In this document: positions 1-64,000 of the stretch, one piece after another
Layout of the letters: the number at the start of each line of letters is the position of its first letter
Numbering within the stretch: position 1 is the stretch's first letter
NCBI GenBank assembly: GCA_963681965.1
Contig: OY820579.1
Coordinates: forward strand, 1,920,001-1,984,000
Length of the DNA: 64,000 nt
Source of the DNA: a bacterium
GTDB lineage: Bacteria > Electryoneota > JAOADG01
Direction: 5' to 3'
The notes under the pieces: generated by a model
What the model was told of the DNA's origin: nothing
The model's input: the letters and a program-made list of their open reading frames with translations, nothing else
The model's database searches: none
Made by a program: the position numbers and the translations under genes

Positions 1-2
1 TA

Positions 3-1532
3 GGTCTCGACGATATCGGTATGTTGGCTCATGAAGCGGAAAATCTGCTCGATGGGATCCGGCGAAAATCCGATCGCATTACGCCTACAAGCTTGGAAGC
101 ATCGTTTAAATCGGTAGACTTCCTCAAGCGACAAGTCAATCGACTTGCCGAATCGATGAGTCGAGGAATGGTACCCTCTCGTGATCGCGATCTCTTTCCG
201 TTAATTCAATTGATTCAAAATGCCGTCCTTAATCGCCCCGCCGAGGGTACCGTCGAGCGAAGAGCATCAAGATCTGCAACCGACGCAGGCGAACCGGAAA
301 CCGTTTCAACCGAAGCTGAGATCAAAGAAGAAGAAAAATCGGAAGATGCATCGCGAAAATTATTAATTCGAGAGCCGATTCGAGTGGATGCCGATCGATT
401 GGATCGGTTGATCGATATGATTGGTGAATTAGTCATTGCCGAAGCGATGGTGCAACAGGATGTATCGCGATTGAGTTTGGAATCGACGGTACTGTCGCGA
501 AATACATCGCAATTGCACAAGATCACTCGCGAACTTCAAAGTTCGAGTCTTTCATTACGAATGATGCCGGTCCGTCCAGTGTTCCAGAAAATGGCTCGCA
601 TGGTGCGCGATTTAAGCAAGAAGGCTGAGAAGAAGATCGATTTCGTTATGGAAGGCGAAGACACCGAATTGGACAAATCGGTTGTCGATAAAATTGGCGA
701 TCCGTTGGTTCATATGATTCGCAATGCCGTTGATCATGGAATAGAATCATCGGAGACCCGAGTTAAAAATGGTAAGCCACCGATCGGTACAATCATGTTG
801 CGGGCTTTTCATCAAGGGAGCAGCATCTTTATCGAACTTTCCGACGATGGAGCTGGACTAGATCGCGAACGGATTCTTGAGAAAGGTCGCGAGCGCGGAC
901 TAATTCGTCCCGATGAAGTTCCAACGGATGATCAACTTTTCAATTTGATTTTTCATCCCGGTTTTTCGACTGCTCGACAAGTGACCGGTTTATCCGGTCG
1001 TGGTGTCGGGATGGATGTTGTCCGTCGGAACGTCGAGTCATTGAATGGATCGGTCGTTTTGAAATCGACCAAAGGACATGGAACTACAATCGCGTTACGG
1101 TTACCGTTAACTCTGGCAATTATCGATGGTATGCTACTGCAGGTCGGGGTTGAACGATATATTCTTCCTACATTCAGCATCGTTGAATCGTTGCGCTTGA
1201 CACCCGGTCAATTAACTACCGTAACTGGAACCGGTGAAATGATTGAATTTCGCGGTTCGATGATTCCTCTATATCGAATGAATCATTTATTTTCAATCGA
1301 CAATGGTGTCGAAGACCCGTGCGAAGGAATCGTATTGGTTGTCGAGGAAAACCAAATTCGCGTTGCATTGCTTGCCGACACTTTGCTGGGACAATATCAA
1401 GTGGTTATTAAAAATCTAGGTACATTTCTCGAGGGTACGAAGGGGATTGCCGGTGGAGCAATTCTAGCCGATGGCAGAGTCGGTTTGATCGTCGATCTGC
1501 ATGGATTTTTGAATTTAGCAAAAACAGTTTAG
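3..1532 (+). CDS. cheA: Chemotaxis histidine kinase CheA (5' end outside window)
   Basis: Frame open from the window edge (GLDDIGMLAHEAENLLD, end of Hpt domain); IRVDADRLDRLIDMIGELVI dimerisation domain, HMIRNAVDHGIE, DDGAGLD, GFSTA..SGRGVGMDVV HATPase, C-terminal CheW-like domain. Confidence 0.97.
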   Translation, partial: GLDDIGMLAHEAENLLDGIRRKSDRITPTSLEASFKSVDFLKRQVNRLAESMSRGMVPSRDRDLFPLIQLIQNAVLNRPAEGTVERRASRSATDAGEPETVSTEAEIKEEEKSEDASRKLLIREPIRVDADRLDRLIDMIGELVIAEAMVQQDVSRLSLESTVLSRNTSQLHKITRELQSSSLSLRMMPVRPVFQKMARMVRDLSKKAEKKIDFVMEGEDTELDKSVVDKIGDPLVHMIRNAVDHGIESSETRVKNGKPPIGTIMLRAFHQGSSIFIELSDDGAGLDRERILEKGRERGLIRPDEVPTDDQLFNLIFHPGFSTARQVTGLSGRGVGMDVVRRNVESLNGSVVLKSTKGHGTTIALRLPLTLAIIDGMLLQVGVERYILPTFSIVESLRLTPGQLTTVTGTGEMIEFRGSMIPLYRMNHLFSIDNGVEDPCEGIVLVVEENQIRVALLADTLLGQYQVVIKNLGTFLEGTKGIAGGAILADGRVGLIVDLHGFLNLAKTV

Positions 1533-1568
1533 TCTCGTCTTTGAATTTATTGAATAGTGAGGATTACG

Positions 1569-2063
1569 ATGGAAGCGACTCTACCGAACACAGAAGTGAA
1601 ATCGGGTAAATATCTGACTTTCAAACTTGGAAATGAAGAATATGGTGTCCAAATTTTGAAAGTACGCGAGATCATTGGTCTGCTGGATATTACACGTGTT
1701 CCTCGAACACCGGATTTTATTCTTGGGGTAGTTAACTTACGTGGAAAAGTGATTCCAGTGATTAATCTGCGAAAGAAATTCGGCTTACCCGATGTCGAAC
1801 ACACAGCATTGACCTGTATAGTGGTCGTTGACCTCCAAAAAGTTCAAATGGGTCTCGTCGTCGACGAAGTTTCCGAGGTGTTGGATATTAAACAAGAAGA
1901 GATCGAAGATTCACCAGACTTCGGTGCTAGCGTCGATACCGGTTTTATCTTGGGAATTGGAAAAGTGAAGGGTCACGTATCGATCCTACTCGACATTGAG
2001 AAAGTTCTTGCACAAGAAGAAACGTTGCAAACGTTTGCTGCACTTAGTGGAGTCAATGGTTGA
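1569..2063 (+). CDS. cheW: Chemotaxis coupling protein CheW
   Basis: YLTFKLGNEEYGV..VREII, ITRVPRTPDFILGVVNLRGKVIPVI, GLVVDEVSEV; ATG 1569 preferred over 1557. Confidence 0.96.
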   Translation: MEATLPNTEVKSGKYLTFKLGNEEYGVQILKVREIIGLLDITRVPRTPDFILGVVNLRGKVIPVINLRKKFGLPDVEHTALTCIVVVDLQKVQMGLVVDEVSEVLDIKQEEIEDSPDFGASVDTGFILGIGKVKGHVSILLDIEKVLAQEETLQTFAALSGVNG

Positions 2064-2103
2064 TCGCTGTTCTCAAGACAAATTCTTTGTCATCCGGAGT
2101 TAA

Positions 2104-2610
2104 TTGTTGAAACAACCGGTTAAAAGTTGTCATTTAGCACCTGCTCATGTCTTTGTCGAACGTCAATCGACGTTAGTCAGTACGGTAGTGGGAAGCAATG
2201 TCGCAGTCTGTCTTTGGGATCGGGAATTAAAAATTGGTGGTATGAATAATTTTCAGTTTCCCAATTCTAAACAAACTGGCAAGATATCTGTCATTTATGG
2301 TAATGTCGCCACGTTGTTGTTGGTTAAAATGATGATCGGAGAAGGTGCGCAAACCGGTAATATCGAAGCACAATTGTTTGGTGGCGGTATTCCTCCATGG
2401 AATCAAAATTCAAAAATCGGAACCGAAAATATTAAGATTGCTCGTTCGGTGCTCCGGCGAAAGGGAATTCGCATTGTTTCCGAAGATGTTGGTGGATCCC
2501 GAGGTCGGAAAATTGTTTTCGATACCCATAGCGGACAGGTTGCCGTTCTGAAAGTACAACGGATCCGCCAAGACGATTGGTTGGAAGTCGAAAAGCTTGA
2601 AAGCGATTAA
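2104..2610 (+). CDS. cheD: CheD-family protein, catalytic Cys and His apparently replaced
   Basis: STVVGSNVAVCLWD..GGMNNF, AQLFGGG, IGTENI, SEDVGGSRGRKIVFD are CheD motifs; canonical GSC and GGMxH read GSN and GGMNN. Confidence 0.88.
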   Translation: MLKQPVKSCHLAPAHVFVERQSTLVSTVVGSNVAVCLWDRELKIGGMNNFQFPNSKQTGKISVIYGNVATLLLVKMMIGEGAQTGNIEAQLFGGGIPPWNQNSKIGTENIKIARSVLRRKGIRIVSEDVGGSRGRKIVFDTHSGQVAVLKVQRIRQDDWLEVEKLESD

Positions 2611-2680
2611 TCCATTGCTAGACAATGGCAGATGCTACGACAAGTATCATTTCTAATTTTTAACATAGGTTTCGCGCAAA

Positions 2681-3490
2681 ATGAAAGCGGCGATATTCCA
2701 AAAGTTCTGCGATTTAGTTTACCGTGAAAGCGGGATATTCCTCAAAGAGGGAAAGGAATCCTTGCTGGAAGCCCGGATTGGTAAACGAAAACGTGCTTTG
2801 GGATTAGCCTCCGATGAAGATTATTTCGAACAGGTCATCTCCGATAAATCAGGACAAGAACTGGTTCAATTGCTCGATGTAATCTCGACCAATGTCACGC
2901 ATTTTTTTCGCGATCCGAATCAATTTGAATTTCTTGAGGATCTAATTTCAAATTGGATTGACGATGATCTTCGAACATTGCGAATCTGGTCGGCGGCATC
3001 TTCCAGCGGTGAGGAACCTTTTTCGATTGCGATGATTCTTGCCAAAGTGATCGGTTCGCATAAAGTCGATTGGAAAATTCTGGGTACCGATATATCGACC
3101 AGAATGCTTGCAGTAGCCAAATTGGGCGAATTCGAAGATGTAAAAATCGATGGTAAAATCGATCGATCACTGATTGCAAAATATCTCTTGAAACGAAATG
3201 TCGCGAACGGTCGTCAGATTTACTGTGTTGCCGATGAATTGAAATCGCACTGCAAATTTGCCAGATTGAATCTGATCGAACCACCCTATCCGATGCGAGG
3301 TCCATTCGATATCATATTTTGTCGAAATGTGATGATCTATTTCGACGAAAAAACCCGGCGATTAGTAGTTGAATCCATGTTGAATTTATTGAAACCGGGT
3401 GGGTATTTGTTTGTCGGAAGCGCCGAAAGTTTAGTCGGAATGCAGACTAGATTAGTTCCGGTACGTCCGGCGATTTATTGCAACGAGTAA
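2681..3490 (+). CDS. cheR: Chemotaxis methyltransferase CheR
   Basis: STNVTHFFRD, IWSAASSSGEEPFSIAM, GTDIS, FDIIFCRNVMIYFD, LKPGGYLFVGSAESL. Confidence 0.96.
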   Translation: MKAAIFQKFCDLVYRESGIFLKEGKESLLEARIGKRKRALGLASDEDYFEQVISDKSGQELVQLLDVISTNVTHFFRDPNQFEFLEDLISNWIDDDLRTLRIWSAASSSGEEPFSIAMILAKVIGSHKVDWKILGTDISTRMLAVAKLGEFEDVKIDGKIDRSLIAKYLLKRNVANGRQIYCVADELKSHCKFARLNLIEPPYPMRGPFDIIFCRNVMIYFDEKTRRLVVESMLNLLKPGGYLFVGSAESLVGMQTRLVPVRPAIYCNE

Positions 3491-3984
3491 TAGAATCGAG
3501 AATTATATTGCTCCATATTGTGAATATCTCCGATTATTGTGTTTCTTCGAATATTGAGGAAACAATAATAACCTATTCATTGGGTTCGTGTCTTGGAGTC
3601 ACGATCTTCGATCCTGTAATGAGGATCGGAGGAATGATGCATTCCATGTTGCCATTGTCAAAAATCGATCCGGAAAAGGCTGCTACGATACCGTACATGT
3701 TTGTCGATACTGGATTGACATTACTCTTAACGGAATTTTTCGCCCGTGGTTCCGAACGCCGAAACTTAAAAGTGAAATTGGCAGGCTGTTCGCATTTGAT
3801 GGACGAGAATGGCATCTTCAAAATTGGTGAACGGAATTACGCAGTGGCTCGCAAGATCTTGTGGAAAAATGAAATATTAATTGACGCGGAAGACATTGGC
3901 GGTACATTAACACGAACGGTGATGCTTAATATTGCGACTGGCGAAACGAAATTACGCATCTCAGGTAAGGAGAACCCGCTATGA
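3478..3984 (+). CDS. cheD: Chemoreceptor glutamine deamidase CheD (second copy, intact motifs; start may be TTG 3508)
   Basis: TYSLGSCLGV, GGMMHSMLP, FVDTG, IGERN, AEDIGG. Confidence 0.92.
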   Translation: MQRVIESRIILLHIVNISDYCVSSNIEETIITYSLGSCLGVTIFDPVMRIGGMMHSMLPLSKIDPEKAATIPYMFVDTGLTLLLTEFFARGSERRNLKVKLAGCSHLMDENGIFKIGERNYAVARKILWKNEILIDAEDIGGTLTRTVMLNIATGETKLRISGKENPL

Positions 3985-4832
3985 AAATTCAACGGGAAAT
4001 CCTGTCGGGAATTTACGATTTACCTTCGTTTCCAGCAGTGGCAACTCGTTTGATTGCGCTGTTGCAGAACTCGGATACGAATATTCAGGAAATTGTTCGA
4101 ATTATCGAACTTGATCCGGCATTGACGGCTCGGTTACTACGGGCGGCTAACAGTGCTTACTGGGGTTTGCCGGTTCGGGTGTATCATGCTCGCGAGGCAA
4201 TATTACGACTTGGTTACGATCGGACGGCACAACTCGTCATCGCGATGACCATGGGTCCGATCATGAATATCGAGGTATCCGGGTACTTGCTGGGGTATCG
4301 CGATTTGTGGCAGCATTCGGTCGCAACTGCCGTTGCAGCGGAATGTCTAGCGATTCGCGTGAAAAGCCAAAACGCTTCGGAAGCCTTCACTGCAGGACTT
4401 CTGCACGATGTCGGCAAATTGGTGATGAATCGGTTTGTGGCAGACAATCATCGGAAATTGGATGAGTTGACAAATACTTCCGGTCAAAGTTATGCGGAAG
4501 CAGAGACGCAAGAATTCTCGATCAATCATGCCGAAGTTGGCGCCGAAATTCTGGAATACTGGATGCTGCCATCGTCGATCGTCAATGCGGTTCGCTACCA
4601 CCACGAACCGCAACGATCTTATCCCGATGGCTTGTTATTGGTTGAAATCGTCAACGTAGCCAATGCGATGGTACTGATGGCTGGCATCGGTGTCGGACGA
4701 GATGGATTGCGATTCCGTGTCGATAAACCATCGATCGAACGTTTTAATTTGTCGCCTCGAGCCGTTGCCGAAATGATGAGTCAGGTTGCTTCTCGATTGG
4801 AAGCAGCAAAAGAACTGATCGATCTGGAGTAA
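3981..4832 (+). CDS. HDOD domain signalling protein
   Basis: LPSFP, DPALTARLLRAANSAYWG, LWQHSVATA, AFTAGLLHDVGKL, NHAEVGA..W.LP, AVRYHHEP. Confidence 0.93.
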   Translation: MKIQREILSGIYDLPSFPAVATRLIALLQNSDTNIQEIVRIIELDPALTARLLRAANSAYWGLPVRVYHAREAILRLGYDRTAQLVIAMTMGPIMNIEVSGYLLGYRDLWQHSVATAVAAECLAIRVKSQNASEAFTAGLLHDVGKLVMNRFVADNHRKLDELTNTSGQSYAEAETQEFSINHAEVGAEILEYWMLPSSIVNAVRYHHEPQRSYPDGLLLVEIVNVANAMVLMAGIGVGRDGLRFRVDKPSIERFNLSPRAVAEMMSQVASRLEAAKELIDLE

Positions 4833-4842
4833 GGGTAAAACT

Positions 4843-5229
4843 ATGGCATATAACATTCTGGTGGTCGACGATAGTCAAATCGTCAGATCGGTGATCAAGA
4901 AGACCCTTGCCCTTGCCGGGATAGAAATCGGCAATATTTACGAAGCGGCAAACGGAGCCGAAGGTTTGGTGATCGTTAAGGAAAAATGGATCGATTTGAT
5001 TTTTGCCGATATTCACATGCCTGTCATGACCGGAATCGAATTCGTTGATAAACTTGCTGAAGATGGAATACTCGCAACGGTACCGGTAATCATTGTTTCA
5101 TCGGAAGGGTCGACAACGCGTATTGAAGAATTGAATCGAAAAGGTATTCGGGCTTTTGTCCGCAAGCCGTTTACTCCCGAATCGATCCGGGAAGTTGTGA
5201 GTAAAGTCATGGGGGAGGAGACTGCGTGA
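4843..5229 (+). CDS. cheY: CheY-like single-domain response regulator
   Basis: ILVVDDS, DIHMPVMTG, VSSEG, KPFTPE. Confidence 0.9.
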   Translation: MAYNILVVDDSQIVRSVIKKTLALAGIEIGNIYEAANGAEGLVIVKEKWIDLIFADIHMPVMTGIEFVDKLAEDGILATVPVIIVSSEGSTTRIEELNRKGIRAFVRKPFTPESIREVVSKVMGEETA

Positions 5230-5693
5230 TGTTCGAACACTTACCGGAAGCCTCCCGATTGTTTATCGAGACGCTGGAACATGTTTCATTTCAGTTTGCC
5301 GAGCAGATCGAAGCCAACGAATTATCGCATATTCCCGACGATTTAATTGACGTCACTCTAGATTATCGCGGAGCGCCAAATGGTTCAATCCAGTTTGCCA
5401 CTAGTCGCGATTTCAGTCGCCAGCTTGCCGCCAACATGCTCGGTTGTGAGATTGACGATCCGTCGGTAGAACCTGCGATCGAAGACAGCATCGGCGAATT
5501 GTGCAATATTTATGCTGGTCAGCTAATGCCGGTAGTATACGATCCCAGCAAACAGTTTATGCTCGGAATCCCAATTCACAATCGATTCGACGGCGATCGC
5601 TTCGCTGATTTATCGAAGAAAGAATCGACAATCGTTTTTCTGATCGATGAAGAATATCCATTCTTGCTGAGTATCACTGAAAGCGAGCAATAA
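5226..5693 (+). CDS. CheX-like chemotaxis protein
   Basis: QLAANMLG...EDSIGELCNIYAG (CheX E-x2-N motif); overlaps the upstream cheY. Confidence 0.75.
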   Translation: MMFEHLPEASRLFIETLEHVSFQFAEQIEANELSHIPDDLIDVTLDYRGAPNGSIQFATSRDFSRQLAANMLGCEIDDPSVEPAIEDSIGELCNIYAGQLMPVVYDPSKQFMLGIPIHNRFDGDRFADLSKKESTIVFLIDEEYPFLLSITESEQ

Positions 5694-5699
5694 GCACAA

Positions 5700-6731
5700 A
5701 TGAAAACACGCATAGTCATCGTTGACGATTCCCTGATTGTACGACAAGTGCTGACGCGCGAGTTATCGCGCGATCCCGATCTTGAAGTCGTCGGAACCGC
5801 ATCGGATCCTTATATTGCGCGTGATGTGATTGTGTCGCTTCGACCCGATGTCGTGACACTTGATATCGAAATGCCGAGAATGGACGGAATTACATTTTTA
5901 AAGAAATTGATGAGATATTTTCCAATACCGATTATTATTGTTTCTTCTTTGACCAAACATGGTAGTTCGATGGCGATGGATGCGCTTCACGCCGGTGCCG
6001 TGGATGTTGTAGCAAAACCACATAATGCACAATCGATTGCCGAACTTAGTATTGTTTTGGCAGAGAAAATTAAAGCTGCTGCACAAGTCAATATTGAAAA
6101 GTACCGGATTCAATCGCTGATGTCGTTTGCGCAGACCAATCGATCGACGCTTGCTTTGGCTACCATTTCCTCGAAAATCATCGCCATCGGGGCATCGACC
6201 GGTGGCACCCAAGCAATCGAAGCGATCTTAACGCAACTCCCGGAGAATACTCCACCAATCGTTGTGGTTCAACATATGCCCGAAAACTTTACGAAGTCAT
6301 TTGCCGAGCGATTGGACCGCATCTGTCAGATCTCAGTCAAAGAAGGTGAGAACGGTGACGCATTGTTGATTGGTCGTGCGCTGGTAGCTCCGGGTAATAA
6401 ACATATGCTGGTAAAGAAATCCGGTAATAACTTTCAGATCGAGATTAAAGATGGACCACTGGTTTGTCGACAACGACCTGCCGTCGATGTGACTTTTCGG
6501 AGTGTTGCCCGAGTGGTCGGAAAAAAAGCCATCGGGGTGATTTTGACTGGTATGGGAAATGATGGTGCTGCCGGGATGTTGGAAATGAAGCAACAGGGAG
6601 CGTATAATCTTGCTCAGGATGAAGCAACATCGATTGTATACGGTATGCCAAAAGAAGCTGTAAAACTAGGGGCCGTGGACAAAATCGTTCCTTTGGATAT
6701 GATTCCACGGTCGATACTCGCCGCTCTATAA
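5700..6731 (+). CDS. cheB: Chemotaxis methylesterase CheB
   Basis: REC domain (LDIEMPRMDG) plus IGASTGG, QHMP and LTGMGNDG catalytic motifs. Confidence 0.97.
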   Translation: MKTRIVIVDDSLIVRQVLTRELSRDPDLEVVGTASDPYIARDVIVSLRPDVVTLDIEMPRMDGITFLKKLMRYFPIPIIIVSSLTKHGSSMAMDALHAGAVDVVAKPHNAQSIAELSIVLAEKIKAAAQVNIEKYRIQSLMSFAQTNRSTLALATISSKIIAIGASTGGTQAIEAILTQLPENTPPIVVVQHMPENFTKSFAERLDRICQISVKEGENGDALLIGRALVAPGNKHMLVKKSGNNFQIEIKDGPLVCRQRPAVDVTFRSVARVVGKKAIGVILTGMGNDGAAGMLEMKQQGAYNLAQDEATSIVYGMPKEAVKLGAVDKIVPLDMIPRSILAAL

Positions 6732-6744
6732 CGCCGAGGATTGT

Positions 6745-7104
6745 ATGAAAATTCTTGTAGTTGACGATTCCGCAATTATGCGTCGCTTGATCGCGAAACA
6801 ATTGAATGCTCACGGCTATGACGATATTGTCGAAGCCGGGGACGGTGCCGAAGCAATTTCCAAGTTAGAGGGGATCGATCTCATTCTGACTGACTGGAAT
6901 ATGCCGGTTATGAATGGACTGGAGTTTGTAAAAGCGGTACGAGCGATACCCGCAATGGGTAATGTACCGATCATGATGATTACCACCGAGGGGGCACGCG
7001 ACGAAGTCATCGAGGCGTTGAAATCGGGTGTCAATGAGTATTTAGTTAAACCCTTTACTTCTCCTGATTTATTGGATAAAGTAAAAAAATTGATTAATGA
7101 GTAA
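6745..7104 (+). CDS. cheY: Chemotaxis response regulator CheY
   Basis: ILVVDDS, TDWNMPVMNG, MITTEG, YLVKPFT. Confidence 0.93.
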   Translation: MKILVVDDSAIMRRLIAKQLNAHGYDDIVEAGDGAEAISKLEGIDLILTDWNMPVMNGLEFVKAVRAIPAMGNVPIMMITTEGARDEVIEALKSGVNEYLVKPFTSPDLLDKVKKLINE

Positions 7105-7116
7105 ACTGAGGCTCTC

Positions 7117-7650
7117 ATGGACACCAAGTATTTAAATCCTTTTATTACTGCTACCACGAATGCGATCGAGACGATGGTCGGAATCGATATCAAAGCCGGT
7201 GTACCTTTTTCGACCACCGACCCGTCACCAACTGCAGTTGCCGGTGTAATCGATATCTCTTTTAAAGCAGTGGATGCACGTCAATTTGCCGATATTACTG
7301 GCGTTGTCGGATTTGCCTCCTCGAAACTCCTGGGAAGTGTTGCCTTGGCATTTACCGAATCGGTTGCTTTAAAAATATACAATTCGATGATGGGTGAGAA
7401 TGTAACGTCGATTAACTCCGATGTCGGAGACGCCATCGGAGAATTAGCGAATATTATTTGCGGTAGCGCTAAAACCGAATTCTCGCTGATGAAATTGACG
7501 TACGATATCTCGATTCCATCCATCGTACAAGGAACAAATCATCGTGTTACGTTCAAACGTGACATCCCGACTGTTGTCATTCCGTTTATTCTCGATGGTA
7601 ACGAACAGTTTCATTTAGAGATTGCATTGAAATTATTCCCTGAAGATTGA
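7117..7650 (+). CDS. cheX: CheY-P phosphatase CheX
   Basis: YLNPFI, DITGVVGF, DAIGELANIICGSAK, ISIPSIVQG, VVIPF. Confidence 0.9.
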   Translation: MDTKYLNPFITATTNAIETMVGIDIKAGVPFSTTDPSPTAVAGVIDISFKAVDARQFADITGVVGFASSKLLGSVALAFTESVALKIYNSMMGENVTSINSDVGDAIGELANIICGSAKTEFSLMKLTYDISIPSIVQGTNHRVTFKRDIPTVVIPFILDGNEQFHLEIALKLFPED

Positions 7651-7669
7651 TCTATTTTTCAAGAATTTG

Positions 7670-7700
7670 ACCGGCGATGATTGTCATCGCCGGTTTTTTA
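7670..7700 (+). terminator. Intrinsic terminator ending the che operon
   Basis: ACCGGCGATGA-ttg-TCATCGCCGGT stem followed by a T run. Confidence 0.85.
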
Positions 7701-7726
7701 TTGAGAAGAATCGTATATTGGGAGAT

Positions 7727-8434
7727 ATGAATATTCTCTGGGTAGATCTAATTGCCGCGTTTTCTGCGGGTTTTCTCGGAAGCATCCATTGTATGGCGAT
7801 GTGTGGTCCAATCGCTGGGTATGGCTGTGGAATGCCGCGAACAAACCGGCGCTGGTTTGATCCACTGCTATTTGTCGGTGGAAAATTTGTATCGTATTCG
7901 CTACTCGGATTACTTGCTGGTGGATTGGGTAAATGGGTTTCTTCCAGTCATTGGTTGCCGAAAACGGAAGCGTGGTTGAGTATTAGTGTTGGTACCGCAA
8001 TGGCGGTTATAATTCTTTACCATTGGGTGGTTCCCGCAGGTAAGAGTGTTCACTGGTCAATCCGAATTTTCCGTCCGTTACTGCGAAAAATCGGCGATCC
8101 AGAATCGTCCGGATCGCGCAATCTTCTTCCTGCGCTATCATTGGGATTTTTCGCAGCACTTCTTCCTTGTGGACTATTGTATGCTATGCTGCTGCGTGCA
8201 GGCGCTACAGGCTCGATTTTATCCGGAATGTTGATGATGCAAGCCTTTGGAATCGGTACATCACCGGCACTAATCGGTATCGGTGCAATCTCGCATTTGC
8301 TACCAGCCAAAATCCAAAAACATGCGGTTCGCTTTGGTGAAATCGTGATGCTCGTTATGGCGGCAAGCTTGCTGTATCGCGGTATCAATGGATTGAAATC
8401 ACCGAAACAATGTCCGCTGTGTGAGGAAGATTAA
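7727..8434 (+). CDS. Sulfite exporter TauE/SafE-like (DsbD_2/UreH-like) membrane protein
   Basis: GFLGSIHCMAMCGP, LLPCGLLY and FGIGTSP motifs, several TM helices, C-terminal CPLC; ATG 7727 follows GGAGA. Confidence 0.85.
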   Translation: MNILWVDLIAAFSAGFLGSIHCMAMCGPIAGYGCGMPRTNRRWFDPLLFVGGKFVSYSLLGLLAGGLGKWVSSSHWLPKTEAWLSISVGTAMAVIILYHWVVPAGKSVHWSIRIFRPLLRKIGDPESSGSRNLLPALSLGFFAALLPCGLLYAMLLRAGATGSILSGMLMMQAFGIGTSPALIGIGAISHLLPAKIQKHAVRFGEIVMLVMAASLLYRGINGLKSPKQCPLCEED

Positions 8435-11400
8435 TCGGAATCGCGATCAAGAATATCGCGAATCGTTCGTGCCAATTCGGCAATCTGGAACGGTTTGGAA
8501 ATAAAATCTGCAGCTCCGGCTACATCTGGGTTGTCGCGCATACTATGAGTATCGTATCCACTGGAAATAATCGCCTTGATTGCAGGATGGATTTGTAACA
8601 TATCCTGCAATGTCTCGCCACCCGATTTCTTCGGCATTGAGTAGTCGAGTATCACCAGATCGATTTTCGCAAAGTCCGTCGCATAGATCTTCAACGCCTC
8701 GATGCCATTCTCGGCAGTAATGACTTTGTAGCCCAATTGCTCAAGAATCGAGCGGCTGAGCGTTCGGATCAATTCTTCGTCGTCTACTACTAGAATGGTT
8801 TCATTCCCACTTGATATTCGCGGTTTACTAACAACGGTACTTTCTTGAACAATGTCGTCGGCAGTCTGCAGATAGAATGCGAATGTCGTTCCTTTACCGA
8901 TTTCACTGCTGACCTCGAGCCACCCTTTGTGTTGTTTGACGATACCGTAAACGGTAGCTAATCCTAAACCGGTGCCTTTTCCTGAGGGTTTGGTTGTGAA
9001 GAACGGTTCGAAAATGCGTTTCAGTGTTTCCTGCGACATACCGATACCGTTGTCTGATACCGATACTTTCACATACATCCCGGGAATCGCGTCAGGTCGA
9101 TTTTGAATGTAATTTTGGGTGATTTCGACATCTGACGCTTCGATTGTTAACTGTGGGGTTCGTTGCTGTAAAATCGATTCTGGTAACGATAGAAGCGCGT
9201 CTCGACCGTTGACACACAGATTGAGCAGTACTTGATGAAGTTGCACTGCGTCGGCAAGTACCTTGCTTTCTAGATGGTCGGTTACGACGATAAAATCGAT
9301 TTTTCGATCGATCGTATTGCGAACCATGCTGGCGATTTCATCGAGAAGAACAGCAAGATCCAATACTTTGACTTGAATTTCCGAGCGTCGGCTGAATGTC
9401 AAAATCTGTTTAACCAATGCGCTTGCTCTTGCCGAGGCTCGTTCGGCATCGAGTAAACAAGTCTGGATTTGTTCTTGAGTACCGATCTTTGCCAGACTGA
9501 TATTACCCATGATCGCGGTCAGTAGATTGTTAAAATCGTGAGCGATGCCGCCGGCAAGTTGACCGATTGCTTCGAGTTTTTGAGATTGTCGAAGTTGATC
9601 TTCGAGTAATCGCTCATGAGTGGCATCGCGATCGACAATAACGATGCTGACAAGTTTTCCGCTTTCGTCGCGGATCGGTGAAAAAGCCGATTCGACATAG
9701 AGTAAGGAACCATCTTTTGTTCGCAAGGTCTGATGACCGCGCCATTCGCTGCCACGCAAAGCGATCTGCCAGATTTCTTCAGTCAGCGTCGAATTGTCTT
9801 CGTTCGGTTTTAGTAATTCGTTGCGGTTATGGTTGATTGCTTCGAAACCCTGAAATCCGGTAATCTTTTGAAATGCCGGATTGACGTATTGAATCACGTT
9901 TTCAGTATCGATTAGAATAATGCTTTCGGCAGCCGCTTCGATCGCCGCAACCAATCGCATGCGTTCTTGTTCCGAAGATTTTAATTCAATTGCGGATGCA
10001 ATATTGGAAGCGACGAAGCGCATCAACTCCAAATCACGTTGCGAGTAATCCTGTCCTACAGTATAGGTTTGGATGACTGTTACTCCAATCACCCCTTTTT
10101 GAGTTTTAAGTGGAACACCCATCCAACTGTTGCTATCGTGCCCAATCAAATCGATTTCACCACGTTGCTCCAATTCGCGGAAGGTCGATTGGTCGCACAG
10201 TAACGGTTGACCGGTCCGACGAACATAGTCGGTTAACGAACGTTGCAAAGAGTAAAACGAATTGGGTGTAATATCTTCGTCAGTCGGATCGACATGATAT
10301 GGGAAGGAGTACATATCGAGGTCGGGATGATAGAGTGCAACGTAAAAGTTGGTTGCATCCATTAAACCCGAGATCTGTTTGTGGAAAATTGATAACATCT
10401 CTTCCAAATTCTTGGCAGTCGTATAAGATTTTGTAATCTCCAATAATGCCGTTTGAATTTGGTTAGTGTATACTTGCTCGGAGATATCGAGAATAACTCC
10501 GTGTAACAACGAACTACCGGGTTGGTAAGTAACCTTGTCGAGTGCCCAAATATAATGTTGATCTGCTGCGCGAATCCGGTATTCGAAAGCGTAGGTAATG
10601 ATCGAAGTCGTGGCAGCGATTTCGAATTTACGCGATGCGAATTCGCGATCATCGGGATGAATCAAATCCAACCAATTATTCGCATCTTCAATCCACTTTT
10701 CCGCAGGAATACCGAGAATCCATTCAACCTGATTGCTTACATAGGTATAGCGATGAGTGGTTGTGTCATATTCCCAGAGAATTGCCGTGACGTGTTGAAT
10801 AAGATCGTCGATCTGTTGTTGTTTTTCTCGGAGTGATCGCTCGGCAAGGACCTGCTCGGTAATATCTCGACCTACTGCCTGTACTTCCGACAAATTACCA
10901 TCAGCGTCGAACAATCCGTGCATCGTCCAGGTAGTGTATCGATTCAGTCCATTCTCGTCCAAAGATTCAGTGGCAAGAGTCGTGATCGGATTCGAAATAG
11001 ATAGCGACTTAATATTATTGTACAATTCGTCGACGGTTTCTCTGGGAAGATAATCCTGAATCGATTTACCAATCAGATCGCTGTAATTGCGATGGTAATA
11101 ATTGCAATACTTTTCATTTACAAATGTGACTGCTCCGTTCGGTAGTATTCTGCAGATCATATCGGTCTGATCTTGTATGACCGCACGGAATCTGGCTTCA
11201 GAGGTTTGCAAATCTTCGTATGCCCGTCGCAATTCGTAGGTTCGCTTTTGAACCAATTCTTCCAGTTTTGCTTTCGAATTAAGTAACAGCTCTTGAGCAC
11301 GCTTTTGATCGTTGATGTTTCGACTGAGACCTAGTGTTCCGATTACTTCGTTCCGATCGTTGAAGATCGGGTGTTTAACGACCTCAATCCAGATTTCCTG

Positions 11401-12546
11401 TCCGAATTCATCGAGCTGAATCTCTTCCCGACGGAACGCCTTTTTCGATTGGATCACTTTTAAATCGTCGATCACAAATTGTTCGGCTTTCTCGGGGGGC
11501 ATAATGTCGGCGGGGGTACAACCAACGATTCGTTCCGGATTGATCTCACCGAATTGACGAGCAAACGGAATATTAACACCGATGAAATATCCACCAAGAT
11601 TTCTGAGCCACATCGGATCGAGCAGATTGTCAAGCAAGGCGCGTTGAATCGATTGCGTCTGCATCAATTTTTGTTCGGTTTCGCGTCGAATTTCGTTTTC
11701 CGAAAGAAGGCTTTGGTTAAGCGTTTCCAGCTCTTCCATTCGTGCTTTGACGCGCCGTTCCAAATTAATATTGGTCGCTTTTAAATCGGTTTCCAGCGCT
11801 TTGCGAAGCGATAAATCGGAGATTGTTCCGGTTATTTCGCGAAGCTTACCGGACTCGTCATAATGCTTTACAGCAGTAATTTCGCTCCAGAACACATTGC
11901 CGTCGGAGCGCCGAACACGGATTTCGATCCGATAGGTATCGAAAATGAACACCGGTTCGAGAAAGTGCATCAATGTCGAAAAATCTTCTTCGACAATAAA
12001 TTCAGTGAGCGATTTCCCGATCGAGTCGATTGCTTCGAAACCGGTAAATTCTTTCCAAGGCTGGTTGACGAATGTCAGATTGAAATTGGGATCGCTTTGA
12101 AAGATGACTTCTTGAATATTATCGACAACCCAGTGGTATTTACGTTCGCTTTCGATCGTCGATTTTCGAGCAATTGTGTCTTCGGTAATGTCCCGAATAA
12201 ATGCTATCACTTCTGTCGGTTTATGAGGAATGATAATTACATCGAAATAAGAAACTTTCGCGGTCTCGCCGATATTCTCGTATTTAAAGAGTTTGGTTGT
12301 ATTGGACGCAAGCGATTCCGTTATCAATTCTTTAGCTTGAGTAGCAATCTCGCTGGGAAAAATCGCATCGATCGATTTTCCTACCAATTGATCGCGTGAC
12401 TGATTGAGTTGAATATTTGGCGAAGTGACTAGTTCGACGAATTGAAAATTCGCATCGATATAAAAGATGATGTAAGGGGATCCAGCTAAATGAAAAGGGA
12501 TGTCGTGATTCGTCGAATTGGATTGTTCTGAAGCCAAAATCGCCAT
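8431..12546 (-). CDS. Multi-PAS/GAF hybrid sensor histidine kinase with receiver domain (CckA-like)
   Basis: Several PAS/PAC repeats, a GAF domain, QSQKLEAIGQLAGGIAHDFNNLL H-box, NLCVNGRDA, DNGIGM, FFTTK..GTGLGL, C-terminal REC; no obvious TM; start uncertain (12546-12639). Confidence 0.93.
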   Translation of the reverse strand: MAILASEQSNSTNHDIPFHLAGSPYIIFYIDANFQFVELVTSPNIQLNQSRDQLVGKSIDAIFPSEIATQAKELITESLASNTTKLFKYENIGETAKVSYFDVIIIPHKPTEVIAFIRDITEDTIARKSTIESERKYHWVVDNIQEVIFQSDPNFNLTFVNQPWKEFTGFEAIDSIGKSLTEFIVEEDFSTLMHFLEPVFIFDTYRIEIRVRRSDGNVFWSEITAVKHYDESGKLREITGTISDLSLRKALETDLKATNINLERRVKARMEELETLNQSLLSENEIRRETEQKLMQTQSIQRALLDNLLDPMWLRNLGGYFIGVNIPFARQFGEINPERIVGCTPADIMPPEKAEQFVIDDLKVIQSKKAFRREEIQLDEFGQEIWIEVVKHPIFNDRNEVIGTLGLSRNINDQKRAQELLLNSKAKLEELVQKRTYELRRAYEDLQTSEARFRAVIQDQTDMICRILPNGAVTFVNEKYCNYYHRNYSDLIGKSIQDYLPRETVDELYNNIKSLSISNPITTLATESLDENGLNRYTTWTMHGLFDADGNLSEVQAVGRDITEQVLAERSLREKQQQIDDLIQHVTAILWEYDTTTHRYTYVSNQVEWILGIPAEKWIEDANNWLDLIHPDDREFASRKFEIAATTSIITYAFEYRIRAADQHYIWALDKVTYQPGSSLLHGVILDISEQVYTNQIQTALLEITKSYTTAKNLEEMLSIFHKQISGLMDATNFYVALYHPDLDMYSFPYHVDPTDEDITPNSFYSLQRSLTDYVRRTGQPLLCDQSTFRELEQRGEIDLIGHDSNSWMGVPLKTQKGVIGVTVIQTYTVGQDYSQRDLELMRFVASNIASAIELKSSEQERMRLVAAIEAAAESIILIDTENVIQYVNPAFQKITGFQGFEAINHNRNELLKPNEDNSTLTEEIWQIALRGSEWRGHQTLRTKDGSLLYVESAFSPIRDESGKLVSIVIVDRDATHERLLEDQLRQSQKLEAIGQLAGGIAHDFNNLLTAIMGNISLAKIGTQEQIQTCLLDAERASARASALVKQILTFSRRSEIQVKVLDLAVLLDEIASMVRNTIDRKIDFIVVTDHLESKVLADAVQLHQVLLNLCVNGRDALLSLPESILQQRTPQLTIEASDVEITQNYIQNRPDAIPGMYVKVSVSDNGIGMSQETLKRIFEPFFTTKPSGKGTGLGLATVYGIVKQHKGWLEVSSEIGKGTTFAFYLQTADDIVQESTVVSKPRISSGNETILVVDDEELIRTLSRSILEQLGYKVITAENGIEALKIYATDFAKIDLVILDYSMPKKSGGETLQDMLQIHPAIKAIISSGYDTHSMRDNPDVAGAADFISKPFQIAELARTIRDILDRDSD

Positions 12547-12803
12547 TTCTTCCCCGTTGTTATGGCTTCCCATTTTCTTTAACTGTGAATCAATCAGTGG
12601 CAAATCACGATGTTGGGTCTCGTTTAAATGACACAACAAATTTGAGTGGATTCTTGCACTCAGTCAAATAAGTACTACACCGATAAGTCCGCAATGGTGT
12701 ACAGTTATTTCGGTTCGAACCGGTCTCGAATTAACCCTAAATTAAAGTGTCTTATCTGTTTGAGCAAGAAAAAATGATATCAGAAGCGAATTAATCATTC
12801 GAT

Positions 12804-13877
12804 TTACTGTTTCACAGTCAAAGCCAACTGACAAATTTGAATATGATGTTGTATCCATGGTTCGATATCGAAAGTTTTGACCCAGTTTGATCCCTTGTGG
12901 CAACGCTCCCGATATCGCTCCAGATCGCCTAGCTTAGCAATCTCAGAAATCCACTGATCCGGATCAGTGACCGGTATCACAGTCGCTCCGCCTCCGGATA
13001 CTTCAGGAAATGCACCGCAATTACTAACCAACACCGGAATACCGGATGCCATCGATTCCAATGGAGGTAGACCAAAACCTTCGTACTTGGAGGGAAATAC
13101 ACCGACATAAGCTGATTTGACAAGTGCTCGGAGGGTGGAAAAGTCTACTTCCCCGAGGTCGATCCAGCGCTTGCTGTTTAGTAATGGATGGATACTTTTG
13201 TGAAACTCGGGATAACGTTCTAATCGATCACCAGTTATAATTAATGGTGGTAAATTACTTGAACCTGTCCACATTTCAGCAAGAAATTGTAAGTTCTTAT
13301 GCTTTCGATAGGCGCCGAAATAAATGCAGTATTGCTCAGGTATTGGTAATGAAATTCTACCTGGTTCAGTAAACCAGACTGGATCGATACACATCCGAAT
13401 TGGGTGGATTTTCTCTCGATTGCAGTTGGGAAAGCGTTGAATTAAATCGCTTTTCACCGTCTCACATTGCGTGATAATCAGGTCAGATTTCCGCAGTGCT
13501 CGACCAATCATGTATTTCGCATAACTTCGCTGAAGGAGCGAAAATTGGTCGGGGAACTGCATCTGAATTGTATCGTGAATTAGCGAGACACACGGTAGTT
13601 TCAAGTTGATCGGGACGATGTAATGAGGTGAGTAAAACAAATCCGCATGCGTCTGGTTCGCGAGTTTGCCTACTTCTACCAATTCTGCGAGCGAATAATT
13701 TTTGGCGTCGCAGAGTAAAACCGGGTTGCCGGTAATTTCCTCGATGATTCTCCGGTGTTCTGAACGAGCGATTGTAATTAGTTCGATCCCGTTTTGAACA
13801 AACATTTGAACCAGTAATCGGATTACCGAACCGATTCCCCCGTCGCTCCACTTTCTAGCATCGAAGCAAATTTTCAT
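12804..13877 (-). CDS. Glycosyltransferase family 4
   Basis: MKICFDAR..GGIG, IHD, RKHKNL, FPSKYEGFGLPPLESMASG; start overlaps upstream stop (ATGA). Confidence 0.92.
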   Translation of the reverse strand: MKICFDARKWSDGGIGSVIRLLVQMFVQNGIELITIARSEHRRIIEEITGNPVLLCDAKNYSLAELVEVGKLANQTHADLFYSPHYIVPINLKLPCVSLIHDTIQMQFPDQFSLLQRSYAKYMIGRALRKSDLIITQCETVKSDLIQRFPNCNREKIHPIRMCIDPVWFTEPGRISLPIPEQYCIYFGAYRKHKNLQFLAEMWTGSSNLPPLIITGDRLERYPEFHKSIHPLLNSKRWIDLGEVDFSTLRALVKSAYVGVFPSKYEGFGLPPLESMASGIPVLVSNCGAFPEVSGGGATVIPVTDPDQWISEIAKLGDLERYRERCHKGSNWVKTFDIEPWIQHHIQICQLALTVKQ

Positions 13878-15085
13878 TTCAACTCGGTTCCTGAAGAATT
13901 CGCTGGAAGGGCGATGACAATACCGATCAGCATCCAAAGGATCAGTGCATCTTCGGAATCGGTCTGGAAACACTGAAACAATCCGCCAAATAGGATCAAT
14001 AGAAATGTTGCTAATAAAACCACTCGAAGGTCGCGATCATAACCGGTAAACTTGAAGATCGTCTTGCTGCAACGGAAAAGCACCAATCCCCAGAAGATCG
14101 CGAAGATCATTCCACCAATGATCCCGTACTTCACGGTAGTAGCGAGCAAATCGTTGTGTGCGTGCGCAGTCGAGCTGTAGTGGTCGTAAGGTTCTTTATA
14201 CAGCTTGAACGCAGTATTCCAATTACCATACCCAATTCCTGCGATTGGGTAATGCTTGATTATGTTAGTAGCGCTCTTCCATAGAAAAACTCGAGTAGGA
14301 TCGCCTTGCTGCGAAGGTTCGCCGGCAGCCCCCACACCGCGAGCCATGCGCTCTCCGGCGGCATTGAACACGACAAATGGGAGAATGATCAAGGATAATA
14401 GCGCGATTGCTCCGGAAATTTTTAACTTCCGTGAACCGAATAGCAGAAAAACCATCGCAGCGATACTATAACCCACGATGATTGTTCTGCCCATCGATGC
14501 TAGAATTGCACTGGAGCTTCCAAACGCGATGAGGTATGCAATCACACTGTTCGAAGTGACGATTCCGAGGGGAGTAGTTAGACCAATGACTCCGGCAAAA
14601 GTGAGATGGAAATCTTGTAATCCCGTGGCGTGATATTTTCCGCAGAGAAAGATTAATTGTCTGGAGCGAATCAAGTCCCAACCGAAAAAGTACTGGTACG
14701 TTGCATAAATCGCAAGAGCTATAAGAATATAACTTGCCCATCGAAACGCTGTTCGCAATCGGTCGGGTTGCGAAGCTAATACCAGACCGGGTATGATTGC
14801 CAACATTGTTGAGAATTCGCGAAACCACTCTTTATAGTTCGATTGATAGGGAGAAAAAGTGGTTGCGATGAGTGTCCATGCGATAAATCCCAACAAAGTG
14901 ACAAGCAAGTATTTCGGCGCTTGTTCAGGAAGTGATTCGCGATAGAAAATCCATCCCAGAAGGATTAGAATCAGCAGAATATTTGTCACTGCTATTGAGG
15001 TTAGTGTTGCAATCGGATAGATCATACAGCACGCGACCCAGATTCGTCGAATTGGGTCGCGTAACGAAGTTAGTACCGGAGGCAT
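13874..15085 (-). CDS. O-antigen ligase family (Wzy_C) membrane protein
   Basis: Many TM helices, RVFLWKSA..IKHYPIAGIGYGN and HAHNDLL motifs; start MPPVL at 15085. Confidence 0.85.
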   Translation of the reverse strand: MPPVLTSLRDPIRRIWVACCMIYPIATLTSIAVTNILLILILLGWIFYRESLPEQAPKYLLVTLLGFIAWTLIATTFSPYQSNYKEWFREFSTMLAIIPGLVLASQPDRLRTAFRWASYILIALAIYATYQYFFGWDLIRSRQLIFLCGKYHATGLQDFHLTFAGVIGLTTPLGIVTSNSVIAYLIAFGSSSAILASMGRTIIVGYSIAAMVFLLFGSRKLKISGAIALLSLIILPFVVFNAAGERMARGVGAAGEPSQQGDPTRVFLWKSATNIIKHYPIAGIGYGNWNTAFKLYKEPYDHYSSTAHAHNDLLATTVKYGIIGGMIFAIFWGLVLFRCSKTIFKFTGYDRDLRVVLLATFLLILFGGLFQCFQTDSEDALILWMLIGIVIALPANSSGTELK

Positions 15086-15104
15086 ATTCGTAGTATAAGT
15101 AATC

Positions 15105-15326
15105 CTATTTGGTCGGTTTCGACTGATCGTTGATCGGTCGCGCATTGGGGTCGGATGGATTGACCGAATTTGGATTATTCGAATTTCCATGATCGTCGCG
15201 CATCGCTGATCGAAGTTCTCGAATCCCATTGCCAATGCCGCGAGCCAATTCCGGAAGTTTTTTGCCTCCGAATAAGAGCAAAATCACGATACAAATCAAT
15301 AGGATTTCATTGAATCCAAAGTTCAT
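15105..15326 (-). CDS. tatA: Twin-arginine translocase TatA/E subunit
   Basis: EILLICIVILLLFGGKKLPELARGIGNGIREL. Confidence 0.93.
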   Translation of the reverse strand: MNFGFNEILLICIVILLLFGGKKLPELARGIGNGIRELRSAMRDDHGNSNNPNSVNPSDPNARPINDQSKPTK

Positions 15327-15407
15327 TTTCCACCCCAATCCCTAAATAACATTATAATGTAATGACTTTACAACGGTTTTCACAGTTTATCGGTTTTCCG
15401 CAAGAAA

Positions 15408-16766
15408 TTATTCAAACTCAGCTTCAAGTGCTTGTTTGTTACCTCGAGAAACATTTACTTTCAAAAGAAGAACCCCGCCGACAACGAAAAAAACTAACAG
15501 GCAGAGGATTGCATACCGAATGGAACCTGTAATCCAGAGCATTGTTCCGTAAACCATTGGACCGAGTAGCGTACTGAGGCGCGCTTGTACCGAATAAAAA
15601 CCGAAAAATTCCGCAGCGCGCGAGACTGGTGTAAATCGGGCAAATAGTGATCGAGCACTCGATTGACTGGCACCGAGGATCAAACCAGCCAAGATCCCAA
15701 CCATCCAAAATTCAGTTACAGGATCGGTGAACAGTCCCAACAAACATGACCAAATACAGACAATGCACCAGATAACCAGCGTTATTAGAAGTACGGTTTT
15801 ATCGCCAATCTTGTCGGACAGCTTACCTAACGTTAATGATCCTGCAAATCCACAAAACTGTATCATCAAGAAAAACAATATTAAAGACGATGAATTCATC
15901 TTGAGTTCAGCTTCACCGAAGATCGCTGCCATCAGAATAACTGTCTGGACACCATTGTTAAAGAAGAAGAAGGCTAACAAAAATCGCAGTAAATCGGGCA
16001 ATTTCCGTGCGTCTTTTAATGTCCGTTTGAGACGACGAAATGAATCGCTGCCAATACCCTGCAACCCTGATTTGATCGATATAGCTGGTTCCTTTACCCA
16101 AAGAATCATCGGAATCGAGAAGAGAAACCACCAAATCGCGACTGCCGCGAAGGTGTCCTGCACTTGGAATGGTTGAATCCCGAGGATTTTCGGTGGCTGC
16201 AGCATGATCATATTGATCAAGAGTAGAATACCACCCCCGAAGTAACCGATACCCCAACCGAAACCACTGATCCAACCGGTTTCCTCCGGTTTTGCGATAT
16301 CTTTTAAAATGGCATCGTAAAATGCCAATCCGGCATTAAAACCAAGATTTGCCAGTGCAAATACGATACCCCCAAATAACCAGTCTCCTTTGCCGACAAA
16401 CCACAGCATTGCGGTACATGCCACTCCGATTACAGTTGAAAACATTAAGAACGATTTCTTGCGTTGAGTGTGGTCTGCCATGGCTCCGGTAACTGGCGAG
16501 AAGAGCATGACGATAAAAGTGGAAATCGAGACAAAATAGGTGAACAGTGTCGCACCGGGAATACTAAACTGCAGTCCGAACCAATCCATTGCGATACCAG
16601 TTTCACCGCCTGCGACCTGTAGCGCATAGTAACGATTGAAGATGACTGCTAAAATTGTGGTAGCGTAGCCGTGATTTCCGACATCGTAGAAAACCCAACC
16701 CCAAACGTCTTTGCGACGGAGGGGAGGAGTGTCGATCGGAGCGGTTGCGGGCAATGTTGGCATCAA
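15408..16766 (-). CDS. MFS transporter, UMF1/Atg22 family
   Basis: WVFYDVGNHGY, FYDAIL, ISGFGWGIGYFGG, QSSARSLF, EFFGFY; about 12 TM helices. Confidence 0.9.
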   Translation of the reverse strand: MMPTLPATAPIDTPPLRRKDVWGWVFYDVGNHGYATTILAVIFNRYYALQVAGGETGIAMDWFGLQFSIPGATLFTYFVSISTFIVMLFSPVTGAMADHTQRKKSFLMFSTVIGVACTAMLWFVGKGDWLFGGIVFALANLGFNAGLAFYDAILKDIAKPEETGWISGFGWGIGYFGGGILLLINMIMLQPPKILGIQPFQVQDTFAAVAIWWFLFSIPMILWVKEPAISIKSGLQGIGSDSFRRLKRTLKDARKLPDLLRFLLAFFFFNNGVQTVILMAAIFGEAELKMNSSSLILFFLMIQFCGFAGSLTLGKLSDKIGDKTVLLITLVIWCIVCIWSCLLGLFTDPVTEFWMVGILAGLILGASQSSARSLFARFTPVSRAAEFFGFYSVQARLSTLLGPMVYGTMLWITGSIRYAILCLLVFFVVGGVLLLKVNVSRGNKQALEAEFE

Positions 16767-16835
16767 ATTATTACCTGTTGGATCTAGGAGATTGATTCGT
16801 TCTAGACATTACGAAATACAATACCCGGAAACAAG

Positions 16836-16863
16836 ACTGCCGGCAATTTAGGTTGCCGGCAGT
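16836..16863 (-). terminator. Hairpin, probable terminator after the 16888-17604 gene
   Basis: Perfect 11-bp stem ACTGCCGGCAA/TTGCCGGCAGT; weak U-tract on the minus strand. Confidence 0.6.
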
Positions 16864-16887
16864 GAGAGTCAATCGGTATTCACAGAT

Positions 16888-17604
16888 TTATCGAACGAGT
16901 TCGATTCGATGCATCTTTACGCCTTGTGGTGTTTCCAATCGAAGAAAATATTGACCCGAGGCGAGTGAATGAAACCAATCCCCTAGTGCAATTTCCTGAG
17001 CACCGGAACTATAATGGGATGATCGTTCGGCAATTTTGCGACCGATTACATCGAACATTGTCAGTTTAACATTCCCTTCGTGGGGAAGTGCAAAACTAAC
17101 TTTGGTGGATGAATTGAATGGATTCGGGTAAACCCGACTGATTTGATATCCCACTGGAATATCTTTTTGGTCGACACCAACTACCGAATAAGTTGTACAA
17201 ACCACTCGAATTAGTTCTGCAGTACCGTGAATACTGATGTCCATTGCCGCTTGACCGGTGCCAACTGCAGTCGGGAATACGTCAAGTGTTAGTGAATCGA
17301 TAACTCGGGGGAATAATGAATCGTATGCCTCGGTGATGGTGGGAGGGTAGCAACCACTTCCGATGCACATGCCGAGTTCCCATTCAGTCGGGATATTAAT
17401 CCGGACAGTTTGAACAGTAATCTCGATCGGATCGTCAACCAAAGAAGAGACATCCATGACAAATTGTGCCGCGTCGCCATTCGGAACAACCCATTGCACA
17501 GTTGATCGAGGCGTGACTTGAAATGATTGTGCATAAACCGGAAGCGACATGACTGCAGTCAACAGCAAAATCGAAATCAAACCGGTACTAAATAATCTCT
17601 TCAT
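16888..17604 (-). CDS. Secreted protein with T9SS type A-like C-terminal sorting domain
   Basis: Sec signal (..PVYA/Q), one beta-rich domain, C-terminal VYPNPFNSST..FDVIGRKIA..LASGQYFLRL. Confidence 0.85.
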   Translation of the reverse strand: MKRLFSTGLISILLLTAVMSLPVYAQSFQVTPRSTVQWVVPNGDAAQFVMDVSSLVDDPIEITVQTVRINIPTEWELGMCIGSGCYPPTITEAYDSLFPRVIDSLTLDVFPTAVGTGQAAMDISIHGTAELIRVVCTTYSVVGVDQKDIPVGYQISRVYPNPFNSSTKVSFALPHEGNVKLTMFDVIGRKIAERSSHYSSGAQEIALGDWFHSLASGQYFLRLETPQGVKMHRIELVR

Positions 17605-17658
17605 CGTTGCTCCTAAATTCCTTTACACTTGTTCTAAATCCAAGATTCTATCAAACAG

Positions 17659-18672
17659 CTAGTGTGGTAAATGAGAAATAATCGCATTTCGCAAACTGAG
17701 TGAGTCAATCGATCCACCAGTTGAAATAATTTTACCTGTAGTATCGACCAATACGTTGAGTGGGTAAGTCGCAGGTGAATGATTCACCATTCCATCGAAA
17801 TAACCCGGTTGAGGATCAAGCAATACTGGAAATGACAAGTTGATCTGTGCAATTGCGGCTAGAAATTGGTTGTATGATTGCGATACCGGAATAGGAGTCG
17901 TCAAGGCAACAAAGCGAACCCCTTGCGATGCAAATTGTCGATAGTAATTGTCAAAATAAGGAAGCTCAGCCCGACACGGTCGACAATTGGTATACCAGCA
18001 GGTAAACATCGTGAGATGACCGCGATATACTTCTAAATTGATCGAATCAAGACGGGTTTCATCAGGTCCGATTATCCGTCGTCGGTAATCAAAAGGTATA
18101 TTGCCGACGGCTTTTCCCGGAGTTCCTGCTTCCAATCCAAAATCAATCGTATTCGTATCGGCAGTCACATTAATTCGATGTAATGACGGATTTACAGTCA
18201 GATACCCATCAAGTACGACGGAAATTTCTTGAGCACCGAGTGAGGCTTCAATAACAGCCGGAGTGCGCATCGGTGTGCCGCTGCGATCGGTCATATATTC
18301 TTGATTCAAGATGATTCGGGCATTACTCGGAGTCGATGTAACGTTAACCCAGCCAACTGGTGAAATGATAAGCGGGATTATCGCACGTGTCGTATCGCCA
18401 GCGTCGATCGCGACATTTTGCTCGACGATCGTGAAACTTCGTTTTCGAATGACCATCCGGTAGGTGCCTGCGGTCATTGGTCCAATGTAAGTGGGAGTCG
18501 TCTGGGCTTGAGGAATATCATTCAATAGAATTGTCGCACCGTATACAATATTACCTGTACTATCGGTAGTGGATACATAAAGCAGACCACGCGGTGTTGT
18601 CGGTGACTCTGTCACCGAGCATCCGACAACGCAGACCAAAAGCAAAGCAAGTAAGATGAATAGCAGCCGCAT
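17659..18672 (-). CDS. Lipoprotein with PEGA domains and C-terminal TlpA/redoxin domain
   Basis: Lipobox VVGC, VTSTPSNARI..TP PEGA-like motif, WYTNCRPCRAELP CxxC, YPLNVLVDTTGKI; start MRLLF at 18672. Confidence 0.82.
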   Translation of the reverse strand: MRLLFILLALLLVCVVGCSVTESPTTPRGLLYVSTTDSTGNIVYGATILLNDIPQAQTTPTYIGPMTAGTYRMVIRKRSFTIVEQNVAIDAGDTTRAIIPLIISPVGWVNVTSTPSNARIILNQEYMTDRSGTPMRTPAVIEASLGAQEISVVLDGYLTVNPSLHRINVTADTNTIDFGLEAGTPGKAVGNIPFDYRRRIIGPDETRLDSINLEVYRGHLTMFTCWYTNCRPCRAELPYFDNYYRQFASQGVRFVALTTPIPVSQSYNQFLAAIAQINLSFPVLLDPQPGYFDGMVNHSPATYPLNVLVDTTGKIISTGGSIDSLSLRNAIISHLPH

Positions 18673-18698
18673 ACACGATTCCCTTGAATAATTACTTA

Positions 18699-19590
18699 GG
18701 TAATTAGTGGTGGTCTGGCACAAGTATTATCTTGTGATCATGGATCTAATTACTTACGAACACTTGGTTAAGAACGAACAAACAGCACGAAAATTCGTGT
18801 TGGGATTTTGCTGGAAAAACCAACAGCGATTTTGTCCCCGTTGTAACACCCGAAAACTATATCGGTTATCGGACCATCGTTATCGCTGTTCGGAATGCAA
18901 ATACACCTTCCACGACTTCAGTGGCAGATGGATCAACCATGGTTCTTTGAGTTGCCAGCAATGGCTTCGTATCGTAAAATTGTTTGAGCTCGAGCAGTCG
19001 GTGCGCAAGATTGCGAGCCAGTTGAATCTCGATTACGGAACGGCTTACAAAGCGGTTACCACGATTCGCTTGGCGATCCTGACGAATCAGATTAGTCCGC
19101 CGCTGGGCGGTAACATCGAGCTCGATGAAAGTTATTTCGGCGGCCATCGCAAAGGGAACCGTGGCCGTGGTGCGGCCGGTAAAGTCCCGGTATTCGGCAT
19201 TCTCCAGCAACATGGCAAAGTCGTTGTAGAAGTGGTTCCCGATGTCAGTGCCGAGACGCTGGTCGAGTTAACGGTAAAAAAAGTTCGTCGCGGCAGCATC
19301 ATTTACACCGACAAATTTCGCAGCTACGACAGTCTAATGTGCTGCGGTTATCGCCATCTGAAAGTCGATCACGGCAAACAATTTGTGAAAGGTCGTGTTC
19401 ACATCAATGGACTCGAAGGGTTCTGGAGCTGGGCAAAGGAACGGTTGATGAAACACCATGGCGTTTCGAAAGAGACTTTTCCGCTGTATCTCAAAGAGCT
19501 CGAGTTCAGGTACAATAATCGCGATCAGGATATCTTCAAAATGATCGTGCTATATCTGTCAACTATTGTGCCAAACCACCACTAATTACC
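18699..19590 (+). mobile_element. Complete IS1595-family insertion sequence (892 bp)
   Basis: 25-bp inverted repeats GGTAATTAGTGGTGGTCTGGCACAA (18699-18723) and TTGTGCCAAACCACCACTAATTACC (19566-19590), 1 mismatch; 8-bp direct repeat ATTACTTA at 18691-18698 and 19591-19598. Confidence 0.96.
18740..19585 (+). CDS. IS1595-family DDE transposase
   Basis: CPRC..CSEC Zn ribbon, HTH, ELDESYFGG, RGRGAAGKVPVFG, IYTD, HINGLEGFWS, YLKELEFRYN; stop codon lies inside the right inverted repeat. Confidence 0.96.
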   Translation: MDLITYEHLVKNEQTARKFVLGFCWKNQQRFCPRCNTRKLYRLSDHRYRCSECKYTFHDFSGRWINHGSLSCQQWLRIVKLFELEQSVRKIASQLNLDYGTAYKAVTTIRLAILTNQISPPLGGNIELDESYFGGHRKGNRGRGAAGKVPVFGILQQHGKVVVEVVPDVSAETLVELTVKKVRRGSIIYTDKFRSYDSLMCCGYRHLKVDHGKQFVKGRVHINGLEGFWSWAKERLMKHHGVSKETFPLYLKELEFRYNNRDQDIFKMIVLYLSTIVPNHH

Positions 19591-19816
19591 ATTACTTAAT
19601 ATGCTATCGAAACTGCTACAATCGCAATTCCCATGCAACCGTTTGTAAAATCACTACCTTCCAAATCCGCTCAAACCTATAGATTATTACAAATTTCAGA
19701 GATAACTTTTGTGAAATACTGAACAAATTTGATTTTCTAGTGGATTGCTTTCTTCCGCATTATATTACCCCGAGTCTTTCTAGGTATCGCATTTATCAGC
19801 TTCCTTAGGAGCGCGA

Positions 19817-20473
19817 ATGAACTGGCTGTTACGGATGTTATCGTCATCGATCGGTAAGAAAATCTTCATGGCGATTTCAGGTTTAATGCTAATCGGATTC
19901 CTGTTGGTGCATCTGGCAGGGAACTTCTCGATTTATGGCGGCAAGCCGGCACTTGCCGTGTATGCTCACACTCTCCATTTGGCGGGACCGCTAATCATCC
20001 TCGCTGAAATTATACTCGGATCGATTTTCGCTGCTCATATTACACTGGGTACAATCCTGTTTTTCAAGAATCGCCGAGCGCGACCGAGGCAATACGCTGT
20101 GAATCAAGATCGCGGTGGTCAGACATTTTCCAGTGTCACAATGCCATACAGTGGATTGCTGATCTTGGGTTTTCTGATTTTCCATTTGCTTGATTATACC
20201 GTTCAGAATTACCTCAATCATTGGACTGGCGAAGAACTTTCGCTCGCGGTATTCCAATCGTTCACTAGTCTTGGTCGGGTAGTATTCTATGTAGCGATGG
20301 TGGCAGTGGTCGGTATTCATATCAATCACGGCTTTTGGAGCTTGTTTCAAACGCTTGGTATAGGATCGTCGCGACATACTCCCGCACTGAAGAAACTGGC
20401 AACGCTACTCGGTTTTGTGTTTGCAGTCGGTTTCGGGTTACTGCCGATTTACGCTATGTCGTTTGTGAAGTGA
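19817..20473 (+). CDS. sdhC: Succinate dehydrogenase/fumarate reductase cytochrome b subunit
   Basis: [32 protein letters not shown]; 5 TM helices; first gene of sdhCAB. Confidence 0.93.
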
Positions 20474-20480
20474 GGTATTC

Positions 20481-22394
20481 ATGAAACTAGATTCGAAAAT
20501 TCCCTCGGGACCGATTACTGAAAAATGGACAAAACACCGCTTCGACATGAAGTTGATCAATCCTGCCAACAAGCGGAAATACGACTTAATCGTGGTGGGT
20601 ACGGGTTTGGCTGGCGCTTCGGCGGCTGCTTCGCTCTCGGAACTTGGTTACAATGTCAAGGTGTTCACATTGCACGATTCCCCTCGTCGAGCGCATAGCA
20701 TTGCCGCCCAGGGTGGCATCAACGCTGCGAAAAACTATCCCAATGACGGCGACTCGATTTGGCGATTGTTCTATGACACCGTCAAAGGTGGCGATTATCG
20801 CGCTCGCGAAGCGAACGTATACCGCCTTGCAGAAGTCAGCAATAATATCATCGATCAGTGCGTTGGTCAGGGTGTTCCGTTTGCCCGCGAATACGGCGGA
20901 TTGCTTGACAATCGCAGCTTTGGTGGCGCTCAAGTGTCGCGGACGTTTTATGCCCGAGGTCAAACCGGTCAACAACTTCTTTTAGGCGCTTACAGCGCAC
21001 TCATGAAAGAAGTATCGCGGGGATCGGTACAGATGTATACCCGCCGCGATCTGGTCGATATCGTCGTAGTCGATGGTCAAGCGCGTGGTATCGTTGTTCG
21101 AAATTTGATCGATGGTAAACTCGAATCCTATTCCGGACACGCAGTCATCCTTTGTACTGGTGGCTACGGAAACACTTATTTCTTGTCGACAAATGCGATG
21201 AATTGCAACGTTTCCGCTGCAATGGCTGCCTATAAAAAAGGGGCTGCGTTCGCCAATCCGTGCTTCACGCAAATCCATCCAACCTGTATCCCCGTTCATG
21301 GTGATTATCAATCGAAATTGACACTAATGAGCGAGAGCTTGCGCAATGACGGTCGAGTTTGGGTTCCGCGCACCGCGAAGGATCCTCGTCAACCCTCACA
21401 AATCCCGGAATCGGAACGTTACTATTACCTCGAAGAGCGGTACCCGAGCTTCGGTAATCTTGTTCCGCGCGACGTGGCTTCGCGAGCAGCTAAACTGGTT
21501 TGTGACAATGGAATGGGTGTTGGTTCGACGAATTTAGCCGTCTATCTCGATTTCTCCGATTCAATCAAGCGATTGGGTAAGCATGTTATCGTCGAACGGT
21601 ACGGCAACTTGTTCGATATGTATGAAAAGATCACCGGAGTGAATCCCTATCAAGAACCGATGATGATTTATCCGGCGATCCACTATGCAATGGGTGGTAT
21701 CTGGGTCGACTACAACTTAATGTCGACCTTACCCGGTCTGCATGTCTTGGGCGAAGCGAATTTCAGCGATCACGGTGCGAATCGGCTTGGTGCTAGCGCC
21801 TTGATGCAAGGACTTGCCGACGGTTATTTCGTGATTCCTTACACCATCGGGCATTATCTCGCGACTGCTAAATTTTCCAAAGTCGACACCAATCAAGCTG
21901 AATTCAAAGCTGCTGAACAGGCGGAAGCAGCTAAGATTAAACGGTTAATGTCGATTGACGGCAAGCGCAATGTTGACGATTTCCACCGTGAACTTGGCAA
22001 GATCATGTGGGACAATGTTGGCATGGGTCGGAACGAAAAAGGCTTGAAACTTGCATTGGATCGCATTCCCACACTGCGTGAAGAATTCTGGAAAAATTTG
22101 AAAGTGACCGGAACCGCCGATAGTTTCAATCAGACCCTTGAAAAAGCTTATCGGGTTGCTGATTTCCTTGAATTTTCCGAATTATTGACGCTCGATGCGT
22201 TGACTCGTAAAGAATCCTGCGGTGGACATTTCCGGGAAGAATCGCAGACCGAAGACAATGAAGCAAAACGCGACGACGAGAACTTCTGTCATGCTGCAGT
22301 TTGGGAATTCAACGGCGAGAACAAAGCGCCAACGCTCCATACCGAACCGTTACAATTCGAACACGTGCACCCTTCGCAGAGGAGTTACAAATAA
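20481..22394 (+). CDS. sdhA: Succinate dehydrogenase/fumarate reductase flavoprotein subunit
   Basis: [21 protein letters not shown] covalent FAD motif, [26 protein letters not shown]. Confidence 0.97.
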
Positions 22395-23188
22395 TGAGCG
22401 CGAATCACTCCGATACGATTAATCTGACCCTGAAAGTATGGCGGCAAGCGAATACCAGTGCTTCCGGTCAGTTTGAAACTTATCCTGCGAATAATATCTC
22501 GACGGAAATGTCGTTCCTTGAGATGCTCGATGTCGTGAATGACCAGCTCGCATTGAAGGGGATTGAACCGATCGCATTCGATCACGATTGCCGCGAAGGG
22601 ATCTGCGGATGCTGTGGTGCAGTGATTAACGGTCAGGCACACGGCAGATTGAAAGGCACTACGCTTTGTCAATTGCACATGCGCTGGTTTAAAGATGGTG
22701 AGACATTATGGATCGAACCGTTCCGCGCGGCAGCATTTCCCATAATCAAAGATCTGGTCGTGAATCGAAGTGCTTTCGACCAGATTATCTCCGCTGGCGG
22801 TTTTATTTCGGTGAAAACCAATTCTGTCCCTAACGCCAACGTAATTCTGATTCCGAAGGATGATGCCGAACTTGCGATGGATGCCGCCGCTTGTATCGGA
22901 TGTGGTGCATGTGTAGCCGCGTGTCCCAATGGGTCGGCAATGTTGTTTGTTTCTGCCAAAATCAGCCATATGGGTCATTTGCCGCAGGGTCAACCGGAAC
23001 GGTACCAACGAGTGCTGGGAATGGTAAAAAAGATGGACGAATTGGGATTTGGTAACTGCACGAATCATTTGGAATGTGAAGCGTCTTGCCCGAAAGAAAT
23101 TAAAATCACCAATATCACGAGGTTAAATCGAGATTATCTAGTAGCGAAATTAGCCAAAGGAGATCCGGTAGACAATTCTAACGAGTAG
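22394..23188 (+). CDS. sdhB: Succinate dehydrogenase/fumarate reductase Fe-S subunit
   Basis: [35 protein letters not shown]; ATG 22394 overlaps the sdhA stop. Confidence 0.96.
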
Positions 23189-23221
23189 TATTTCTCAAGA
23201 AAAAAGTATATATTTATGCTC

Positions 23222-23325
23222 TCGTGTGGTACATGGCGAGTAAGCAGTGAGTTGTTTCGGTAACGATTCTCTAGAGAAACTGTAATCGATTGTACTTGAT
23301 GCTTACGTGAAAGTCAACCACACGA
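23222..23325 (+). promoter_or_regulatory. Candidate structured 5' leader RNA (unassigned family)
   Basis: Nested complementary pairs TCGTGTGGT/ACCACACGA and GTAAGCA/TGCTTAC plus an inner G-U-containing hairpin. Confidence 0.4.
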
Positions 23326-23375
23326 TTCTATTTTTAGCTGGTTTTACGTTCTGTGTTGTAGTGTTGTAACGACTT

Positions 23376-25418
23376 ATGGACGAATCAATTCCTCGGGCAA
23401 TTCTTCACAAGTTCAAGCGATATATCGTTGGACCTGCCCGTGATTTAACTGACCGCTCGATTTTTCACAAAATCTCGTTGATCGCCTTTTTTGCCTGGGT
23501 CGGTCTTGGAGCGGATGGTCTCTCCTCGTCCTGTTATGGTCCTGAAGAAATTTTCCGGGTCCTGCATCTTCACCCCTACCTCGCTATCTTTGTCGGTATT
23601 GGCACTGCGATCACGATTTTTATCATTAGTGCCAGTTATTCCCAACTGATCGAATTGTTTCCATACGGTGGTGGCGGCTATCTCGTTGCCAGCAAATTGC
23701 TCTCCCCGAAAGTTGGGATGATTGCCGGCTGCTCACTCCTAATCGATTATATCTTAACGATTGCATTATCGGTCGCCAGTGGTGTCGATGCCTTCTTCAG
23801 CATGTTACCACCGGAATGGCAGGCTTTCAAGCTGTCGATTGCTCTGACCGGTGTCTTTATGCTGATTGTGCTCAATTTGCGTGGCGTGAAAGAATCGGTT
23901 TTACCATTGCTACCTATCTTTATAATTTTTCTTTTAACTCACACATTTGTAATTATATACGGATTTTTCTCACACGCTCTGGATTTCCCGCAATTAGTCC
24001 AAAATACGCAATCGGATTTAAGTTCATCTTTCAATGAATTGGGTATCGTCGGTGCTCTGCTATTAATGATGAAAGCCTACTCGATGGGTGCCGGTACGTA
24101 TACCGGTATCGAAGCTGTCAGTAACGGGATGCCGATCTTGCGGGAACCGAAGATTCAAACCGCTCATCGCACGATGCGCTATATGTCGATATCGTTGGCA
24201 TTTACTGCGATGGGTTTGATCACAGCCTATGCATTGTTCCAAGTGTCGCCCAGCGATACCAAGACGTTGAATGCGGTGTTGCTGGATAGTGTTACAAGCG
24301 CTTGGTCGCCACTGGTGAGTTCGACATTTGTCATTATAACGCTGATTAGCGAAACCGCTATGCTATTTGTCGCAGCGCAGACTGGTTTCATCGGTGGTCC
24401 GGCAGTTCTGGCAAATATGGCGATCGATCGCTGGTTTCCCACCAAATTTGCGTCTTTAAGTGACCGTTTCGTCACTCATAACGGCATCATCATGATGGGT
24501 TTAGCTGCGATTGTGATATTGCTGATCAGCCTTGGTTCGGTCCATTATCTCGTAATTCTCTATTCTATCAACGTATTTATTACGTTCACCTTGTCTCAAC
24601 TTGGGATGGTGAAACACTGGTGGAATGTGAAATCGACTGAACCGAAGTGGTTGTGGAAGTTGTCGATCAACGGTGTTGGTCTGCTATTAACAACCTTTAT
24701 TCTAATTTCAGTCGTAATCTTGAAATTTGGTGAAGGCGGTTGGATCACGTTGATCATCACTGGAAGTTTAGTTGCCTTCGTGAGTTTGATTCGGAAGCAA
24801 TACGAGATTACCAGTAAGCGATTGACGCATCTGGATGCGTTAGTCGAAGCGACTGAAATGGCGCCGATGTCGAGCTTAAGTGCTCGCAATGGTAAGAGCG
24901 AGATTTCGTTCGACCCCACGGGTAAGACTGCTGTAATCTTGGTCAGCGGTTTCAATGGTCCCGGTCTTCATACCTTTTTCACAGTGTTGCGTCAATTTAA
25001 AGATGTATTCAAGAACTTTGTCTTTATATGTGTCGGTCAAATCGATGCCGGGAACTTTAAAGGTATTGAAGAACTGGATAATTTGAAGATCCACGTCAAA
25101 GAAGAAGTTCAACGGTATGAAAAACTAGCTTTATCCCACGGGATTTACGCCAAGGGAATAGATTTAATCGGTACCGATGTCGTGGAAGCGATCACAGAAA
25201 AAGCGCCGGAAATTATGGAAACATACAAGAATGCGATCTTTTTCGGCACTCAAACGATCTTTACCGACGAATTAGTCTTTTCACGGTGGCTTCACAACTA
25301 CACTCTTTTCTCGCTGCAGCAAAGATTGAGTTATCACGGTATTCCGCTGCTGATTATTCCCATTCGGACCTATAAGGAAGAAGACGATCTTCGCCGTGGT
25401 GTTCCGAGTATTGTATAA
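23376..25418 (+). CDS. APC-superfamily permease, KimA/KUP-like potassium transporter (copy 1)
   Basis: ADGLSSSCYGPEE (D-x6-Y), GGGGYLVAS, LIDYILT, NLRGVKES, TGIEAVSNG; about 12 TM helices plus soluble C-terminal domain. Confidence 0.85.
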   Translation: MDESIPRAILHKFKRYIVGPARDLTDRSIFHKISLIAFFAWVGLGADGLSSSCYGPEEIFRVLHLHPYLAIFVGIGTAITIFIISASYSQLIELFPYGGGGYLVASKLLSPKVGMIAGCSLLIDYILTIALSVASGVDAFFSMLPPEWQAFKLSIALTGVFMLIVLNLRGVKESVLPLLPIFIIFLLTHTFVIIYGFFSHALDFPQLVQNTQSDLSSSFNELGIVGALLLMMKAYSMGAGTYTGIEAVSNGMPILREPKIQTAHRTMRYMSISLAFTAMGLITAYALFQVSPSDTKTLNAVLLDSVTSAWSPLVSSTFVIITLISETAMLFVAAQTGFIGGPAVLANMAIDRWFPTKFASLSDRFVTHNGIIMMGLAAIVILLISLGSVHYLVILYSINVFITFTLSQLGMVKHWWNVKSTEPKWLWKLSINGVGLLLTTFILISVVILKFGEGGWITLIITGSLVAFVSLIRKQYEITSKRLTHLDALVEATEMAPMSSLSARNGKSEISFDPTGKTAVILVSGFNGPGLHTFFTVLRQFKDVFKNFVFICVGQIDAGNFKGIEELDNLKIHVKEEVQRYEKLALSHGIYAKGIDLIGTDVVEAITEKAPEIMETYKNAIFFGTQTIFTDELVFSRWLHNYTLFSLQQRLSYHGIPLLIIPIRTYKEEDDLRRGVPSIV

Positions 25419-25447
25419 CAAGGTTTATTCGTAGCAGGAATTCAGAA

Positions 25448-27475
25448 GTGTCTCCAACTATTTTCCATCGTGTCAAGCGGGTGGTTTTGGGTCCTGCACG
25501 TGATGTCACCGACCGGTCGATCTTCCATAAACTCTCGTTGATTGCGTTTTTCGCGTGGGTCGGTCTCGGTGCCGACGGTCTCTCTTCTTCGTGTTACGGT
25601 CCCGAAGAAATGTTCCGGGTGCTCCATCTACATCCGTTTCTCGCAGTATTTGTTGCGATTGGAACGGCAATCACCATCTTCACGATTAGTGCCAGCTATT
25701 CGCAAATCATTTCGCTTTTCCCCTCGGGTGGCGGTGGCTACTTGGTTGCAAGTAAGCTACTATCCCCGAAAGTGGGGATGGTCTCCGGTTGTACGCTGCT
25801 GATTGATTATATTTTGACGATTGCGTTATCGGTGGCTAGTGGTATCGATGCTTTATTCAGTCTGTTTCCCCCACAATATCATGTTTACAAACTGCCGCTA
25901 ATCATGGTAGGAATACTGTTCTTGATTTTGCTCAATCTGCGTGGTGTAAAAGAATCAGTCATTACATTACTGCCGATCTTTCTTGCCTTTGTTGTTACTC
26001 ATTTGATCGTGATAGTCTATGTATTCGGAGTTCATTCGCTTGATTTACCGACATTAGTACAAAATACCAGTTCCGATATGACGGTTTCATTTAAGGAATT
26101 GGGTTTCTTCGGCGCGCTGGCATTGATGATGAAGGCATATTCGATGGGTGCCGGTACCTATACGGGAATTGAAGCGGTCAGCAACGGTATGCCGATTCTA
26201 CGCGAACCAAAGATCCAAACGGCACACCGGACGATGCGCTATATGTCGATTTCGTTGGCTTTCACTGCTGTTGGATTGATTACTGCCTATGCTCTATACG
26301 AACTGAAACCGAGTGATACCCAAACGTTGAATGCCGTGTTATTTGAGCGAATCACCGCGAATTGGACGGCGCCGTTTGGATCGATCTTTGTTTGGATAAC
26401 GTTGCTTAGCGAAACGGCATTGCTCTTTGTAGCTGCACAAACAGGTTTTCTCGACGGTCCTCGGGTTCTGGCAAATATGGCATTGGATAAATGGTTTCCT
26501 ACGAAATTTGCCTCGCTTAGCGATCGGTTTGTCACTCACAATGGCATCATCATGATGGGTGTCGCTGCCGGGATTGTGCTGGCGATCAGTCTGGGTTCGG
26601 TACATTATTTGGTTGTGTTGTATTCGATCAACGTCTTCATCACATTTTCGTTGTCCCAATTGGGAATGGTCAGACATTGGTGGCAAGTGCGGAATAGTGA
26701 ACCGAAGTGGCGACGCAAACTTATCGTGAATGGTGTCGGTTTAATGATGACTTCGTTTATTTTAATTTCGGTAATCGTGCTCAAATTCGAGGAAGGCGGT
26801 TGGATCACGTTGCTGATAACGGGGAGTCTCGTTGCTTTTGTCTCGCTCATTCAATGGCAGTACAAAGTAACTTCGCAGCGGTTGAAACATCTGGATACAT
26901 TGGTGGAAGCAACCGAATTACAGCCGGCAATCAATGAGAGAAAATCGCAGCCGGTAAATACCGAATTCGATCCGTTTGCTCCCACTGCCGTCATTTTGGT
27001 CAGTGGTTTCAATGGTCCTGGACTTCACACATTCTTCACTGTACTTCGGCGATTTAAAAATGTATACAAAAACTTCGTGTTCGTTTCTGTCGGGTCAGTC
27101 GATGCTGGAAATTTCAAAGGAATCGAAGAGATCGACCATCTAACGGAACACGTAAAAACCGAAGTTGATCGATATGTTCGGCTGGCGCAAACGCATGGAT
27201 TTTATGCGGAATCTTTTCCGTTAATTGGAACCGATGTCGTTCAAACGATCATGGAAAATTCGCCGCAAATTATGAAAAAATTCCCGAATGCAATTTTCTT
27301 CGGTACCCAGATTATTTTTACGGAAGAAATTGTCTTCTCGCGCTGGCTACATAATTACACACTATTCGCCATCCAACGTAAATTGAGTTACGACGGTATA
27401 CCGATGCTGGTCATCCCCATTCGCACCTACCGGGAAGCCGACGATTTACAAAAGGGCGCCGTTACGGCGCGTTAA
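25448..27475 (+). CDS. APC-superfamily permease, KimA/KUP-like potassium transporter (copy 2)
   Basis: Same motifs, full-length colinear paralog of 23376-25418; GTG start. Confidence 0.85.
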   Translation: MSPTIFHRVKRVVLGPARDVTDRSIFHKLSLIAFFAWVGLGADGLSSSCYGPEEMFRVLHLHPFLAVFVAIGTAITIFTISASYSQIISLFPSGGGGYLVASKLLSPKVGMVSGCTLLIDYILTIALSVASGIDALFSLFPPQYHVYKLPLIMVGILFLILLNLRGVKESVITLLPIFLAFVVTHLIVIVYVFGVHSLDLPTLVQNTSSDMTVSFKELGFFGALALMMKAYSMGAGTYTGIEAVSNGMPILREPKIQTAHRTMRYMSISLAFTAVGLITAYALYELKPSDTQTLNAVLFERITANWTAPFGSIFVWITLLSETALLFVAAQTGFLDGPRVLANMALDKWFPTKFASLSDRFVTHNGIIMMGVAAGIVLAISLGSVHYLVVLYSINVFITFSLSQLGMVRHWWQVRNSEPKWRRKLIVNGVGLMMTSFILISVIVLKFEEGGWITLLITGSLVAFVSLIQWQYKVTSQRLKHLDTLVEATELQPAINERKSQPVNTEFDPFAPTAVILVSGFNGPGLHTFFTVLRRFKNVYKNFVFVSVGSVDAGNFKGIEEIDHLTEHVKTEVDRYVRLAQTHGFYAESFPLIGTDVVQTIMENSPQIMKKFPNAIFFGTQIIFTEEIVFSRWLHNYTLFAIQRKLSYDGIPMLVIPIRTYREADDLQKGAVTAR

Positions 27476-27497
27476 GCCAATTGAAGGAGTTACCACT

Positions 27498-27704
27498 ATG
27501 ATGGGATTACCGTTGACAGGCGTATGTCCGCATTGCAAGCAGAGTACCGGGATTGAATCCGAAACGCGCAATCTCCCGTCTTCCGGCGGAAGCTTTCCGG
27601 TTGCAATCGTACGATGTGCCTCGTGTAAATCGATTTTAGGTGTGACATTAACCCGGGAAGCAATTCAGGATGCCGTGAAAGAAGCGGTAAAACGGATTGG
27701 ATAG
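27498..27704 (+). CDS. Small zinc-ribbon protein
   Basis: CPHC..CASC pairs; AAGGAG RBS; 22 bp after the permease stop. Confidence 0.7.
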   Translation: MMGLPLTGVCPHCKQSTGIESETRNLPSSGGSFPVAIVRCASCKSILGVTLTREAIQDAVKEAVKRIG

Positions 27705-27730
27705 TTTCAATAATTCACGAAATTTGATAC

Positions 27731-27766
27731 CAAACAAAACAGGGGCGAATGTGATTTTCGCCCCTG
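27731..27766 (-). terminator. Intrinsic terminator between convergent genes
   Basis: CAGGGGCGAA/TTCGCCCCTG stem with T-rich tail on the minus strand. Confidence 0.75.
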
Positions 27767-27790
27767 CTCGATTTAATACTACATGACTTG

Positions 27791-30520
27791 TTACTTCAGG
27801 TAAACTGCTTTACGGGTGGTGATGAAATTCGGTGACTTCATCGTGATGAAGTAAATCCCCGCTGAAAGATTATTCGTCTCTCCCGACCACACAATTGAAT
27901 GTATTCCGGCATCGAAATCCCGATCGCACAGTGTCGAAACCTGTCGTCCGGCGGCATCGAATACCGTTACTTGAACGCGGCTCGTTTGCGGTACGGCAAA
28001 TCGAATCGTAGTCGAAGCATTGAATGGATTCGGTGCAATTGCATGCAAAGCAAATTTCGTGGGAATTGTAGAAATTGCTTGATCGGTGGGATTTTCAGAC
28101 TCGATTCTACCGATCGACTTCGGATCCTCGCCCTTATCACCCTTCGAATCTGCAACATCGTTGTTGATGTAAGTGTCGATTGGCGCAAGGAACGGAGGAG
28201 TCAGGTCAAACGGATCCGGAGTGAATATACTGTAAATCGAAACTACTTGGTTAGTGGTATTTAATCCGGCAAATTTGCCAACAATTGCCCACCGATCGCC
28301 GTCCTGACCATCCGACTGCCAAGTAATCACTCGCCGAATTTCAAAGATATCGTTTTGTGAAAAATTGGTATAATAATTATGATCCCATCCCTGCCACCGG
28401 GTTGGATTCGGATAATTTGGAGCGATCGCGACTACTGGACTGGTTTGAACATATGTTTCGGGTTGTGAATTTACGATTACTGGAGTAGTAAGTGCCGTAC
28501 CTAAAACCGGCGACCAAACCTCAACAACATTTTTATCGCGTTCACTGGTTCCATACTGGTCATACACGACACAATATCGAGTACCGGAAAAAGCGATTTG
28601 AGGATAGGCGTAGTATCGATTTCGCTCTCCTGTGAAAAAGAAATCTGTGTTGATGGTATTGATATCAAGAATTGTATTGTCGGCAACCCTCACATTACCG
28701 TCGTTATATGCAATTCCGATTTGATTGTGAGTGCCGGAACAGATCGATGGATGAACATCGAAATCGTGAATATTCCAGAGATGCGTAATTCGATTCGAGT
28801 TGCCCACTTCAAAATGATGCGATCTGAGTAATTTCACATCGATTGTAGGAGGATCCTGACGTGAAGAGACGAACGTTATTGCAAAAAATCCTTCTCCCTC
28901 AACGAAACAGACATCCGGATCCATGGAGTTGGATTCAGAGACGATAGTGGGTGGAAATTCTTCAAACGGTAACCTCCCGACTGCGCGAATTTGATCGTCT
29001 GCTTGCCAGGTGATACAATATCCACCGTCATTCGAGAATGCTACTGATGGTTTGTACAAGACACGTCGAGATGGATCGGGAAATTCTGCGCTGACAACGA
29101 CATCATTTTCGGTTAATTCGTATGTTTTATAAGTTGGATTCCACCGTAACGATGATCGCTTGATCACATTGAAAAATGTGTCGTCGATATGTTCACGCCA
29201 AACCACAATTATACTCCCGTCAACCGGATTGACAGCGACATCGGGTGCATCGCATACTGTGGTAGGTCGGGGATCGTTGATTTTGAATTCTCCGGATTCG
29301 GCAAGACCCATCGGGTTGTACCACCGACCGCGAAGATAATTGGTTTGACTTAACCAGACTACAACAAAGCTCCCATCGAGTGGATTGCAGGCGATTGCAG
29401 ATTGTTCTTGAGAACCGGAAGTAGTGTAGTTGTTGACTTTCAATTCTGTCGGATTCGCGAATCCAGCGGTTTGAAGTCGACCAAAGGACGGGGCATATCC
29501 TCCTACGAATTTACCGATGCTATCGGCTGGGAAGTTGGTGAATCCTTGATGATATAAACTATCGACGAAATTCAAATGTTGACGTCGCTGCATTTCATTG
29601 ACACTCATGTTGATCACGGCTGCCTGCGCATTGGCAATATTGTTAATCGTATAGGATTTGTAAGACATCGCATGCTCGCCGAAACGAGGATTACCAAGGA
29701 CCTTTCTTACGCCCCAAAGTGTATCGCTTTCCTGAACCAGCGCATTTAGCGAATTGTCCGTGATGCCCGGCGCAATTTCGGATACGGTACGAGCTAACGC
29801 CCAACTTGCAGCAGTTGGGTGCATCGTCGAAACCGCATTGTAGTAATTTCTCGCGATCAGGTAGTTGCGGATCAAGTTGACACCGTAATACTCGGAATCA
29901 ATTGCATGAGATCGCGCATGATTGTAGCCTGTTGGATAACTGAAATTGTACCACTCCGTGTATTCGCGATTGTTGACGATGTTAGTTGCAGAGATGCCGG
30001 TACCCACTCGGTCTCGAATGGCACTCATTGAAGCTGTATCGATCGTCCCGTTGTGTTCGAATCGAAAATAATTACCCATAACGTTGTATTCGTAGGGTGC
30101 TGGACCGGGAACATTAGCTGGACCTGAAGAGCCACGACGTGCATGGGCATATGCAACGCGACGATTGGCAACGCGAACCGAATTCATTACAGTATCGACC
30201 ATAGCTGAATCGAATGCAGTGGCGATATCGGTTGCAGAACGGTATGTGAATGGTAAAAATTGACGAGGACCGCCAGCCCAACCATTGGGACAATTTCTCT
30301 GCCATACATAGGGCGGATTCATCGAGCTATCTTTCTTAGCTATTTGCCGCCATGCTTTCCAAACATTGTCGTAGGTATACAGATAATTTGAACCGAGGGG
30401 TGTACTCGTTGAAGAGACAAAGCCCATCATTCGACAGGCAGTCGCGCTATTTGCAATGATAACGACAAGAATCAGAGTAAGCAGAAGAATTGCACGGAAG
30501 GTAAATCGTTTACCAAACAT
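27791..30520 (-). CDS. Secreted class II glutamine amidotransferase-like (Ntn hydrolase) protein with T9SS type A-like C-terminal domain
   Basis: Signal peptide then CRMMGF; YAHARRGSSG, FEHNGTI, IDSEYY (GATase_4/EgtC-like motifs); beta-rich middle; APNPFNAST..LSAGIYF..RKAVYLK. Confidence 0.8.
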   Translation of the reverse strand: MFGKRFTFRAILLLTLILVVIIANSATACRMMGFVSSTSTPLGSNYLYTYDNVWKAWRQIAKKDSSMNPPYVWQRNCPNGWAGGPRQFLPFTYRSATDIATAFDSAMVDTVMNSVRVANRRVAYAHARRGSSGPANVPGPAPYEYNVMGNYFRFEHNGTIDTASMSAIRDRVGTGISATNIVNNREYTEWYNFSYPTGYNHARSHAIDSEYYGVNLIRNYLIARNYYNAVSTMHPTAASWALARTVSEIAPGITDNSLNALVQESDTLWGVRKVLGNPRFGEHAMSYKSYTINNIANAQAAVINMSVNEMQRRQHLNFVDSLYHQGFTNFPADSIGKFVGGYAPSFGRLQTAGFANPTELKVNNYTTSGSQEQSAIACNPLDGSFVVVWLSQTNYLRGRWYNPMGLAESGEFKINDPRPTTVCDAPDVAVNPVDGSIIVVWREHIDDTFFNVIKRSSLRWNPTYKTYELTENDVVVSAEFPDPSRRVLYKPSVAFSNDGGYCITWQADDQIRAVGRLPFEEFPPTIVSESNSMDPDVCFVEGEGFFAITFVSSRQDPPTIDVKLLRSHHFEVGNSNRITHLWNIHDFDVHPSICSGTHNQIGIAYNDGNVRVADNTILDINTINTDFFFTGERNRYYAYPQIAFSGTRYCVVYDQYGTSERDKNVVEVWSPVLGTALTTPVIVNSQPETYVQTSPVVAIAPNYPNPTRWQGWDHNYYTNFSQNDIFEIRRVITWQSDGQDGDRWAIVGKFAGLNTTNQVVSIYSIFTPDPFDLTPPFLAPIDTYINNDVADSKGDKGEDPKSIGRIESENPTDQAISTIPTKFALHAIAPNPFNASTTIRFAVPQTSRVQVTVFDAAGRQVSTLCDRDFDAGIHSIVWSGETNNLSAGIYFITMKSPNFITTRKAVYLK

Positions 30521-30980
30521 AATTTCTCCTTGTTGAGTTTTCTAGAATTTGATTGGATAAGTTTCAGTCGCGAGATAAAGAAGAGCAGTTATCGAGAGAA
30601 AAATGGCTTAGGAATATCAAGGCTTGAAGTAATGAAATGATAACACCGTAAATTCTACAATAGATAGACGAGATTATCATTGAATTTAATTATCTCGATA
30701 ATGGATCGCGACGAACTAATAATAAACGATGATGTCTCTAAAAACAAACTAAAGTTAAAGCTTATTTATTATTGTATTGATATTATCTCTCGCTGTAAAC
30801 AGTAAAATCCGTATCTTTACGTCTTTATTAATTAAAATATAAATACTCTAAACAGAGGTGTGATTTATGTTATTATAAGATCGACGATTAAGTTTCGTCC
30901 CGAATCTTCCTCAGATTGCGGTCTAATTAGCACCAATCCAGTACAATTTTCAACCGAATATTCGATTTGATGTATGATTC

Positions 30981-31011
30981 AAAAAAAAAGGGATGACGAT
31001 TCCGTCATCCC
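30981..31011 (-). terminator. Intrinsic terminator after PAP2 gene
   Basis: GGGATGACG/CGTCATCCC stem with 9 T on the minus strand. Confidence 0.85.
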
Positions 31012-31031
31012 AAGTCAATAAACTATTTTGG

Positions 31032-32156
31032 CTAATCTAAATTCATACTCACACCGAAACCGAGACAATCGTTTTTCCATTTCGGTCCCGCCTGCATTCG
31101 CTCCATTAACGGTTTGTGTAGTTTCAGAGCATGTTTTGGATCTTCCACCACCACCGTTTTTCCGCGAGCCGATGTAATTTTCGCCATTGTATACCCGATC
31201 GAAATACCGAGCGGATAATCGCTTGCCCAGTGAACTCCATTATTGACCATGGCAAAACCACAAGCTGTCATAAGGGTGTATCCAAAAGGACGAATCCACT
31301 TCTTTTCTGGATAGTTATCGGCGATAATCGTGACAGTTGCCATCGCAGTTGCTAGGTGTCCGGTAGGGTAAGCATCGTATTTAGGTACATGTTTACCGTA
31401 GTCGACGAGACTCGGAAAGAAAACCCAGCGACCTCGCGGCTCAGTGGCTGCAGCAGCCGATTCGCGACCAGTGGAATGTTTCAGGATTTGTATGACTGTA
31501 CCGGTGGTGAGGATCGCTTCTACCAATTGTGCGCCGGTTTGTTGCGCTCGCAGATCTTTGGTGACTGTGCCGTAAATCCACAATCCACCCGCGATAGAGG
31601 AATGGGTAATACCATCGCCCAGAAAATACAAAATAGTATTGCCATCGGAGGGGAAGTTGAGGGGGAGCTTGACCGTTTGTCCGTTCAATTTCACACTAGC
31701 ACGAATTACCGGAGTCTGCGTCTCTTTATGGCTTAATCCGATGCGATGGGCGAACCGTTTGGTTTCGTCGGTGATTTGTTGGTCGTATCCAATCAAAATA
31801 GCGGTACTGGCAGTCATCGCGACGATTTCCGGGATTTTTTCGCGGCGGAACGTCATCTGAAGATATTTTTTGATGTTCATGTATGGAAACATGTAGTAGC
31901 GCGAATTTTTGGCACGAACGTAGGTATAGTAAATACCCGGTTTAACCGGATAAATAACCACTTCATCGGTGTTTTCAGTGGCTTCGGTTTCGCGTAGAAA
32001 GTTTGCCATGGTTTGAACGCTGGCTGGTGTGAGACCGATACTGGATGTCGGTTGACGAGTGCGGCTCAAGGTATCGGTTGATTCGGAAGCCAAGGCGAAG
32101 GCATACAGACCGCATAATATCAGCATTAAAAGGATAAGACGAAGATTTCCAATCAC
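31032..32156 (-). CDS. PAP2-family phosphatase-like protein with signal peptide
   Basis: LKHSTGRES, YPTGH, HWASD motifs. Confidence 0.85.
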   Translation of the reverse strand: MIGNLRLILLMLILCGLYAFALASESTDTLSRTRQPTSSIGLTPASVQTMANFLRETEATENTDEVVIYPVKPGIYYTYVRAKNSRYYMFPYMNIKKYLQMTFRREKIPEIVAMTASTAILIGYDQQITDETKRFAHRIGLSHKETQTPVIRASVKLNGQTVKLPLNFPSDGNTILYFLGDGITHSSIAGGLWIYGTVTKDLRAQQTGAQLVEAILTTGTVIQILKHSTGRESAAAATEPRGRWVFFPSLVDYGKHVPKYDAYPTGHLATAMATVTIIADNYPEKKWIRPFGYTLMTACGFAMVNNGVHWASDYPLGISIGYTMAKITSARGKTVVVEDPKHALKLHKPLMERMQAGPKWKNDCLGFGVSMNLD

Positions 32157-32418
32157 GAGGGGAGACTCCTGAGTTGGTAGAAGATTAGACTAGATCGTAT
32201 CTGAACCGCTTAAATTATTCAATCGGAAGCGAAAAAACAAATTTCCGAATTATTAAGGAAAAGATCGTCTACTATTGATCGTAAGTGTTGTAACTTCGGC
32301 TCTAACCGAGAAAAGAGTGCCTCTCGCCGAGTTTCACCGGCACGAGGTTTTTTCTATATTAAGGGTGGCATTGGAAACGTATAAATCGTTTCCCTCAAAT
32401 TGAATATGGAGTATTCCC

Positions 32419-33342
32419 ATGAAGATCACCGTAATTGGTGCAGGTAACGTCGGTGCGTCTACCGCACTGCGCATTGCCGATCAAGAACTGGCTCATGAAA
32501 TCGTTCTGGTCGACATCGTTGAAGGTATCCCTCAAGGCAAAGCACTTGACCTTTGGCAGTCAGGTCCCGTTCAGCAATACGATAGCAAAGTGATTGGCAC
32601 GAACGACTACGCCGACACCGCCAACAGCGACATTATCGTCATGACTGCCGGTCTGGCACGCAAACCGGGCATGTCCCGCGATGATTTGCTTGTAGCCAAC
32701 ACGAACATTGTTACGGACGCGATTTCGAAAGCCGCTCCGGTTTCTCCGAATGCGATTATCATTGTCGTATCCAATCCATTGGATGTGATGACGTATGTCG
32801 CACTGAAAGTATCCAAATTCCCCGCTCACCGCGTGATGGGTATGGCTGGTATTCTTGATACCGCCCGTTACAAAACGTTCCTAGCCGATGCATTGAAAGT
32901 ATCGGTTCGCGATATCCACGGCATGGTTCTTGGTGGACATGGCGACACGATGGTGCCGCTGCCCCGCTTTACTTCAGTCGGTGGTATTCCGCTCGAGACA
33001 CTGCTTCCGGCAGAAACCATTCAGGCGATCGTCAAACGTACGCAGGATGGCGGAGCGGAAATCGTTAAGCACCTCAAGACCGGTTCCGCGTTTTACGCTC
33101 CGGCAGCCGGTGCGGTCGAAATGGTCGCGGCAATCGTCAAGGATACCAAGCGACTGCTTCCGGTCTGCGCATGGTTGAATGGCGAATTCGGGTACAAGGA
33201 CGTCTATATGGGCGTGCCATGTATTTTGGGTAAGAAGGGCGTCGAAAAGATTCTTGAATTCCCGTTGGATGATGCCGAAAAAGCATTGTTTGCGACTTCA
33301 ATTTCCCATGTAAAAACTGAGACCGCCAAAGTCAATATGTAG
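32419..33342 (+). CDS. mdh: Malate dehydrogenase (LDH-like)
   Basis: VIGAGNVG, TAGLARKPGMSRDDL, VSNPLD, LDTAR, GGHGD. Confidence 0.97.
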   Translation: MKITVIGAGNVGASTALRIADQELAHEIVLVDIVEGIPQGKALDLWQSGPVQQYDSKVIGTNDYADTANSDIIVMTAGLARKPGMSRDDLLVANTNIVTDAISKAAPVSPNAIIIVVSNPLDVMTYVALKVSKFPAHRVMGMAGILDTARYKTFLADALKVSVRDIHGMVLGGHGDTMVPLPRFTSVGGIPLETLLPAETIQAIVKRTQDGGAEIVKHLKTGSAFYAPAAGAVEMVAAIVKDTKRLLPVCAWLNGEFGYKDVYMGVPCILGKKGVEKILEFPLDDAEKALFATSISHVKTETAKVNM

Positions 33343-33387
33343 TATTTGGTGCTTCGGTCTTAGTTCTTGGTAAGAGAGTGAATAGAT

Positions 33388-33415
33388 CAGGCGAGCTGCA
33401 AGGCTCGCCTGTTTT
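33388..33415 (+). terminator. Intrinsic terminator of mdh
   Basis: CAGGCGAGC/GCTCGCCTG stem followed by TTTT. Confidence 0.85.
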
Positions 33416-33580
33416 ATTCTAACTGATCTTGTTACAGTGAGTGTAATATAGAATAATGAGTAAAGGAACCGGGAATTTCATGACCAACCGTATTGCTGAC
33501 CCTTCATCGAACCCAACTCCCAAAGAAATAGGGTTACCGTTTCCTCAATTATTGTTATCCTGAAATGGATATGGTATCTG

Positions 33581-34219
33581 ATGACTGCTAAAAACATTGA
33601 GCCGATGCAAAAAACCGAGCGCTTCTGGGATCGTCTGGCAGATCAGTTCGATAACGCTGAAAAAGGGTTTGAGCAACCACCTGTCGATAGGGTAAGAAAA
33701 TATCTTCGCAACAGCGATGTCGTGCTGGATTATGGCTGTGCGACGGGTACAGTCGCAATCGAAATTGCACCCGCCGTGAAAGCAGTGATTGGAATTGACA
33801 TTTCGTCGAAGATGATTGAAGCAGCAAATACGAAAAAAGCACATTCGAAATTTACCAATGTGGAATTCAAACAGTCGACGATCTTCGATCCACAATTATC
33901 GCGAGATTCATTTGATGTTCTGCTAGCATTCAATATTCTGCATCTGATTGACGATCTTCCTGCGGCGATGCAACGGATCAATGAGTTGATGAAACCGGGA
34001 GGTTTGATGATTTCAGTGACATCGTGTGCCGGTGAGAAAAAGTCGATTCTCAATGGGATGTTATCGTTGCTGATCAAATTGGGCATCATACCACGCATGA
34101 ATTTCTTCACGATACCGGAATTGAAAGCGACGATAACATTGGGTGATCTCCAGATTATCGAAGCTGAGCAGTTGGAACATGGCGTAGCGAATATGTTTAT
34201 TGTGTCGAAGAAAAGTTGA
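33581..34219 (+). CDS. Class I SAM-dependent methyltransferase
   Basis: FWDRLA, VLDYGCATG, GIDISSKMI, FDVLLAFNILH, MKPGG. Confidence 0.92.
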   Translation: MTAKNIEPMQKTERFWDRLADQFDNAEKGFEQPPVDRVRKYLRNSDVVLDYGCATGTVAIEIAPAVKAVIGIDISSKMIEAANTKKAHSKFTNVEFKQSTIFDPQLSRDSFDVLLAFNILHLIDDLPAAMQRINELMKPGGLMISVTSCAGEKKSILNGMLSLLIKLGIIPRMNFFTIPELKATITLGDLQIIEAEQLEHGVANMFIVSKKS

Positions 34220-34245
34220 AAATAATGGTTGAAGGTATTCAGGTT

Positions 34246-34286
34246 AAGTAGGGGAGACTCGCCACAATCTCCCCTTACTTTTGTTT
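34246..34286 (+). terminator. Probable terminator between convergent genes
   Basis: AAGTAGGGGAGA...TCTCCCCTTACTT imperfect stem followed by a T-rich run. Confidence 0.6.
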
Positions 34287-34324
34287 GTATGATACTTTAC
34301 ATAATGAATCTATAAATTAGTTTG

Positions 34325-37300
34325 TCATTTCCTTTGAATCTCATTCGTCGTTCCATTCGATATTCTACCGTCCAATCGTTTCAGCATTTCACTTTCGTGA
34401 ATCGTTTCTCGCGCATGATCGCGTTGCAGTTCGCGAATGATGCGGTCGAAACTGTCGGTACTTCCTGACAAGGCTTTTACTTGATAAAAAATGGAAGAGT
34501 TGGTCTGCGCCACATTCAAATCAGTAAAGAACGTGGTGCCTGCTCCCACTACTTGACCAAGATAAGCCCACTCATCAGTATAGAGATTTTTATGAAACAC
34601 AAGATAACGATCGACTGTCGTTGCCAATCCATTGGCTGAAGTATCGACCCGATCCCAATTGAGCTGAACATCATAACCCGAAAGGGTGATCGAGAGATTG
34701 CCCGGAGCTGCCGGTTCAAATCCGGCGATTCCGTTGCCGGATAAAGGAATTGCGATTGGATTGTACGGTGCTTCGAAAGCTATTCGTAACGTATCGTGAT
34801 AGTTTCTCGCGGAATCGGGGTAGAATCTGACCCAGAGCTGAAGTGTGTCGCTGGCAGCAGTCGTGGAATCGGTATCGAGTACTCGCCAGCGGAACGGAGT
34901 AGTATTCAGTGTCGTCATCGTAAGATATCGCACCGAAACTGGATTGCGATTGGCGATCTTTACCAACACTGAATCGCTGGTCAGCGGAGCGCAATCGGCG
35001 AAATTGATTTCTGTCCGAGAGCAATATAAATCGAGCAGCAATCCGAGTGTCGAAGCCGATACTGTGTCGGAATTGGCTGTCACATCGCCATTCGCATTGC
35101 GAGCTGTAGATATAAACCGGTAGTTCGTGTTATTCGCCAATCCATTCACCGAGACGGTAGCACCCCACGTAGCAAGATTCTGCCAGACCATTGTATCGCT
35201 GAGCACTCCGGTGGATTGGACATATTGGTTGGTGTTCAGTTCGTGAACAGCGTAGGTAACGGTTGCAGGATTATCGACCCCATTCAATACCAGTGGTATC
35301 GTTGTCAATGTCGGTGGGTTGTACGTCAGCACCGGCACCGCTGCATTCGTCCACCCGTCGGCAGTGGCAAAGCCAGTAGTTATTCCCTGTGAACTTTGTT
35401 TGAAGATACGATACCTATAATGCGTTCCCGGGGTCACGGAGGTGTCGGTATACTGAGTGCTATTGACGGGTGCCGTTGTTAGGTTTGTAAATTCTACTCC
35501 ATTCGTCGACCGCATGATCGGAAAGCCAATTTCATCCGCGCAATTATCCATCCAGTGAATTGTCATCGAGTGGCTGGTAATTGCTGTAACCGGTGTTGCT
35601 GCTGTCCCGGGATAACATGGTGGTGGAATAAAATTTGTATTGAATGACCACACCGGACTGGCAATAGACCAGATGGAATTATTGGCGACAACATACCAAT
35701 AGTATTGTGTCATTGATGACAGAATTTCACTCGGAGTATAATAGAGCGAGTTAATTCCAGCTACTACTCTGGTGGTTGGTGGGTTCGATGTTCCGAGATA
35801 GACATCGTATCCAGTTGCATTGGCATCGCCGGTCCAGCTCAACGTTGCGTTAATCGGGACACCGGTTGCACCGTTATCGGGAATGGGTGTGGTCGGCGCA
35901 TTCAGCTTGAAGAAATGATAGGTTCGTAGTGAATCCGGAACGGGAGGACCGTACTGGAGATAACCGTTCGCTCCATTCGTATCCTGAATGGCAGCCGCGG
36001 CAAACACCGTTTGTGTCGTGGAGCTACGGGAACCGTAATTCACATCGATATTGCCATTCTCATATACGACAACCTGAGCCGCAATCGGACCGACACCACC
36101 ATACATGGCGAAGTTAGTATACGTAATGACCAAGCGGGTCGGGGCAGTCAGGTTTTCATACTTGACTGTAGTCGAAGCAACCGACATATCGTAATTCCAG
36201 AAGTAGACACCGGCGGGATAACCACCAGTTAGCGGGAACGATGCGCTGGAGTAATTATTTGGATTTTGTCCGCCAAACTGAATTCGTCCGTTACTTCCAG
36301 CATACCACGTCGTATAAGTACGACCGTAAAAAGTGAATGGGAAACCGATATTGTATGGACCGGCAAAACCGTCGTCGGTGTTTGTCCAGCCACTAACCAT
36401 GGTTGCTGAGGCTGACGGGGTAATCCAATTGTAGCCCGTACCGTTGCTGGCGACCATTCGGTAACCATAAGCATCCGGACCGGCATGGTACGGATCGACA
36501 GTTGTTACCGATACTGTATCGCTATAATTGGTTTCGACCGATGCACCGTTTCGTGCCTTCACTGCGAACCGGTAATTGGTGCCTAGCGATAAACCGGCTA
36601 CGGTTACCATTCCCCACGTTGCAAGATTTTGCCAGACCGGCGTTGCACCCAGAATACCTGTAGATTGGAGATATTGATTGGTGTTGAGTTCGAATATACT
36701 GTACGTAACAGCCGCAGAGTTATCGACGCCATTTATTACCAGTGGAACTGTAGTCAATGTAGGTGTGTTGTTTGTCAGAATAGGAACCGTCGCATTCGTC
36801 CAGCCATCGGCGGTAGCGTAGCCAGTTGTTATCCCTGAACTTCCTTGTGCATGTATCTGGTACCAATAGCGCGTGCCCGGAATTTGGGCAGTATCGGAAT
36901 ACTGAGTGCTGTTAGTTGGCGCGGTTGCAAGGTTTGAAAATTCTACTCCATCCGTCGAACGGAATATCGGAAAGCCGATTTCATTCGAACAATTGTCGAT
37001 CCAGTGAATTGTCATCGAATGGTTGGTGATTGACGTGACCGGTATATCAGAATTTCCGGGAAAGCACGGTAAAGAAAAATACGTGTCGAATGACCACACC
37101 GGTCCGGGAGCAGACCCATATAAATTATTGGAGGTGATATACCAATAATATTGCGTCATTGGTAACAAACTAGTACTCGGAGTATAATAGGGGGTATTTA
37201 ATCCCGTTGCCACTCGAGTGGTCGGTGGATTGGTCGTTCCCAGATAGATGTCATAGGTTATTGGTGTCATCCCGCAAGTAGGTGCAGTCCAACTAAAGGT

Positions 37301-40024
37301 CGCGTTTGTCACAATACCAGTGGAAAAATTCGGCGGATTTGGATTGGACGGAAGACTCGGAACAAGTGAAATGAATAGCCCCTCATCGGCACCGACATCG
37401 GGCGTTGACAAACTGCGAGTTTCACCGTCGATATCGGTAGTCACGAATGTCGGTGTACCGTCATTCTCAACCCGAGAGTAGCACGGGTTCGAACGGATGT
37501 GAGGGTTGTATGGCCACGACGTCGAGTTTTCAAATGTCGGATCGCCCGAAGTAGAAGCTAGGTCGCCGTTTGGCGTGTAGACTGTTTGCCATGCCGAAAG
37601 CGTCGATCGATAAGCGCTCCCTTTGTATCCGATATAACCACCGACTGTATTCGGGATGTAAAAATTATTATAGTCTGACATCCAGTTTGCGGCGTAAGTA
37701 CAGGGGTTGTACATGCCGACGTGAAACGGCGTGGTCGAAGTCTGTGAACCGAGGTTCGCAAAAATATTATTCTTGCATGTATCGTTGTATGCATAATTCG
37801 ACGTATAGTACAGACATGCGGAAGAGAAGTTCTGCGTACCCGTCTGATTTAACATGATCGTGTTGTGTATCAGCGACGGATAAAAAAATCCACAATAGAT
37901 ACCGTACGTGTAATACGAAGCCGTAGTCGTACCGGAATACGTCTGCTGCAGATTGTAGACCATGTTGTTGTAAATGCGCTGATGTCCATAGCTACTTGAA
38001 AAGTATGAGTAGATACCGTAAATAATCGTGTAGCCACTGGTATTTAAAGCAGTGAAATCGTAAATACGGTTGTTGTACACTAATAACGGAGAAGCAGTAC
38101 CACCGGTATACGGAGAGTAATACAGATACATACCGTACATCGTGTAGCTGAAGCTGTACGTCTTCATGTTTTTAATATCGATATCGTGAACTGACAGACC
38201 ATTCTGGTAGTAAGCGAGCACCCCATATGAGTTACCAGCTCCGCCAATCGTATCATTCACGGCGGCACCGATCGTGAAGCGGTTCAAATTGTCGAAACCA
38301 GCAACATCGCTGCCAATTTCATTCCCCATATCTGGGTAGGAAGAATATGAGTAGCAGTACACGCCACAACGAACCTTCGAGATCTTCAGGTTGAGATAGC
38401 GATTGTAACTCTGACTTCCCAAAGCGGAGGCTGGATAGATCGACGTATTGTAATATTGATACACACCGTAAGTTGGATAGGATGAGTTGATTCGCATTTG
38501 AATCGTCGCGTTCTTGATGGTGTTATACCGCGCGCCAAGAGTCGCGGCGCTATTGTTCAGCCAGTAACCGTAGTACAGCGGATTAGTACCGGTGCTGACA
38601 TCGGTCACGCTGATGCCGTCAAATGTCAGATATTGCGCACCTGTGATCTTCACACCGTATTGGTTTGAACCGGTAACAGTGGGACTCAGAGTGACGGATC
38701 CGCCAGTCGCTCGAAAAACGACTGGGTTGGAAGGACTCATACCGGGATAAGCACCTGTAAAAGTTACTTGTTCAGTGTAGGTTCCGGGAGAAACGTTAAA
38801 CGTTACTCCACCGGTACCCGAACCAGTCGTATAAAGCGCTAAAATGGCGGCAGCGAATGACTGATAGTTATCACCACCGGTCGGTAATGCCGGATTGATC
38901 GTCTTGGTGCCGGTTAGCGCCGCGATCGTGTTAAACGTCCAGATCGGGGAAGTGTTGGTTGCAGGCGACGTGCCATGCGCAACGACTTTCCAATAATAGA
39001 CGTTGCCGGGGGTAATCGGCATGATAAAAGAGGTCGCAGTCGAACCTGATAGTTGCTGTGCTGCAACTGCACCACTCGATACGTCGGCTTGCACCGTCGA
39101 GCAATAGAGGTCGTAGTTAGCGGTGCAAGAACCACCAACCCAAGTCAAGGTTTGGATTTCTGTAGTGACACCGATGGTCCCGTTTGCCGGGCTAAATTGA
39201 GTTGCAGTGTTGCAGGGCGGAACAAATAAAATTGCTCGACCGGAAACCGGGCATGCAGTTGAATACTGATATTGCGAAGCGATAGTACGAGTGTCGTTTT
39301 GGATGCCGATTGTACTGGTATTCACGGTGGAGGTATTGTATTGTAGCAGGATATTCCCACTCGAATAGAGAATTGCCTCGAATATTTCACCGCTATCGGT
39401 ATACCATTGCACGATGAACGTGTTGGCATCGTATTGCTGATATTTGATGTATCTGCCGGTAGTGGTTACATAGGAGTCGCGATAGAGTACTGCAATCAAG
39501 CTTTGCGGCATGGTGGTAGCCGGCATCGAATACTGCGCATAATAGCCACTCGTTAAGTTGGCAAATGCACTGTTAAACGAGAGCCAGCCGTCGGTACTCA
39601 TCGTGACCGAGGTAAAATTCATGCCGTAAAATGGGAACGTAAATCCCAATGGTACCATGGCGGAGGTTACATCGTCACCGGTCGGACCGGTGGTACCGGT
39701 TGTGCTAATGTCGATCCAGTTATATGTCGGTCCTGGAGGATCTAGCTGAGCATTGTTGTCAATCCAGGTATACCCGTATCCATCTGGAGCAGCACTTACG
39801 GCGTCGGTGGATGCAGGGATAACGGTACTATTGGATCCTGTATTTGAAAACGGTGTGTCCGACTTTGTCGCAGCAAAAGCATCATGATCATTCACGAAGT
39901 GCTGTGAGATTGGTCGGAACCAAGTTGCATCAAATGAATTGTCGAAAAATTGCCCGAGCGCAGTGAGAAGAATGGGAATAGCGGCAATACAGAATAATAC
40001 TCGTACGAGCCGGGGTATCGACAT
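34325..40024 (-). CDS. Giant secreted multidomain surface protein (FN3-like repeats, probable beta-helix, Ig-like C-terminus)
   Basis: N-terminal hydrophobic leader; Thr/Tyr/Ser-rich; two PDxYGY domains; YGIY/NNxIY beta-helix-like region ending DIDGETR..PDVGADE; duplicated FN3-like block. Confidence 0.8.
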   Translation of the reverse strand: MSIPRLVRVLFCIAAIPILLTALGQFFDNSFDATWFRPISQHFVNDHDAFAATKSDTPFSNTGSNSTVIPASTDAVSAAPDGYGYTWIDNNAQLDPPGPTYNWIDISTTGTTGPTGDDVTSAMVPLGFTFPFYGMNFTSVTMSTDGWLSFNSAFANLTSGYYAQYSMPATTMPQSLIAVLYRDSYVTTTGRYIKYQQYDANTFIVQWYTDSGEIFEAILYSSGNILLQYNTSTVNTSTIGIQNDTRTIASQYQYSTACPVSGRAILFVPPCNTATQFSPANGTIGVTTEIQTLTWVGGSCTANYDLYCSTVQADVSSGAVAAQQLSGSTATSFIMPITPGNVYYWKVVAHGTSPATNTSPIWTFNTIAALTGTKTINPALPTGGDNYQSFAAAILALYTTGSGTGGVTFNVSPGTYTEQVTFTGAYPGMSPSNPVVFRATGGSVTLSPTVTGSNQYGVKITGAQYLTFDGISVTDVSTGTNPLYYGYWLNNSAATLGARYNTIKNATIQMRINSSYPTYGVYQYYNTSIYPASALGSQSYNRYLNLKISKVRCGVYCYSYSSYPDMGNEIGSDVAGFDNLNRFTIGAAVNDTIGGAGNSYGVLAYYQNGLSVHDIDIKNMKTYSFSYTMYGMYLYYSPYTGGTASPLLVYNNRIYDFTALNTSGYTIIYGIYSYFSSSYGHQRIYNNMVYNLQQTYSGTTTASYYTYGIYCGFFYPSLIHNTIMLNQTGTQNFSSACLYYTSNYAYNDTCKNNIFANLGSQTSTTPFHVGMYNPCTYAANWMSDYNNFYIPNTVGGYIGYKGSAYRSTLSAWQTVYTPNGDLASTSGDPTFENSTSWPYNPHIRSNPCYSRVENDGTPTFVTTDIDGETRSLSTPDVGADEGLFISLVPSLPSNPNPPNFSTGIVTNATFSWTAPTCGMTPITYDIYLGTTNPPTTRVATGLNTPYYTPSTSLLPMTQYYWYITSNNLYGSAPGPVWSFDTYFSLPCFPGNSDIPVTSITNHSMTIHWIDNCSNEIGFPIFRSTDGVEFSNLATAPTNSTQYSDTAQIPGTRYWYQIHAQGSSGITTGYATADGWTNATVPILTNNTPTLTTVPLVINGVDNSAAVTYSIFELNTNQYLQSTGILGATPVWQNLATWGMVTVAGLSLGTNYRFAVKARNGASVETNYSDTVSVTTVDPYHAGPDAYGYRMVASNGTGYNWITPSASATMVSGWTNTDDGFAGPYNIGFPFTFYGRTYTTWYAGSNGRIQFGGQNPNNYSSASFPLTGGYPAGVYFWNYDMSVASTTVKYENLTAPTRLVITYTNFAMYGGVGPIAAQVVVYENGNIDVNYGSRSSTTQTVFAAAAIQDTNGANGYLQYGPPVPDSLRTYHFFKLNAPTTPIPDNGATGVPINATLSWTGDANATGYDVYLGTSNPPTTRVVAGINSLYYTPSEILSSMTQYYWYVVANNSIWSIASPVWSFNTNFIPPPCYPGTAATPVTAITSHSMTIHWMDNCADEIGFPIMRSTNGVEFTNLTTAPVNSTQYTDTSVTPGTHYRYRIFKQSSQGITTGFATADGWTNAAVPVLTYNPPTLTTIPLVLNGVDNPATVTYAVHELNTNQYVQSTGVLSDTMVWQNLATWGATVSVNGLANNTNYRFISTARNANGDVTANSDTVSASTLGLLLDLYCSRTEINFADCAPLTSDSVLVKIANRNPVSVRYLTMTTLNTTPFRWRVLDTDSTTAASDTLQLWVRFYPDSARNYHDTLRIAFEAPYNPIAIPLSGNGIAGFEPAAPGNLSITLSGYDVQLNWDRVDTSANGLATTVDRYLVFHKNLYTDEWAYLGQVVGAGTTFFTDLNVAQTNSSIFYQVKALSGSTDSFDRIIRELQRDHARETIHESEMLKRLDGRISNGTTNEIQRK
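35050..37350 (-). repeat. Internal duplication of about 850 bp (about 35050-35900 and 36500-37350)
   Basis: HSMTIHW.DNC..EIGFPI.RST.GVEF.NL.TAP.NSTQY and ELNTNQY.QSTG..VWQNLATWG occur twice, with visible DNA similarity. Confidence 0.85.
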
Positions 40025-40255
40025 AGTATACTCCCCTCTATCAAGTTATTAAAATGTCAGACTATAATTGGATAAAAGAATCAGATTAATTCAAGTCAGT
40101 AAAGCGTGAATGTTGCAGTTAGATCGTGACTGAACAAAGTTACTTGCATTTTAATTAAAAGGCAATCAATAATAATCAAAAAATAAAAAACTTCCCGACT
40201 ATTGATAATTTTGGGTAGTTTTTTCTACTGTCGCAAGGCGCATGACGCGCGTAAT

Positions 40256-42529
40256 CTACTTTTTTTGAGTATTATTTTTATAATAGGATAAAATCTCAGC
40301 ATATCGCGGAAACTTCGATTTCATCACGTTATCAAAAACAACTCGATATGGCTCATCAAAATCAGGCTCAGATGGAAAACTATCAGTTACAATACAGTTT
40401 TTCATTAACGACTCATTAATTTTTTTCTCTACGTTAAAATTAGTGTAAAGCGGGTCAACATAGTAAAATGGAGGAAATCTCCCTATTCCAGATAAAGGTT
40501 CTTTTCCAACTTCTCTATAAACTGAGTATTGAATGTACCTTAAGTTGCTTTTTACAAACATATTAGTATAATAATTCGTGTCACTTACTTGAAAATTGAC
40601 GATAAAACTATCAACGTTTGCTCGATAAAATATATTTTTATCATATCTGATTCTATCCATCCACATTTTATTCAATATATAGAGAGAATCAAAAGTGCTT
40701 GAAATGATCTGACTGTTATTATCGATCACAAAATTACTAGTTGATAACAATTTGAAAATCGATGAATATATCCTTGAATTTCTAATTAATATTGAATCAT
40801 AGAGTCCAAGACTATAGTATTTTGGTAAGTTTTCATTCACTGACGTTTCTCGTCGAGAATATCGAGTTTCTAATAGCTGATCATCTTTGAAGATAATAGT
40901 ATTCATCGGTTTGTTATCTAACAGAGTTAAGTATGTAAGATCACATTTTGTGAAGTGTGACCTAGATATAGTTCGTGGGATCGTAGCATCGTATAAAGAA
41001 ACATCATATAGATTTAGAGAATCAAAGTTTGCACTGCCAAAATTTGCATTTCTAAAATACGAATTTGAGATATTTGCACCATATAAGTCAGCATTATAAA
41101 AATTACTTCTGTCCCCATTAGAGTTACTGAGTATCATAAATCGTAAATTTCGATTATTGAAGTTGCGACCATGGATTCTTAGAATATTTTTGTATGTAGA
41201 ATCGAGCCTGTCCCAATCTGTTGGTACTACTGATAAATCTTCTCCATCAATATTCAAATACAAAAACTCGAAATTCGATTTTTTGCTTCCGTATATTGCA
41301 ACATACGTGAATGATATCATGAAAATCAGCACCATTGCTGGTAGACAATACATTATTGTTGTACTTAATGTAGAAGAAAGTTTTTGACTTAAATTACGTT
41401 TAGTCCTTCGAATGAAAATAATACTTACATAAACAGCTAATATATAAGAAAGCATATGTATCATTGCAGGTAGAAACTTGTGTGTTTTGATGTAAGTACC
41501 CCAAACAAAAATTATAATTACTGGTACTATCCACCAATTTAACAAGTGTATAAGTAACCACTGAAGTTTGGCAAGAGTTGAATTGAAATATCCTGGGAAA
41601 AATTTTACTAACACATTGAACAATTTAATTTTTCGGTATCTTGCCTCTGTATTTGGAGTGACTTTCTTTTTAAGATTTCTCTTAACAAGCCATGGGATAT
41701 GTGAATTAATCAATTCATTTGTTAACCAAGGGGTAATTTTTTGATTAACTCGTAATCCATCTGGAAAAACAGCTGGTAATTGACCAATTTTTTCCATAAC
41801 CTTTATCAGATGAATCTGAGAATAGATGTAAAAAAAAACGTATAAAATAATACCCCAGACTAGCGCAAAAGAATACGGAACTGAGCTCGTATGGAGAGGT
41901 GATAATGGTGTTCTATCATCTATAAGTAAAGAAATCGGAGTAGATGTTGCCATAGTGAGGATTAAATAACCGCTTGCAGCAAGAACGATTTGATATAAAT
42001 GTTTGGCATTCTTAGTTGTTTCAGTTACGCTATTTAAACCGCTCTCGAATTTGCCAATAGTATCTGGTAACTTTGCATTGGTTAGATTAGCACGCGCTAG
42101 TTGATGCGCTGTTAGAGTCGTCAGTTCACTTAAATCAACTTCGGTGAGATCGGCATCATGAAATGTCGCGTTGGTAACGTCAGCGGAGTCGGTTTGGATT
42201 TCTTCATTTGGTCGTAATTCTCGATTAGGAATTGGTTTTTTAAAAAAAACGGCTTTTCTTAAATTGGCATGGTTAAATTTTGTGCCTTTAAGAATAGCGG
42301 TATTTTCTCCAACTCTTGAATGAATGTTATCTTTAAGAATAGGTCGAGGGTTAACCGAAAAGTTTGCACCTTCTAAATTTACCTCTGAGAAGTCCAAACC
42401 TGACAGATCCAAATCACTAAAATCGTGATAACTTAAGTCAGCTCTAGTTCCTGGTTTTCTATTCGTTTTCAACATGAGGTGATGCTGATCCAGTATTACT
42501 TTAATTTCTTCAAGCGTCTTTCTTTCCAT
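40256..42529 (-). CDS. Pentapeptide-repeat membrane protein (AT-rich gene)
   Basis: ADLSY/ANLRK/ADLTE/ANLTN repeats, central TM helices, second pentapeptide block (ADLYG, ANFGS). Confidence 0.82.
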   Translation of the reverse strand: MERKTLEEIKVILDQHHLMLKTNRKPGTRADLSYHDFSDLDLSGLDFSEVNLEGANFSVNPRPILKDNIHSRVGENTAILKGTKFNHANLRKAVFFKKPIPNRELRPNEEIQTDSADVTNATFHDADLTEVDLSELTTLTAHQLARANLTNAKLPDTIGKFESGLNSVTETTKNAKHLYQIVLAASGYLILTMATSTPISLLIDDRTPLSPLHTSSVPYSFALVWGIILYVFFYIYSQIHLIKVMEKIGQLPAVFPDGLRVNQKITPWLTNELINSHIPWLVKRNLKKKVTPNTEARYRKIKLFNVLVKFFPGYFNSTLAKLQWLLIHLLNWWIVPVIIIFVWGTYIKTHKFLPAMIHMLSYILAVYVSIIFIRRTKRNLSQKLSSTLSTTIMYCLPAMVLIFMISFTYVAIYGSKKSNFEFLYLNIDGEDLSVVPTDWDRLDSTYKNILRIHGRNFNNRNLRFMILSNSNGDRSNFYNADLYGANISNSYFRNANFGSANFDSLNLYDVSLYDATIPRTISRSHFTKCDLTYLTLLDNKPMNTIIFKDDQLLETRYSRRETSVNENLPKYYSLGLYDSILIRNSRIYSSIFKLLSTSNFVIDNNSQIISSTFDSLYILNKMWMDRIRYDKNIFYRANVDSFIVNFQVSDTNYYTNMFVKSNLRYIQYSVYREVGKEPLSGIGRFPPFYYVDPLYTNFNVEKKINESLMKNCIVTDSFPSEPDFDEPYRVVFDNVMKSKFPRYAEILSYYKNNTQKK

Positions 42530-42653
42530 TTTGGCTCCAATTTGCAATCATTTGTAGTATTCAAACTTCTTAATAATACAAATTAAAGTGTATTATAGTC
42601 AATGAAATGTTATGAGAAATCGACTATTTATTCTCGTGAGAGAGTTATTCAAA

Positions 42654-42690
42654 TAAAACCGCCCCCCGATTTCGGAGGGCGGTTCTTTTA
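42654..42690 (-). terminator. Intrinsic terminator of lat
   Basis: AACCGCCC..GGGCGGTT stem flanked by A and T runs. Confidence 0.75.
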
Positions 42691-42709
42691 CTTCAGATAC
42701 TGGAAAAAA

Positions 42710-44053
42710 TTAGCAGCACTTCGGTTTGAAAGAAGCGGCTGCCGTTTTGATCCGTTTGAGTCCTTCGAGTGCCTCATCCTTAGTCAGGTTCAATGCCGGT
42801 CGGAAACGGACGCTGTGGGTGCCGCAACCGAGTACGGCGAGATTCTGTTCCCACATCAGCTTCACGAATGCATCGCGCGATGCGCCATTCGGCAGATCGA
42901 ATGCACAGAACAGACCCTTGCCACGCGCATTCGACAAGAACGGATACGCATCCTGCAATTCGTAGAGACCGTTCAACACCACCGGTCCGACGGCATTGAC
43001 GTTCTCAAGCAATTTCTCGTCGCGAATGATTTCGAGGTAAGTCATTACCCGATACATATCGACCAAGTTGGCGCCCCAAGTGCTGTTGATGCGTGACGAT
43101 TCGTGGAACACATTGTTTTCGATCGAGTCGATCCGACCGTTCGACATGAAACCACCAACCTGCATTTTCTTTGCCATCGAGAACATATCCGGAGCGATAT
43201 CGAAATTCTGGAAGCCCCACCACTTTCCGGTGAGACCGACGCCGGTCTGGACTTCGTCGAAGCAAAGCATCGCTTCGTTTTCGTCGGCGAGCCGGCGTAA
43301 TTCGCGAGCGAATTCATTGCGGATGTGGTTGTCGCCACCCTCACCCTGAATCGGTTCGATAATGATCGCGCAGATATCGTCTTTGTTTTCGGCAAATGCT
43401 CGTTCAATTTGAGCAACTGCGAATTTCTCTTCCTTCTCGACCCGGGCGATCTCTTCCGCAGTCACTGGGAAACGGAGCGACGGATGAATGACGCGCGGCC
43501 AATCGAATTTCGAGAACAACTGGTACTTCCGCGGATCGGCGGTATTCGTTAATGATACCGTGTAGCCGCCACGACCATGGAACGCCTTTTCAAAGTGCAG
43601 TACTTTATGCCCTTTTTCGGTGCGATATCCCTTGCGGAAATTCATCCGGACTTTCCAGTCCATCGCTGCTTTGATCATATTTTCCACGGCAAGAGTGCCG
43701 CCTGCTACCCAGAACGAATACTTGAAATTCGCCGGAGCGGCAATCTGGAAGAACGTTTCAACGAACTTCGCCATCTCGATCGTATAGAGATCGCTGTTCG
43801 TGACATTGTTCAATGCGATGCGACCGATTTCCTTCATATAGGCGTCGGTCCGCATTTTCGGGTGATTGAAACCGATCGGGGAGGAGGCGAAGAAGGTAAA
43901 GAAGTCGAGATATTCCTTACCGGTTTTGCTGTCGTGAATCCAGCTTCCGTGCGATTTGTCGAGATCGAATACGAGATCGAAACCATCCGCCAACATGTGG
44001 CTGCCAATTACTTCATGAACCTGTGCCGGTCCGATTTTATTGATGTCTACCAT
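42710..44053 (-). CDS. lat: L-lysine 6-transaminase (class III aminotransferase)
   Basis: HMLADGFDLVFD, YLDFFTFFAS, AFHGRGGYT, EPIQGEGGDNH, FDEVQTG, SRINSTWG. Confidence 0.92.
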   Translation of the reverse strand: MVDINKIGPAQVHEVIGSHMLADGFDLVFDLDKSHGSWIHDSKTGKEYLDFFTFFASSPIGFNHPKMRTDAYMKEIGRIALNNVTNSDLYTIEMAKFVETFFQIAAPANFKYSFWVAGGTLAVENMIKAAMDWKVRMNFRKGYRTEKGHKVLHFEKAFHGRGGYTVSLTNTADPRKYQLFSKFDWPRVIHPSLRFPVTAEEIARVEKEEKFAVAQIERAFAENKDDICAIIIEPIQGEGGDNHIRNEFARELRRLADENEAMLCFDEVQTGVGLTGKWWGFQNFDIAPDMFSMAKKMQVGGFMSNGRIDSIENNVFHESSRINSTWGANLVDMYRVMTYLEIIRDEKLLENVNAVGPVVLNGLYELQDAYPFLSNARGKGLFCAFDLPNGASRDAFVKLMWEQNLAVLGCGTHSVRFRPALNLTKDEALEGLKRIKTAAASFKPKCC

Positions 44054-45067
44054 GATACAATCCTTTCAACGCGACGAGTTGCGCCGCGAACTACGCAGTG
44101 TGAGTCAAGCAAGAATGCTCTAAAATTAAATCTTAATCTGCAATCAGTGTGATTGCGAGTGAGGAGGGGTGGGATTAGGTCTCAGCCTTAATCCACTCCA
44201 TAAAGATGAGGCAACGGATGAGTTTTAACATGGATTACTTTCGTTGTGATTCGTTCGTCCATCCACAATATATCACTGAAAATCGATGAATAAAAATCGG
44301 AAACCTAAGCTAATTCGAAATACACAATTGTTTCGGGAAATATGATTTTCCTCGATAGTAACTCGAAATAATTAGAGCGAACACCGGAAATGGTGTCTTG
44401 AATTTTGAGAATCCAACCATTACTTGACTCAATCGCAGTTGAACAAGAAAAAAAGCTAATGTGATCGATTATTGCTGATAGCTTATGTAAGAATAAACTA
44501 TAATAACTATATATAATAGATTATTAAAACAATGTGTAAGAAAACTCTAATGTGCTACGTATCACATAATAATTAAGTCGATCATCTATATCGGGTTGTC
44601 CGTTAATATTCTGAATGAGTATGTTGATTTAAGCACCACTATCACTAGATCTTCTTTATTTATAACCAGTTCGCTTACATGCGCTGTAAATCTTCGAGGT
44701 CTCCTCTTTTTAAGTGCAATTATCTTATTGATTTGTGAATTATGAGTTACCGAGAGTGCTCACTCGTAGCAGAGACGATGGCATCTGAATCGATCGATCG
44801 GGTCGATGTGTGGAGACATCCATTGTTACTACGTGTGACAGCGATTTCGAAGGTAAGTAAGTCATTATACTCGAGATAAATTTAAAGTAAGCACTTAAAA
44901 AAAAGGTTAAGGAGAGAACTACTCTTGTCGAAGAGTTGAGTAGAGGCCTTCGATTCAGCTTATAAATTCGCTTCAGCTTTTTTCTTAAAGGTTCCGCTCA
45001 GAAGCCTAATCAAGAGAGTTGGTCAATTGAACGGCCGTTGTCTGAGTGCAGCAATAATGGAGGATTA

Positions 45068-48000
45068 ATGCAAAAGTTCGTAAGAAAGTCGATAGTCACC
45101 CTCGTGTTGACTATCATCGCGTTCGCAGTGGGAGTTGCCCAAGCGGACAATCGGGTCTACCCGACAACTGCGACGAACTGGCCCCGCGTTCACGGTGCCT
45201 CCGGTACGAAACAAAACGCAGTTTTCGGATACAAAGTTGGTGCCAATGCCTATAATTTCCTTGGTCAAAGCGTGATTTCTGCGCAGCGATCGGGTGCATT
45301 TATGGCTTTGGTTCCTACAACAGGGGTTACTACGGCAACCACCTTTACCGATGGGTCAACCTACAATTTCGACGAATATTCCGGCTTAGTACTTGCCAAT
45401 GGCAACTATGCCGTATTCGGCGAAATTTTGTTTACGACAGCCTCGACTCGTGCGTCGATGTTTATTCGCACAAGTGCCGGCGCTGCTGTAGGCGGGTATC
45501 ACAATGTTGGTTCGGCGGGAACTGTTTCGCGATTCAACAAAGCGATTCAGCTTACTGGCGGTACCTACGATGGTAAAGTTGTAGCAGTTGGTTACTCCGC
45601 AGCAACCGGTTCCGCGGGTGCTGGAGATATGTTGTTTGTTCGATTGACTCCGGCTTCCACCGTAACAATCGATCAAACTTCTTATATCGGAACGACGAAT
45701 GAAGAAGAAGCCTATGCCGTTTGCCAAGTTGGCACCGATACCGTTGCCATCGCTGGTCGACAAAAAGTCGGAACGAACAACAGCTTCTATGTAAAATTAG
45801 TGAAAGTGTCCGATGGCACCGTGATTTCCAGCTTTACCCTTTCGGGTGCAGCTGGAACCGGTGACAACGATTGCATTCGCGACATGTTTGTGGATGGCGA
45901 TGGTAATCTGGTTCTCGTTGGAACTAGTGGAACTGGGACTGGCAGAGTTGGTTATCTGGCTAAGCTCAATCCTGCGACCGGAGCATTGATTTCCGGTTAT
46001 GAATTCACTACTTCTGAGACCGATGTCGAGTTAATGGATGCCGATGTTGCCGCCAATGGTCACATCGTCGTAACGGGTCGTCAAGGTAACGATATGTACC
46101 TTGCCGAAATTCAGGACAATGGTCATGCCTATGTCAGTGACTGGGCACACTCTTATGACAATGCCAGCAAGACTGGTGAAATTGGTAATTTTGTGAAGAT
46201 CGAATCCGATTCGACCATTTTGGTAGCTGGTGTTGCCAACGATGCCGGTGCTTCCACCGATGCATCGTTCTGGCTCTTGAGTGCTCCTGCTCTGCAATCC
46301 AATGCAGGACCAACCGCATTCGATTTACTAACACCAACTGACGTTGATACCGTGACGATATTATTGCCGACGCTTACTTGGGCATCCTCAACCGATGCAA
46401 TTCTCGGCTACACGATTAGTTATGAATTGACTTGGGCAGATAACTCAGGTTTTACTAGTCCAACCGTTGTTTCGGATTTAGCGGATACAACGTACACTTT
46501 CGCAACTCCATTGACCAACAGTGGTGTATATTATTGGAAAGTGAAAGCACTCGATGGTAATGATAATGAAACCGAATGTACGCAAGGTACTGCAGGTTGG
46601 AGTTTCACTGCATACGTTGCACCACCGACTGCATTCAATCTCACTGCACCGGCTGATGCCGATTCAGTTGGTTTGTTCCCGACGTTGGATTGGGAAGCCG
46701 CGACCGGCGCTGGTATTTCTTATGAACTGACTTGGGCTGATAACTCTGGTTTTACCAGTCCGACTGTGGTATCCAATCTCGATACTAACAGCTATACCTT
46801 TGAAACAGCGCTCACGAACAATCAAGTATACTACTGGAAAGTGAAAGCAGTTGACACTCTTACCAGTGAGACTAACTGCACGCAAGCTCCCGACGGTTGG
46901 AGTTTCACTGCCTACGTCGCTGGTCCAAGTGCATTCAACCTGACTTCGCCGTCCGATGGTGGTTCGGTTTCTACGACCCCGACACTGGATTGGGAAGAAG
47001 CTACCGGTGCTGGTGTTGTTTACGAATTGACTTGGGCTGATAATGCCTTGTTTACCGGTGCCACGGTCGTATCGGATCTCGATACTAACAGCTACACCTT
47101 TACAGGTGGTCTCTCGAACGATCATGACTACTACTGGAAGGTGAAAGCGATCGACTCGCTAACCAGCGAAACAAATTGTACGCAAGCGCCGGATGGTTGG
47201 CATTTCTTGACGCCGATCACTCCGCCGGCTCCGATGAACGTTCGACTCAATTCGACCGTAGCCTCGACACCTGCCTATTACGACAATGCGAACTATGCAG
47301 GTTTTGATTCATTGGCAGTGGACTCGTATGATGCTTTGGATGTACCACAACCGCCAGTGTTAGGCAACAACTATATCCAGACATTCTTCTTTGAAAGTGG
47401 TTTCACTGGATTCCGTCAGAAATTGAATTCTGACTATCGTCTGTCCGTTGGTAAGAATTTCACGACGACGTCTTATCTGTACAAGATTCGTACGCTTACC
47501 GATCAGACCGCTACCGTTACATATACCTTCGATGTTTCGACCAACAACACCGAAACGTTACCGGTAGTCTTCTGGGATGGCACCGATTATCAAAACTTGC
47601 TGGGTGCTACCGACGCAGACAATACTTACACGTATTCCGCAACGGGAACAACCGGTTCTCCGGAAACCAAGAATTTTGCCATCTTGATCGGCGACAAAAC
47701 CGCTCCGGCAGTTACTCACATTACACCGGCAGCGAGTGGTTTAACGGAAATTTCTCGAAGTAGCTCTACGACGTTGGAAATTGCCGTTGACAATACAAGC
47801 CCGGTCCGACGCACTACGATTGCATTCTCGCCCGTACAGGATTCGACTTCGCATGTCGCGAACGATCCACGCGAGAATTTCACCGATTTGAATAATATGC
47901 CAGTTGCACCAGCAACTCCCGATGATCCGACCAATGGTCTGGTAAACCCGCACCTGACATATGATTGGATTCCGGCAACCGATGATCCCGCGATCTTTGT

Positions 48001-49576
48001 GAGCCCGACCGATGTATTCCCGCACGCACAGCTTCGATTCATTACCGAAGACTGGGCAGGAAATATTGATACGTCCTATGTCGATTTCGCAATTGTCCCG
48101 GATGATTTCAACTTCACCGGCGATTATGCCGCAGGTTGGCATCTGATTTCGTTCCCGCTTACTCCCGATGATCCTGCTACACCGTTCTTGACGCATACCG
48201 GCAACGACAGTGGTATTGCAGGCAGCTATGGGATGTTCCAGTATACGTTAGCTGGTGGTTATACCGTACCGTCCTCGGTTGCCATTGCGAAGGGTTACTG
48301 GCTAGTATTGGATGATGACAATACTGCAGCAGCGAATAATTCCGGTCTGGGTCGAGTTGGTGGTACAATTCCTGGAGCTACCGAAGATGTAGATCTAGCA
48401 CTCGATCTCGCGTCACAGAATCTGATCGGTGTCGCAGTTCGAGATGACGATCTGGGTGGAAATCACCTGCAAGCCGACGACTGGGTGTTCTCGAATGATA
48501 GCTGGACCAACACCTATACGTGGACTGAAGTCACGACAACTGCTGACAAGAATGGCGACGGCACAATTTGGATCGATCCGACTTCGTTAGTCACGTATGA
48601 CAATTCGGCGGGTGATTTTACGACCACAATTGCCGACAATGCTGCATTAGTTCCCGGTAAAGGTTACTTATTAACCACTTCCGGAACTTATTCCGGAACG
48701 TTGGAAATGAGAACACAACGTACTACTGCCGCCGTCGATATCGTTCATCCACGACATCGCGACGATGGTAATGCTATTGTGAAGGGTCACAATAACACGA
48801 TTAACTCTGTCAATGAATTTACTGGCGACTGGTTTGTGCCGATTCATATGGCAATGGGTTCGTTGTCGAACAATCTGTCCGGTTTTGGTTGCCGGAATGG
48901 CGCAACCGTTGGTTGGGATAACGGTATCGATGTCACGGCACCGCCACTTCCGCCATCGGGTAACTATGTTCGTGCAGTTATCGATGGTTCAACTTGGAAT
49001 TCGCCGTTCGGTCGATATTTCGTAACCGATATCCGAAATCCATTTGCTGGAACCAGCCGAACCGGTTCATGGGACTTCCGGGTCAATGCATCGCAGGAAG
49101 GTCAAGTATCGATGACGTTTGATCTATCGAACTTGGCGCAATACGATGTACCAGCAACATTCAGTATCATTGCAACGATTAACGGTCAAACGTTCGACCT
49201 CGCGCAATCCAATACAATTACGTTCCCCTATACTAGTGGTATTGTGATTGTACACGTTGTCGCGTCGTTGGATGGTGCCAGTGTACCAGCGCAGAATCTC
49301 TTGTTGCCGAAGGATTTCTCGATTGTAAATGCGTATCCGAATCCATTCAACCCCGAAACTTCGATCCGCATCGGCTTGCCGAACGTTTCGAAACTTCAGG
49401 TTGTGATTTACAATTCGCTTGGTAAGGAAGTTACGCGATTGGCAGACGGAACCTATCCGGCTGGCTATCACAACTTCACATTCGACGGTCACAGTCTGTC
49501 GAGCGGTGTGTACTTCATTCGCGCCGTGTCGCCAGGACATCAGAATCAAATCAAGCGAGTGGTTCTGGTTAAGTAA
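45068..49576 (+). CDS. Giant acidic secreted protein with tandem FN3-like repeats and T9SS type A-like C-terminal domain
   Basis: GGAGG RBS then ATG 45068; signal peptide VAQA/D; propeller-like N-terminus; AYPNPFNPET..YNSLGKEV..LSSGVYF..KRVVLVK. Confidence 0.85.
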   Translation: MQKFVRKSIVTLVLTIIAFAVGVAQADNRVYPTTATNWPRVHGASGTKQNAVFGYKVGANAYNFLGQSVISAQRSGAFMALVPTTGVTTATTFTDGSTYNFDEYSGLVLANGNYAVFGEILFTTASTRASMFIRTSAGAAVGGYHNVGSAGTVSRFNKAIQLTGGTYDGKVVAVGYSAATGSAGAGDMLFVRLTPASTVTIDQTSYIGTTNEEEAYAVCQVGTDTVAIAGRQKVGTNNSFYVKLVKVSDGTVISSFTLSGAAGTGDNDCIRDMFVDGDGNLVLVGTSGTGTGRVGYLAKLNPATGALISGYEFTTSETDVELMDADVAANGHIVVTGRQGNDMYLAEIQDNGHAYVSDWAHSYDNASKTGEIGNFVKIESDSTILVAGVANDAGASTDASFWLLSAPALQSNAGPTAFDLLTPTDVDTVTILLPTLTWASSTDAILGYTISYELTWADNSGFTSPTVVSDLADTTYTFATPLTNSGVYYWKVKALDGNDNETECTQGTAGWSFTAYVAPPTAFNLTAPADADSVGLFPTLDWEAATGAGISYELTWADNSGFTSPTVVSNLDTNSYTFETALTNNQVYYWKVKAVDTLTSETNCTQAPDGWSFTAYVAGPSAFNLTSPSDGGSVSTTPTLDWEEATGAGVVYELTWADNALFTGATVVSDLDTNSYTFTGGLSNDHDYYWKVKAIDSLTSETNCTQAPDGWHFLTPITPPAPMNVRLNSTVASTPAYYDNANYAGFDSLAVDSYDALDVPQPPVLGNNYIQTFFFESGFTGFRQKLNSDYRLSVGKNFTTTSYLYKIRTLTDQTATVTYTFDVSTNNTETLPVVFWDGTDYQNLLGATDADNTYTYSATGTTGSPETKNFAILIGDKTAPAVTHITPAASGLTEISRSSSTTLEIAVDNTSPVRRTTIAFSPVQDSTSHVANDPRENFTDLNNMPVAPATPDDPTNGLVNPHLTYDWIPATDDPAIFVSPTDVFPHAQLRFITEDWAGNIDTSYVDFAIVPDDFNFTGDYAAGWHLISFPLTPDDPATPFLTHTGNDSGIAGSYGMFQYTLAGGYTVPSSVAIAKGYWLVLDDDNTAAANNSGLGRVGGTIPGATEDVDLALDLASQNLIGVAVRDDDLGGNHLQADDWVFSNDSWTNTYTWTEVTTTADKNGDGTIWIDPTSLVTYDNSAGDFTTTIADNAALVPGKGYLLTTSGTYSGTLEMRTQRTTAAVDIVHPRHRDDGNAIVKGHNNTINSVNEFTGDWFVPIHMAMGSLSNNLSGFGCRNGATVGWDNGIDVTAPPLPPSGNYVRAVIDGSTWNSPFGRYFVTDIRNPFAGTSRTGSWDFRVNASQEGQVSMTFDLSNLAQYDVPATFSIIATINGQTFDLAQSNTITFPYTSGIVIVHVVASLDGASVPAQNLLLPKDFSIVNAYPNPFNPETSIRIGLPNVSKLQVVIYNSLGKEVTRLADGTYPAGYHNFTFDGHSLSSGVYFIRAVSPGHQNQIKRVVLVK
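46306..47212 (+). repeat. Three tandem repeats of about 100 aa (about 300 bp)
   Basis: P.AF.L..P.D..PTL.W..YELTWADN..FT..TVVS.L..YTF..YYWKVKA.D..ET.CTQ..GW repeated three times. Confidence 0.9.
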
Positions 49577-49600
49577 GTAATCCGAAATAATTGCTGGAAG

Positions 49601-49636
49601 CCTCTTCGGGTAGAAATGCCCGAAGAGGTTTTTTTT
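49601..49636 (+). terminator. Intrinsic terminator
   Basis: CCTCTTCGGG/CCCGAAGAGG stem followed by 8 T. Confidence 0.9.
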
Positions 49637-49799
49637 AGACCTCAGCCTACACGCTAAAGTCGAAAAATGGTTCGAAACGATACATTTTTATTCCATGGGA
49701 TTATTTCTAACTCTGGTTACAATCTACTTGACTACGCGCGCTTTTCTTACTAACATTTCACATTCGTTTCACAACCTATTCCCCGGAGGTGGATTCCCC

Positions 49800-51107
49800 T
49801 TGAATAAAAGATCCCAACCCACCCATTATCTCTTACTGCTCGTTGCGATTATTGGATTCGCATATCCTTTAATAAGTAGTGCTTCTCCTGCGCAACCCGA
49901 TCCGAAGTCCTTGGCTAATACGCTAAAAGAATTGCAGAATGCCGTTTCTGGTGCTGTTCAGACCGACGCATCGGACAGTCTCCGAGTGCGCTTATCGCAA
50001 CTGCAGGCACCCATGAATGTCACAGCCGAAGATGTTCCGAACGATGGCGGTAAAGCGATTAAAGTCAAGTGGCAATACCCGGAAGTTCCGTTCGAACTCC
50101 CAACCGAACTCCAAATTTTCCGGTTGTCCGATCGTAATCAACAGGGCGATTTGATCGGAAAAGTCGGTCCGTTGGTTCACGAAGCAGTTGATAATAGCGT
50201 CGAGAATGGTGTTCCAACGAGCTACCGGGTTCAAGCTCTTTTCAAAGATGGTGCAGTCGTTGCAAGTGGTCCATCGACACCGGCGATCGCGGTGGTTTCC
50301 TACTTCAACTGGAACCGATTAAATCAACTCGTCATTTCGATCATTCTGATCGGAGCCGTGCTGGTTTACATCTTTTTGGCTTCGCGTGGCGTGCACATGA
50401 AGATTCGCAAGATCTCCGGTATCGAAGCGATCGAAGAGGCTGTCGGTCGTTCGACCGAAATGGGCAAACCAATTCTTTATGTCCCCGGTACGCAGGATAT
50501 GGACAATGTCCAGACGATTGCCGGAATCAATATTCTCGGTTCCGTTGCCAAAATGGCAGCGAAATACGAGACCCGCCTCGATGTGCCGGTTGCACGCTCG
50601 ATCGCCATGTCGACCGGTCGCGAAACCGTGCATGAAGCGTATCTAACCGCCGGACGCCCCGATCTGTATCACGACGATATCGTTCACTATATCACCGACG
50701 AACAATTCGGATTTGTGGCTGCAATCGACGGTATTATGGTTCGCGATAAACCTGCGGCATGTATCTACATGGGTGCGTTTTATGCCGAATCACTGATTCT
50801 AGCCGAGACCGGCAACAGTATCGGTGCTATTCAAATTGCCGGAACAGCCATGCCCACGCAACTCCCGTTTTTCGTTGCGGCTTGCGACTATACTCTGATC
50901 GGTGAGGAACTCTTTGCCGCCAGTGCATACTTAAGTGGCGATCAGCGCGAGATTGGGTCGCTCAAAGGGCAGGATTTCGGTAAAGCCGTCGCAATGGGAC
51001 TCATTATGGTCACATCCTTACTCTGGACAGTGTATAATGTGACTCAGAGCGGTGCGATGGAAAAAGCGTATAAGTTCTTTTTCGATATGACTTCATCAAC
51101 TTTCTAA
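49800..51107 (+). CDS. DUF6754-type membrane protein with N-terminal FN3-like domain
   Basis: GGAGG then TTG 49800; signal/TM; DVPNDGG FN3-like domain; IRKISGIEAIEEAVGRSTEMGKP, GAFYAESL, FFVAACDYTLIGEELFAASAYL. Confidence 0.8.
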   Translation: MNKRSQPTHYLLLLVAIIGFAYPLISSASPAQPDPKSLANTLKELQNAVSGAVQTDASDSLRVRLSQLQAPMNVTAEDVPNDGGKAIKVKWQYPEVPFELPTELQIFRLSDRNQQGDLIGKVGPLVHEAVDNSVENGVPTSYRVQALFKDGAVVASGPSTPAIAVVSYFNWNRLNQLVISIILIGAVLVYIFLASRGVHMKIRKISGIEAIEEAVGRSTEMGKPILYVPGTQDMDNVQTIAGINILGSVAKMAAKYETRLDVPVARSIAMSTGRETVHEAYLTAGRPDLYHDDIVHYITDEQFGFVAAIDGIMVRDKPAACIYMGAFYAESLILAETGNSIGAIQIAGTAMPTQLPFFVAACDYTLIGEELFAASAYLSGDQREIGSLKGQDFGKAVAMGLIMVTSLLWTVYNVTQSGAMEKAYKFFFDMTSSTF

Positions 51108-51121
51108 ATTGACCGGGAACT

Positions 51122-51871
51122 ATGCCAACTTACTTAATACTAATTCTGGTGGTTCTGATCGGTTCCGTTATTGCCGGTTTTCTGATACCGAGCTTACGGA
51201 AAGGGATACCACTATTTATCACACTGGTTACTGGCGTGCTACTCTTCCTGTCGTTGTTTATTCCGGCGCAACCATTTCCATCGCTGGAAGAGGAGATGTC
51301 GATCTGGTTCGATGTGATTGCCGTCTTCAGTTTTATTCTGGGCGGCGGCAACCTAATCCGTGTGCACTTGCGAAAGATCACCCGGCAGGATCGCGATTGG
51401 AAATTCTCCGCAGTTACTTTGGGTGGATTCTTTTTCATGCTGATCGTCGGTCTGTTCAAAATCGGTGCTTCCACCATGTCGGAGGATTACCTCGCGAATG
51501 GGACCGCTTTCAAATGGATGTATGATGCCGTCTTCACGCCACTCAGTGCGACAATTTTCTCGTTGCTTGCGTTCTTTGTTGCCTCGGCGGCTTTTCGTGC
51601 CTTTCGCGCCAAAACCCGCGAAGCTACAATCCTGCTGATTGCCGCGTTCATTATTCTGATCGGTAGAACGCCGATCGGCGTATTGATGACGGCATGGCTG
51701 CCGGACTCGCTGCAATTCCTCACAATCCCAAGTCTGAGTGGTTGGATCTTATTGGTACCGAATATGGCGGGGCAACGCGCAATTATGATTGGTGTCGCGC
51801 TCGGTATCATTTCAACTTCGATGAAAATGATTCTTGGGATTGAACGAAGTTGGTTGGGAGGAGATGAATAA
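51122..51871 (+). CDS. Uncharacterised polytopic membrane protein (operon gene 2)
   Basis: About 7 TM helices; PLSATIFSLLAFFVASAAFRAFRAKTREA, GQRAIMIG..ILGIER. Confidence 0.8.
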   Translation: MPTYLILILVVLIGSVIAGFLIPSLRKGIPLFITLVTGVLLFLSLFIPAQPFPSLEEEMSIWFDVIAVFSFILGGGNLIRVHLRKITRQDRDWKFSAVTLGGFFFMLIVGLFKIGASTMSEDYLANGTAFKWMYDAVFTPLSATIFSLLAFFVASAAFRAFRAKTREATILLIAAFIILIGRTPIGVLMTAWLPDSLQFLTIPSLSGWILLVPNMAGQRAIMIGVALGIISTSMKMILGIERSWLGGDE

Positions 51872-52734
51872 TGGCGAATTCCAACGACAGCTTCATGGAA
51901 AAACTTGGTCGCATCGATCGCCGCTGGATCTTCTTGGTGATCGCACTGGCAGTAGCATTGCCGATGTTTCTAGGATTCGATTTCAAAGCGGTTCCTTCAC
52001 CGATGGTCGAGAATCTGTATAAGAAAATCGAAGCACTCCCTGCCGGATCGCGAGTCTTGATCTCGTTCGATTACGGTCCATCGACCGTTCCCGAGAATCA
52101 ACCGATGGCAGATGCAATCGTTTGGCACCTGCTGAAAAAGAAATGCAAAGTCTATTTCATTGCAACTTGGCCGACCGGCGAGCGACAATCGCAACTGACG
52201 GTTGAAACGACAATTAAAAAGGGAATGCCGACAGCGGTCAACGGTGTCGATTATGTCGATCTCGGTTACAAAGCGGGTGGCTCGGGCTTGATCAATCTGC
52301 TCTTTTCCAATTTTAAACGGATGTATACCAACGATCGCAATCGCAACAATGTCGAGAACATTCCGATGATGAATGAAATCGAATCGCTGAAGAATTTCAA
52401 TATGATTCTTTCGATTTCATCGGGTGCACCGGGCTTGAAAGAGTGGATCCAATTTGCCGGTGATCGCGGCAAGATCCCCGTAGCAGGTGGTGTTACTGCC
52501 GTACAAGCAATGGAATTGTACCCCTACTATCCCCGACAGATGTTCGGATTGATGGCAGGGCTGCAGGGCGGAGCGGAGTACGAATCAATCGTAATCAGCA
52601 ATTATCCCGAATTCGAACCGCTACGTGCCGCGCTGAAAAAAATGGCACCGCAGACCATTGCACACTTGGCAATTATCACGCTGATCATTATCGGCAACAT
52701 TGCCTATTTCTCCACTCGAAAGCACAGGAGATAA
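51871..52734 (+). CDS. Uncharacterised membrane-anchored protein (operon gene 3)
   Basis: N- and C-terminal TM helices around an alpha/beta domain; DRRWIF, SFDYGPS..EN, GVDYVDLGY, YPYY..GL.GGAEYE. Confidence 0.8.
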   Translation: MANSNDSFMEKLGRIDRRWIFLVIALAVALPMFLGFDFKAVPSPMVENLYKKIEALPAGSRVLISFDYGPSTVPENQPMADAIVWHLLKKKCKVYFIATWPTGERQSQLTVETTIKKGMPTAVNGVDYVDLGYKAGGSGLINLLFSNFKRMYTNDRNRNNVENIPMMNEIESLKNFNMILSISSGAPGLKEWIQFAGDRGKIPVAGGVTAVQAMELYPYYPRQMFGLMAGLQGGAEYESIVISNYPEFEPLRAALKKMAPQTIAHLAIITLIIIGNIAYFSTRKHRR

Positions 52735-52735
52735 T

Positions 52736-53425
52736 GTGACTGAACTGACTTTATGGGATCATCTTGCATTGTGGGTCGGAGCCGCACTCACGTTGATGAT
52801 CTTCAGCTTTTTATACAAAGACAATCCGTTCTACAAATTTGCCGAGCACCTGTTTGTCGGTGTGAGTGCCGGATATGTCATGGTTACCGGTTTCTGGTCT
52901 ACCATGATCCCGAACGGAATCGGAAAAGTTTGGCCCGAGGCAGTGGTGTCGTTTGTTCCGCAAGCAGCTAATGCCGTACCGAATCTCTACTTTTTGATTC
53001 CAATTATTCTCGGGTTGATGATGTTGACCCGATTGTTCGGTGAGGTCGGATGGATCAGTCGCTGGCCGATGGCGCTCATTATCGGATTCTCGGCTGGTAC
53101 GAATCTGACCCGCTATCTTCAATCCGACTTCATGCAACAGGTTCACTCGTCGTCCTTGCCGTTTATTGCGATGGGGAGTGGTGGATTTTCGATTGGCGAT
53201 TCGTTCTCGAACACGATTCTAGTACTTGGTATTCTTGCAGCATTGATCTATTTCTTTTTCTCAGTCGAGCACAAAGGGGTCTTTTCTGGCGTCTCTCGTG
53301 GCGGTATCTGGGTACTGATGGTGACATTCGGAGCCGGTTTCGGATATACCGTCATGGCGCGTATTTCGCTCCTGATCGGGCGCTTTGAATTCCTCAAGCA
53401 GTGGCTCCAGTCATTCTTGAGTTAA
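52736..53425 (+). CDS. Uncharacterised polytopic membrane protein (operon gene 4)
   Basis: AGGAG then GTG 52736; SFLYKDNPFYKFAEHLFVG, YFFFS, MVTFGAGFGYTVMARISLLIGR. Confidence 0.8.
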   Translation: MTELTLWDHLALWVGAALTLMIFSFLYKDNPFYKFAEHLFVGVSAGYVMVTGFWSTMIPNGIGKVWPEAVVSFVPQAANAVPNLYFLIPIILGLMMLTRLFGEVGWISRWPMALIIGFSAGTNLTRYLQSDFMQQVHSSSLPFIAMGSGGFSIGDSFSNTILVLGILAALIYFFFSVEHKGVFSGVSRGGIWVLMVTFGAGFGYTVMARISLLIGRFEFLKQWLQSFLS

Positions 53426-53445
53426 ACTGAATTACAAGTTGAATG

Positions 53446-53476
53446 AAAAACGGGGCATCGTCGCCCCGTTTTTTTT
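53446..53476. terminator. Bidirectional intrinsic terminator
   Basis: AAAAACGGGGC/GCCCCGTTTTTTTT between convergent genes. Confidence 0.88.
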
Positions 53477-53537
53477 ACTGGTAATCGTTAAGTAGAAAAT
53501 TCTGATATCGTATCGCTTAAGATCGACGTGATTCTCG

Positions 53538-54158
53538 TCATCGAGCAAAAATATTGTTGCGATTCTTTTCCTGCCAATACAAGATTGATTCATACTGCTT
53601 TTGCACATTCGTGTCGTTGGGCGCTATTTCTTTTGCACGACGCGCCATTTCCACGGCACTGGTATAATCGAAACAGAGTCCATAGCAACGGGACATCTCG
53701 AGAATGAGGGGAATATTCTTAGGGTATCGATCGTAAGCTTTCAACAATATGATAACCGCAATTTTATTGTCTTTTTCATCCCAATCGCCGCGAGCCGTGT
53801 GCGCACGTGCTAAATTCAAGTAGGCATTCAGGCAGGTCGAATCGGTTTGGATCGCTTGTTCGAGAATATCGAATGCATCGTCGAATTTCCGGAAGATCAT
53901 ATACACTTTTCCGATTGCTGCCATCGCCTCGGCATTCTTCGGTTCTTTTGCCAATACTCCCTGATAAAGTTGAAGCGCATTCTGATATTCGAATTTACTG
54001 ATCAACTCATCGCCCTGCTTCATCCATTTATTTTGGGAAGTACCGGTCTGATTGCAGGAGAGTATCATAAAGAGCAGAATAGTCAGCAAGAATCCCAACA
54101 AAACAGTAAATGGCCGCGTCTGAAGAGTGCTGCTGATTTCATAATTACGTTTTATCAT
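53538..54158 (-). CDS. Tetratricopeptide-repeat lipoprotein
   Basis: ILSC lipobox; TPR-like helical repeats. Confidence 0.8.
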   Translation of the reverse strand: MIKRNYEISSTLQTRPFTVLLGFLLTILLFMILSCNQTGTSQNKWMKQGDELISKFEYQNALQLYQGVLAKEPKNAEAMAAIGKVYMIFRKFDDAFDILEQAIQTDSTCLNAYLNLARAHTARGDWDEKDNKIAVIILLKAYDRYPKNIPLILEMSRCYGLCFDYTSAVEMARRAKEIAPNDTNVQKQYESILYWQEKNRNNIFAR

Positions 54159-54285
54159 AAATCATCCCTGATATTTTTCGATTAATAATTATGAAAGAGG
54201 ATAAATCTGATTGTCGAATCATAATTATTTCGTATTAGAAACGCAAGTGCGATAATCCGATTTTGATTTTAACAATTCAAACACG

Positions 54286-54316
54286 AAAAAACGCTCGATT
54301 CAAGCTCGAGCGTTCT
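54286..54316 (-). terminator. Intrinsic terminator of fbp
   Basis: AACGCTCGA/TCGAGCGTT stem with T run on the minus strand. Confidence 0.75.
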
Positions 54317-54341
54317 TAGAAGATAAATTTCAATTAAGGAT

Positions 54342-55364
54342 TTATTTCCGATCATATTTCCGGATGAAATCGCGGTACTCGATCACATCTTCGCGACTAC
54401 CGACAATTAGCGGGACTCGCTGATGAAGCGATGTGGGAACGAGATCGAGAATTCCCGATCCAAAACCGTCGCAACTCAGACCGCCCGCTTGTTCGATCAG
54501 CCAGGCAATCGGTGCCGCTTCGTAAAGCAATCGGAGTTTACCGAACGGTTTCTTCGGATCCTTGCGATCGGCAGGATAGAGAAATATTCCGCCATACAGT
54601 AATGTCCGATGAATATCCGCGACCAGACTGCCAACATAACGGGAACTGTAAGGATGCTTCAAATCGGGATTGTCGGATTTGATGAAATCAATATATTTCT
54701 GTGTACCTTCCGTCCAGTAAGTATAGTTACCTTCGTTGCACGAGTAGATCTTGCCACGTTCCGGAATCTTCATATACGGGTGCGACAACAAAAATTCTCC
54801 GACTGCGGGATCCAATGTGAATCCGTGAACACCGTGCCCGGTCGTGTATACCAGCATCGTCGATGAACCATAGACAACATAACCGGCAGCGACTTGCTTG
54901 TTGCCGGGTTGCATACAATCGGCTTCGGTGCCGCGCTCGCCAGCCGAAATCTTGCGGTGAACCGAGAAGATCGTACCGACGGAAATATTCGCATCGATGT
55001 TGGAACTGCCGTCGAGTGGATCGAAATTGATGATGTAATTGCCGATTTTGTGTTGATCGGGAATCGGAATGATCTCTTCACTCTCTTCCGATGCCATCGC
55101 TGCAAGATGTCCACCGTGATCCAGCATTTTGATAAATGCTTCGTGAGCAATGACATCAAGCTTTTGCTGCCGTTCACCGTGAACATTCTCATACTCGGCA
55201 TGACCAATGATGTCTAGCAATCCTGCTTTATTCACCTGATACGAAACCACTTTTGCCGCGAGTGCGAGATCCTCGAGCAGATCGCTGAATTCTCCTGTCG
55301 CTTGAGGAAATTTACGCCCTTCTTCGGTAATGAAGCGGCTGATGGTCATCAATTTTCCGTGCAT
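54342..55364 (-). CDS. fbp: Fructose-1,6-bisphosphatase class 1
   Basis: SEE, FDPLDGSSNID.N..VGTIF, RYVGSLVADIHRTL, KLRLLYEA. Confidence 0.96.
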   Translation of the reverse strand: MHGKLMTISRFITEEGRKFPQATGEFSDLLEDLALAAKVVSYQVNKAGLLDIIGHAEYENVHGERQQKLDVIAHEAFIKMLDHGGHLAAMASEESEEIIPIPDQHKIGNYIINFDPLDGSSNIDANISVGTIFSVHRKISAGERGTEADCMQPGNKQVAAGYVVYGSSTMLVYTTGHGVHGFTLDPAVGEFLLSHPYMKIPERGKIYSCNEGNYTYWTEGTQKYIDFIKSDNPDLKHPYSSRYVGSLVADIHRTLLYGGIFLYPADRKDPKKPFGKLRLLYEAAPIAWLIEQAGGLSCDGFGSGILDLVPTSLHQRVPLIVGSREDVIEYRDFIRKYDRK

Positions 55365-55465
55365 CGGATCCTCTTTCGGATAGATTGTCTTGAATGAAGT
55401 TTGTTCTCTACAAAACAGGCGGACAAAAAGTCCGCCCTATTTATTAGGTTATCGTCCGACAAGTA

Positions 55466-56131
55466 CTACGAAGAAATCGCCTTCGCGAATAGTTCCTGAA
55501 CCGACCCGATTGCGGGCAGGTGAATATCGGCACCCGGTAAATCTTCGATTGCAAGCGTTGAGGTTACTGCCACGGTAAATGCACCCGCGGCTTTCGCGGC
55601 ACGAATCCCGAATGGTGCGTTCTCCACGACCCAGCATTTGTCAGCCGGAAGTTGTAAATCATCCATCGCTTTCAGATAGGGTGCTGGATCGGGCTTTCCC
55701 GGTAAATGTGCATCGCCGGTAACAATAGTATCAAACAGGGCTAAATCGTTTTTGGTTAAAGAATTTTGGACATTCACCAAAGCCGAACCGGTAACTAATG
55801 CGATCTTGATCGAGTGTGCCCGAAGAAATTCCAGTAACTGATGCGCGTCGGGAATTATTTTCGGAGGATTGTTCTGTTTGAAAATCGCCCGCTTGCGCGT
55901 CAATAAATCCTGCAACTGATCTTCCGGAATCTCCAGATTGGCGCGCTCACGTAAGAACCGCCGCATCGAATCGTCGGCACGTTCCCCTTCGCCCAATGCG
56001 ATATCGCGTAACGATACTTCTACGTTGAATTCGGACAGAATGATTTGCCAAGAATGAAAATGATGCTTGATCGAATCAATCAGAACGCCATCAAGATCGA
56101 ATAGGATTGCCTCCGGTACGAAATACTTCAC
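55466..56131 (-). CDS. HAD-family phosphatase (beta-phosphoglucomutase-like)
   Basis: FDLDGVLIDS, VTGS, GKPDPAPY, VENAPFG. Confidence 0.9.
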   Translation of the reverse strand: MKYFVPEAILFDLDGVLIDSIKHHFHSWQIILSEFNVEVSLRDIALGEGERADDSMRRFLRERANLEIPEDQLQDLLTRKRAIFKQNNPPKIIPDAHQLLEFLRAHSIKIALVTGSALVNVQNSLTKNDLALFDTIVTGDAHLPGKPDPAPYLKAMDDLQLPADKCWVVENAPFGIRAAKAAGAFTVAVTSTLAIEDLPGADIHLPAIGSVQELFAKAISS

Positions 56132-57087
56132 TACTTCTCCGTTTTCCGTTTACGTTTCAGTGCAGCGAAGTAATACGCCAGATTAGCCTTCTCCGAAATG
56201 ACCGGCTTGATCTTACCCGAAAGTGATGTTGCCAGCGTCGACACACCCGGACCGTGACCGGCGACAACGCTATTGGAATGAATCACGACACCGATTGTAA
56301 TTGATCCAGAATGCCAAATGCGACCATAGCTGTTGTCTACATCGGTCAGCGCGACGATATCGCCAAACCGCATCGAACCAAGATTGAATTCCTTTACGAC
56401 TTTATCATCGAACATCTGGATATCGTAATCGCCTTTATAGACGTTGTTATTGCCGAGTCCGCTACCCATGATCTTGCCGGGAACGAGATGCGTCACGGGA
56501 ACTATTAAATTGCCCGATTTATCGACTTTCCAATCCATCACACCGAGCAATTGCGGGTCAAGATTGAACATCTTCACTTCCGGCGCATCGAGTAATTCAA
56601 GACCCATTCCAAATGCATTCACTTGAAGCTTATCGCCGATGGTCAGTTTCTCCAGTGTCTTGACCGGAAAGTCCACCAATACGTGTTCGACGCCGCCATG
56701 ATGACCGGTAACCCGACCAATCTCGCCTTTCGCTTCACCACTTGCTACCCGCACGGGATTGCCGATGCAGGCAAGAAAATTCAGTCCGTTGTTGCCTGTC
56801 CCGGTGGTGTTCACATCCGGATATTGGATCGTCACGCCGGGTTCGATATGATCGCCGATCAAATCGATGCAATTGTCGCCGATTCGCTTGTTGTACACAA
56901 TACCACCGGTACCCGGCAGTGCGATCGCCATTCCGGTTTTCGCTTGAACACGGTAGGGAATGACACTGAATTTTGGTTGCGATACTTCTCCCAGAACCGA
57001 GATCGCGACCAATTTGTCGGCGTTGGTTCGCAATCCACCCAGCACAACACCTGTCGCTTTGGTGGCGGATTTACTGGCTTTCGGCAT
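56131..57087 (-). CDS. DUF4438-type protein
   Basis: LPGTGGIVYN, DHIEPGV, ACIGN, GHHGGVEHV, GSGLG, DYDI, AGHGPG. Confidence 0.8.
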   Translation of the reverse strand: MPKASKSATKATGVVLGGLRTNADKLVAISVLGEVSQPKFSVIPYRVQAKTGMAIALPGTGGIVYNKRIGDNCIDLIGDHIEPGVTIQYPDVNTTGTGNNGLNFLACIGNPVRVASGEAKGEIGRVTGHHGGVEHVLVDFPVKTLEKLTIGDKLQVNAFGMGLELLDAPEVKMFNLDPQLLGVMDWKVDKSGNLIVPVTHLVPGKIMGSGLGNNNVYKGDYDIQMFDDKVVKEFNLGSMRFGDIVALTDVDNSYGRIWHSGSITIGVVIHSNSVVAGHGPGVSTLATSLSGKIKPVISEKANLAYYFAALKRKRKTEK

Positions 57088-57122
57088 TGAATTCTCCTTA
57101 AAACAAATGTCTTGATATGTGA

Positions 57123-58067
57123 TTAGTACCGAACAACGGCACCGATCATCAAATTCCGGTTTGTAAGTATCGTGCGATCAAAGTAAAACCAATTTTCGGG
57201 GTAATGATACAAATCATATCCCAGTAATTGGGTATTATCGTAATTAACCAGAATCGATTGTGAAAAATCAGGTCCTTCATTTTGCTTCAGCGAGATATAA
57301 TAAGGGTGATTTCGGAGTAAGTAGTGCGGATTGTCAAAATACGCTGTATCCAAACCCTTGCTTAATCTGTAGTTTCCGGCAAGTATTTCGACTGAGTCCA
57401 TCAATTCCCCGGGACCAGTTCCGTTATCGGCGTACAAGCAGACAAGGAGATTGATTGGATGAGCACTATTATTCGTCGATACGGCAAATCGGACAAATAA
57501 TAAACTGCAATTTTGAGTCGGAGTTAATTTCACTGCGTATTCTAAAGTTGTATCCGACTGATCCGGTAATGGCCACCCTTCGGCAATATTCGGTACCGAT
57601 TCACCGGAGAAATGTTGAAGGGTATGGATACCGATCAACCCCGGCATCGAATCAACCACATATACAAAGAGCGTTGGTGACCATCCGACATTCATCGCGC
57701 GGTCGAAAGCGCGAGCTTGCAATGTATACATTCCTCGCGTTAAAGTCGTGAGAGTTGTATTCCATGCGACTCGGTAATAGGGTGGTGCGGGAGGTAGAAC
57801 TTTGAAACCCGGTACTGAATCGCGACCATTAACAAAGAACTCAACACTATCCACAACCGAATTGTCATATGCATTAAGCTCTAAAGTGTCTTGATCGCGA
57901 ATTGTATCGCCACCCGCCGGATAGCGCCAATTCAGAATGGGTGGCTGCGTGTCTTGAACGTTCGCATCGCGCCCCGCGGGACCCGAAGGACCTTCGCATC
58001 CAATCCAGATCAACGCGAGCAATATGACGATTGCAACTTCGACCAAATATGATTTTTTAAATTGCAT
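57123..58067 (-). CDS. Lipoprotein with Ig-like domain
   Basis: WIGC lipobox, GPSGPAG, DTQPP..AYDN..VEFFVNG..WNT..LQARAFDRAMN. Confidence 0.75.
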   Translation of the reverse strand: MQFKKSYLVEVAIVILLALIWIGCEGPSGPAGRDANVQDTQPPILNWRYPAGGDTIRDQDTLELNAYDNSVVDSVEFFVNGRDSVPGFKVLPPAPPYYRVAWNTTLTTLTRGMYTLQARAFDRAMNVGWSPTLFVYVVDSMPGLIGIHTLQHFSGESVPNIAEGWPLPDQSDTTLEYAVKLTPTQNCSLLFVRFAVSTNNSAHPINLLVCLYADNGTGPGELMDSVEILAGNYRLSKGLDTAYFDNPHYLLRNHPYYISLKQNEGPDFSQSILVNYDNTQLLGYDLYHYPENWFYFDRTILTNRNLMIGAVVRY

Positions 58068-58752
58068 TGCGGATTCCCATCACAGTTTCTTCTACCCCGA
58101 ATAACATCGCTTTTGCCCAGAAGTCGTCGCCAATGACCAATCCTTCCAGTTCCGGAATCGCCCGGAGTACTGATAATGTTTCAGTATGTAATGCCGTGTC
58201 GCACCAAATTGTAAGACCAAGCTTCCACGCTGCTAATGCCGCATCCCGCCAGCTCCCCTGTATGGTTCTCCGGTCGGGTCCATGCAGCGAGCGCCAGTCG
58301 CGAGTATCCATTTCGACACCGAAACAGCGAATCTTGGCAGCACGCTTCAACTCGGATAAATCGGGACGAATTTTCACGATACATTCGCTTCCTTGCTCCC
58401 GAATCATCTTGACAATTTCCGGTAGATCGTATTTTTCGTCGTTGAGCGAGATCGGTTGAATCGGATCGTTTGCAGAGATATCGCACAAGGTGACCCGCTC
58501 GGGATGCAATTCGAGAAATCGTTGAACTGTCTCCCGTACGGGAAGAACCCTGATGCCTAGTGGCAAGTCTACCGTTTCACGCATCCGTTGTAACTCACGC
58601 AACAAGTCGTTCGATGGTTCCGTGAGTGCGTCCACTTCCAGCGATGCCACGCCGGCGCGATTAAGCGTGAATGCGACAGCAGTTAAGTCGGGTTCCGGTT
58701 GTCGCGCTGTTCGGAACCGTAAGACCGGGGATATTCTGACCGATAGTTTCAA
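58057..58752 (-). CDS. pdxJ: PdxJ (pyridoxine 5'-phosphate synthase)-like protein with degenerate active site
   Basis: Colinear with PdxJ throughout (EPD, AGV, HPERVTL, VEMDT, KLGL, AIPELEGLVIG, AMLFG) but most conserved catalytic residues are replaced; TTG start. Confidence 0.75.
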   Translation of the reverse strand: MKLSVRISPVLRFRTARQPEPDLTAVAFTLNRAGVASLEVDALTEPSNDLLRELQRMRETVDLPLGIRVLPVRETVQRFLELHPERVTLCDISANDPIQPISLNDEKYDLPEIVKMIREQGSECIVKIRPDLSELKRAAKIRCFGVEMDTRDWRSLHGPDRRTIQGSWRDAALAAWKLGLTIWCDTALHTETLSVLRAIPELEGLVIGDDFWAKAMLFGVEETVMGIRNAI

Positions 58753-58867
58753 GAGACTCTCTTACAATTTGAAAGTGATCCGTGATTGATTGCTAAGGGT
58801 GAATTATTGTTCAAATTTGCGAATATTATTGGATCGATGCAATATTCGGCTCGCGACGACCAAAACC

Positions 58868-59371
58868 CTAAAAATCATCATGCCACGAGGTAAACCGGAA
58901 CTTCCCGTCAGATTCCTTGCGGGTTTCGAATCGGGCAATGCCATATACCGGCAATTGACCTCCAAGTTCAAGGTTAAACGACACTTGGAAAGATACAACG
59001 GTGTCGGCACCTTTAAAGTTCAGCAGTTCCTGCGGAAGACTGCCGAGCGTCAACCGGATGTCTTCGTAGCTACGTAACAGCGCACCTGTCGTTTGTAAGT
59101 CGGTGATCCGGTACCACTGTTCGAACCGACCATTGTCGGGATCGTAGTAAACGAAAATAAAGCTTTCCGACAAACAATCGGAGTATCGTGTAGAATCGCG
59201 ATAGACGTAGCTATTCACAAAATTTGTCAGTAATCCACCAACGGAACTCTGATCGCTCCATAATCCGGTTTGTCCGTCACCTAGTTTCGGAGCAAACGGA
59301 TTGTGAGTACATCCTGCGATAAGCAGAATGCCGATTAAGGTGAAACAGATCGTTGCGAGTAATTGTCTCAT
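58868..59371 (-). CDS. Hypothetical lipoprotein (possible NTF2/SnoaL-like fold)
   Basis: IAGC lipobox, NPFAP, LLTNF..SY.YRDS..Y..CL..F.F.Y, C-terminal W.DD. Confidence 0.75.
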   Translation of the reverse strand: MRQLLATICFTLIGILLIAGCTHNPFAPKLGDGQTGLWSDQSSVGGLLTNFVNSYVYRDSTRYSDCLSESFIFVYYDPDNGRFEQWYRITDLQTTGALLRSYEDIRLTLGSLPQELLNFKGADTVVSFQVSFNLELGGQLPVYGIARFETRKESDGKFRFTSWHDDF

Positions 59372-59399
59372 TACGAGATTTCGGTTCGATCAAACTGGA

Positions 59400-60017
59400 T
59401 TACAAACTCCCCTTCCATTCCGCGATCGTCGGTTCGCTTCCTTGCCGGTAATCGTGCCAAGTCTGAATCACATACCCGCCATCGGAACCACGGATTAGAT
59501 TTAATACGGCTCGACCCGACACTGCCCGGGGTATCGATAAGACTGTTCCGAGCTGGATTCGATAGAGAAATTCTACTTGAACGCCATCGGTGCCGGGTAA
59601 TTCCGAGCGAAGATTGAAATCGGTTTCGGCAACACTATCGATCGGTAAATTCGATCTGGACAACAGCGTTTTAGCGAATTGCTGTTCCCGGGAAATATCG
59701 AAGCTGTCCAACACGACGCCATATCGAATTCGCGATTCATCGTCGGGATAATATCGATAGCTGGTCGAATTATCGAATTCCAGCAAATACAGATTCGCGT
59801 TTCGTTGTGTAATGGCTTCGGAAAGTTGGGTCAACAAATCTGCCGGAGTTAGCGGTGGAATGCGACCCCCCGAATCCTGTAAGGGCGATTCGGCATTCTT
59901 GCTATCGAAAAACAGACATCCCGATCCGATCGCGACGATCAATATCAGACCGAGACCAAGTAATCCCATCTTAAAAATCTGGCTATTGATTCCGGACTTG
60001 TGGTCGCCAATTTTCAT
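59400..60017 (-). CDS. Hypothetical lipoprotein (start 60017 or 59969)
   Basis: GSGC lipobox-like; layout similar to the neighbour (LL..L..AI..RN..Y; C-terminal W.D). Confidence 0.7.
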   Translation of the reverse strand: MKIGDHKSGINSQIFKMGLLGLGLILIVAIGSGCLFFDSKNAESPLQDSGGRIPPLTPADLLTQLSEAITQRNANLYLLEFDNSTSYRYYPDDESRIRYGVVLDSFDISREQQFAKTLLSRSNLPIDSVAETDFNLRSELPGTDGVQVEFLYRIQLGTVLSIPRAVSGRAVLNLIRGSDGGYVIQTWHDYRQGSEPTIAEWKGSL

Positions 60018-60702
60018 CGACAGCACCCATGTGGACAGGTAATCCAAACCATCGAAACAACTCGACAAAAATTCGGTCGAGTACGCCGTTCAAGCCTTCG
60101 GGAAAATCATCCGAGGTGATGCTCATTCGGGCTTCAAATGGTGGTACAATACCGCGAACCTTCAAGGCTGAAACGCGAACTTCGGGTAATCGATACATCC
60201 CAGTGAAATGGAGTGTAAAACCGGTACAGTGTTCAAATTGGACTTTTACCGATGCGAATTCGTTGTAGTCTGCAAGACGATACAGTTCACGACCGGAATA
60301 CAGAAAATGCAGGAAGTGTTCAGCCACTTTCGGGGCATGCAACAAACCACCACGGTCGTCGCCGCGAATGTATGCTTGAGAATCGAGGATACCGGACATC
60401 ACATAGCGATAACTGGAGAAATCGAACGTTCGAGTCAAAATAGTTTCGCGACCAATGAATTCGCGTGCGATTTGTTCGATCATTGTCGCCGTCTGACGCG
60501 GTTCGCCCATCGTTCGGAACAATTCCGGTAAGCCCGAAGATCCACCAAAAGGGACGATCCCGTCCACCTTTCGGGATCGACGGAACAATTCAAACCATTT
60601 ATTCGAATTGTCTTCGATCGAACGACGAATACTCACTTCCGGTTGCATCGCAAACGTGAAACTCCCAAATCGACGAGATAGCGAAAATTGATGCTGCGGC
60701 AT
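59983..60702 (-). CDS. Hypothetical protein
   Basis: 239-aa ORF filling the gap in a co-oriented cluster; no motif recognised. Confidence 0.6.
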   Translation of the reverse strand: MPQHQFSLSRRFGSFTFAMQPEVSIRRSIEDNSNKWFELFRRSRKVDGIVPFGGSSGLPELFRTMGEPRQTATMIEQIAREFIGRETILTRTFDFSSYRYVMSGILDSQAYIRGDDRGGLLHAPKVAEHFLHFLYSGRELYRLADYNEFASVKVQFEHCTGFTLHFTGMYRLPEVRVSALKVRGIVPPFEARMSITSDDFPEGLNGVLDRIFVELFRWFGLPVHMGAVDENWRPQVRNQ

Positions 60703-60723
60703 AAGCGAGTATTACTTTGTCGA

Positions 60724-61602
60724 TTAATTGTCGAACTGTATTGATATTCTGGTCGTCGATCCCAGATCGTTTTTAAACGGAACGATTCCAAGATTGATTT
60801 TCAAATTGCGCCAGGTGGCTCCGACTCCGTAGGAAATACCCTGCGAATCGTATCCGAATTGATAACCACCACGTAACGAAAGAATGTGTAGTATTTGTGC
60901 TTCAAGCCCAATTCCGGCACGAATTTTTTCTTGCTGCATCCGAATTTCGCCAGCACCGACCAACACCGTTCCAGCTGGAAAATCGTGGCTATATTCTACT
61001 CCGCCGCGAATGATCGACGAACTTTTTCCGCTGGTTTCCGCCGCACCGATGTGTTGCAACGCTAGTCCACCGGTCAAATTGGGCAGCATATCGTACTGAA
61101 TACCGTACGATGTGCGCCATTCGGTTGCGACATCGTCCTCGATCCGGCTGTAGCGGTAATTGACTTCGATACCACCGCGAATCTTCTCTTTGAATGACCT
61201 TGCCAGTGCGATTCCTAAATCGGACTCCCGCACCCCAAAAGTTCCTTGCGGTGTAAATGTCGGTTGATCGCGTCGTTCCAAGTCTTCCGATGAGGCACTA
61301 CGTATCGTCGTGCCCAGTGCCCAGTCATGCCAACGCAACGATCCCGCAACATGAGTACCGCGGATATCGGCGATCCACTGATGAGATCCGAAGACCGCAC
61401 CACCGATTTTTCCGGTGGCAATTCCCGCAGGATTGCTCCAGATCGCAGCCGGTCCGATGCCGCTTGCCAATGTCGCCTCGCCTAGCGCGGCAGCACGTCC
61501 ATCGGGTTCGACATCAAGCATGGTTGTTGCATACGTGGTAGAGCCAATCGCCAGCGCGAAGAGCCACCAAAATATTTGTTTCAAAATTCCTCCTATCCGC
61601 AT
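60724..61602 (-). CDS. PorV/PorQ-family outer membrane beta-barrel
   Basis: Signal peptide, GRAAALGEA..AIWSNPAG motif, amphipathic beta strands, LRGGY, aromatic residue near C-terminus. Confidence 0.85.
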   Translation of the reverse strand: MRIGGILKQIFWWLFALAIGSTTYATTMLDVEPDGRAAALGEATLASGIGPAAIWSNPAGIATGKIGGAVFGSHQWIADIRGTHVAGSLRWHDWALGTTIRSASSEDLERRDQPTFTPQGTFGVRESDLGIALARSFKEKIRGGIEVNYRYSRIEDDVATEWRTSYGIQYDMLPNLTGGLALQHIGAAETSGKSSSIIRGGVEYSHDFPAGTVLVGAGEIRMQQEKIRAGIGLEAQILHILSLRGGYQFGYDSQGISYGVGATWRNLKINLGIVPFKNDLGSTTRISIQFDN

Positions 61603-61659
61603 TGCTTAAACGATGTCAACGCGCGATAGTACCTCCTTGGATTAATGGTTTTCGGTCGA

Positions 61660-63162
61660 TCATTCCCACACGCTGCCGCCGATAAATTCGCGAATCACAC
61701 TGTGCAACGGGATTGCCCGGGCATCGATCGGGCGAACCAAATCGAGCATTGTTTGGATGCGTTCGGCATGACCCGCTGCTGCATCGGTAAATTGCGTCAT
61801 TCCCATCAAGTGCAACGCTGGTGTTTTCAAACACCCGATTTCGTAGGGTAGCGCGGTATTGAATAGAATATCGGCATTATCCTGATACGGGAAAATCCAC
61901 CGATCTTCTCCTGCTCGGACGCTATCCCAGCGACCGTAGGTCGATTGCGGTGTATGTCCCCGCGTCCGGTAATCGCGTACTAAACGTCGAACCAAGCGAA
62001 TATCGCTAGTCGGAATCCGGCTGTGACGATCGATATTTAAATTGGTCAATGCCGAAACAAAAATACGCACCAGATTACCGGTATTGATTTCTGGCATCAA
62101 ACTCGGATTCAGTCCGTGAATCCCTTCCAAGATCAATACTTCATTGTCGCGTAAATGAACCGATTTCGATCCACGTTGGCTTTGACCATTGATGAAATCG
62201 AACTCCGGTAGAACAATAGTCTCCCCTTTTAACAGTCGGGAAACGTCTTCTGTCAACATCTCGCGATTGAGGCAATCGAAGTGCTCAAAATCGTAATTAC
62301 CAAATTCGTCTTTCGGACATTCCGGACGATTCTTGAAATAGTCGTCCATCTGGATTGGGGTTGAATGGATCGCTTGCGCGCGAAGCTGGATCATTAATCG
62401 GCGTGAAAACGTGGTTTTTCCCGATGAACTGGGTCCGGCAATCAACACAATTCGTGTCTCGGGCATACCGAGTACGATCGAACGCGTGACATCGGTGAGA
62501 TGCTGTTCGTGTAACGCTTCCGAAGTTAAAATCAAACCAGTCGCATCATTTTCGATTTGTAAGTTGAGCGTACCGATATCGTATGAACGGGTTCGCATCC
62601 CCCAATCTTTTGTCTGCATTAAAGTCGCAAATAGTTTTTCCGATGGGACGAATGGGGCAAGTGTGTCCGGATTTTTCCGATCTGGTAATCGTAGTACAAA
62701 ACCTTCGGCAAACGGTTCGAGCGCGAAAGTGCTGATATGCGCTAGATCCTGATCCATTTCACCCGGAAACCAAGCTTCACACCCATTTAATCGCCAAAGT
62801 CGAACGTTTTCCGCACCCGATTGTTCTAGAAGTCGTACGGCACCAGTCCATCCACGCTCTTGGAGACACGATACTGCTTTGCTCCAATTCCAGACAATCG
62901 GTTCGATCGGATGGTTTTCGGCGATAATGCGATGCATTTCCTGTTCGATGGCAGGCAAGTCGATTTCGGCACGGTGTGTGCCGTTCAACGATTTCTTGAG
63001 TGCAGTACAGTACAAACCACCGGCAAACCGACTGTGGACGATGAAATCGTTATCATCGTCGAGTCGTTTCATTGCCGCAAGTAGCAACAACGTGATCGAA
63101 CGCTCTTGCTGGTAAAATAAATTATAACGCGATTCGTGCCCTTCCGGGTAGATCATATCCAT
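61660..63162 (-). CDS. Nucleoside (uridine) kinase with N-terminal ThrRS-like domain
   Basis: AGPSSSGKTT P-loop, DDYF, EGIHGLN, RRLVRD, GEDRWIFPYQ. Confidence 0.9.
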   Translation of the reverse strand: MDMIYPEGHESRYNLFYQQERSITLLLLAAMKRLDDDNDFIVHSRFAGGLYCTALKKSLNGTHRAEIDLPAIEQEMHRIIAENHPIEPIVWNWSKAVSCLQERGWTGAVRLLEQSGAENVRLWRLNGCEAWFPGEMDQDLAHISTFALEPFAEGFVLRLPDRKNPDTLAPFVPSEKLFATLMQTKDWGMRTRSYDIGTLNLQIENDATGLILTSEALHEQHLTDVTRSIVLGMPETRIVLIAGPSSSGKTTFSRRLMIQLRAQAIHSTPIQMDDYFKNRPECPKDEFGNYDFEHFDCLNREMLTEDVSRLLKGETIVLPEFDFINGQSQRGSKSVHLRDNEVLILEGIHGLNPSLMPEINTGNLVRIFVSALTNLNIDRHSRIPTSDIRLVRRLVRDYRTRGHTPQSTYGRWDSVRAGEDRWIFPYQDNADILFNTALPYEIGCLKTPALHLMGMTQFTDAAAGHAERIQTMLDLVRPIDARAIPLHSVIREFIGGSVWE

Positions 63163-63348
63163 ACTGTAGCCTGATCTTGCAAAATACTTCCTCTATTATA
63201 TCGGTGAAATTATCTACTCAGTAGAGTGAACGCACAACTAGTCGGAAAAGTGTCGAAATGCGATACAGCTTGCCGAATTACACCATTAGAAGTTCCAAGA
63301 TAATCGATTTTAACGTATATTAATAGCCTTCGATACAAGGAGATGGAA

Positions 63349-64000
63349 ATGGCGGTGGTCGCATATCAGAAATTAACGGATAAATTCCGCGAAATATCCA
63401 CTTTACAAAGTATTGGTGGTCATTTAGGCTGGGATCAGCAGGTCAATTTACCAGTCAAAGGGATCGAACTGCGCGCACAACAACTGGAGCTGTTGGCAGG
63501 ACTGTCACACGAATGGTTGGTCGCACCCGAGGTGGGCGAGCTGTTCGCTAAAATCGATAGCCAGCTTGGCGAATTGACGCCTGATGAATTGCAGAACTTC
63601 AAACAACTGAAACGGGGCTGGGAACAAGCCACCAAGTTGCCGAAAGAGCTGGTTGAAGAGATTACCCGCGAAACGACATTGGCTCACGAAATCTGGGTTG
63701 GTGCACGCAAGAATAAGGATTTTGGCGCATTTGCTCCGACTTTGGAAAAGTTGATTAATCTCAGTCGAAAACAAGCTGAACTCTGGGCAAAACCGGGACA
63801 GTCACACTACGATGTGTTGATCGACGTTGGCTACGAACAGGATGCGACCGAGGCATATTACCGGAAGATTCTGGGTGGCGTCAAAGATCGATTGGTGCCG
63901 TTAGTACGCAAGATCGCCAATTCCGGCAAGAAAATCGATCAAAGCTTTTTAACCAAACGCGACTACGATACCGATATGCAGAAGAAATTCGGTTCGGCTG
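63349..64000 (+). CDS. Carboxypeptidase M32 (Taq family), runs off the window
   Basis: Not in the ORF track; AGGAG RBS then MAVVAYQKL..LGWDQQVNLP..G..RAQQL..LP.ELVEE..W..AR..DF..FAP.LEK..YDVL. Confidence 0.9.
   Translation, partial: MAVVAYQKLTDKFREISTLQSIGGHLGWDQQVNLPVKGIELRAQQLELLAGLSHEWLVAPEVGELFAKIDSQLGELTPDELQNFKQLKRGWEQATKLPKELVEEITRETTLAHEIWVGARKNKDFGAFAPTLEKLINLSRKQAELWAKPGQSHYDVLIDVGYEQDATEAYYRKILGGVKDRLVPLVRKIANSGKKIDQSFLTKRDYDTDMQKKFGSA

Follow-up and report, generated by a model that had tools for sequence, protein, structure and literature searches.

Class II glutamine amidotransferase (GATase) domains are textbook cytoplasmic modules. EgtC (PDB 4zfj, 4zfk and 4zfl) is a stand-alone class II GATase-type N-terminal nucleophile (Ntn) hydrolase that cleaves a gamma-glutamyl amide without ammonia transfer; it is a small cytoplasmic protein (227-230 residues in the solved chains), and its Cys is bared by removal of Met. 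The solved YafJ-type proteins of the GATase_4 group, PA1307 of P. aeruginosa (1te5) and SPO2029 (3mdn), are single domains of approximately 250-275 residues. The yeast protein Dug2p contains a WD40 propeller. In the preprint 10.1101/2023.02.02.526638, Dug3p with Dug2p is described as a class II GATase that is catabolic on a gamma-glutamyl peptide, glutathione, the partner being needed for activity. This yeast system is cytoplasmic, eukaryotic and composed of two polypeptides.

Gamma-glutamyltranspeptidase (GGT) is a periplasmic or extracellular Ntn hydrolase of a different family that acts on gamma-glutamyl compounds, and its Thr nucleophile is bared by internal autoproteolysis. The choloylglycine hydrolase family (bile salt hydrolase/penicillin V acylase; CBAH, PF02275) is also a separate Ntn family with other substrates, but it consists of Cys-Ntn hydrolases and includes exported members in which the nucleophilic Cys is found directly behind the signal peptide. 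Penicillin V acylases from the periplasm of Gram-negative species would share this arrangement. No statement of the penicillin V acylase signal peptide-Cys layout was found in passages of PMC5474475, PMC13081902 and PMC8228234, and the corresponding terms are absent from PMC8066178 and 10.1101/788646.

Here we describe a protein encoded at 27791..30520 of the window, the 64,000-nucleotide stretch of an Electryoneota genome (contig OY820579.1) that was analyzed. We consider it fairly probable that this protein is a gamma-glutamyl- or glutamine-type Ntn amidohydrolase, exported by the type IX secretion system (T9SS) and predicted to be activated by signal peptidase I.

Results

The ORF at 27791..30520, on the (-) strand with its ATG start at 30520, is a real gene encoding 909 amino acids, and its features are listed in Table 1. 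From N- to C-terminus the protein comprises a Sec-type signal peptide ending in A-T-A, Cys29, an N-terminal domain of approximately 315 amino acids, a beta-propeller with seven blades, a linker rich in acidic residues and, last, a sorting domain of T9SS type A. The preliminary description had reported CRMMGF directly behind a signal peptide ending in A-T-A, the motifs AHAR, HNGT and DSE, a beta-rich region and a PNPFN sorting domain, and all of these elements were confirmed. The N-terminus reads MFGKRFTFR-AILLLTLILVVIIA-NSATA/CRMMGF, that is, an n-region with three positive charges, an h-region, and the c-region NSATA immediately before Cys29; the hydrophobic core of the signal peptide is 14 residues long. 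The three motifs are found at residues 125-128, 156-159 and 208-210, the beta-rich region is the propeller in the AF2 model, and the sorting domain scores 32.2 bits with TIGR04183 (cut-off 23) and 30.9 bits with PF18962 (cut-off 27).

Table 1 Features of the 27791..30520 gene and its product (window coordinates).
Feature	Coordinates	Strand	Basis
Shine-Dalgarno-like AAGGAG	30526..30531	(-)	read from sequence; 5 nt 5' of ATG
Sec-type signal peptide, residues 1-28	30437..30520	(-)	heuristic hydrophobicity and -3/-1 scan
Cys29 codon TGT, predicted N-terminal nucleophile of mature chain	30434..30436	(-)	family and structural alignments
Class II GATase-like Ntn hydrolase domain (predicted), residues 29-345	29486..30436	(-)	AF2 model, Foldseek, VIA, family profile
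H126-A-R128 motif	30137..30145	(-)	H126, R128 invariant in A1 and A3
H156-N157-G158	30047..30055	(-)	invariant in A1 and A3
D208-S209-E210	29891..29899	(-)	D208 invariant in A1 and A3
Seven-bladed beta-propeller (model), ~residues 359-764	28229..29446	(-)	AF2 model pLDDT 70, pTM 0.79, all-beta
Acidic/Pro-rich linker, low confidence, ~residues 765-827	28040..28228	(-)	pLDDT <50 over model residues 430-461
T9SS type-A C-terminal sorting domain with PNPFN, residues 828-909	27794..28039	(-)	TIGR04183 and PF18962
Terminator-like hairpin, 13 pairs, 7 G-C	27737..27769	(-)	consensus scan; begins 22 nt past stop

A second hairpin, at 31011-30990, ends the upstream PAP2 gene, and because this hairpin and the one at 27769-27737 bound the gene, we regard it as its own transcription unit. 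The adjacent genes encode a PAP2 phosphatase, malate dehydrogenase, a methyltransferase and APC-type permeases, and no egt genes (egtA/B/D/E) were found among these immediate neighbors.

The AF2 model of the N-terminal domain (pLDDT 75, pTM 0.79) bears out the proposed Ntn fold, since it is predicted to be an Ntn sandwich of the class II GATase type, with four layers in the order alpha-beta-beta-alpha. Among the matches listed, the top Foldseek matches were all class II GATases (GFAT/GlmS, EgtC, PA1307 and PurF). With VIA-align, class II GATases superposed on the model with Z scores of 16-19.4 over 197-230 residues: PurF (1ecb) at Z 19.4 (rmsd 3.1, 226 residues aligned), GlmS (1xff) at 18.4, EgtC (4zfk) at 18.4 (rmsd 2.7, 204 residues aligned), 1te5 at 17.0 and 3mdn at 16.3. 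Other Ntn folds (HslV, taspase) reached only Z 5.9 at most. The PurF, GlmS and EgtC alignments all begin at residue 1 of the model, which is Cys29, and in them Cys29 pairs with the first residue of the PurF and GlmS chains and with the second of the EgtC chain. The domain is larger than canonical ones, at 317 residues versus approximately 220-240 aligned, and carries insertions of some 80-100 residues.

The match to GATase_4/6 models that had been expected of the protein did not materialize: neither the whole sequence at E≤1 nor residues 1-340 at E≤10 gave one with Pfam, and scans of the whole protein with Pfam and NCBIfam, together with Pfam scans at E≤10 of residues 1-340 and 341-810, returned the sorting domain only. 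Kinship to GATases is visible only through relatives, profiles and fold. A profile of the N-domain family alignment (A3, 15 sequences) matched the PDB sequences 3MDN (E 3.4e-16, positions 58-324), 1TE5 (E 1.9e-12) and PurF (E 5e-3); PF13230 (GATase_4) was detected at E≤0.01 in 16 of the 23 phmmer relatives, 13 of them above its gathering cut-off of 23 bits; and the nearest ESM Atlas clusters of the N-domain are GATase_4/6. YafJ-type proteins are therefore nearest by sequence profile and are close in fold as well, although the present protein differs from them in being exported, in its insertions and in falling below the Pfam model. Because the PF13230 cut-off is not reached, we file the protein under the class II GATase-like superfamily and not under that model. 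A Sel1-like repeat match (4bwr, E 0.019), the sole result of a phmmer search of the N-domain against PDB sequences, was rejected as spurious.

Relatives of the protein are distant. The best is 36-38% identical over approximately 190 residues, no close orthologue was found, and a same-genus genome holds only a distant relative of 1583 amino acids. A word-indexed search with residues 1-340 returned only the protein itself; the same kind of search with a profile of the full-length alignment (A1, 10 sequences) gave mostly sorting-domain matches with approximately 10% coverage, and a longer one with A3 gave six proteins. The genome itself contains no paralogue, no PF13230 match above the cut-off (there is one 14.3-bit match elsewhere), and no CBAH or Peptidase_C69 match. 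Across eight homologue loci (24 neighboring proteins) there was no conserved neighborhood, and only other T9SS cargo genes recurred. The absence of a close orthologue and of a conserved neighborhood means that context gives no clue to the substrate.

Six residues, H126, R128, H156, N157, G158 and D208, are invariant in both alignments. We take R128 to be the binder of the alpha-carboxylate, a role as in GlmS and PurF, N157-G158 to be the Asn-Gly of the oxyanion hole, and D208 to be the binder of the alpha-amino group. The N-terminal Cys and the HxR, HNG and D(S/T)E motifs are common to the protein and to EgtC, which, however, lacks a signal peptide, propeller and sorting domain. The nucleophile column is occupied in 33 members, by Cys in 25, by Ser in seven and by Gly in one. 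The Arg/Asn-Gly/Asp set is intact in 16/19 Cys-type rows and in 7/7 Ser-type rows, and is lost in the sole Gly-type member and in the relative P0023; relatives without a nucleophile have lost other catalytic residues as well.

One motif departs from this pattern of conservation. The family motif PxPHPF reads PGPAPY in this protein, with Ala in place of the near-invariant His141 and Tyr in place of Phe143, so that the (H/Q)-P-(F/L) motif that follows the Arg motif is absent; the His is kept in the other catalytically intact members. Because His141 is otherwise missing only from two degenerate members (L026, P0023) and a fragmentary one (L022), the protein may be impaired or altered. It could then be a protein that follows the proposed route of export and cleavage, yet has an inactive Ntn-like domain and serves, with its propeller, in surface binding or adhesion. 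The existence of degenerate members without a nucleophile and the similarity of the propeller to lectins are consistent with such a pseudo-enzyme. On the other hand, Cys29, H126, R128, H156-N157-G158 and D208-S-E210 are all kept, whereas the clearly degenerate members dropped several catalytic residues at once, and His141 is presumably not a universal catalytic residue, as PurF, AsnB and GltS carry Gln at the equivalent position. We consider loss of activity fairly unlikely.

In Foldseek searches the propeller model matched the Photorhabdus PLL/PHL lectins (E 2.4e-9, TMt 0.67), and further matches were sialidases, WD40 proteins and the propeller of prolyl oligopeptidase. One may speculate that the task of the fused propeller is to bind or present either the substrate or a polymer at the surface. 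The Dug2p propeller would offer a parallel to it, by analogy only.

An active enzyme, unmasked by signal peptidase, might instead hydrolyze something other than a gamma-glutamyl or glutamine-type compound, for example an acyl-amide, a peptide or an amide attached to a polymer, which the propeller would help to recognize. The large insertions in the N-domain and the altered PxPHPF motif would fit this reading, and CBAH, the acylases and other Ntn families cleave very different amides. It is nevertheless unlikely, as the Arg and Asp that hold the free amino-acid end of glutamine in GlmS, PurF and EgtC are invariant across the family. Gamma-glutamyl compounds would match these conserved residues, and peptidoglycan stem peptides would match less well because the alpha-amino group of their iso-glutamate is not free.

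The route of export is indicated by the rest of the genome. The T9SS machinery is represented by SprA (700 bits summed) and PorU (619.5 bits), and a PorV-like gene adjoins PorU, although at 209 bits it is under its 250-bit cut-off. Sorting domains were detected in 231 ORFs, 200 of which have a signal detectable by our heuristic; Cys at +1 is found only in the 27791..30520 protein among these 200, and Gln at +1 in 67. With its sorting domain, heuristically assigned Sec signal peptide and the machinery encoded in the same genome, the protein has the attributes of T9SS type-A cargo.

Cleavage was placed after A28 by a crude heuristic based on hydrophobicity and a -3/-1 scan. That signal peptidase I would cut directly before the nucleophile, as the preliminary description had proposed, is backed by comparison of the relatives. 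The -3/-1 rule is satisfied immediately before the Cys in 20 of the 23 Cys-type relatives with a signal-like hydrophobic stretch, Ala occupies -1 in 20 of these 23, and the strict lipobox [LVI][ASTVI][GAS]C is present in none of them, including the protein itself, in which A-T-A-C fails the pattern. The rule is also satisfied in all seven Ser-type relatives, whose Ser is non-lipidatable. By comparison and heuristic, the mature chain would start with Cys29.

Cleavage before Cys29 could alternatively be the work of signal peptidase II, with the Cys diacylglyceryl-modified and N-acylated, which would leave an Ntn-like domain without a usable Cys29 as a membrane-anchored binding module. A permissive PROSITE PS51257-like rule does match A-T-A-C here (K/R in the first seven residues, an uncharged stretch, [AGS]-C, and Cys at position 29) and matches 10 of the 23 Cys-type relatives too. 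However, the 237 N-termini of the genome that match this rule favor Gly at -1 (120) and Leu at -3 (64), with Ala in 48 at -1 and in 29 at -3, and the A-x-A-C matches include several proteins that are clearly cytoplasmic. Within the family, Ser replaces Cys in the same column after a similar A-x-A end, and nucleophile and catalytic residues are conserved together; among T9SS cargo of the genome, to which the protein belongs, the other 199 signal-bearing members are without Cys at +1. Lipidation of Cys29 is thus disfavored by these sequence comparisons, and we judge a lipoprotein to be very improbable.

Discussion

For the exported amidohydrolase that we favor, activation would proceed as follows. 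In the precursor, Ala28 would be peptide-bonded to Cys29, and because the alpha-amino group needed as the Ntn general base would be blocked, the precursor would be inert in the cytoplasm. Signal peptidase I would then cut behind A-T-A, giving Cys29 a free N-terminus, and this cut would replace the Met removal or autoproteolysis of cytoplasmic relatives; to our knowledge, the activating cut in all characterized relatives is made by Met-aminopeptidase or by autoproteolysis. From what is known of the sorting domain family, the folded protein would cross the outer membrane by the T9SS via its C-terminal sorting domain, to be released or attached to the surface. Cys29 would attack a gamma-glutamyl or glutamine-type amide, with Asn157-Gly158 as the oxyanion hole and with Arg128 and Asp208 gripping the glutamyl moiety by its free alpha-carboxylate and its free alpha-amino group, roles that we carry over from GlmS, PurF and EgtC. 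The resulting activity would be that of an extracellular glutaminase or gamma-glutamyl-X hydrolase, and export itself would probably switch the enzyme on. A free extracellular thiol is prone to oxidation, which counts against the proposal.

Such an enzyme would resemble GGT in its compartment and gamma-glutamyl chemistry while differing in nucleophile, activation and family. Should it act on glutamine or gamma-glutamyl peptides, it would offer a way, other than GGT, of scavenging nitrogen or sulfur outside the cell. A branch that is exported through the T9SS and unmasks the nucleophile by a means of its own would broaden what is known of this fold, and FCB-group secretomes would gain a further class of enzyme; this genome alone has 231 predicted T9SS cargo ORFs. 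A literature search found nothing on exported or T9SS class II GATase-like enzymes.

A more far-reaching scheme can be put forward tentatively, although we find it doubtful as a whole. In it, the protein would belong to a family of T9SS-secreted enzymes on the class II GATase fold in which the activating cut by signal peptidase I acts as a built-in zymogen lock, sparing the glutamine and glutathione pools of the producing cell, the nucleophile switches between Cys and Ser, and the propeller has a Dug2p-like activating or presenting role, the product being an extracellular scavenger of glutathione and gamma-glutamyl peptides. We know of no Ser-nucleophile enzyme on this fold, and the Ser-type members would be the first. 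The natural Cys and Ser variants, together with the degenerate members, form a ready experimental series for Ntn catalysis.

Unmasking of a nucleophile by signal peptidase is not new in principle. Because it already occurs in the CBAH family, the novelty lies in the family and the architecture and not in the mechanism. The statement in the preliminary description that enzymes of the class II GATase type are normally cytoplasmic was too strong, since exported relatives exist and the signal peptide-Cys layout is found also in CBAH Ntn hydrolases of the same phylum. Two such proteins, L039 and L040, read ...TTPAAA/CTLFVIDD and ...ASSGIA/CTLFVIND, respectively, and the CBAH profile starts at position 1.

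Predicted fold and architecture of the putatively exported protein

The N-terminal domain of the 909-residue protein was recognized by neither Pfam nor NCBIfam, even at E ≤ 10 with the isolated domain. An exhaustive phmmer search against 1.84 billion representative proteins (E ≤ 1e-3) returned only 24 proteins, one of them the query itself and another a spurious match with Sushi repeats. The 23 matches other than the query include 11 with a type IX secretion system (T9SS) tail and 16 in which Pfam GATase_4 was detected at E ≤ 0.01, 13 of them above the 23-bit cut-off. Of the two domains that the preliminary description proposed to find by HMM search, the sorting domain was detected in the protein itself, but the glutamine amidotransferase (GATase) domain only in its relatives. 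In their source records, relatives are named "predicted glutamine amidotransferase", "hypothetical protein", or "T9SS type A sorting domain-containing protein".

A profile made from a 15-sequence alignment of the N-terminal domain (A3) matched two solved proteins with class II GATase domains, 3MDN over almost the full length (E 3.4e-16) and 1TE5 (E 1.9e-12); its match to PurF was weak. The mature domain, from Cys29 to residue 345, was modeled with AlphaFold using 28 sequences (pLDDT 75, pTM 0.79), and a β-strand begins at residue 2 of the model. The top Foldseek matches listed were all class II GATase domains (GFAT-1, GlmS, EgtC, PA1307, and PurF). VIA-align gave Z scores of 19.4 for PurF and 18.4 for both the GlmS glutaminase domain and EgtC, with alignments beginning at model residue 1 (Cys29) and at the first or second residue of the matched chain; for other Ntn folds Z was 5.9 at most. 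An ESM Atlas feature search led to GATase_4/6 clusters (score 0.90, 22 of 30 matches). The profile, model, structural alignments and feature search therefore agree with the Ntn sandwich on which the preliminary description had staked its reading.

Residues 340 to 800, modeled separately, form an all-β structure (pLDDT 70, pTM 0.79) whose best matches are seven-bladed propellers, Photorhabdus PLL/PHL lectins first (E 2.4e-9), followed by sialidases, WD40 proteins, and the prolyl-oligopeptidase propeller. The match of this model is generic and assigns no function to the region. Together with Cys29 directly after the signal-peptide c-region and the C-terminal sorting domain, the predicted propeller bears out the domain order originally described.

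Features of the protein, its gene, and the surrounding window
Feature	Position	Strand	Remarks
Sec-type signal peptide	residues 1-28		n-region MFGKRFTFR, 14-residue hydrophobic core, c-region NSATA
Acidic linker	residues about 765-827		low confidence
T9SS type A sorting domain	residues 828-909		above both curated cut-offs
Gene studied	27791-30520	-	ORF, 909 residues
Strong terminator-like hairpin	31011-30990	-	closes upstream PAP2-family gene
Terminator-like hairpin	27769-27737	-	after stop of gene studied
Permease-like ORF	23376-25418	+	680 aa; AA_permease_2 over residues 58-447, C-terminal ~230 residues without Pfam match
Permease-like ORF	25448-27475	+	675 aa
ORF	34325-40024	-	1899 aa; weak fn3 and Ig-like matches only, no match to our sorting-domain HMM
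ORF	40256-42547	-	763-aa pentapeptide-repeat protein
T9SS sorting-domain ORF	44966-49576	+	
T9SS sorting-domain ORF	16888-17622	-	

Conservation of catalytic residues and distribution of the family

H126, R128, H156, N157, G158, and D208, which lie in the AHAR, HNGT, and DSE motifs noted earlier, are invariant in A3 and in a 10-sequence full-length alignment. We take them to correspond to elements of GlmS, PurF, and EgtC: the Arg and Asp that hold the α-carboxylate and the α-amino group of the substrate, respectively, and the oxyanion hole formed by Asn-Gly. Because these residues are conserved, we propose that the substrate would be glutamine or a γ-glutamyl-X compound with a free amino-acid end. 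The near-invariant PxPHPF motif reads PGPAPY in the protein studied; elsewhere its His is missing only in degenerate or fragmentary members, and the replacement of His141 by Ala counts against this protein in particular.

Catalytic residues were tabulated for 33 further family members, leaving out seven short proteins already in A3, which have the A3 invariants. Cys occupies the nucleophile column in 19, with Arg, Asn-Gly, and Asp intact in 16; of the other three, two are fragments and one has His in place of Asn. Seven members (L002, L005, L024, L029, P0010, P0013, and P0021) have Ser directly after the signal end, and all keep Arg, Asn-Gly, and Asp; to our knowledge, a Ser nucleophile has not been described on the class II GATase fold. 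The single Gly-type member, locus L026 of genome G077, lacks the intact set and also carries H126D/R128N. By eye, the relative P0023 has Asp at the nucleophile position, with HHG for HNG and NSA for DSE. Joint loss of the nucleophile and other residues is expected if the remaining members are working enzymes, and L026 and P0023 are likely pseudo-enzymes within the family.

The protein has no paralog in its own genome. At E ≤ 1e-5 the A3 profile matched 14 of the 79 genomes of the phylum, its own included, in 22 places, mostly ORFs of 800 to 1600 residues and up to five per genome; the same-genus genome encodes only a distant 1583-aa relative. One source labels P0008, present in a same-phylum genome, as coming from Candidatus Electryonea clarkiae; by this label the phylum belongs to the FCB group.

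Candidate signal peptidases at the Cys29 junction

The signal-peptide junction was compared in an alignment of 40 unique members of the family. The nucleophile column is gapped in seven (truncated start or misalignment), and the other 33 have Cys (25), Ser (7), or Gly (1). In 23 of the Cys-type members a hydrophobic stretch resembling a signal lies immediately before this column. Of these, 20 follow the −3/−1 rule directly before Cys and 20 have Ala at −1; bulky or polar residues (F, Y, H, N, W, Q, E) are frequent at −2, and none has the strict lipobox [LVI][ASTVI][GAS]C. Cleavage by signal peptidase II would instead leave Cys29 lipidated, and a permissive PROSITE-like lipoprotein rule does accept 10 of the 23, the protein studied among them. 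However, all seven Ser-type members end in A-x-A (or A-K-G) directly before a Ser, which cannot be lipidated. The permissive rule also accepts 237 of the 11,570 ORFs of the genome, where Gly dominates −1 (120) and Leu −3 (64), and several of its A-x-A-C matches are obviously cytoplasmic proteins. Moreover, lipidation would destroy the thiol and the α-amine, both required by an Ntn hydrolase. Owing to this requirement and the family comparison, signal peptidase I likely cleaves directly before Cys29.

T9SS-tail ORFs of the 4.24-Mb genome were collected with our own HMM (E ≤ 1e-3); of the 231 obtained, 200 have a signal according to a crude heuristic. At the predicted +1 position 67 of these have Gln, a high count that fits the "Q-rule" of signal peptidase I substrates in Bacteroidota, and only the protein studied has Cys. 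Components of the T9SS machinery detected in the genome are SprA (700 bits summed) and PorU (619.5 bits, above cut-off), with an adjoining PorV-like gene (209 bits, below the 250-bit cut-off).

In relatives P0014, P0018, and P0020 the Cys is preceded by H-E or H-S and is remote from any signal end. The family evidently has a second route as well, in which a propeptide is removed, presumably by autoproteolysis, and other exported GATase_4 proteins may use it. Such a route could still serve the protein studied if the signal peptide were cut a few residues away from Cys29. P0018 has a lipoprotein-like start and an Asp/Thr-rich linker; the C-terminal domains of P0014 and P0020 are PEGA/CarboxypepD_reg or fn3/MG2.

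Relation to known systems

A signal peptide ending at the Ntn Cys is a known principle. It occurs in choloylglycine hydrolase family proteins of the same phylum, L039 (genome G028; PAAA|CTLF) and L040 (G050; SGIA|CTLF), and likewise in periplasmic penicillin V acylases. The N-terminal domain is predicted to work like EgtC and YafJ-type proteins; unlike them, the protein is larger, propeller-fused, and predicted to be exported. In yeast, Dug2p contains a WD40 propeller. Yeast Dug3p, a catabolic class II GATase acting on γ-glutamyl peptides, is reported to need Dug2p for activity (10.1101/2023.02.02.526638). Our literature search found no paper on exported class II GATase-like enzymes, and none combining type IX secretion with glutamine amidotransferase. 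The original observation is confirmed and, within the reach of sequence analysis and structure prediction, its interpretation is supported, namely that the protein represents a branch of the class II GATase Ntn fold that has diverged, is exported, is fused to a propeller, and has its nucleophile at the probable signal-peptidase site.

Gene and surroundings

The ATG at 30520, with AAGGAG before it, is the earliest start codon in the reading frame. With hairpins on both sides and an AT-rich upstream spacer of ~500 bp, the gene looks like a transcription unit of its own. Its neighbors in the window encode a PAP2 phosphatase, malate dehydrogenase, a methyltransferase, and two APC-type permeases, and gave no hint at function. 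The adjacent permease-like ORFs are visibly similar to each other and convergent with the gene studied. The G+C fraction falls to 0.316 at 40001-42000, overlapping the pentapeptide-repeat ORF, versus about 0.46 elsewhere.

Follow-up and report, generated by a model that had tools for sequence, protein, structure and literature searches.

Several described inner-membrane systems share parts of their architecture with a four-gene cassette (g1 to g4) that lies in a 64,000-nucleotide stretch of bacterial DNA, hereafter the window. The Rnf and Na+-NQR complexes contain two subunits of about six transmembrane (TM) helices together with bitopic subunits, and carry soluble domains on opposite faces of the membrane. 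TRAP (DctQM), TTT (TctAB), Trk/Ktr and MgtE systems have no ATPase and combine polytopic with accessory subunits, a Rossmann-like cytoplasmic domain being set on a membrane core. Finally, proteins of the GldG / ABC_transp_aux type have the same layout as the product of g3, in which a periplasmic alpha/beta domain is held between an N-terminal and a C-terminal TM helix.

The cassette nevertheless differs from each of these. Unlike Rnf and Na+-NQR, it shows no Pfam relation to those families, no Cys clusters and no flavin or Fe-S motifs, and its two polytopic proteins, g2 and g4, have no detectable homology to each other. Unlike TRAP, TTT, Trk/Ktr and MgtE, it matches no model for such systems (DUF3394 appeared only below threshold, in 11 of 71 g2 homologues, with a best E of 0.069), it includes neither a solute-binding protein nor a GxGxxG motif, and the soluble domains of g1 and g3 are anchored by TM helices at both sides. 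Unlike GldG / ABC_transp_aux proteins, g3 has no ABC-2 permease or ATPase partner, and 66 g3 homologues gave no Pfam match at E up to 1. More broadly, comparison of g1 to g4 with Pfam, NCBIfam, PADLOC and PDB sequence profiles, and of g1 and g3 by Foldseek, returned no transporter, channel or other characterised family; the system resembles no characterised system. The Foldseek comparison, which the preliminary description of this DNA had proposed as a check on its reading of a new system, was run for g1 and g3, where it gave Fn3 matches and generic Rossmann or GT-B matches, respectively, and no characterised transporter family. The single relevant Pfam entry, PF20539 (DUF6754), covers g1 only and assigns no function; neither Pfam nor NCBIfam has a family that includes g2, g3 or g4. 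In the literature that we searched, DUF6754 is mentioned in no paper.

Four specific candidates were tried and rejected. An ABC or ECF transporter is not indicated by any Walker A motif, above-threshold Pfam or NCBIfam hit or ATPase gene in the operon; TMD0_ABC appeared at sub-threshold level only (best E for a window protein 2.2e-4, with 15.3 bits where the cut-off is 27). For a TRAP or TTT system (DctQ/DctM, TctA/TctB), g2, g3 and g4 lack a Pfam or NCBIfam match and no solute-binding protein gene lies nearby. For a redox-driven pump of the Rnf or Nqr kind (RnfA/E, RnfD, RnfG), there is no family match, and a motif scan of all four proteins found neither Walker A nor CxxC, with 0–2 Cys in each. 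For an anti-phage defence system, PADLOC matched the four proteins to 0 families at E up to 0.1. The Pfam and NCBIfam searches and the motif scan agree with the preliminary description, which had seen no Walker A, TRAP, ECF or redox-cofactor motif.

The cassette comprises four co-directional genes in the order g1-g2-g3-g4 (49800-53425, 3.6 kb, from the ORF list), and the features of the region are as follows.

49597..49640, plus strand: intrinsic terminator of the upstream gene, a 16-bp hairpin (49597-49632) followed by U8
49728..49756, plus strand: candidate operon promoter, TTGACT-17-TAACAT, with 9/12 consensus matches
49800..51107, plus strand: g1, 435 aa from TTG 49800 (longer ORF from 49695), with GGAGG about 11 nt upstream
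51122..51871, plus strand: g2, 249 aa, about six TM helices and an extra N-terminal hydrophobic helix
51871..52734, plus strand: g3, 287 aa, with GGAGGAG upstream and a TAATG overlap with g2
52736..53425, plus strand: g4, starts at GTG and encodes 229 aa; AGGAGA 5 nt upstream; N-terminus outside, followed by about six TM helices
53445..53476, no strand assigned: terminator hairpin with an A-tract and U8 on either side, between g4 and the convergent TPR-protein gene
53538-54158, minus strand: TPR-protein gene, convergent with g4

The two flanking hairpin terminators are genuine and strong. Folding gave -26.8 kcal/mol (z -7.39) for 49597-49632 and -18.9 kcal/mol (z -5.56) for 53445-53474, and in both cases 0 of 200 shuffled sequences were equally stable. 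The upstream terminator is the 5' boundary of the operon; the downstream one could be usable in both directions, because it is sited between g4 and the convergent TPR-protein gene. (Both hairpins were absent from the list produced by a generic terminator consensus scan, which showed no excess, at 7 sites versus 7.0 expected.) Between these hairpins, the intergenic gaps are 14, -1 and 1 nt and each gene has its own ribosome-binding site, so that the self-contained operon described previously stands, and g1 to g4 form one transcription unit. The basis for the promoter assignment is weak, with 11 promoter-like sites in the region versus 8.7 expected from the consensus scan, and the candidate falls within the longer version of the g1 ORF that begins at ATG 49695. 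We take g1 to g4 to be real genes, and not chance ORFs, because all four are kept at 31-75% identity in 51 independent genome loci.

According to the AF2 model (pLDDT 78.5) and hydropathy, the product of g1 consists of a signal peptide or anchor (residues 11-29), a helical stalk (35-67), a fibronectin type III (FN3) domain (72-155), a TM helix (171-195), a cytoplasmic alpha/beta DUF6754 domain (about 200-392), a second TM helix (393-414) and a short C-terminal tail outside the membrane. The two annotated regions map to the DNA as follows.

50013..50264, plus strand: exported FN3 domain of g1, residues 72-155
50298..51038, plus strand: DUF6754 region of g1, residues 167-413, Pfam PF20539

The assignment of gene 1 to DUF6754 in the preliminary description is confirmed by the match of residues 167-413 to profile positions 4-250 of 257 in PF20539 (E 6.2e-116; 386.5 bits against a 27-bit gathering score), and the same family was matched by 80 of 80 aligned g1 homologues. 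Across the best 150 of 2034 representative clusters, defined at 50% identity, DUF6754 is at least 49% identical. In the 80-sequence alignment, R203, R217, T219, E220 and E275 are invariant polar residues, and E330, E336, D363, E369 and E370 reach at least 90% conservation. Within the whole cassette, conservation peaks in an acidic and polar loop at residues 325-378, of which residues 338-367 are unstructured in the AF2 monomer. This strong conservation of the cytoplasmic domain is a feature that the preliminary description did not record.

The FN3-like domain that had been noted as an addition here is real; its apparent status as a peculiarity of this locus is not upheld, as conservation of the FN3 columns reaches at least 90% in the 80-sequence alignment and the domain is the norm in the related clade. 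Residues 72-155 form a seven-stranded beta sandwich in the AF2 model (most blocks at pLDDT 84-97 and one at 64), match titin Fn3 in a profile search (E 1.8e-13) and align with single Fn3 domains in Foldseek (TMt 0.6-0.8), which places them in the fibronectin type III family by both sequence profile and structure. The Pfam fn3 model matched 12 of 80 g1 homologues and did not match the window g1 at E up to 1. At the level of the whole family, the segment before DUF6754 is a variable slot that ranges from none or about 35 residues to more than 1000 (FN3, beta-propeller, Ig-like). Among 120 long DUF6754 proteins listed, 7 carried FN3 arrays, 54 PQQ/BamB-like propellers and 1 RHS repeats, and 58 had no other Pfam domain; Ig-like ectodomains also occur, as do minimal forms with no ectodomain at all.

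The g3 product has its N-terminus inside, followed by a TM helix (20-38), a periplasmic Rossmann-like alpha/beta domain (about 44-250), a second TM helix (262-280) and a basic C-terminus inside (AF2 pLDDT 91.5, pTM 0.87). The AF2 models, positive-inside charge counts and naturally occurring forms that carry an additional TM helix or are extended at the C-terminus agree with the earlier proposal that genes 1 and 3 each place an alpha/beta domain between TM helices, on opposite faces of the membrane. This is the least conserved subunit, at 31-71% identity. In 22 of 25 long homologues, the g3 module lies C-terminal, preceded by an N-terminal extension that is cytoplasmic and 300-870 residues long; Pfam detected a Zn-ribbon in 7 of the 16 long homologues scanned, and repeated PDWL-type motifs in 3 of the 3 sequences read.

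The polytopic character of g2 and g4, and the conserved charged motifs claimed for them, are likewise borne out, the quoted residues being invariant or at least 90% conserved in the alignments. In g2, these are R159, A160, F161, R162 and A163 (RAFRA), which, with a C-terminal ERS motif, are predicted to lie on the cytoplasmic face. In g4, D29, N30, Y33 and E37 never vary, conservation of R209 and L212 is at least 90%, and the invariant SFLxxDNPxYKxxE, R99/R109 and YFxFSxEHxG elements are also predicted to be cytoplasmic, a topology backed by long-form homologues and by g3-g4 fusions with one extra TM helix before g4. Most homologues begin with a Met at a position where g2 has the codon TTA; we therefore start g2 at ATG 51122, and the protein gains its extra N-terminal hydrophobic helix; this helix is clearly common only to the closest relative (L001, match from residue 14), and a few other matches begin at residues 10-17. 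Neither g2 nor g4 had a Pfam, NCBIfam, PADLOC or PDB sequence match, and the 3+3 internal repeat that is common in secondary transporters was not detected in either. A search with g4 gave at least 8000 candidates, and those among the matches listed were all nameless or 'hypothetical'.

We compared 51 related genome loci with 85 copies of g1 (identity to g1 38% or higher; most carry the label Zixibacteria or Ignavibacteria). Neighbourhood analysis, suggested previously as a check on co-occurrence, showed that linkage is strict: g2, g3 and g4 directly follow g1 in 44 of the 46 copies with at least 2600 nt downstream, and the order g1-g2-g3-g4 is never permuted across the 51 loci. In the two exceptions (L004, L005), g2-g3(-g4) return after an insert of 3.6-4.5 kb that holds defence-like or mobile genes. 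Pairwise identities of the four genes correlate with r 0.81-0.95 (59 complete cassettes and the window; values inflated by shared ancestry), and two natural g3-g4 fusion proteins occur (P0242 and P0243). Together, the genetics and the two fusions make it probable that the four products form one hetero-oligomeric inner-membrane complex. Tandem arrays, which the preliminary description does not mention, are common: 29 of 51 loci contain two or three cassettes, which belong to ancient paralogue types and keep a fixed order, with a mean identity of 0.47 between cassettes of one locus versus 0.83 to the best cassette in another genome. In three loci (L012, L017, L035), a CBS-pair gene is embedded between cassettes, a likeness to RCK- and CBS-regulated channels such as Trk/Ktr and MgtE. 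The locus neighbourhoods contained no conserved metabolic neighbour that would indicate a substrate, and no conserved regulator.

As to function, a translocation or gated-channel complex is the single most likely reading, and we put it forward tentatively. In such a complex, g2 and g4 would together make up the core, with about 12 TM helices. The DUF6754 domain of g1 would use loop 325-378 to dock on cytoplasmic loops of g2 and g4 that are invariant and mostly basic, and would gate or drive the core. The more divergent periplasmic domain of g3 would cap the outer face and give specificity, and FN3 on its helical stalk would serve as an exchangeable tether or capture module. Because ATPase and redox cofactor sites are absent, the complex would be powered by an ion gradient or would form a gated passive pathway. 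Conservation is concentrated on the cytoplasmic side (g1 DUF6754, g2 RAFRA, g4 DNPxYK and EHxG), which is our best guess for the working face of the device. Weak hints of transport or a channel are the two polytopic subunits, the retention of three diverged paralogous sets and the CBS-pair gene, CBS pairs being frequent regulators of transporters. Against transport stand the lack of similarity to known transporters and channels, of a 3+3 repeat and of a substrate-indicating neighbour. Moreover, a strongly conserved cytoplasmic DUF6754 beside big, variable ectodomains (FN3, BamB-like propellers, Ig-like, RHS) fits a receptor, an anchor or an engine better than a solute carrier. A bolder version, which we regard as somewhat doubtful, is that the cassette encodes a new class of machine, and no remote member of a described transporter, stator or secretion family. 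Here a near-invariant DUF6754 'engine' would be clamped on a heteromeric 12-TM core, exchangeable ectodomains would couple events at the outer face or beyond it to ion-gradient-driven or gated translocation, and three co-evolving paralogous sets would predate the Zixibacteria-type divergence.

The variability of the ectodomain beside a nearly fixed DUF6754 is the usual pattern of receptors, and it raises the rather unlikely alternative of transmembrane signalling or tethering with no transport, in which the g1 ectodomain would bind an envelope or external ligand and DUF6754 would relay this to g2-g4 or to cytoplasmic partners. The zinc-ribbon and repeat-motif tails of distant g3 homologues fit this alternative, in that they suggest multivalent recruitment of cytoplasmic partners. 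However, Pfam and NCBIfam recognised no kinase, cyclase or DNA-binding output domain in the four proteins, no regulator is conserved beside the cassette, all three paralogous sets carry similar single FN3 domains, and a receptor has no obvious need of two polytopic partners and a periplasmic cap.

Less likely again is a role in envelope biogenesis, as an enzyme at the membrane interface, or an exporter, that serves a lipid-linked or polymeric envelope component, with the Rossmann-like domain of g1 catalytic on the cytoplasmic side and with g3 and the ectodomain handling the product outside. A Rossmann-like fold is common to the two soluble domains, the many invariant polar residues of DUF6754 are reminiscent of an active site, the conserved motifs in g2 and g4 are placed at the cytoplasmic surface of the membrane, and glycan binding is frequent among FN3, Ig and propeller ectodomains. 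Foldseek matched g3 weakly, and mostly to halves of GT-B glycosyltransferases, but these matches are generic (TMq <=0.35, rmsd 13-18 A), and Pfam and NCBIfam recognised no nucleotide-binding or glycosyltransferase motif. Similarly, a sugar transferase of the Bac_transf family lies upstream in L002, L004 and L046 (Pfam confirms it in L002 and L004), and L002 and L004 also have a GT4 glycosyltransferase relative upstream, yet these are few and closely related loci, and such genes are absent beside the cassette of the window.

It is improbable that the genes are co-inherited but do not all act in one complex (e.g., g1 with g2/g4, or g3 with g4), or that g2 and g4 belong to a known transporter superfamily at a distance beyond the reach of sequence methods. 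Other genes come after g1 in four related loci (L002-L005), fusions join only g3 and g4, and 119 of 120 listed long DUF6754 proteins match g1 alone (the other has one weak extra g3 hit and is not a fusion). On the other side, adjacency and order are strict, all four genes co-diverge, and the comparison of g2 and g4 with the PDB, made by sequence profiles, gave 0 hits at E up to 10.

Returning to the complex as a whole, strict four-gene linkage, ancient tandem triplication and strong conservation of the cytoplasmic domain argue for a core physiological role. Knowledge of its function could uncover a new, ATP-free mechanism that links one face of the bacterial inner membrane to the other, and the compact 3.6 kb operon is a practical target for co-expression, cryo-EM and flux assays. 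The 2034 DUF6754 clusters, spread over several candidate and cultured-poor phyla, constitute a large 'known unknown'; three of the four cassette proteins are outside Pfam, and a function would annotate thousands of genes. The cassette family is widespread in uncultured bacteria. The preliminary description had placed similar sets in diverse anaerobic bacteria and archaea; our results support neither a tie to anaerobes nor an archaeal occurrence. The organism names seen are all bacterial: Zixibacteria, Ignavibacteria-labelled MAGs, Eisenbacteria, Hatepunaea, Eremiobacterota and Armatimonadetes, to which the Atlas adds Planctomycetota, Nitrospirota and Latescibacterota.

The operon g1–g4 lies on the forward strand of the window, and the open reading frame list gives intergenic gaps of 14, −1 and 1 nt, the same spacing as was read from the sequence alone. 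The reading frames and their ribosome-binding-site-like sequences are as follows.

49800–53425 (+): g1–g4, all four reading frames on the same strand
49800 (+): TTG, most likely the start of g1 (435 aa), with GGAGG about 11 nt upstream
51122 (+): ATG, start of g2 (249 aa)
51871 (+): ATG, start of g3, in a TAATG overlap with the g2 stop codon, with GGAGGAG upstream
52736 (+): GTG, start of g4, one base past the g3 stop codon, with AGGAGA upstream

An alternative g1 reading frame, from ATG-49695, would include a promoter-like TTGACT-17-TAACAT site. At g2, a TTA codon stands where the Met start of most homologues aligns, so that this codon cannot be the start; g2 begins at ATG 51122, and the window protein thus has an additional N-terminal hydrophobic helix. 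Of all the related loci, only the closest relative, L001, has a clear counterpart of this helix (match from residue 14); matches elsewhere begin mostly at residue 22–25, with a few at 10–17. The preliminary description had placed the operon between two terminators, and direct folding bears this out: each side has a hairpin with U8 (−26.8 kcal/mol upstream, −18.9 kcal/mol downstream), in both cases more stable than all 200 shuffled sequences. A generic terminator scan listed neither hairpin and gave no excess of sites (7 versus 7.0 expected), so it is the direct folds that carry the assignment. An A-tract precedes the downstream hairpin, and a convergent TPR-protein gene faces it; the hairpin may serve as a terminator for both g4 and that gene. 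An Rfam scan of 49400–53700 revealed no riboswitch and just two sub-threshold chance matches. The flanks of the operon encode a 1512-aa T9SS cargo protein, the TPR protein, an FBPase and a HAD hydrolase.

Scanning a genome collection covering 185,579 species with g1 yielded 79 candidate stretches and 51 confirmed loci, mostly from MAGs labelled Zixibacteria or Ignavibacteria; Hatepunaea, Eisenbacteria and unnamed bacteria account for the others. The co-occurrence of the four genes was upheld in these loci, all found via g1, where tblastn gave solely the order 1-2-3-4, repeated. Together the 51 loci contain 85 copies of g1; 46 of these have at least 2600 nt downstream, and in 44 of the 46 the g2, g3 and g4 genes follow directly, with gaps of less than 400 nt. 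In the remaining two, those of L004 and L005, g1 is separated by an insert of 3.6–4.5 kb from g2-g3(-g4). When complete cassettes are compared in pairs, the identities of the four genes are correlated with one another (r 0.81–0.95), values inflated by shared ancestry. By these measures the four membrane subunits are obligately linked and co-diverging.

In the four closest Hatepunaea-type loci, the g1/g2 junction is an insertion site for foreign genes.

L004, 7336–10512: insert at the g1/g2 junction, defence-like or mobile genes
L005, 7082–10844: insert at the g1/g2 junction, defence-like or mobile genes
L003, 1737–3610: insert at the g1/g2 junction, DNA methylase after g1
L002, 7445–8479: insert at the g1/g2 junction, foreign reading frames after g1

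The inserts of L004 and L005 encode AAA_21, Schlafen/AlbA_2 with HATPase_c_4, and ParA-like AAA_31 proteins, and a protein of about 312 aa is common to the Hatepunaea-type insert loci, just ahead of g2.

Two or three g1 copies are present in 29 of the 51 loci (three each in L006, L015, L039, L043 and L045, and two in 24 further loci); several arrays reach the end of the fetched locus, so that their lengths are lower bounds. We typed the paralogues in 59 complete cassettes plus that of the window, a cassette being one g1-g2-g3-g4 set, and found that tandem arrays keep a fixed order of type 1, type 2 and type 3.

Cassettes by paralogue type
Type 1 (36 cassettes): invariably the leading cassette of its locus
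Type 2 (20 cassettes, that of the window among them): second position in arrays, or a lone cassette (for example in L001, L004, L007 and L049)
Type 3 (3 cassettes); one further singleton falls outside the types

The window holds a lone type 2 cassette, with no second copy detected by tblastn anywhere in the 64 kb. Mean identity is 47% between cassettes of one locus, as against 83% to the best cassette in another genome, indicating that the duplications are old and that the copies have been retained. No cassette of mixed type was present among the 59 complete cassettes and that of the window.

Several genes recur beside the cassettes. A PF13941 'MutL'-type (ASKHA-fold) protein is found in 17 of the 51 loci, two proteins without an assigned family in 10 (about 259 aa) and 12 (about 375 aa), an M4 peptidase in 6, ExbB in 6 and ExbD in 4. 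The set made up of PF13941, the 259-aa and 375-aa proteins, ExbB and ExbD is encoded on the opposite strand, ahead of the arrays, in L008, L010, L020, L024–L027, L033, L050 and others. Because these recurrent neighbours are clade-specific, mostly divergent and missing in the window (where PF13941, M4 peptidase, ExbB and ExbD are all absent), we did not use them to infer function. No conserved neighbour that would name a substrate was detected in the 51 loci or the window. In 3 of the 51 loci a stand-alone gene of about 149 aa encoding a CBS pair lies on the cassette strand between the first and the next cassette.

L012, 6205–6642 (cassette strand): CBS-pair gene
L017, 9287–9730 (cassette strand): CBS-pair gene
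L035, 9957–10403 (cassette strand): CBS-pair gene

The assignment of g1 to the DUF6754 type was corroborated by a Pfam match over residues 167–413 (E 6.2e-116). A profile of 80 g1 homologues matched titin Fn3 domains in the PDB (E 1.8e-13) and nothing else, and Fn3 and DUF6754 were the sole family memberships found among those tested. The AF2 model of g1 (mean pLDDT 78.5) has the following parts.

N-terminal hydrophobic segment, then a long helix (residues 35–67)
Residues 72–155: seven-strand sandwich (block pLDDT mostly 84–97, one block 64)
Residues 171–195: TM helix
Alpha/beta domain (four or more parallel strands)
Residues 338–367: unstructured stretch
C-terminal helices, one of them a TM segment at residues 393–414 (AF2 and hydropathy)

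Nearly all positions from 325 to 378 are at least 90% conserved, and residues 338–367, the most conserved part of the protein, are yet unstructured in the model, which suggests that this stretch becomes ordered only against a partner. Basic residues past the TM helix at 171–195 place DUF6754 in the cytoplasm, and the RHS repeats that the homologue P0128 carries beyond its last TM helix would fit a g1 C-terminus on the outside. Foldseek searches with the g1 model were dominated by FN3 matches; the remainder, a beta-1,2-glucanase and the Nir2 LNS2 domain (TM 0.12–0.25, rmsd 20–27 Å), were uninformative.

In the AF2 model of g3 (pLDDT 91.5, pTM 0.87), a Rossmann-like domain of six strands lies between two TM helices. 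Both ends of the protein are basic (RIDRR and RKHRR), which puts this domain on the periplasmic side, so that the soluble domains of g1 and g3 lie, as originally proposed, on opposite faces of the membrane. With 31–71% identity, g3 is the least conserved of the four proteins. For g3, Foldseek returned only generic Rossmann or GT-B-half folds (8 at E ≤1e-3, TMq ≤0.35, rmsd mostly 13–18 Å). We detected no g1–g3 homology with hhalign, for whole proteins or for the domains alone (domains: probability 0.1%). A similar motif, a beta strand and then AG-TA...P-aromatic, can be seen by eye in both proteins and has no hhalign support.

The g2 and g4 proteins have about six hydrophobic segments each. Neither matched Pfam, NCBIfam or PADLOC, and their profiles gave no match to PDB sequences at E up to 10. 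When homologues were scanned against Pfam at a lax threshold, the 71 of g2 and 60 of g4 produced scattered sub-threshold matches only. Over the homologue sets of all four proteins, such matches were to hydrophobic families, TMD0_ABC (38/71), 7TMR-DISM (27/71), Radical_SAM (11/66) and CoA_binding_3 (5/80), and we judged them to be compositional. With hhalign there was no homology between g2 and g4 and no internal half-repeat in either (best probability 8.7%). ESM Atlas neighbours of g2 and of the g4 homologue P0052 all fall in unnamed clusters, for which Planctomycetota, Nitrospirota, Latescibacterota and Zixibacteria are the most frequent sources. For g2, charge bias assigns a position on the cytoplasmic face to the invariant RAFRA loop and to the ERS motif at the C-terminal end. 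In long-form g4 homologues, and in both g3–g4 fusions described below, one additional TM helix precedes the canonical first g4 helix, which places the g4 N-terminus outside and the invariant g4 motifs (SFLxxDNPxYKxxE, R99/R109 and YFxFSxEHxG) at the cytoplasmic face. Conservation peaks on the cytoplasmic side, namely in the domain of g1 and the loops of g2 and g4, and is weakest in the periplasmic g3 domain. Walker A and redox motifs had not been seen on first reading, and indeed none of the four proteins contains a Walker A motif or a CxxC.

Searched alone, the DUF6754 part matches 2034 representative clusters, defined at 50% identity, at E ≤1e-3, 1523 at 1e-10 and 747 at 1e-30. For the best 150 of the 2034, identity to the domain of the window protein is never below 49% and lengths span 196–1272 aa; DUF6754 almost always forms the C-terminus or lies close to it. 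Several DUF6754 proteins of 289–333 aa have no room for an ectodomain. Long DUF6754 proteins (at least 763 aa) number 381 at E ≤1e-5; the 120 listed comprise 54 with PQQ/BamB-type beta-propellers, 7 with Fn3 arrays, 1 with RHS repeats and 58 with DUF6754 only, and their named sources include Eremiobacterota, Vulcanimicrobiota and Armatimonadetes (55–61% identity). As judged from these domain variants, the g1 ectodomain is optional and exchangeable. Of the 120 proteins, 119 match g1 alone; P0239 was rejected as a g1–g3 fusion, its weak g3 match (27% identity) lying inside the ectodomain. The g4 profile drew at least 8000 candidates at E ≤1e-3 (8000/8000 scored), and the 120 listed are all without Pfam domains and unnamed or 'hypothetical'. 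No archaeal name appeared among the source names encountered for the 51 loci and the DUF6754 and Atlas matches. A tblastn search of 72,556 plasmids with the DUF6754 domain gave no match.

The 25 long relatives of g3 comprise 2 g3–g4 fusions, 1 g3–g3 tandem and 22 C-terminal g3 modules (P0244–P0265) with a predicted cytoplasmic N-terminal extension of 300–870 residues; one of these, P0264, is from an Anaerolineales MAG. Pfam searches on 16 long relatives found a zinc ribbon at the start of 7, a weak DUF7575 match alone in 1 and no match in 8. Three of the sequences, inspected directly, contain many (I/L/V)P-x-W-L-x-x-L(R/K) repeats in low-complexity sequence, a motif that may resemble the conserved FtsZ C-terminal peptide; a literature search on the PDWL motif gave nothing relevant. 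The fusions P0242 and P0243 (593 and 599 aa) gain one additional TM helix from the linker; both are metagenome singletons and may be assembly or gene-calling artefacts.

Searches of Pfam, NCBIfam, PADLOC and PDB profiles, and Foldseek searches of g1 and g3, revealed no link to a characterised family. We found no membership of g1–g4 in the ABC/ECF, TRAP/TTT or Rnf/Nqr systems, and no PADLOC defence family was matched. By analogy, the architecture may be likened to Rnf/Nqr, to channels under RCK or CBS regulation and to TM-domain-TM proteins of the GldG type. In the papers and preprints searched, about 8.4 million, neither DUF6754 nor PF20539 occurs, and nothing relevant was among the matches listed for Zixibacteria, fibronectin type III and membrane complex. 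We place the system apart from the kinds known so far, g2 and g4 on sequence evidence; these two could be covertly related to a known transporter superfamily. It is a compact, very widespread 'known unknown', unusual for its ancient tandem triplication and near-invariant cytoplasmic domain.

The genetic linkage and the two g3–g4 fusions argue that the g1–g4 proteins probably form one complex. The score of a predicted four-chain complex (g1 residues 170–435) was not beyond the margin over a control in which g3 was replaced, and we let it weigh on neither side of the question of binding. As to what such a complex does, we tentatively favor a hetero-oligomeric translocation or gated-pathway complex, on the basis of the linkage, the domains on opposite faces, the conservation pattern, the exchangeable ectodomain, the absence of ATPase or cofactor motifs, the three retained paralogue sets and the CBS-pair gene. 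DUF6754 would then be a conserved cytoplasmic gate or coupling module and g3 a specificity cap, and an ion gradient, if anything, would be the energy source. The outside is variable and the inside invariant, as in receptors; this contrast, together with the repeat-motif tails on distant g3 proteins, would suit a signalling or tethering device nearly as well, a reading only somewhat less probable. An envelope-biogenesis enzyme or exporter, to which the Rossmann-like domains and the location of invariant residues at the membrane interface might point, is also possible, with a slightly lower probability again.

Several other features of the window were apparent. The 1512-aa protein directly upstream of the operon ends in a Por_Secre_tail T9SS C-terminal sorting domain and contains three near-identical Ig/Fn3-like repeats of about 95 aa. 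An IS1595-family transposase (DDE_Tnp_IS1595 plus zinc ribbon) adjoins a pair of succinate dehydrogenase/fumarate reductase flavoprotein and Fe-S subunits, and the GC content of 40001–42000 drops to 0.316, versus about 0.46 elsewhere, over most of a pentapeptide-repeat protein gene.

21–7650 (+): complete chemotaxis cluster (CheA, CheW, two CheD, CheR, HDOD protein, CheY, two CheX/CheC-type phosphatases, CheB)
16891–17604 (−): further T9SS cargo protein
18707–19582 (+): IS1595-family transposase
20481–23185: flavoprotein and Fe-S subunit pair
27794–30520 (−): further T9SS cargo protein
40259–42547 (−): pentapeptide-repeat protein, 763 aa
45038–49576 (+): 1512-aa T9SS cargo protein
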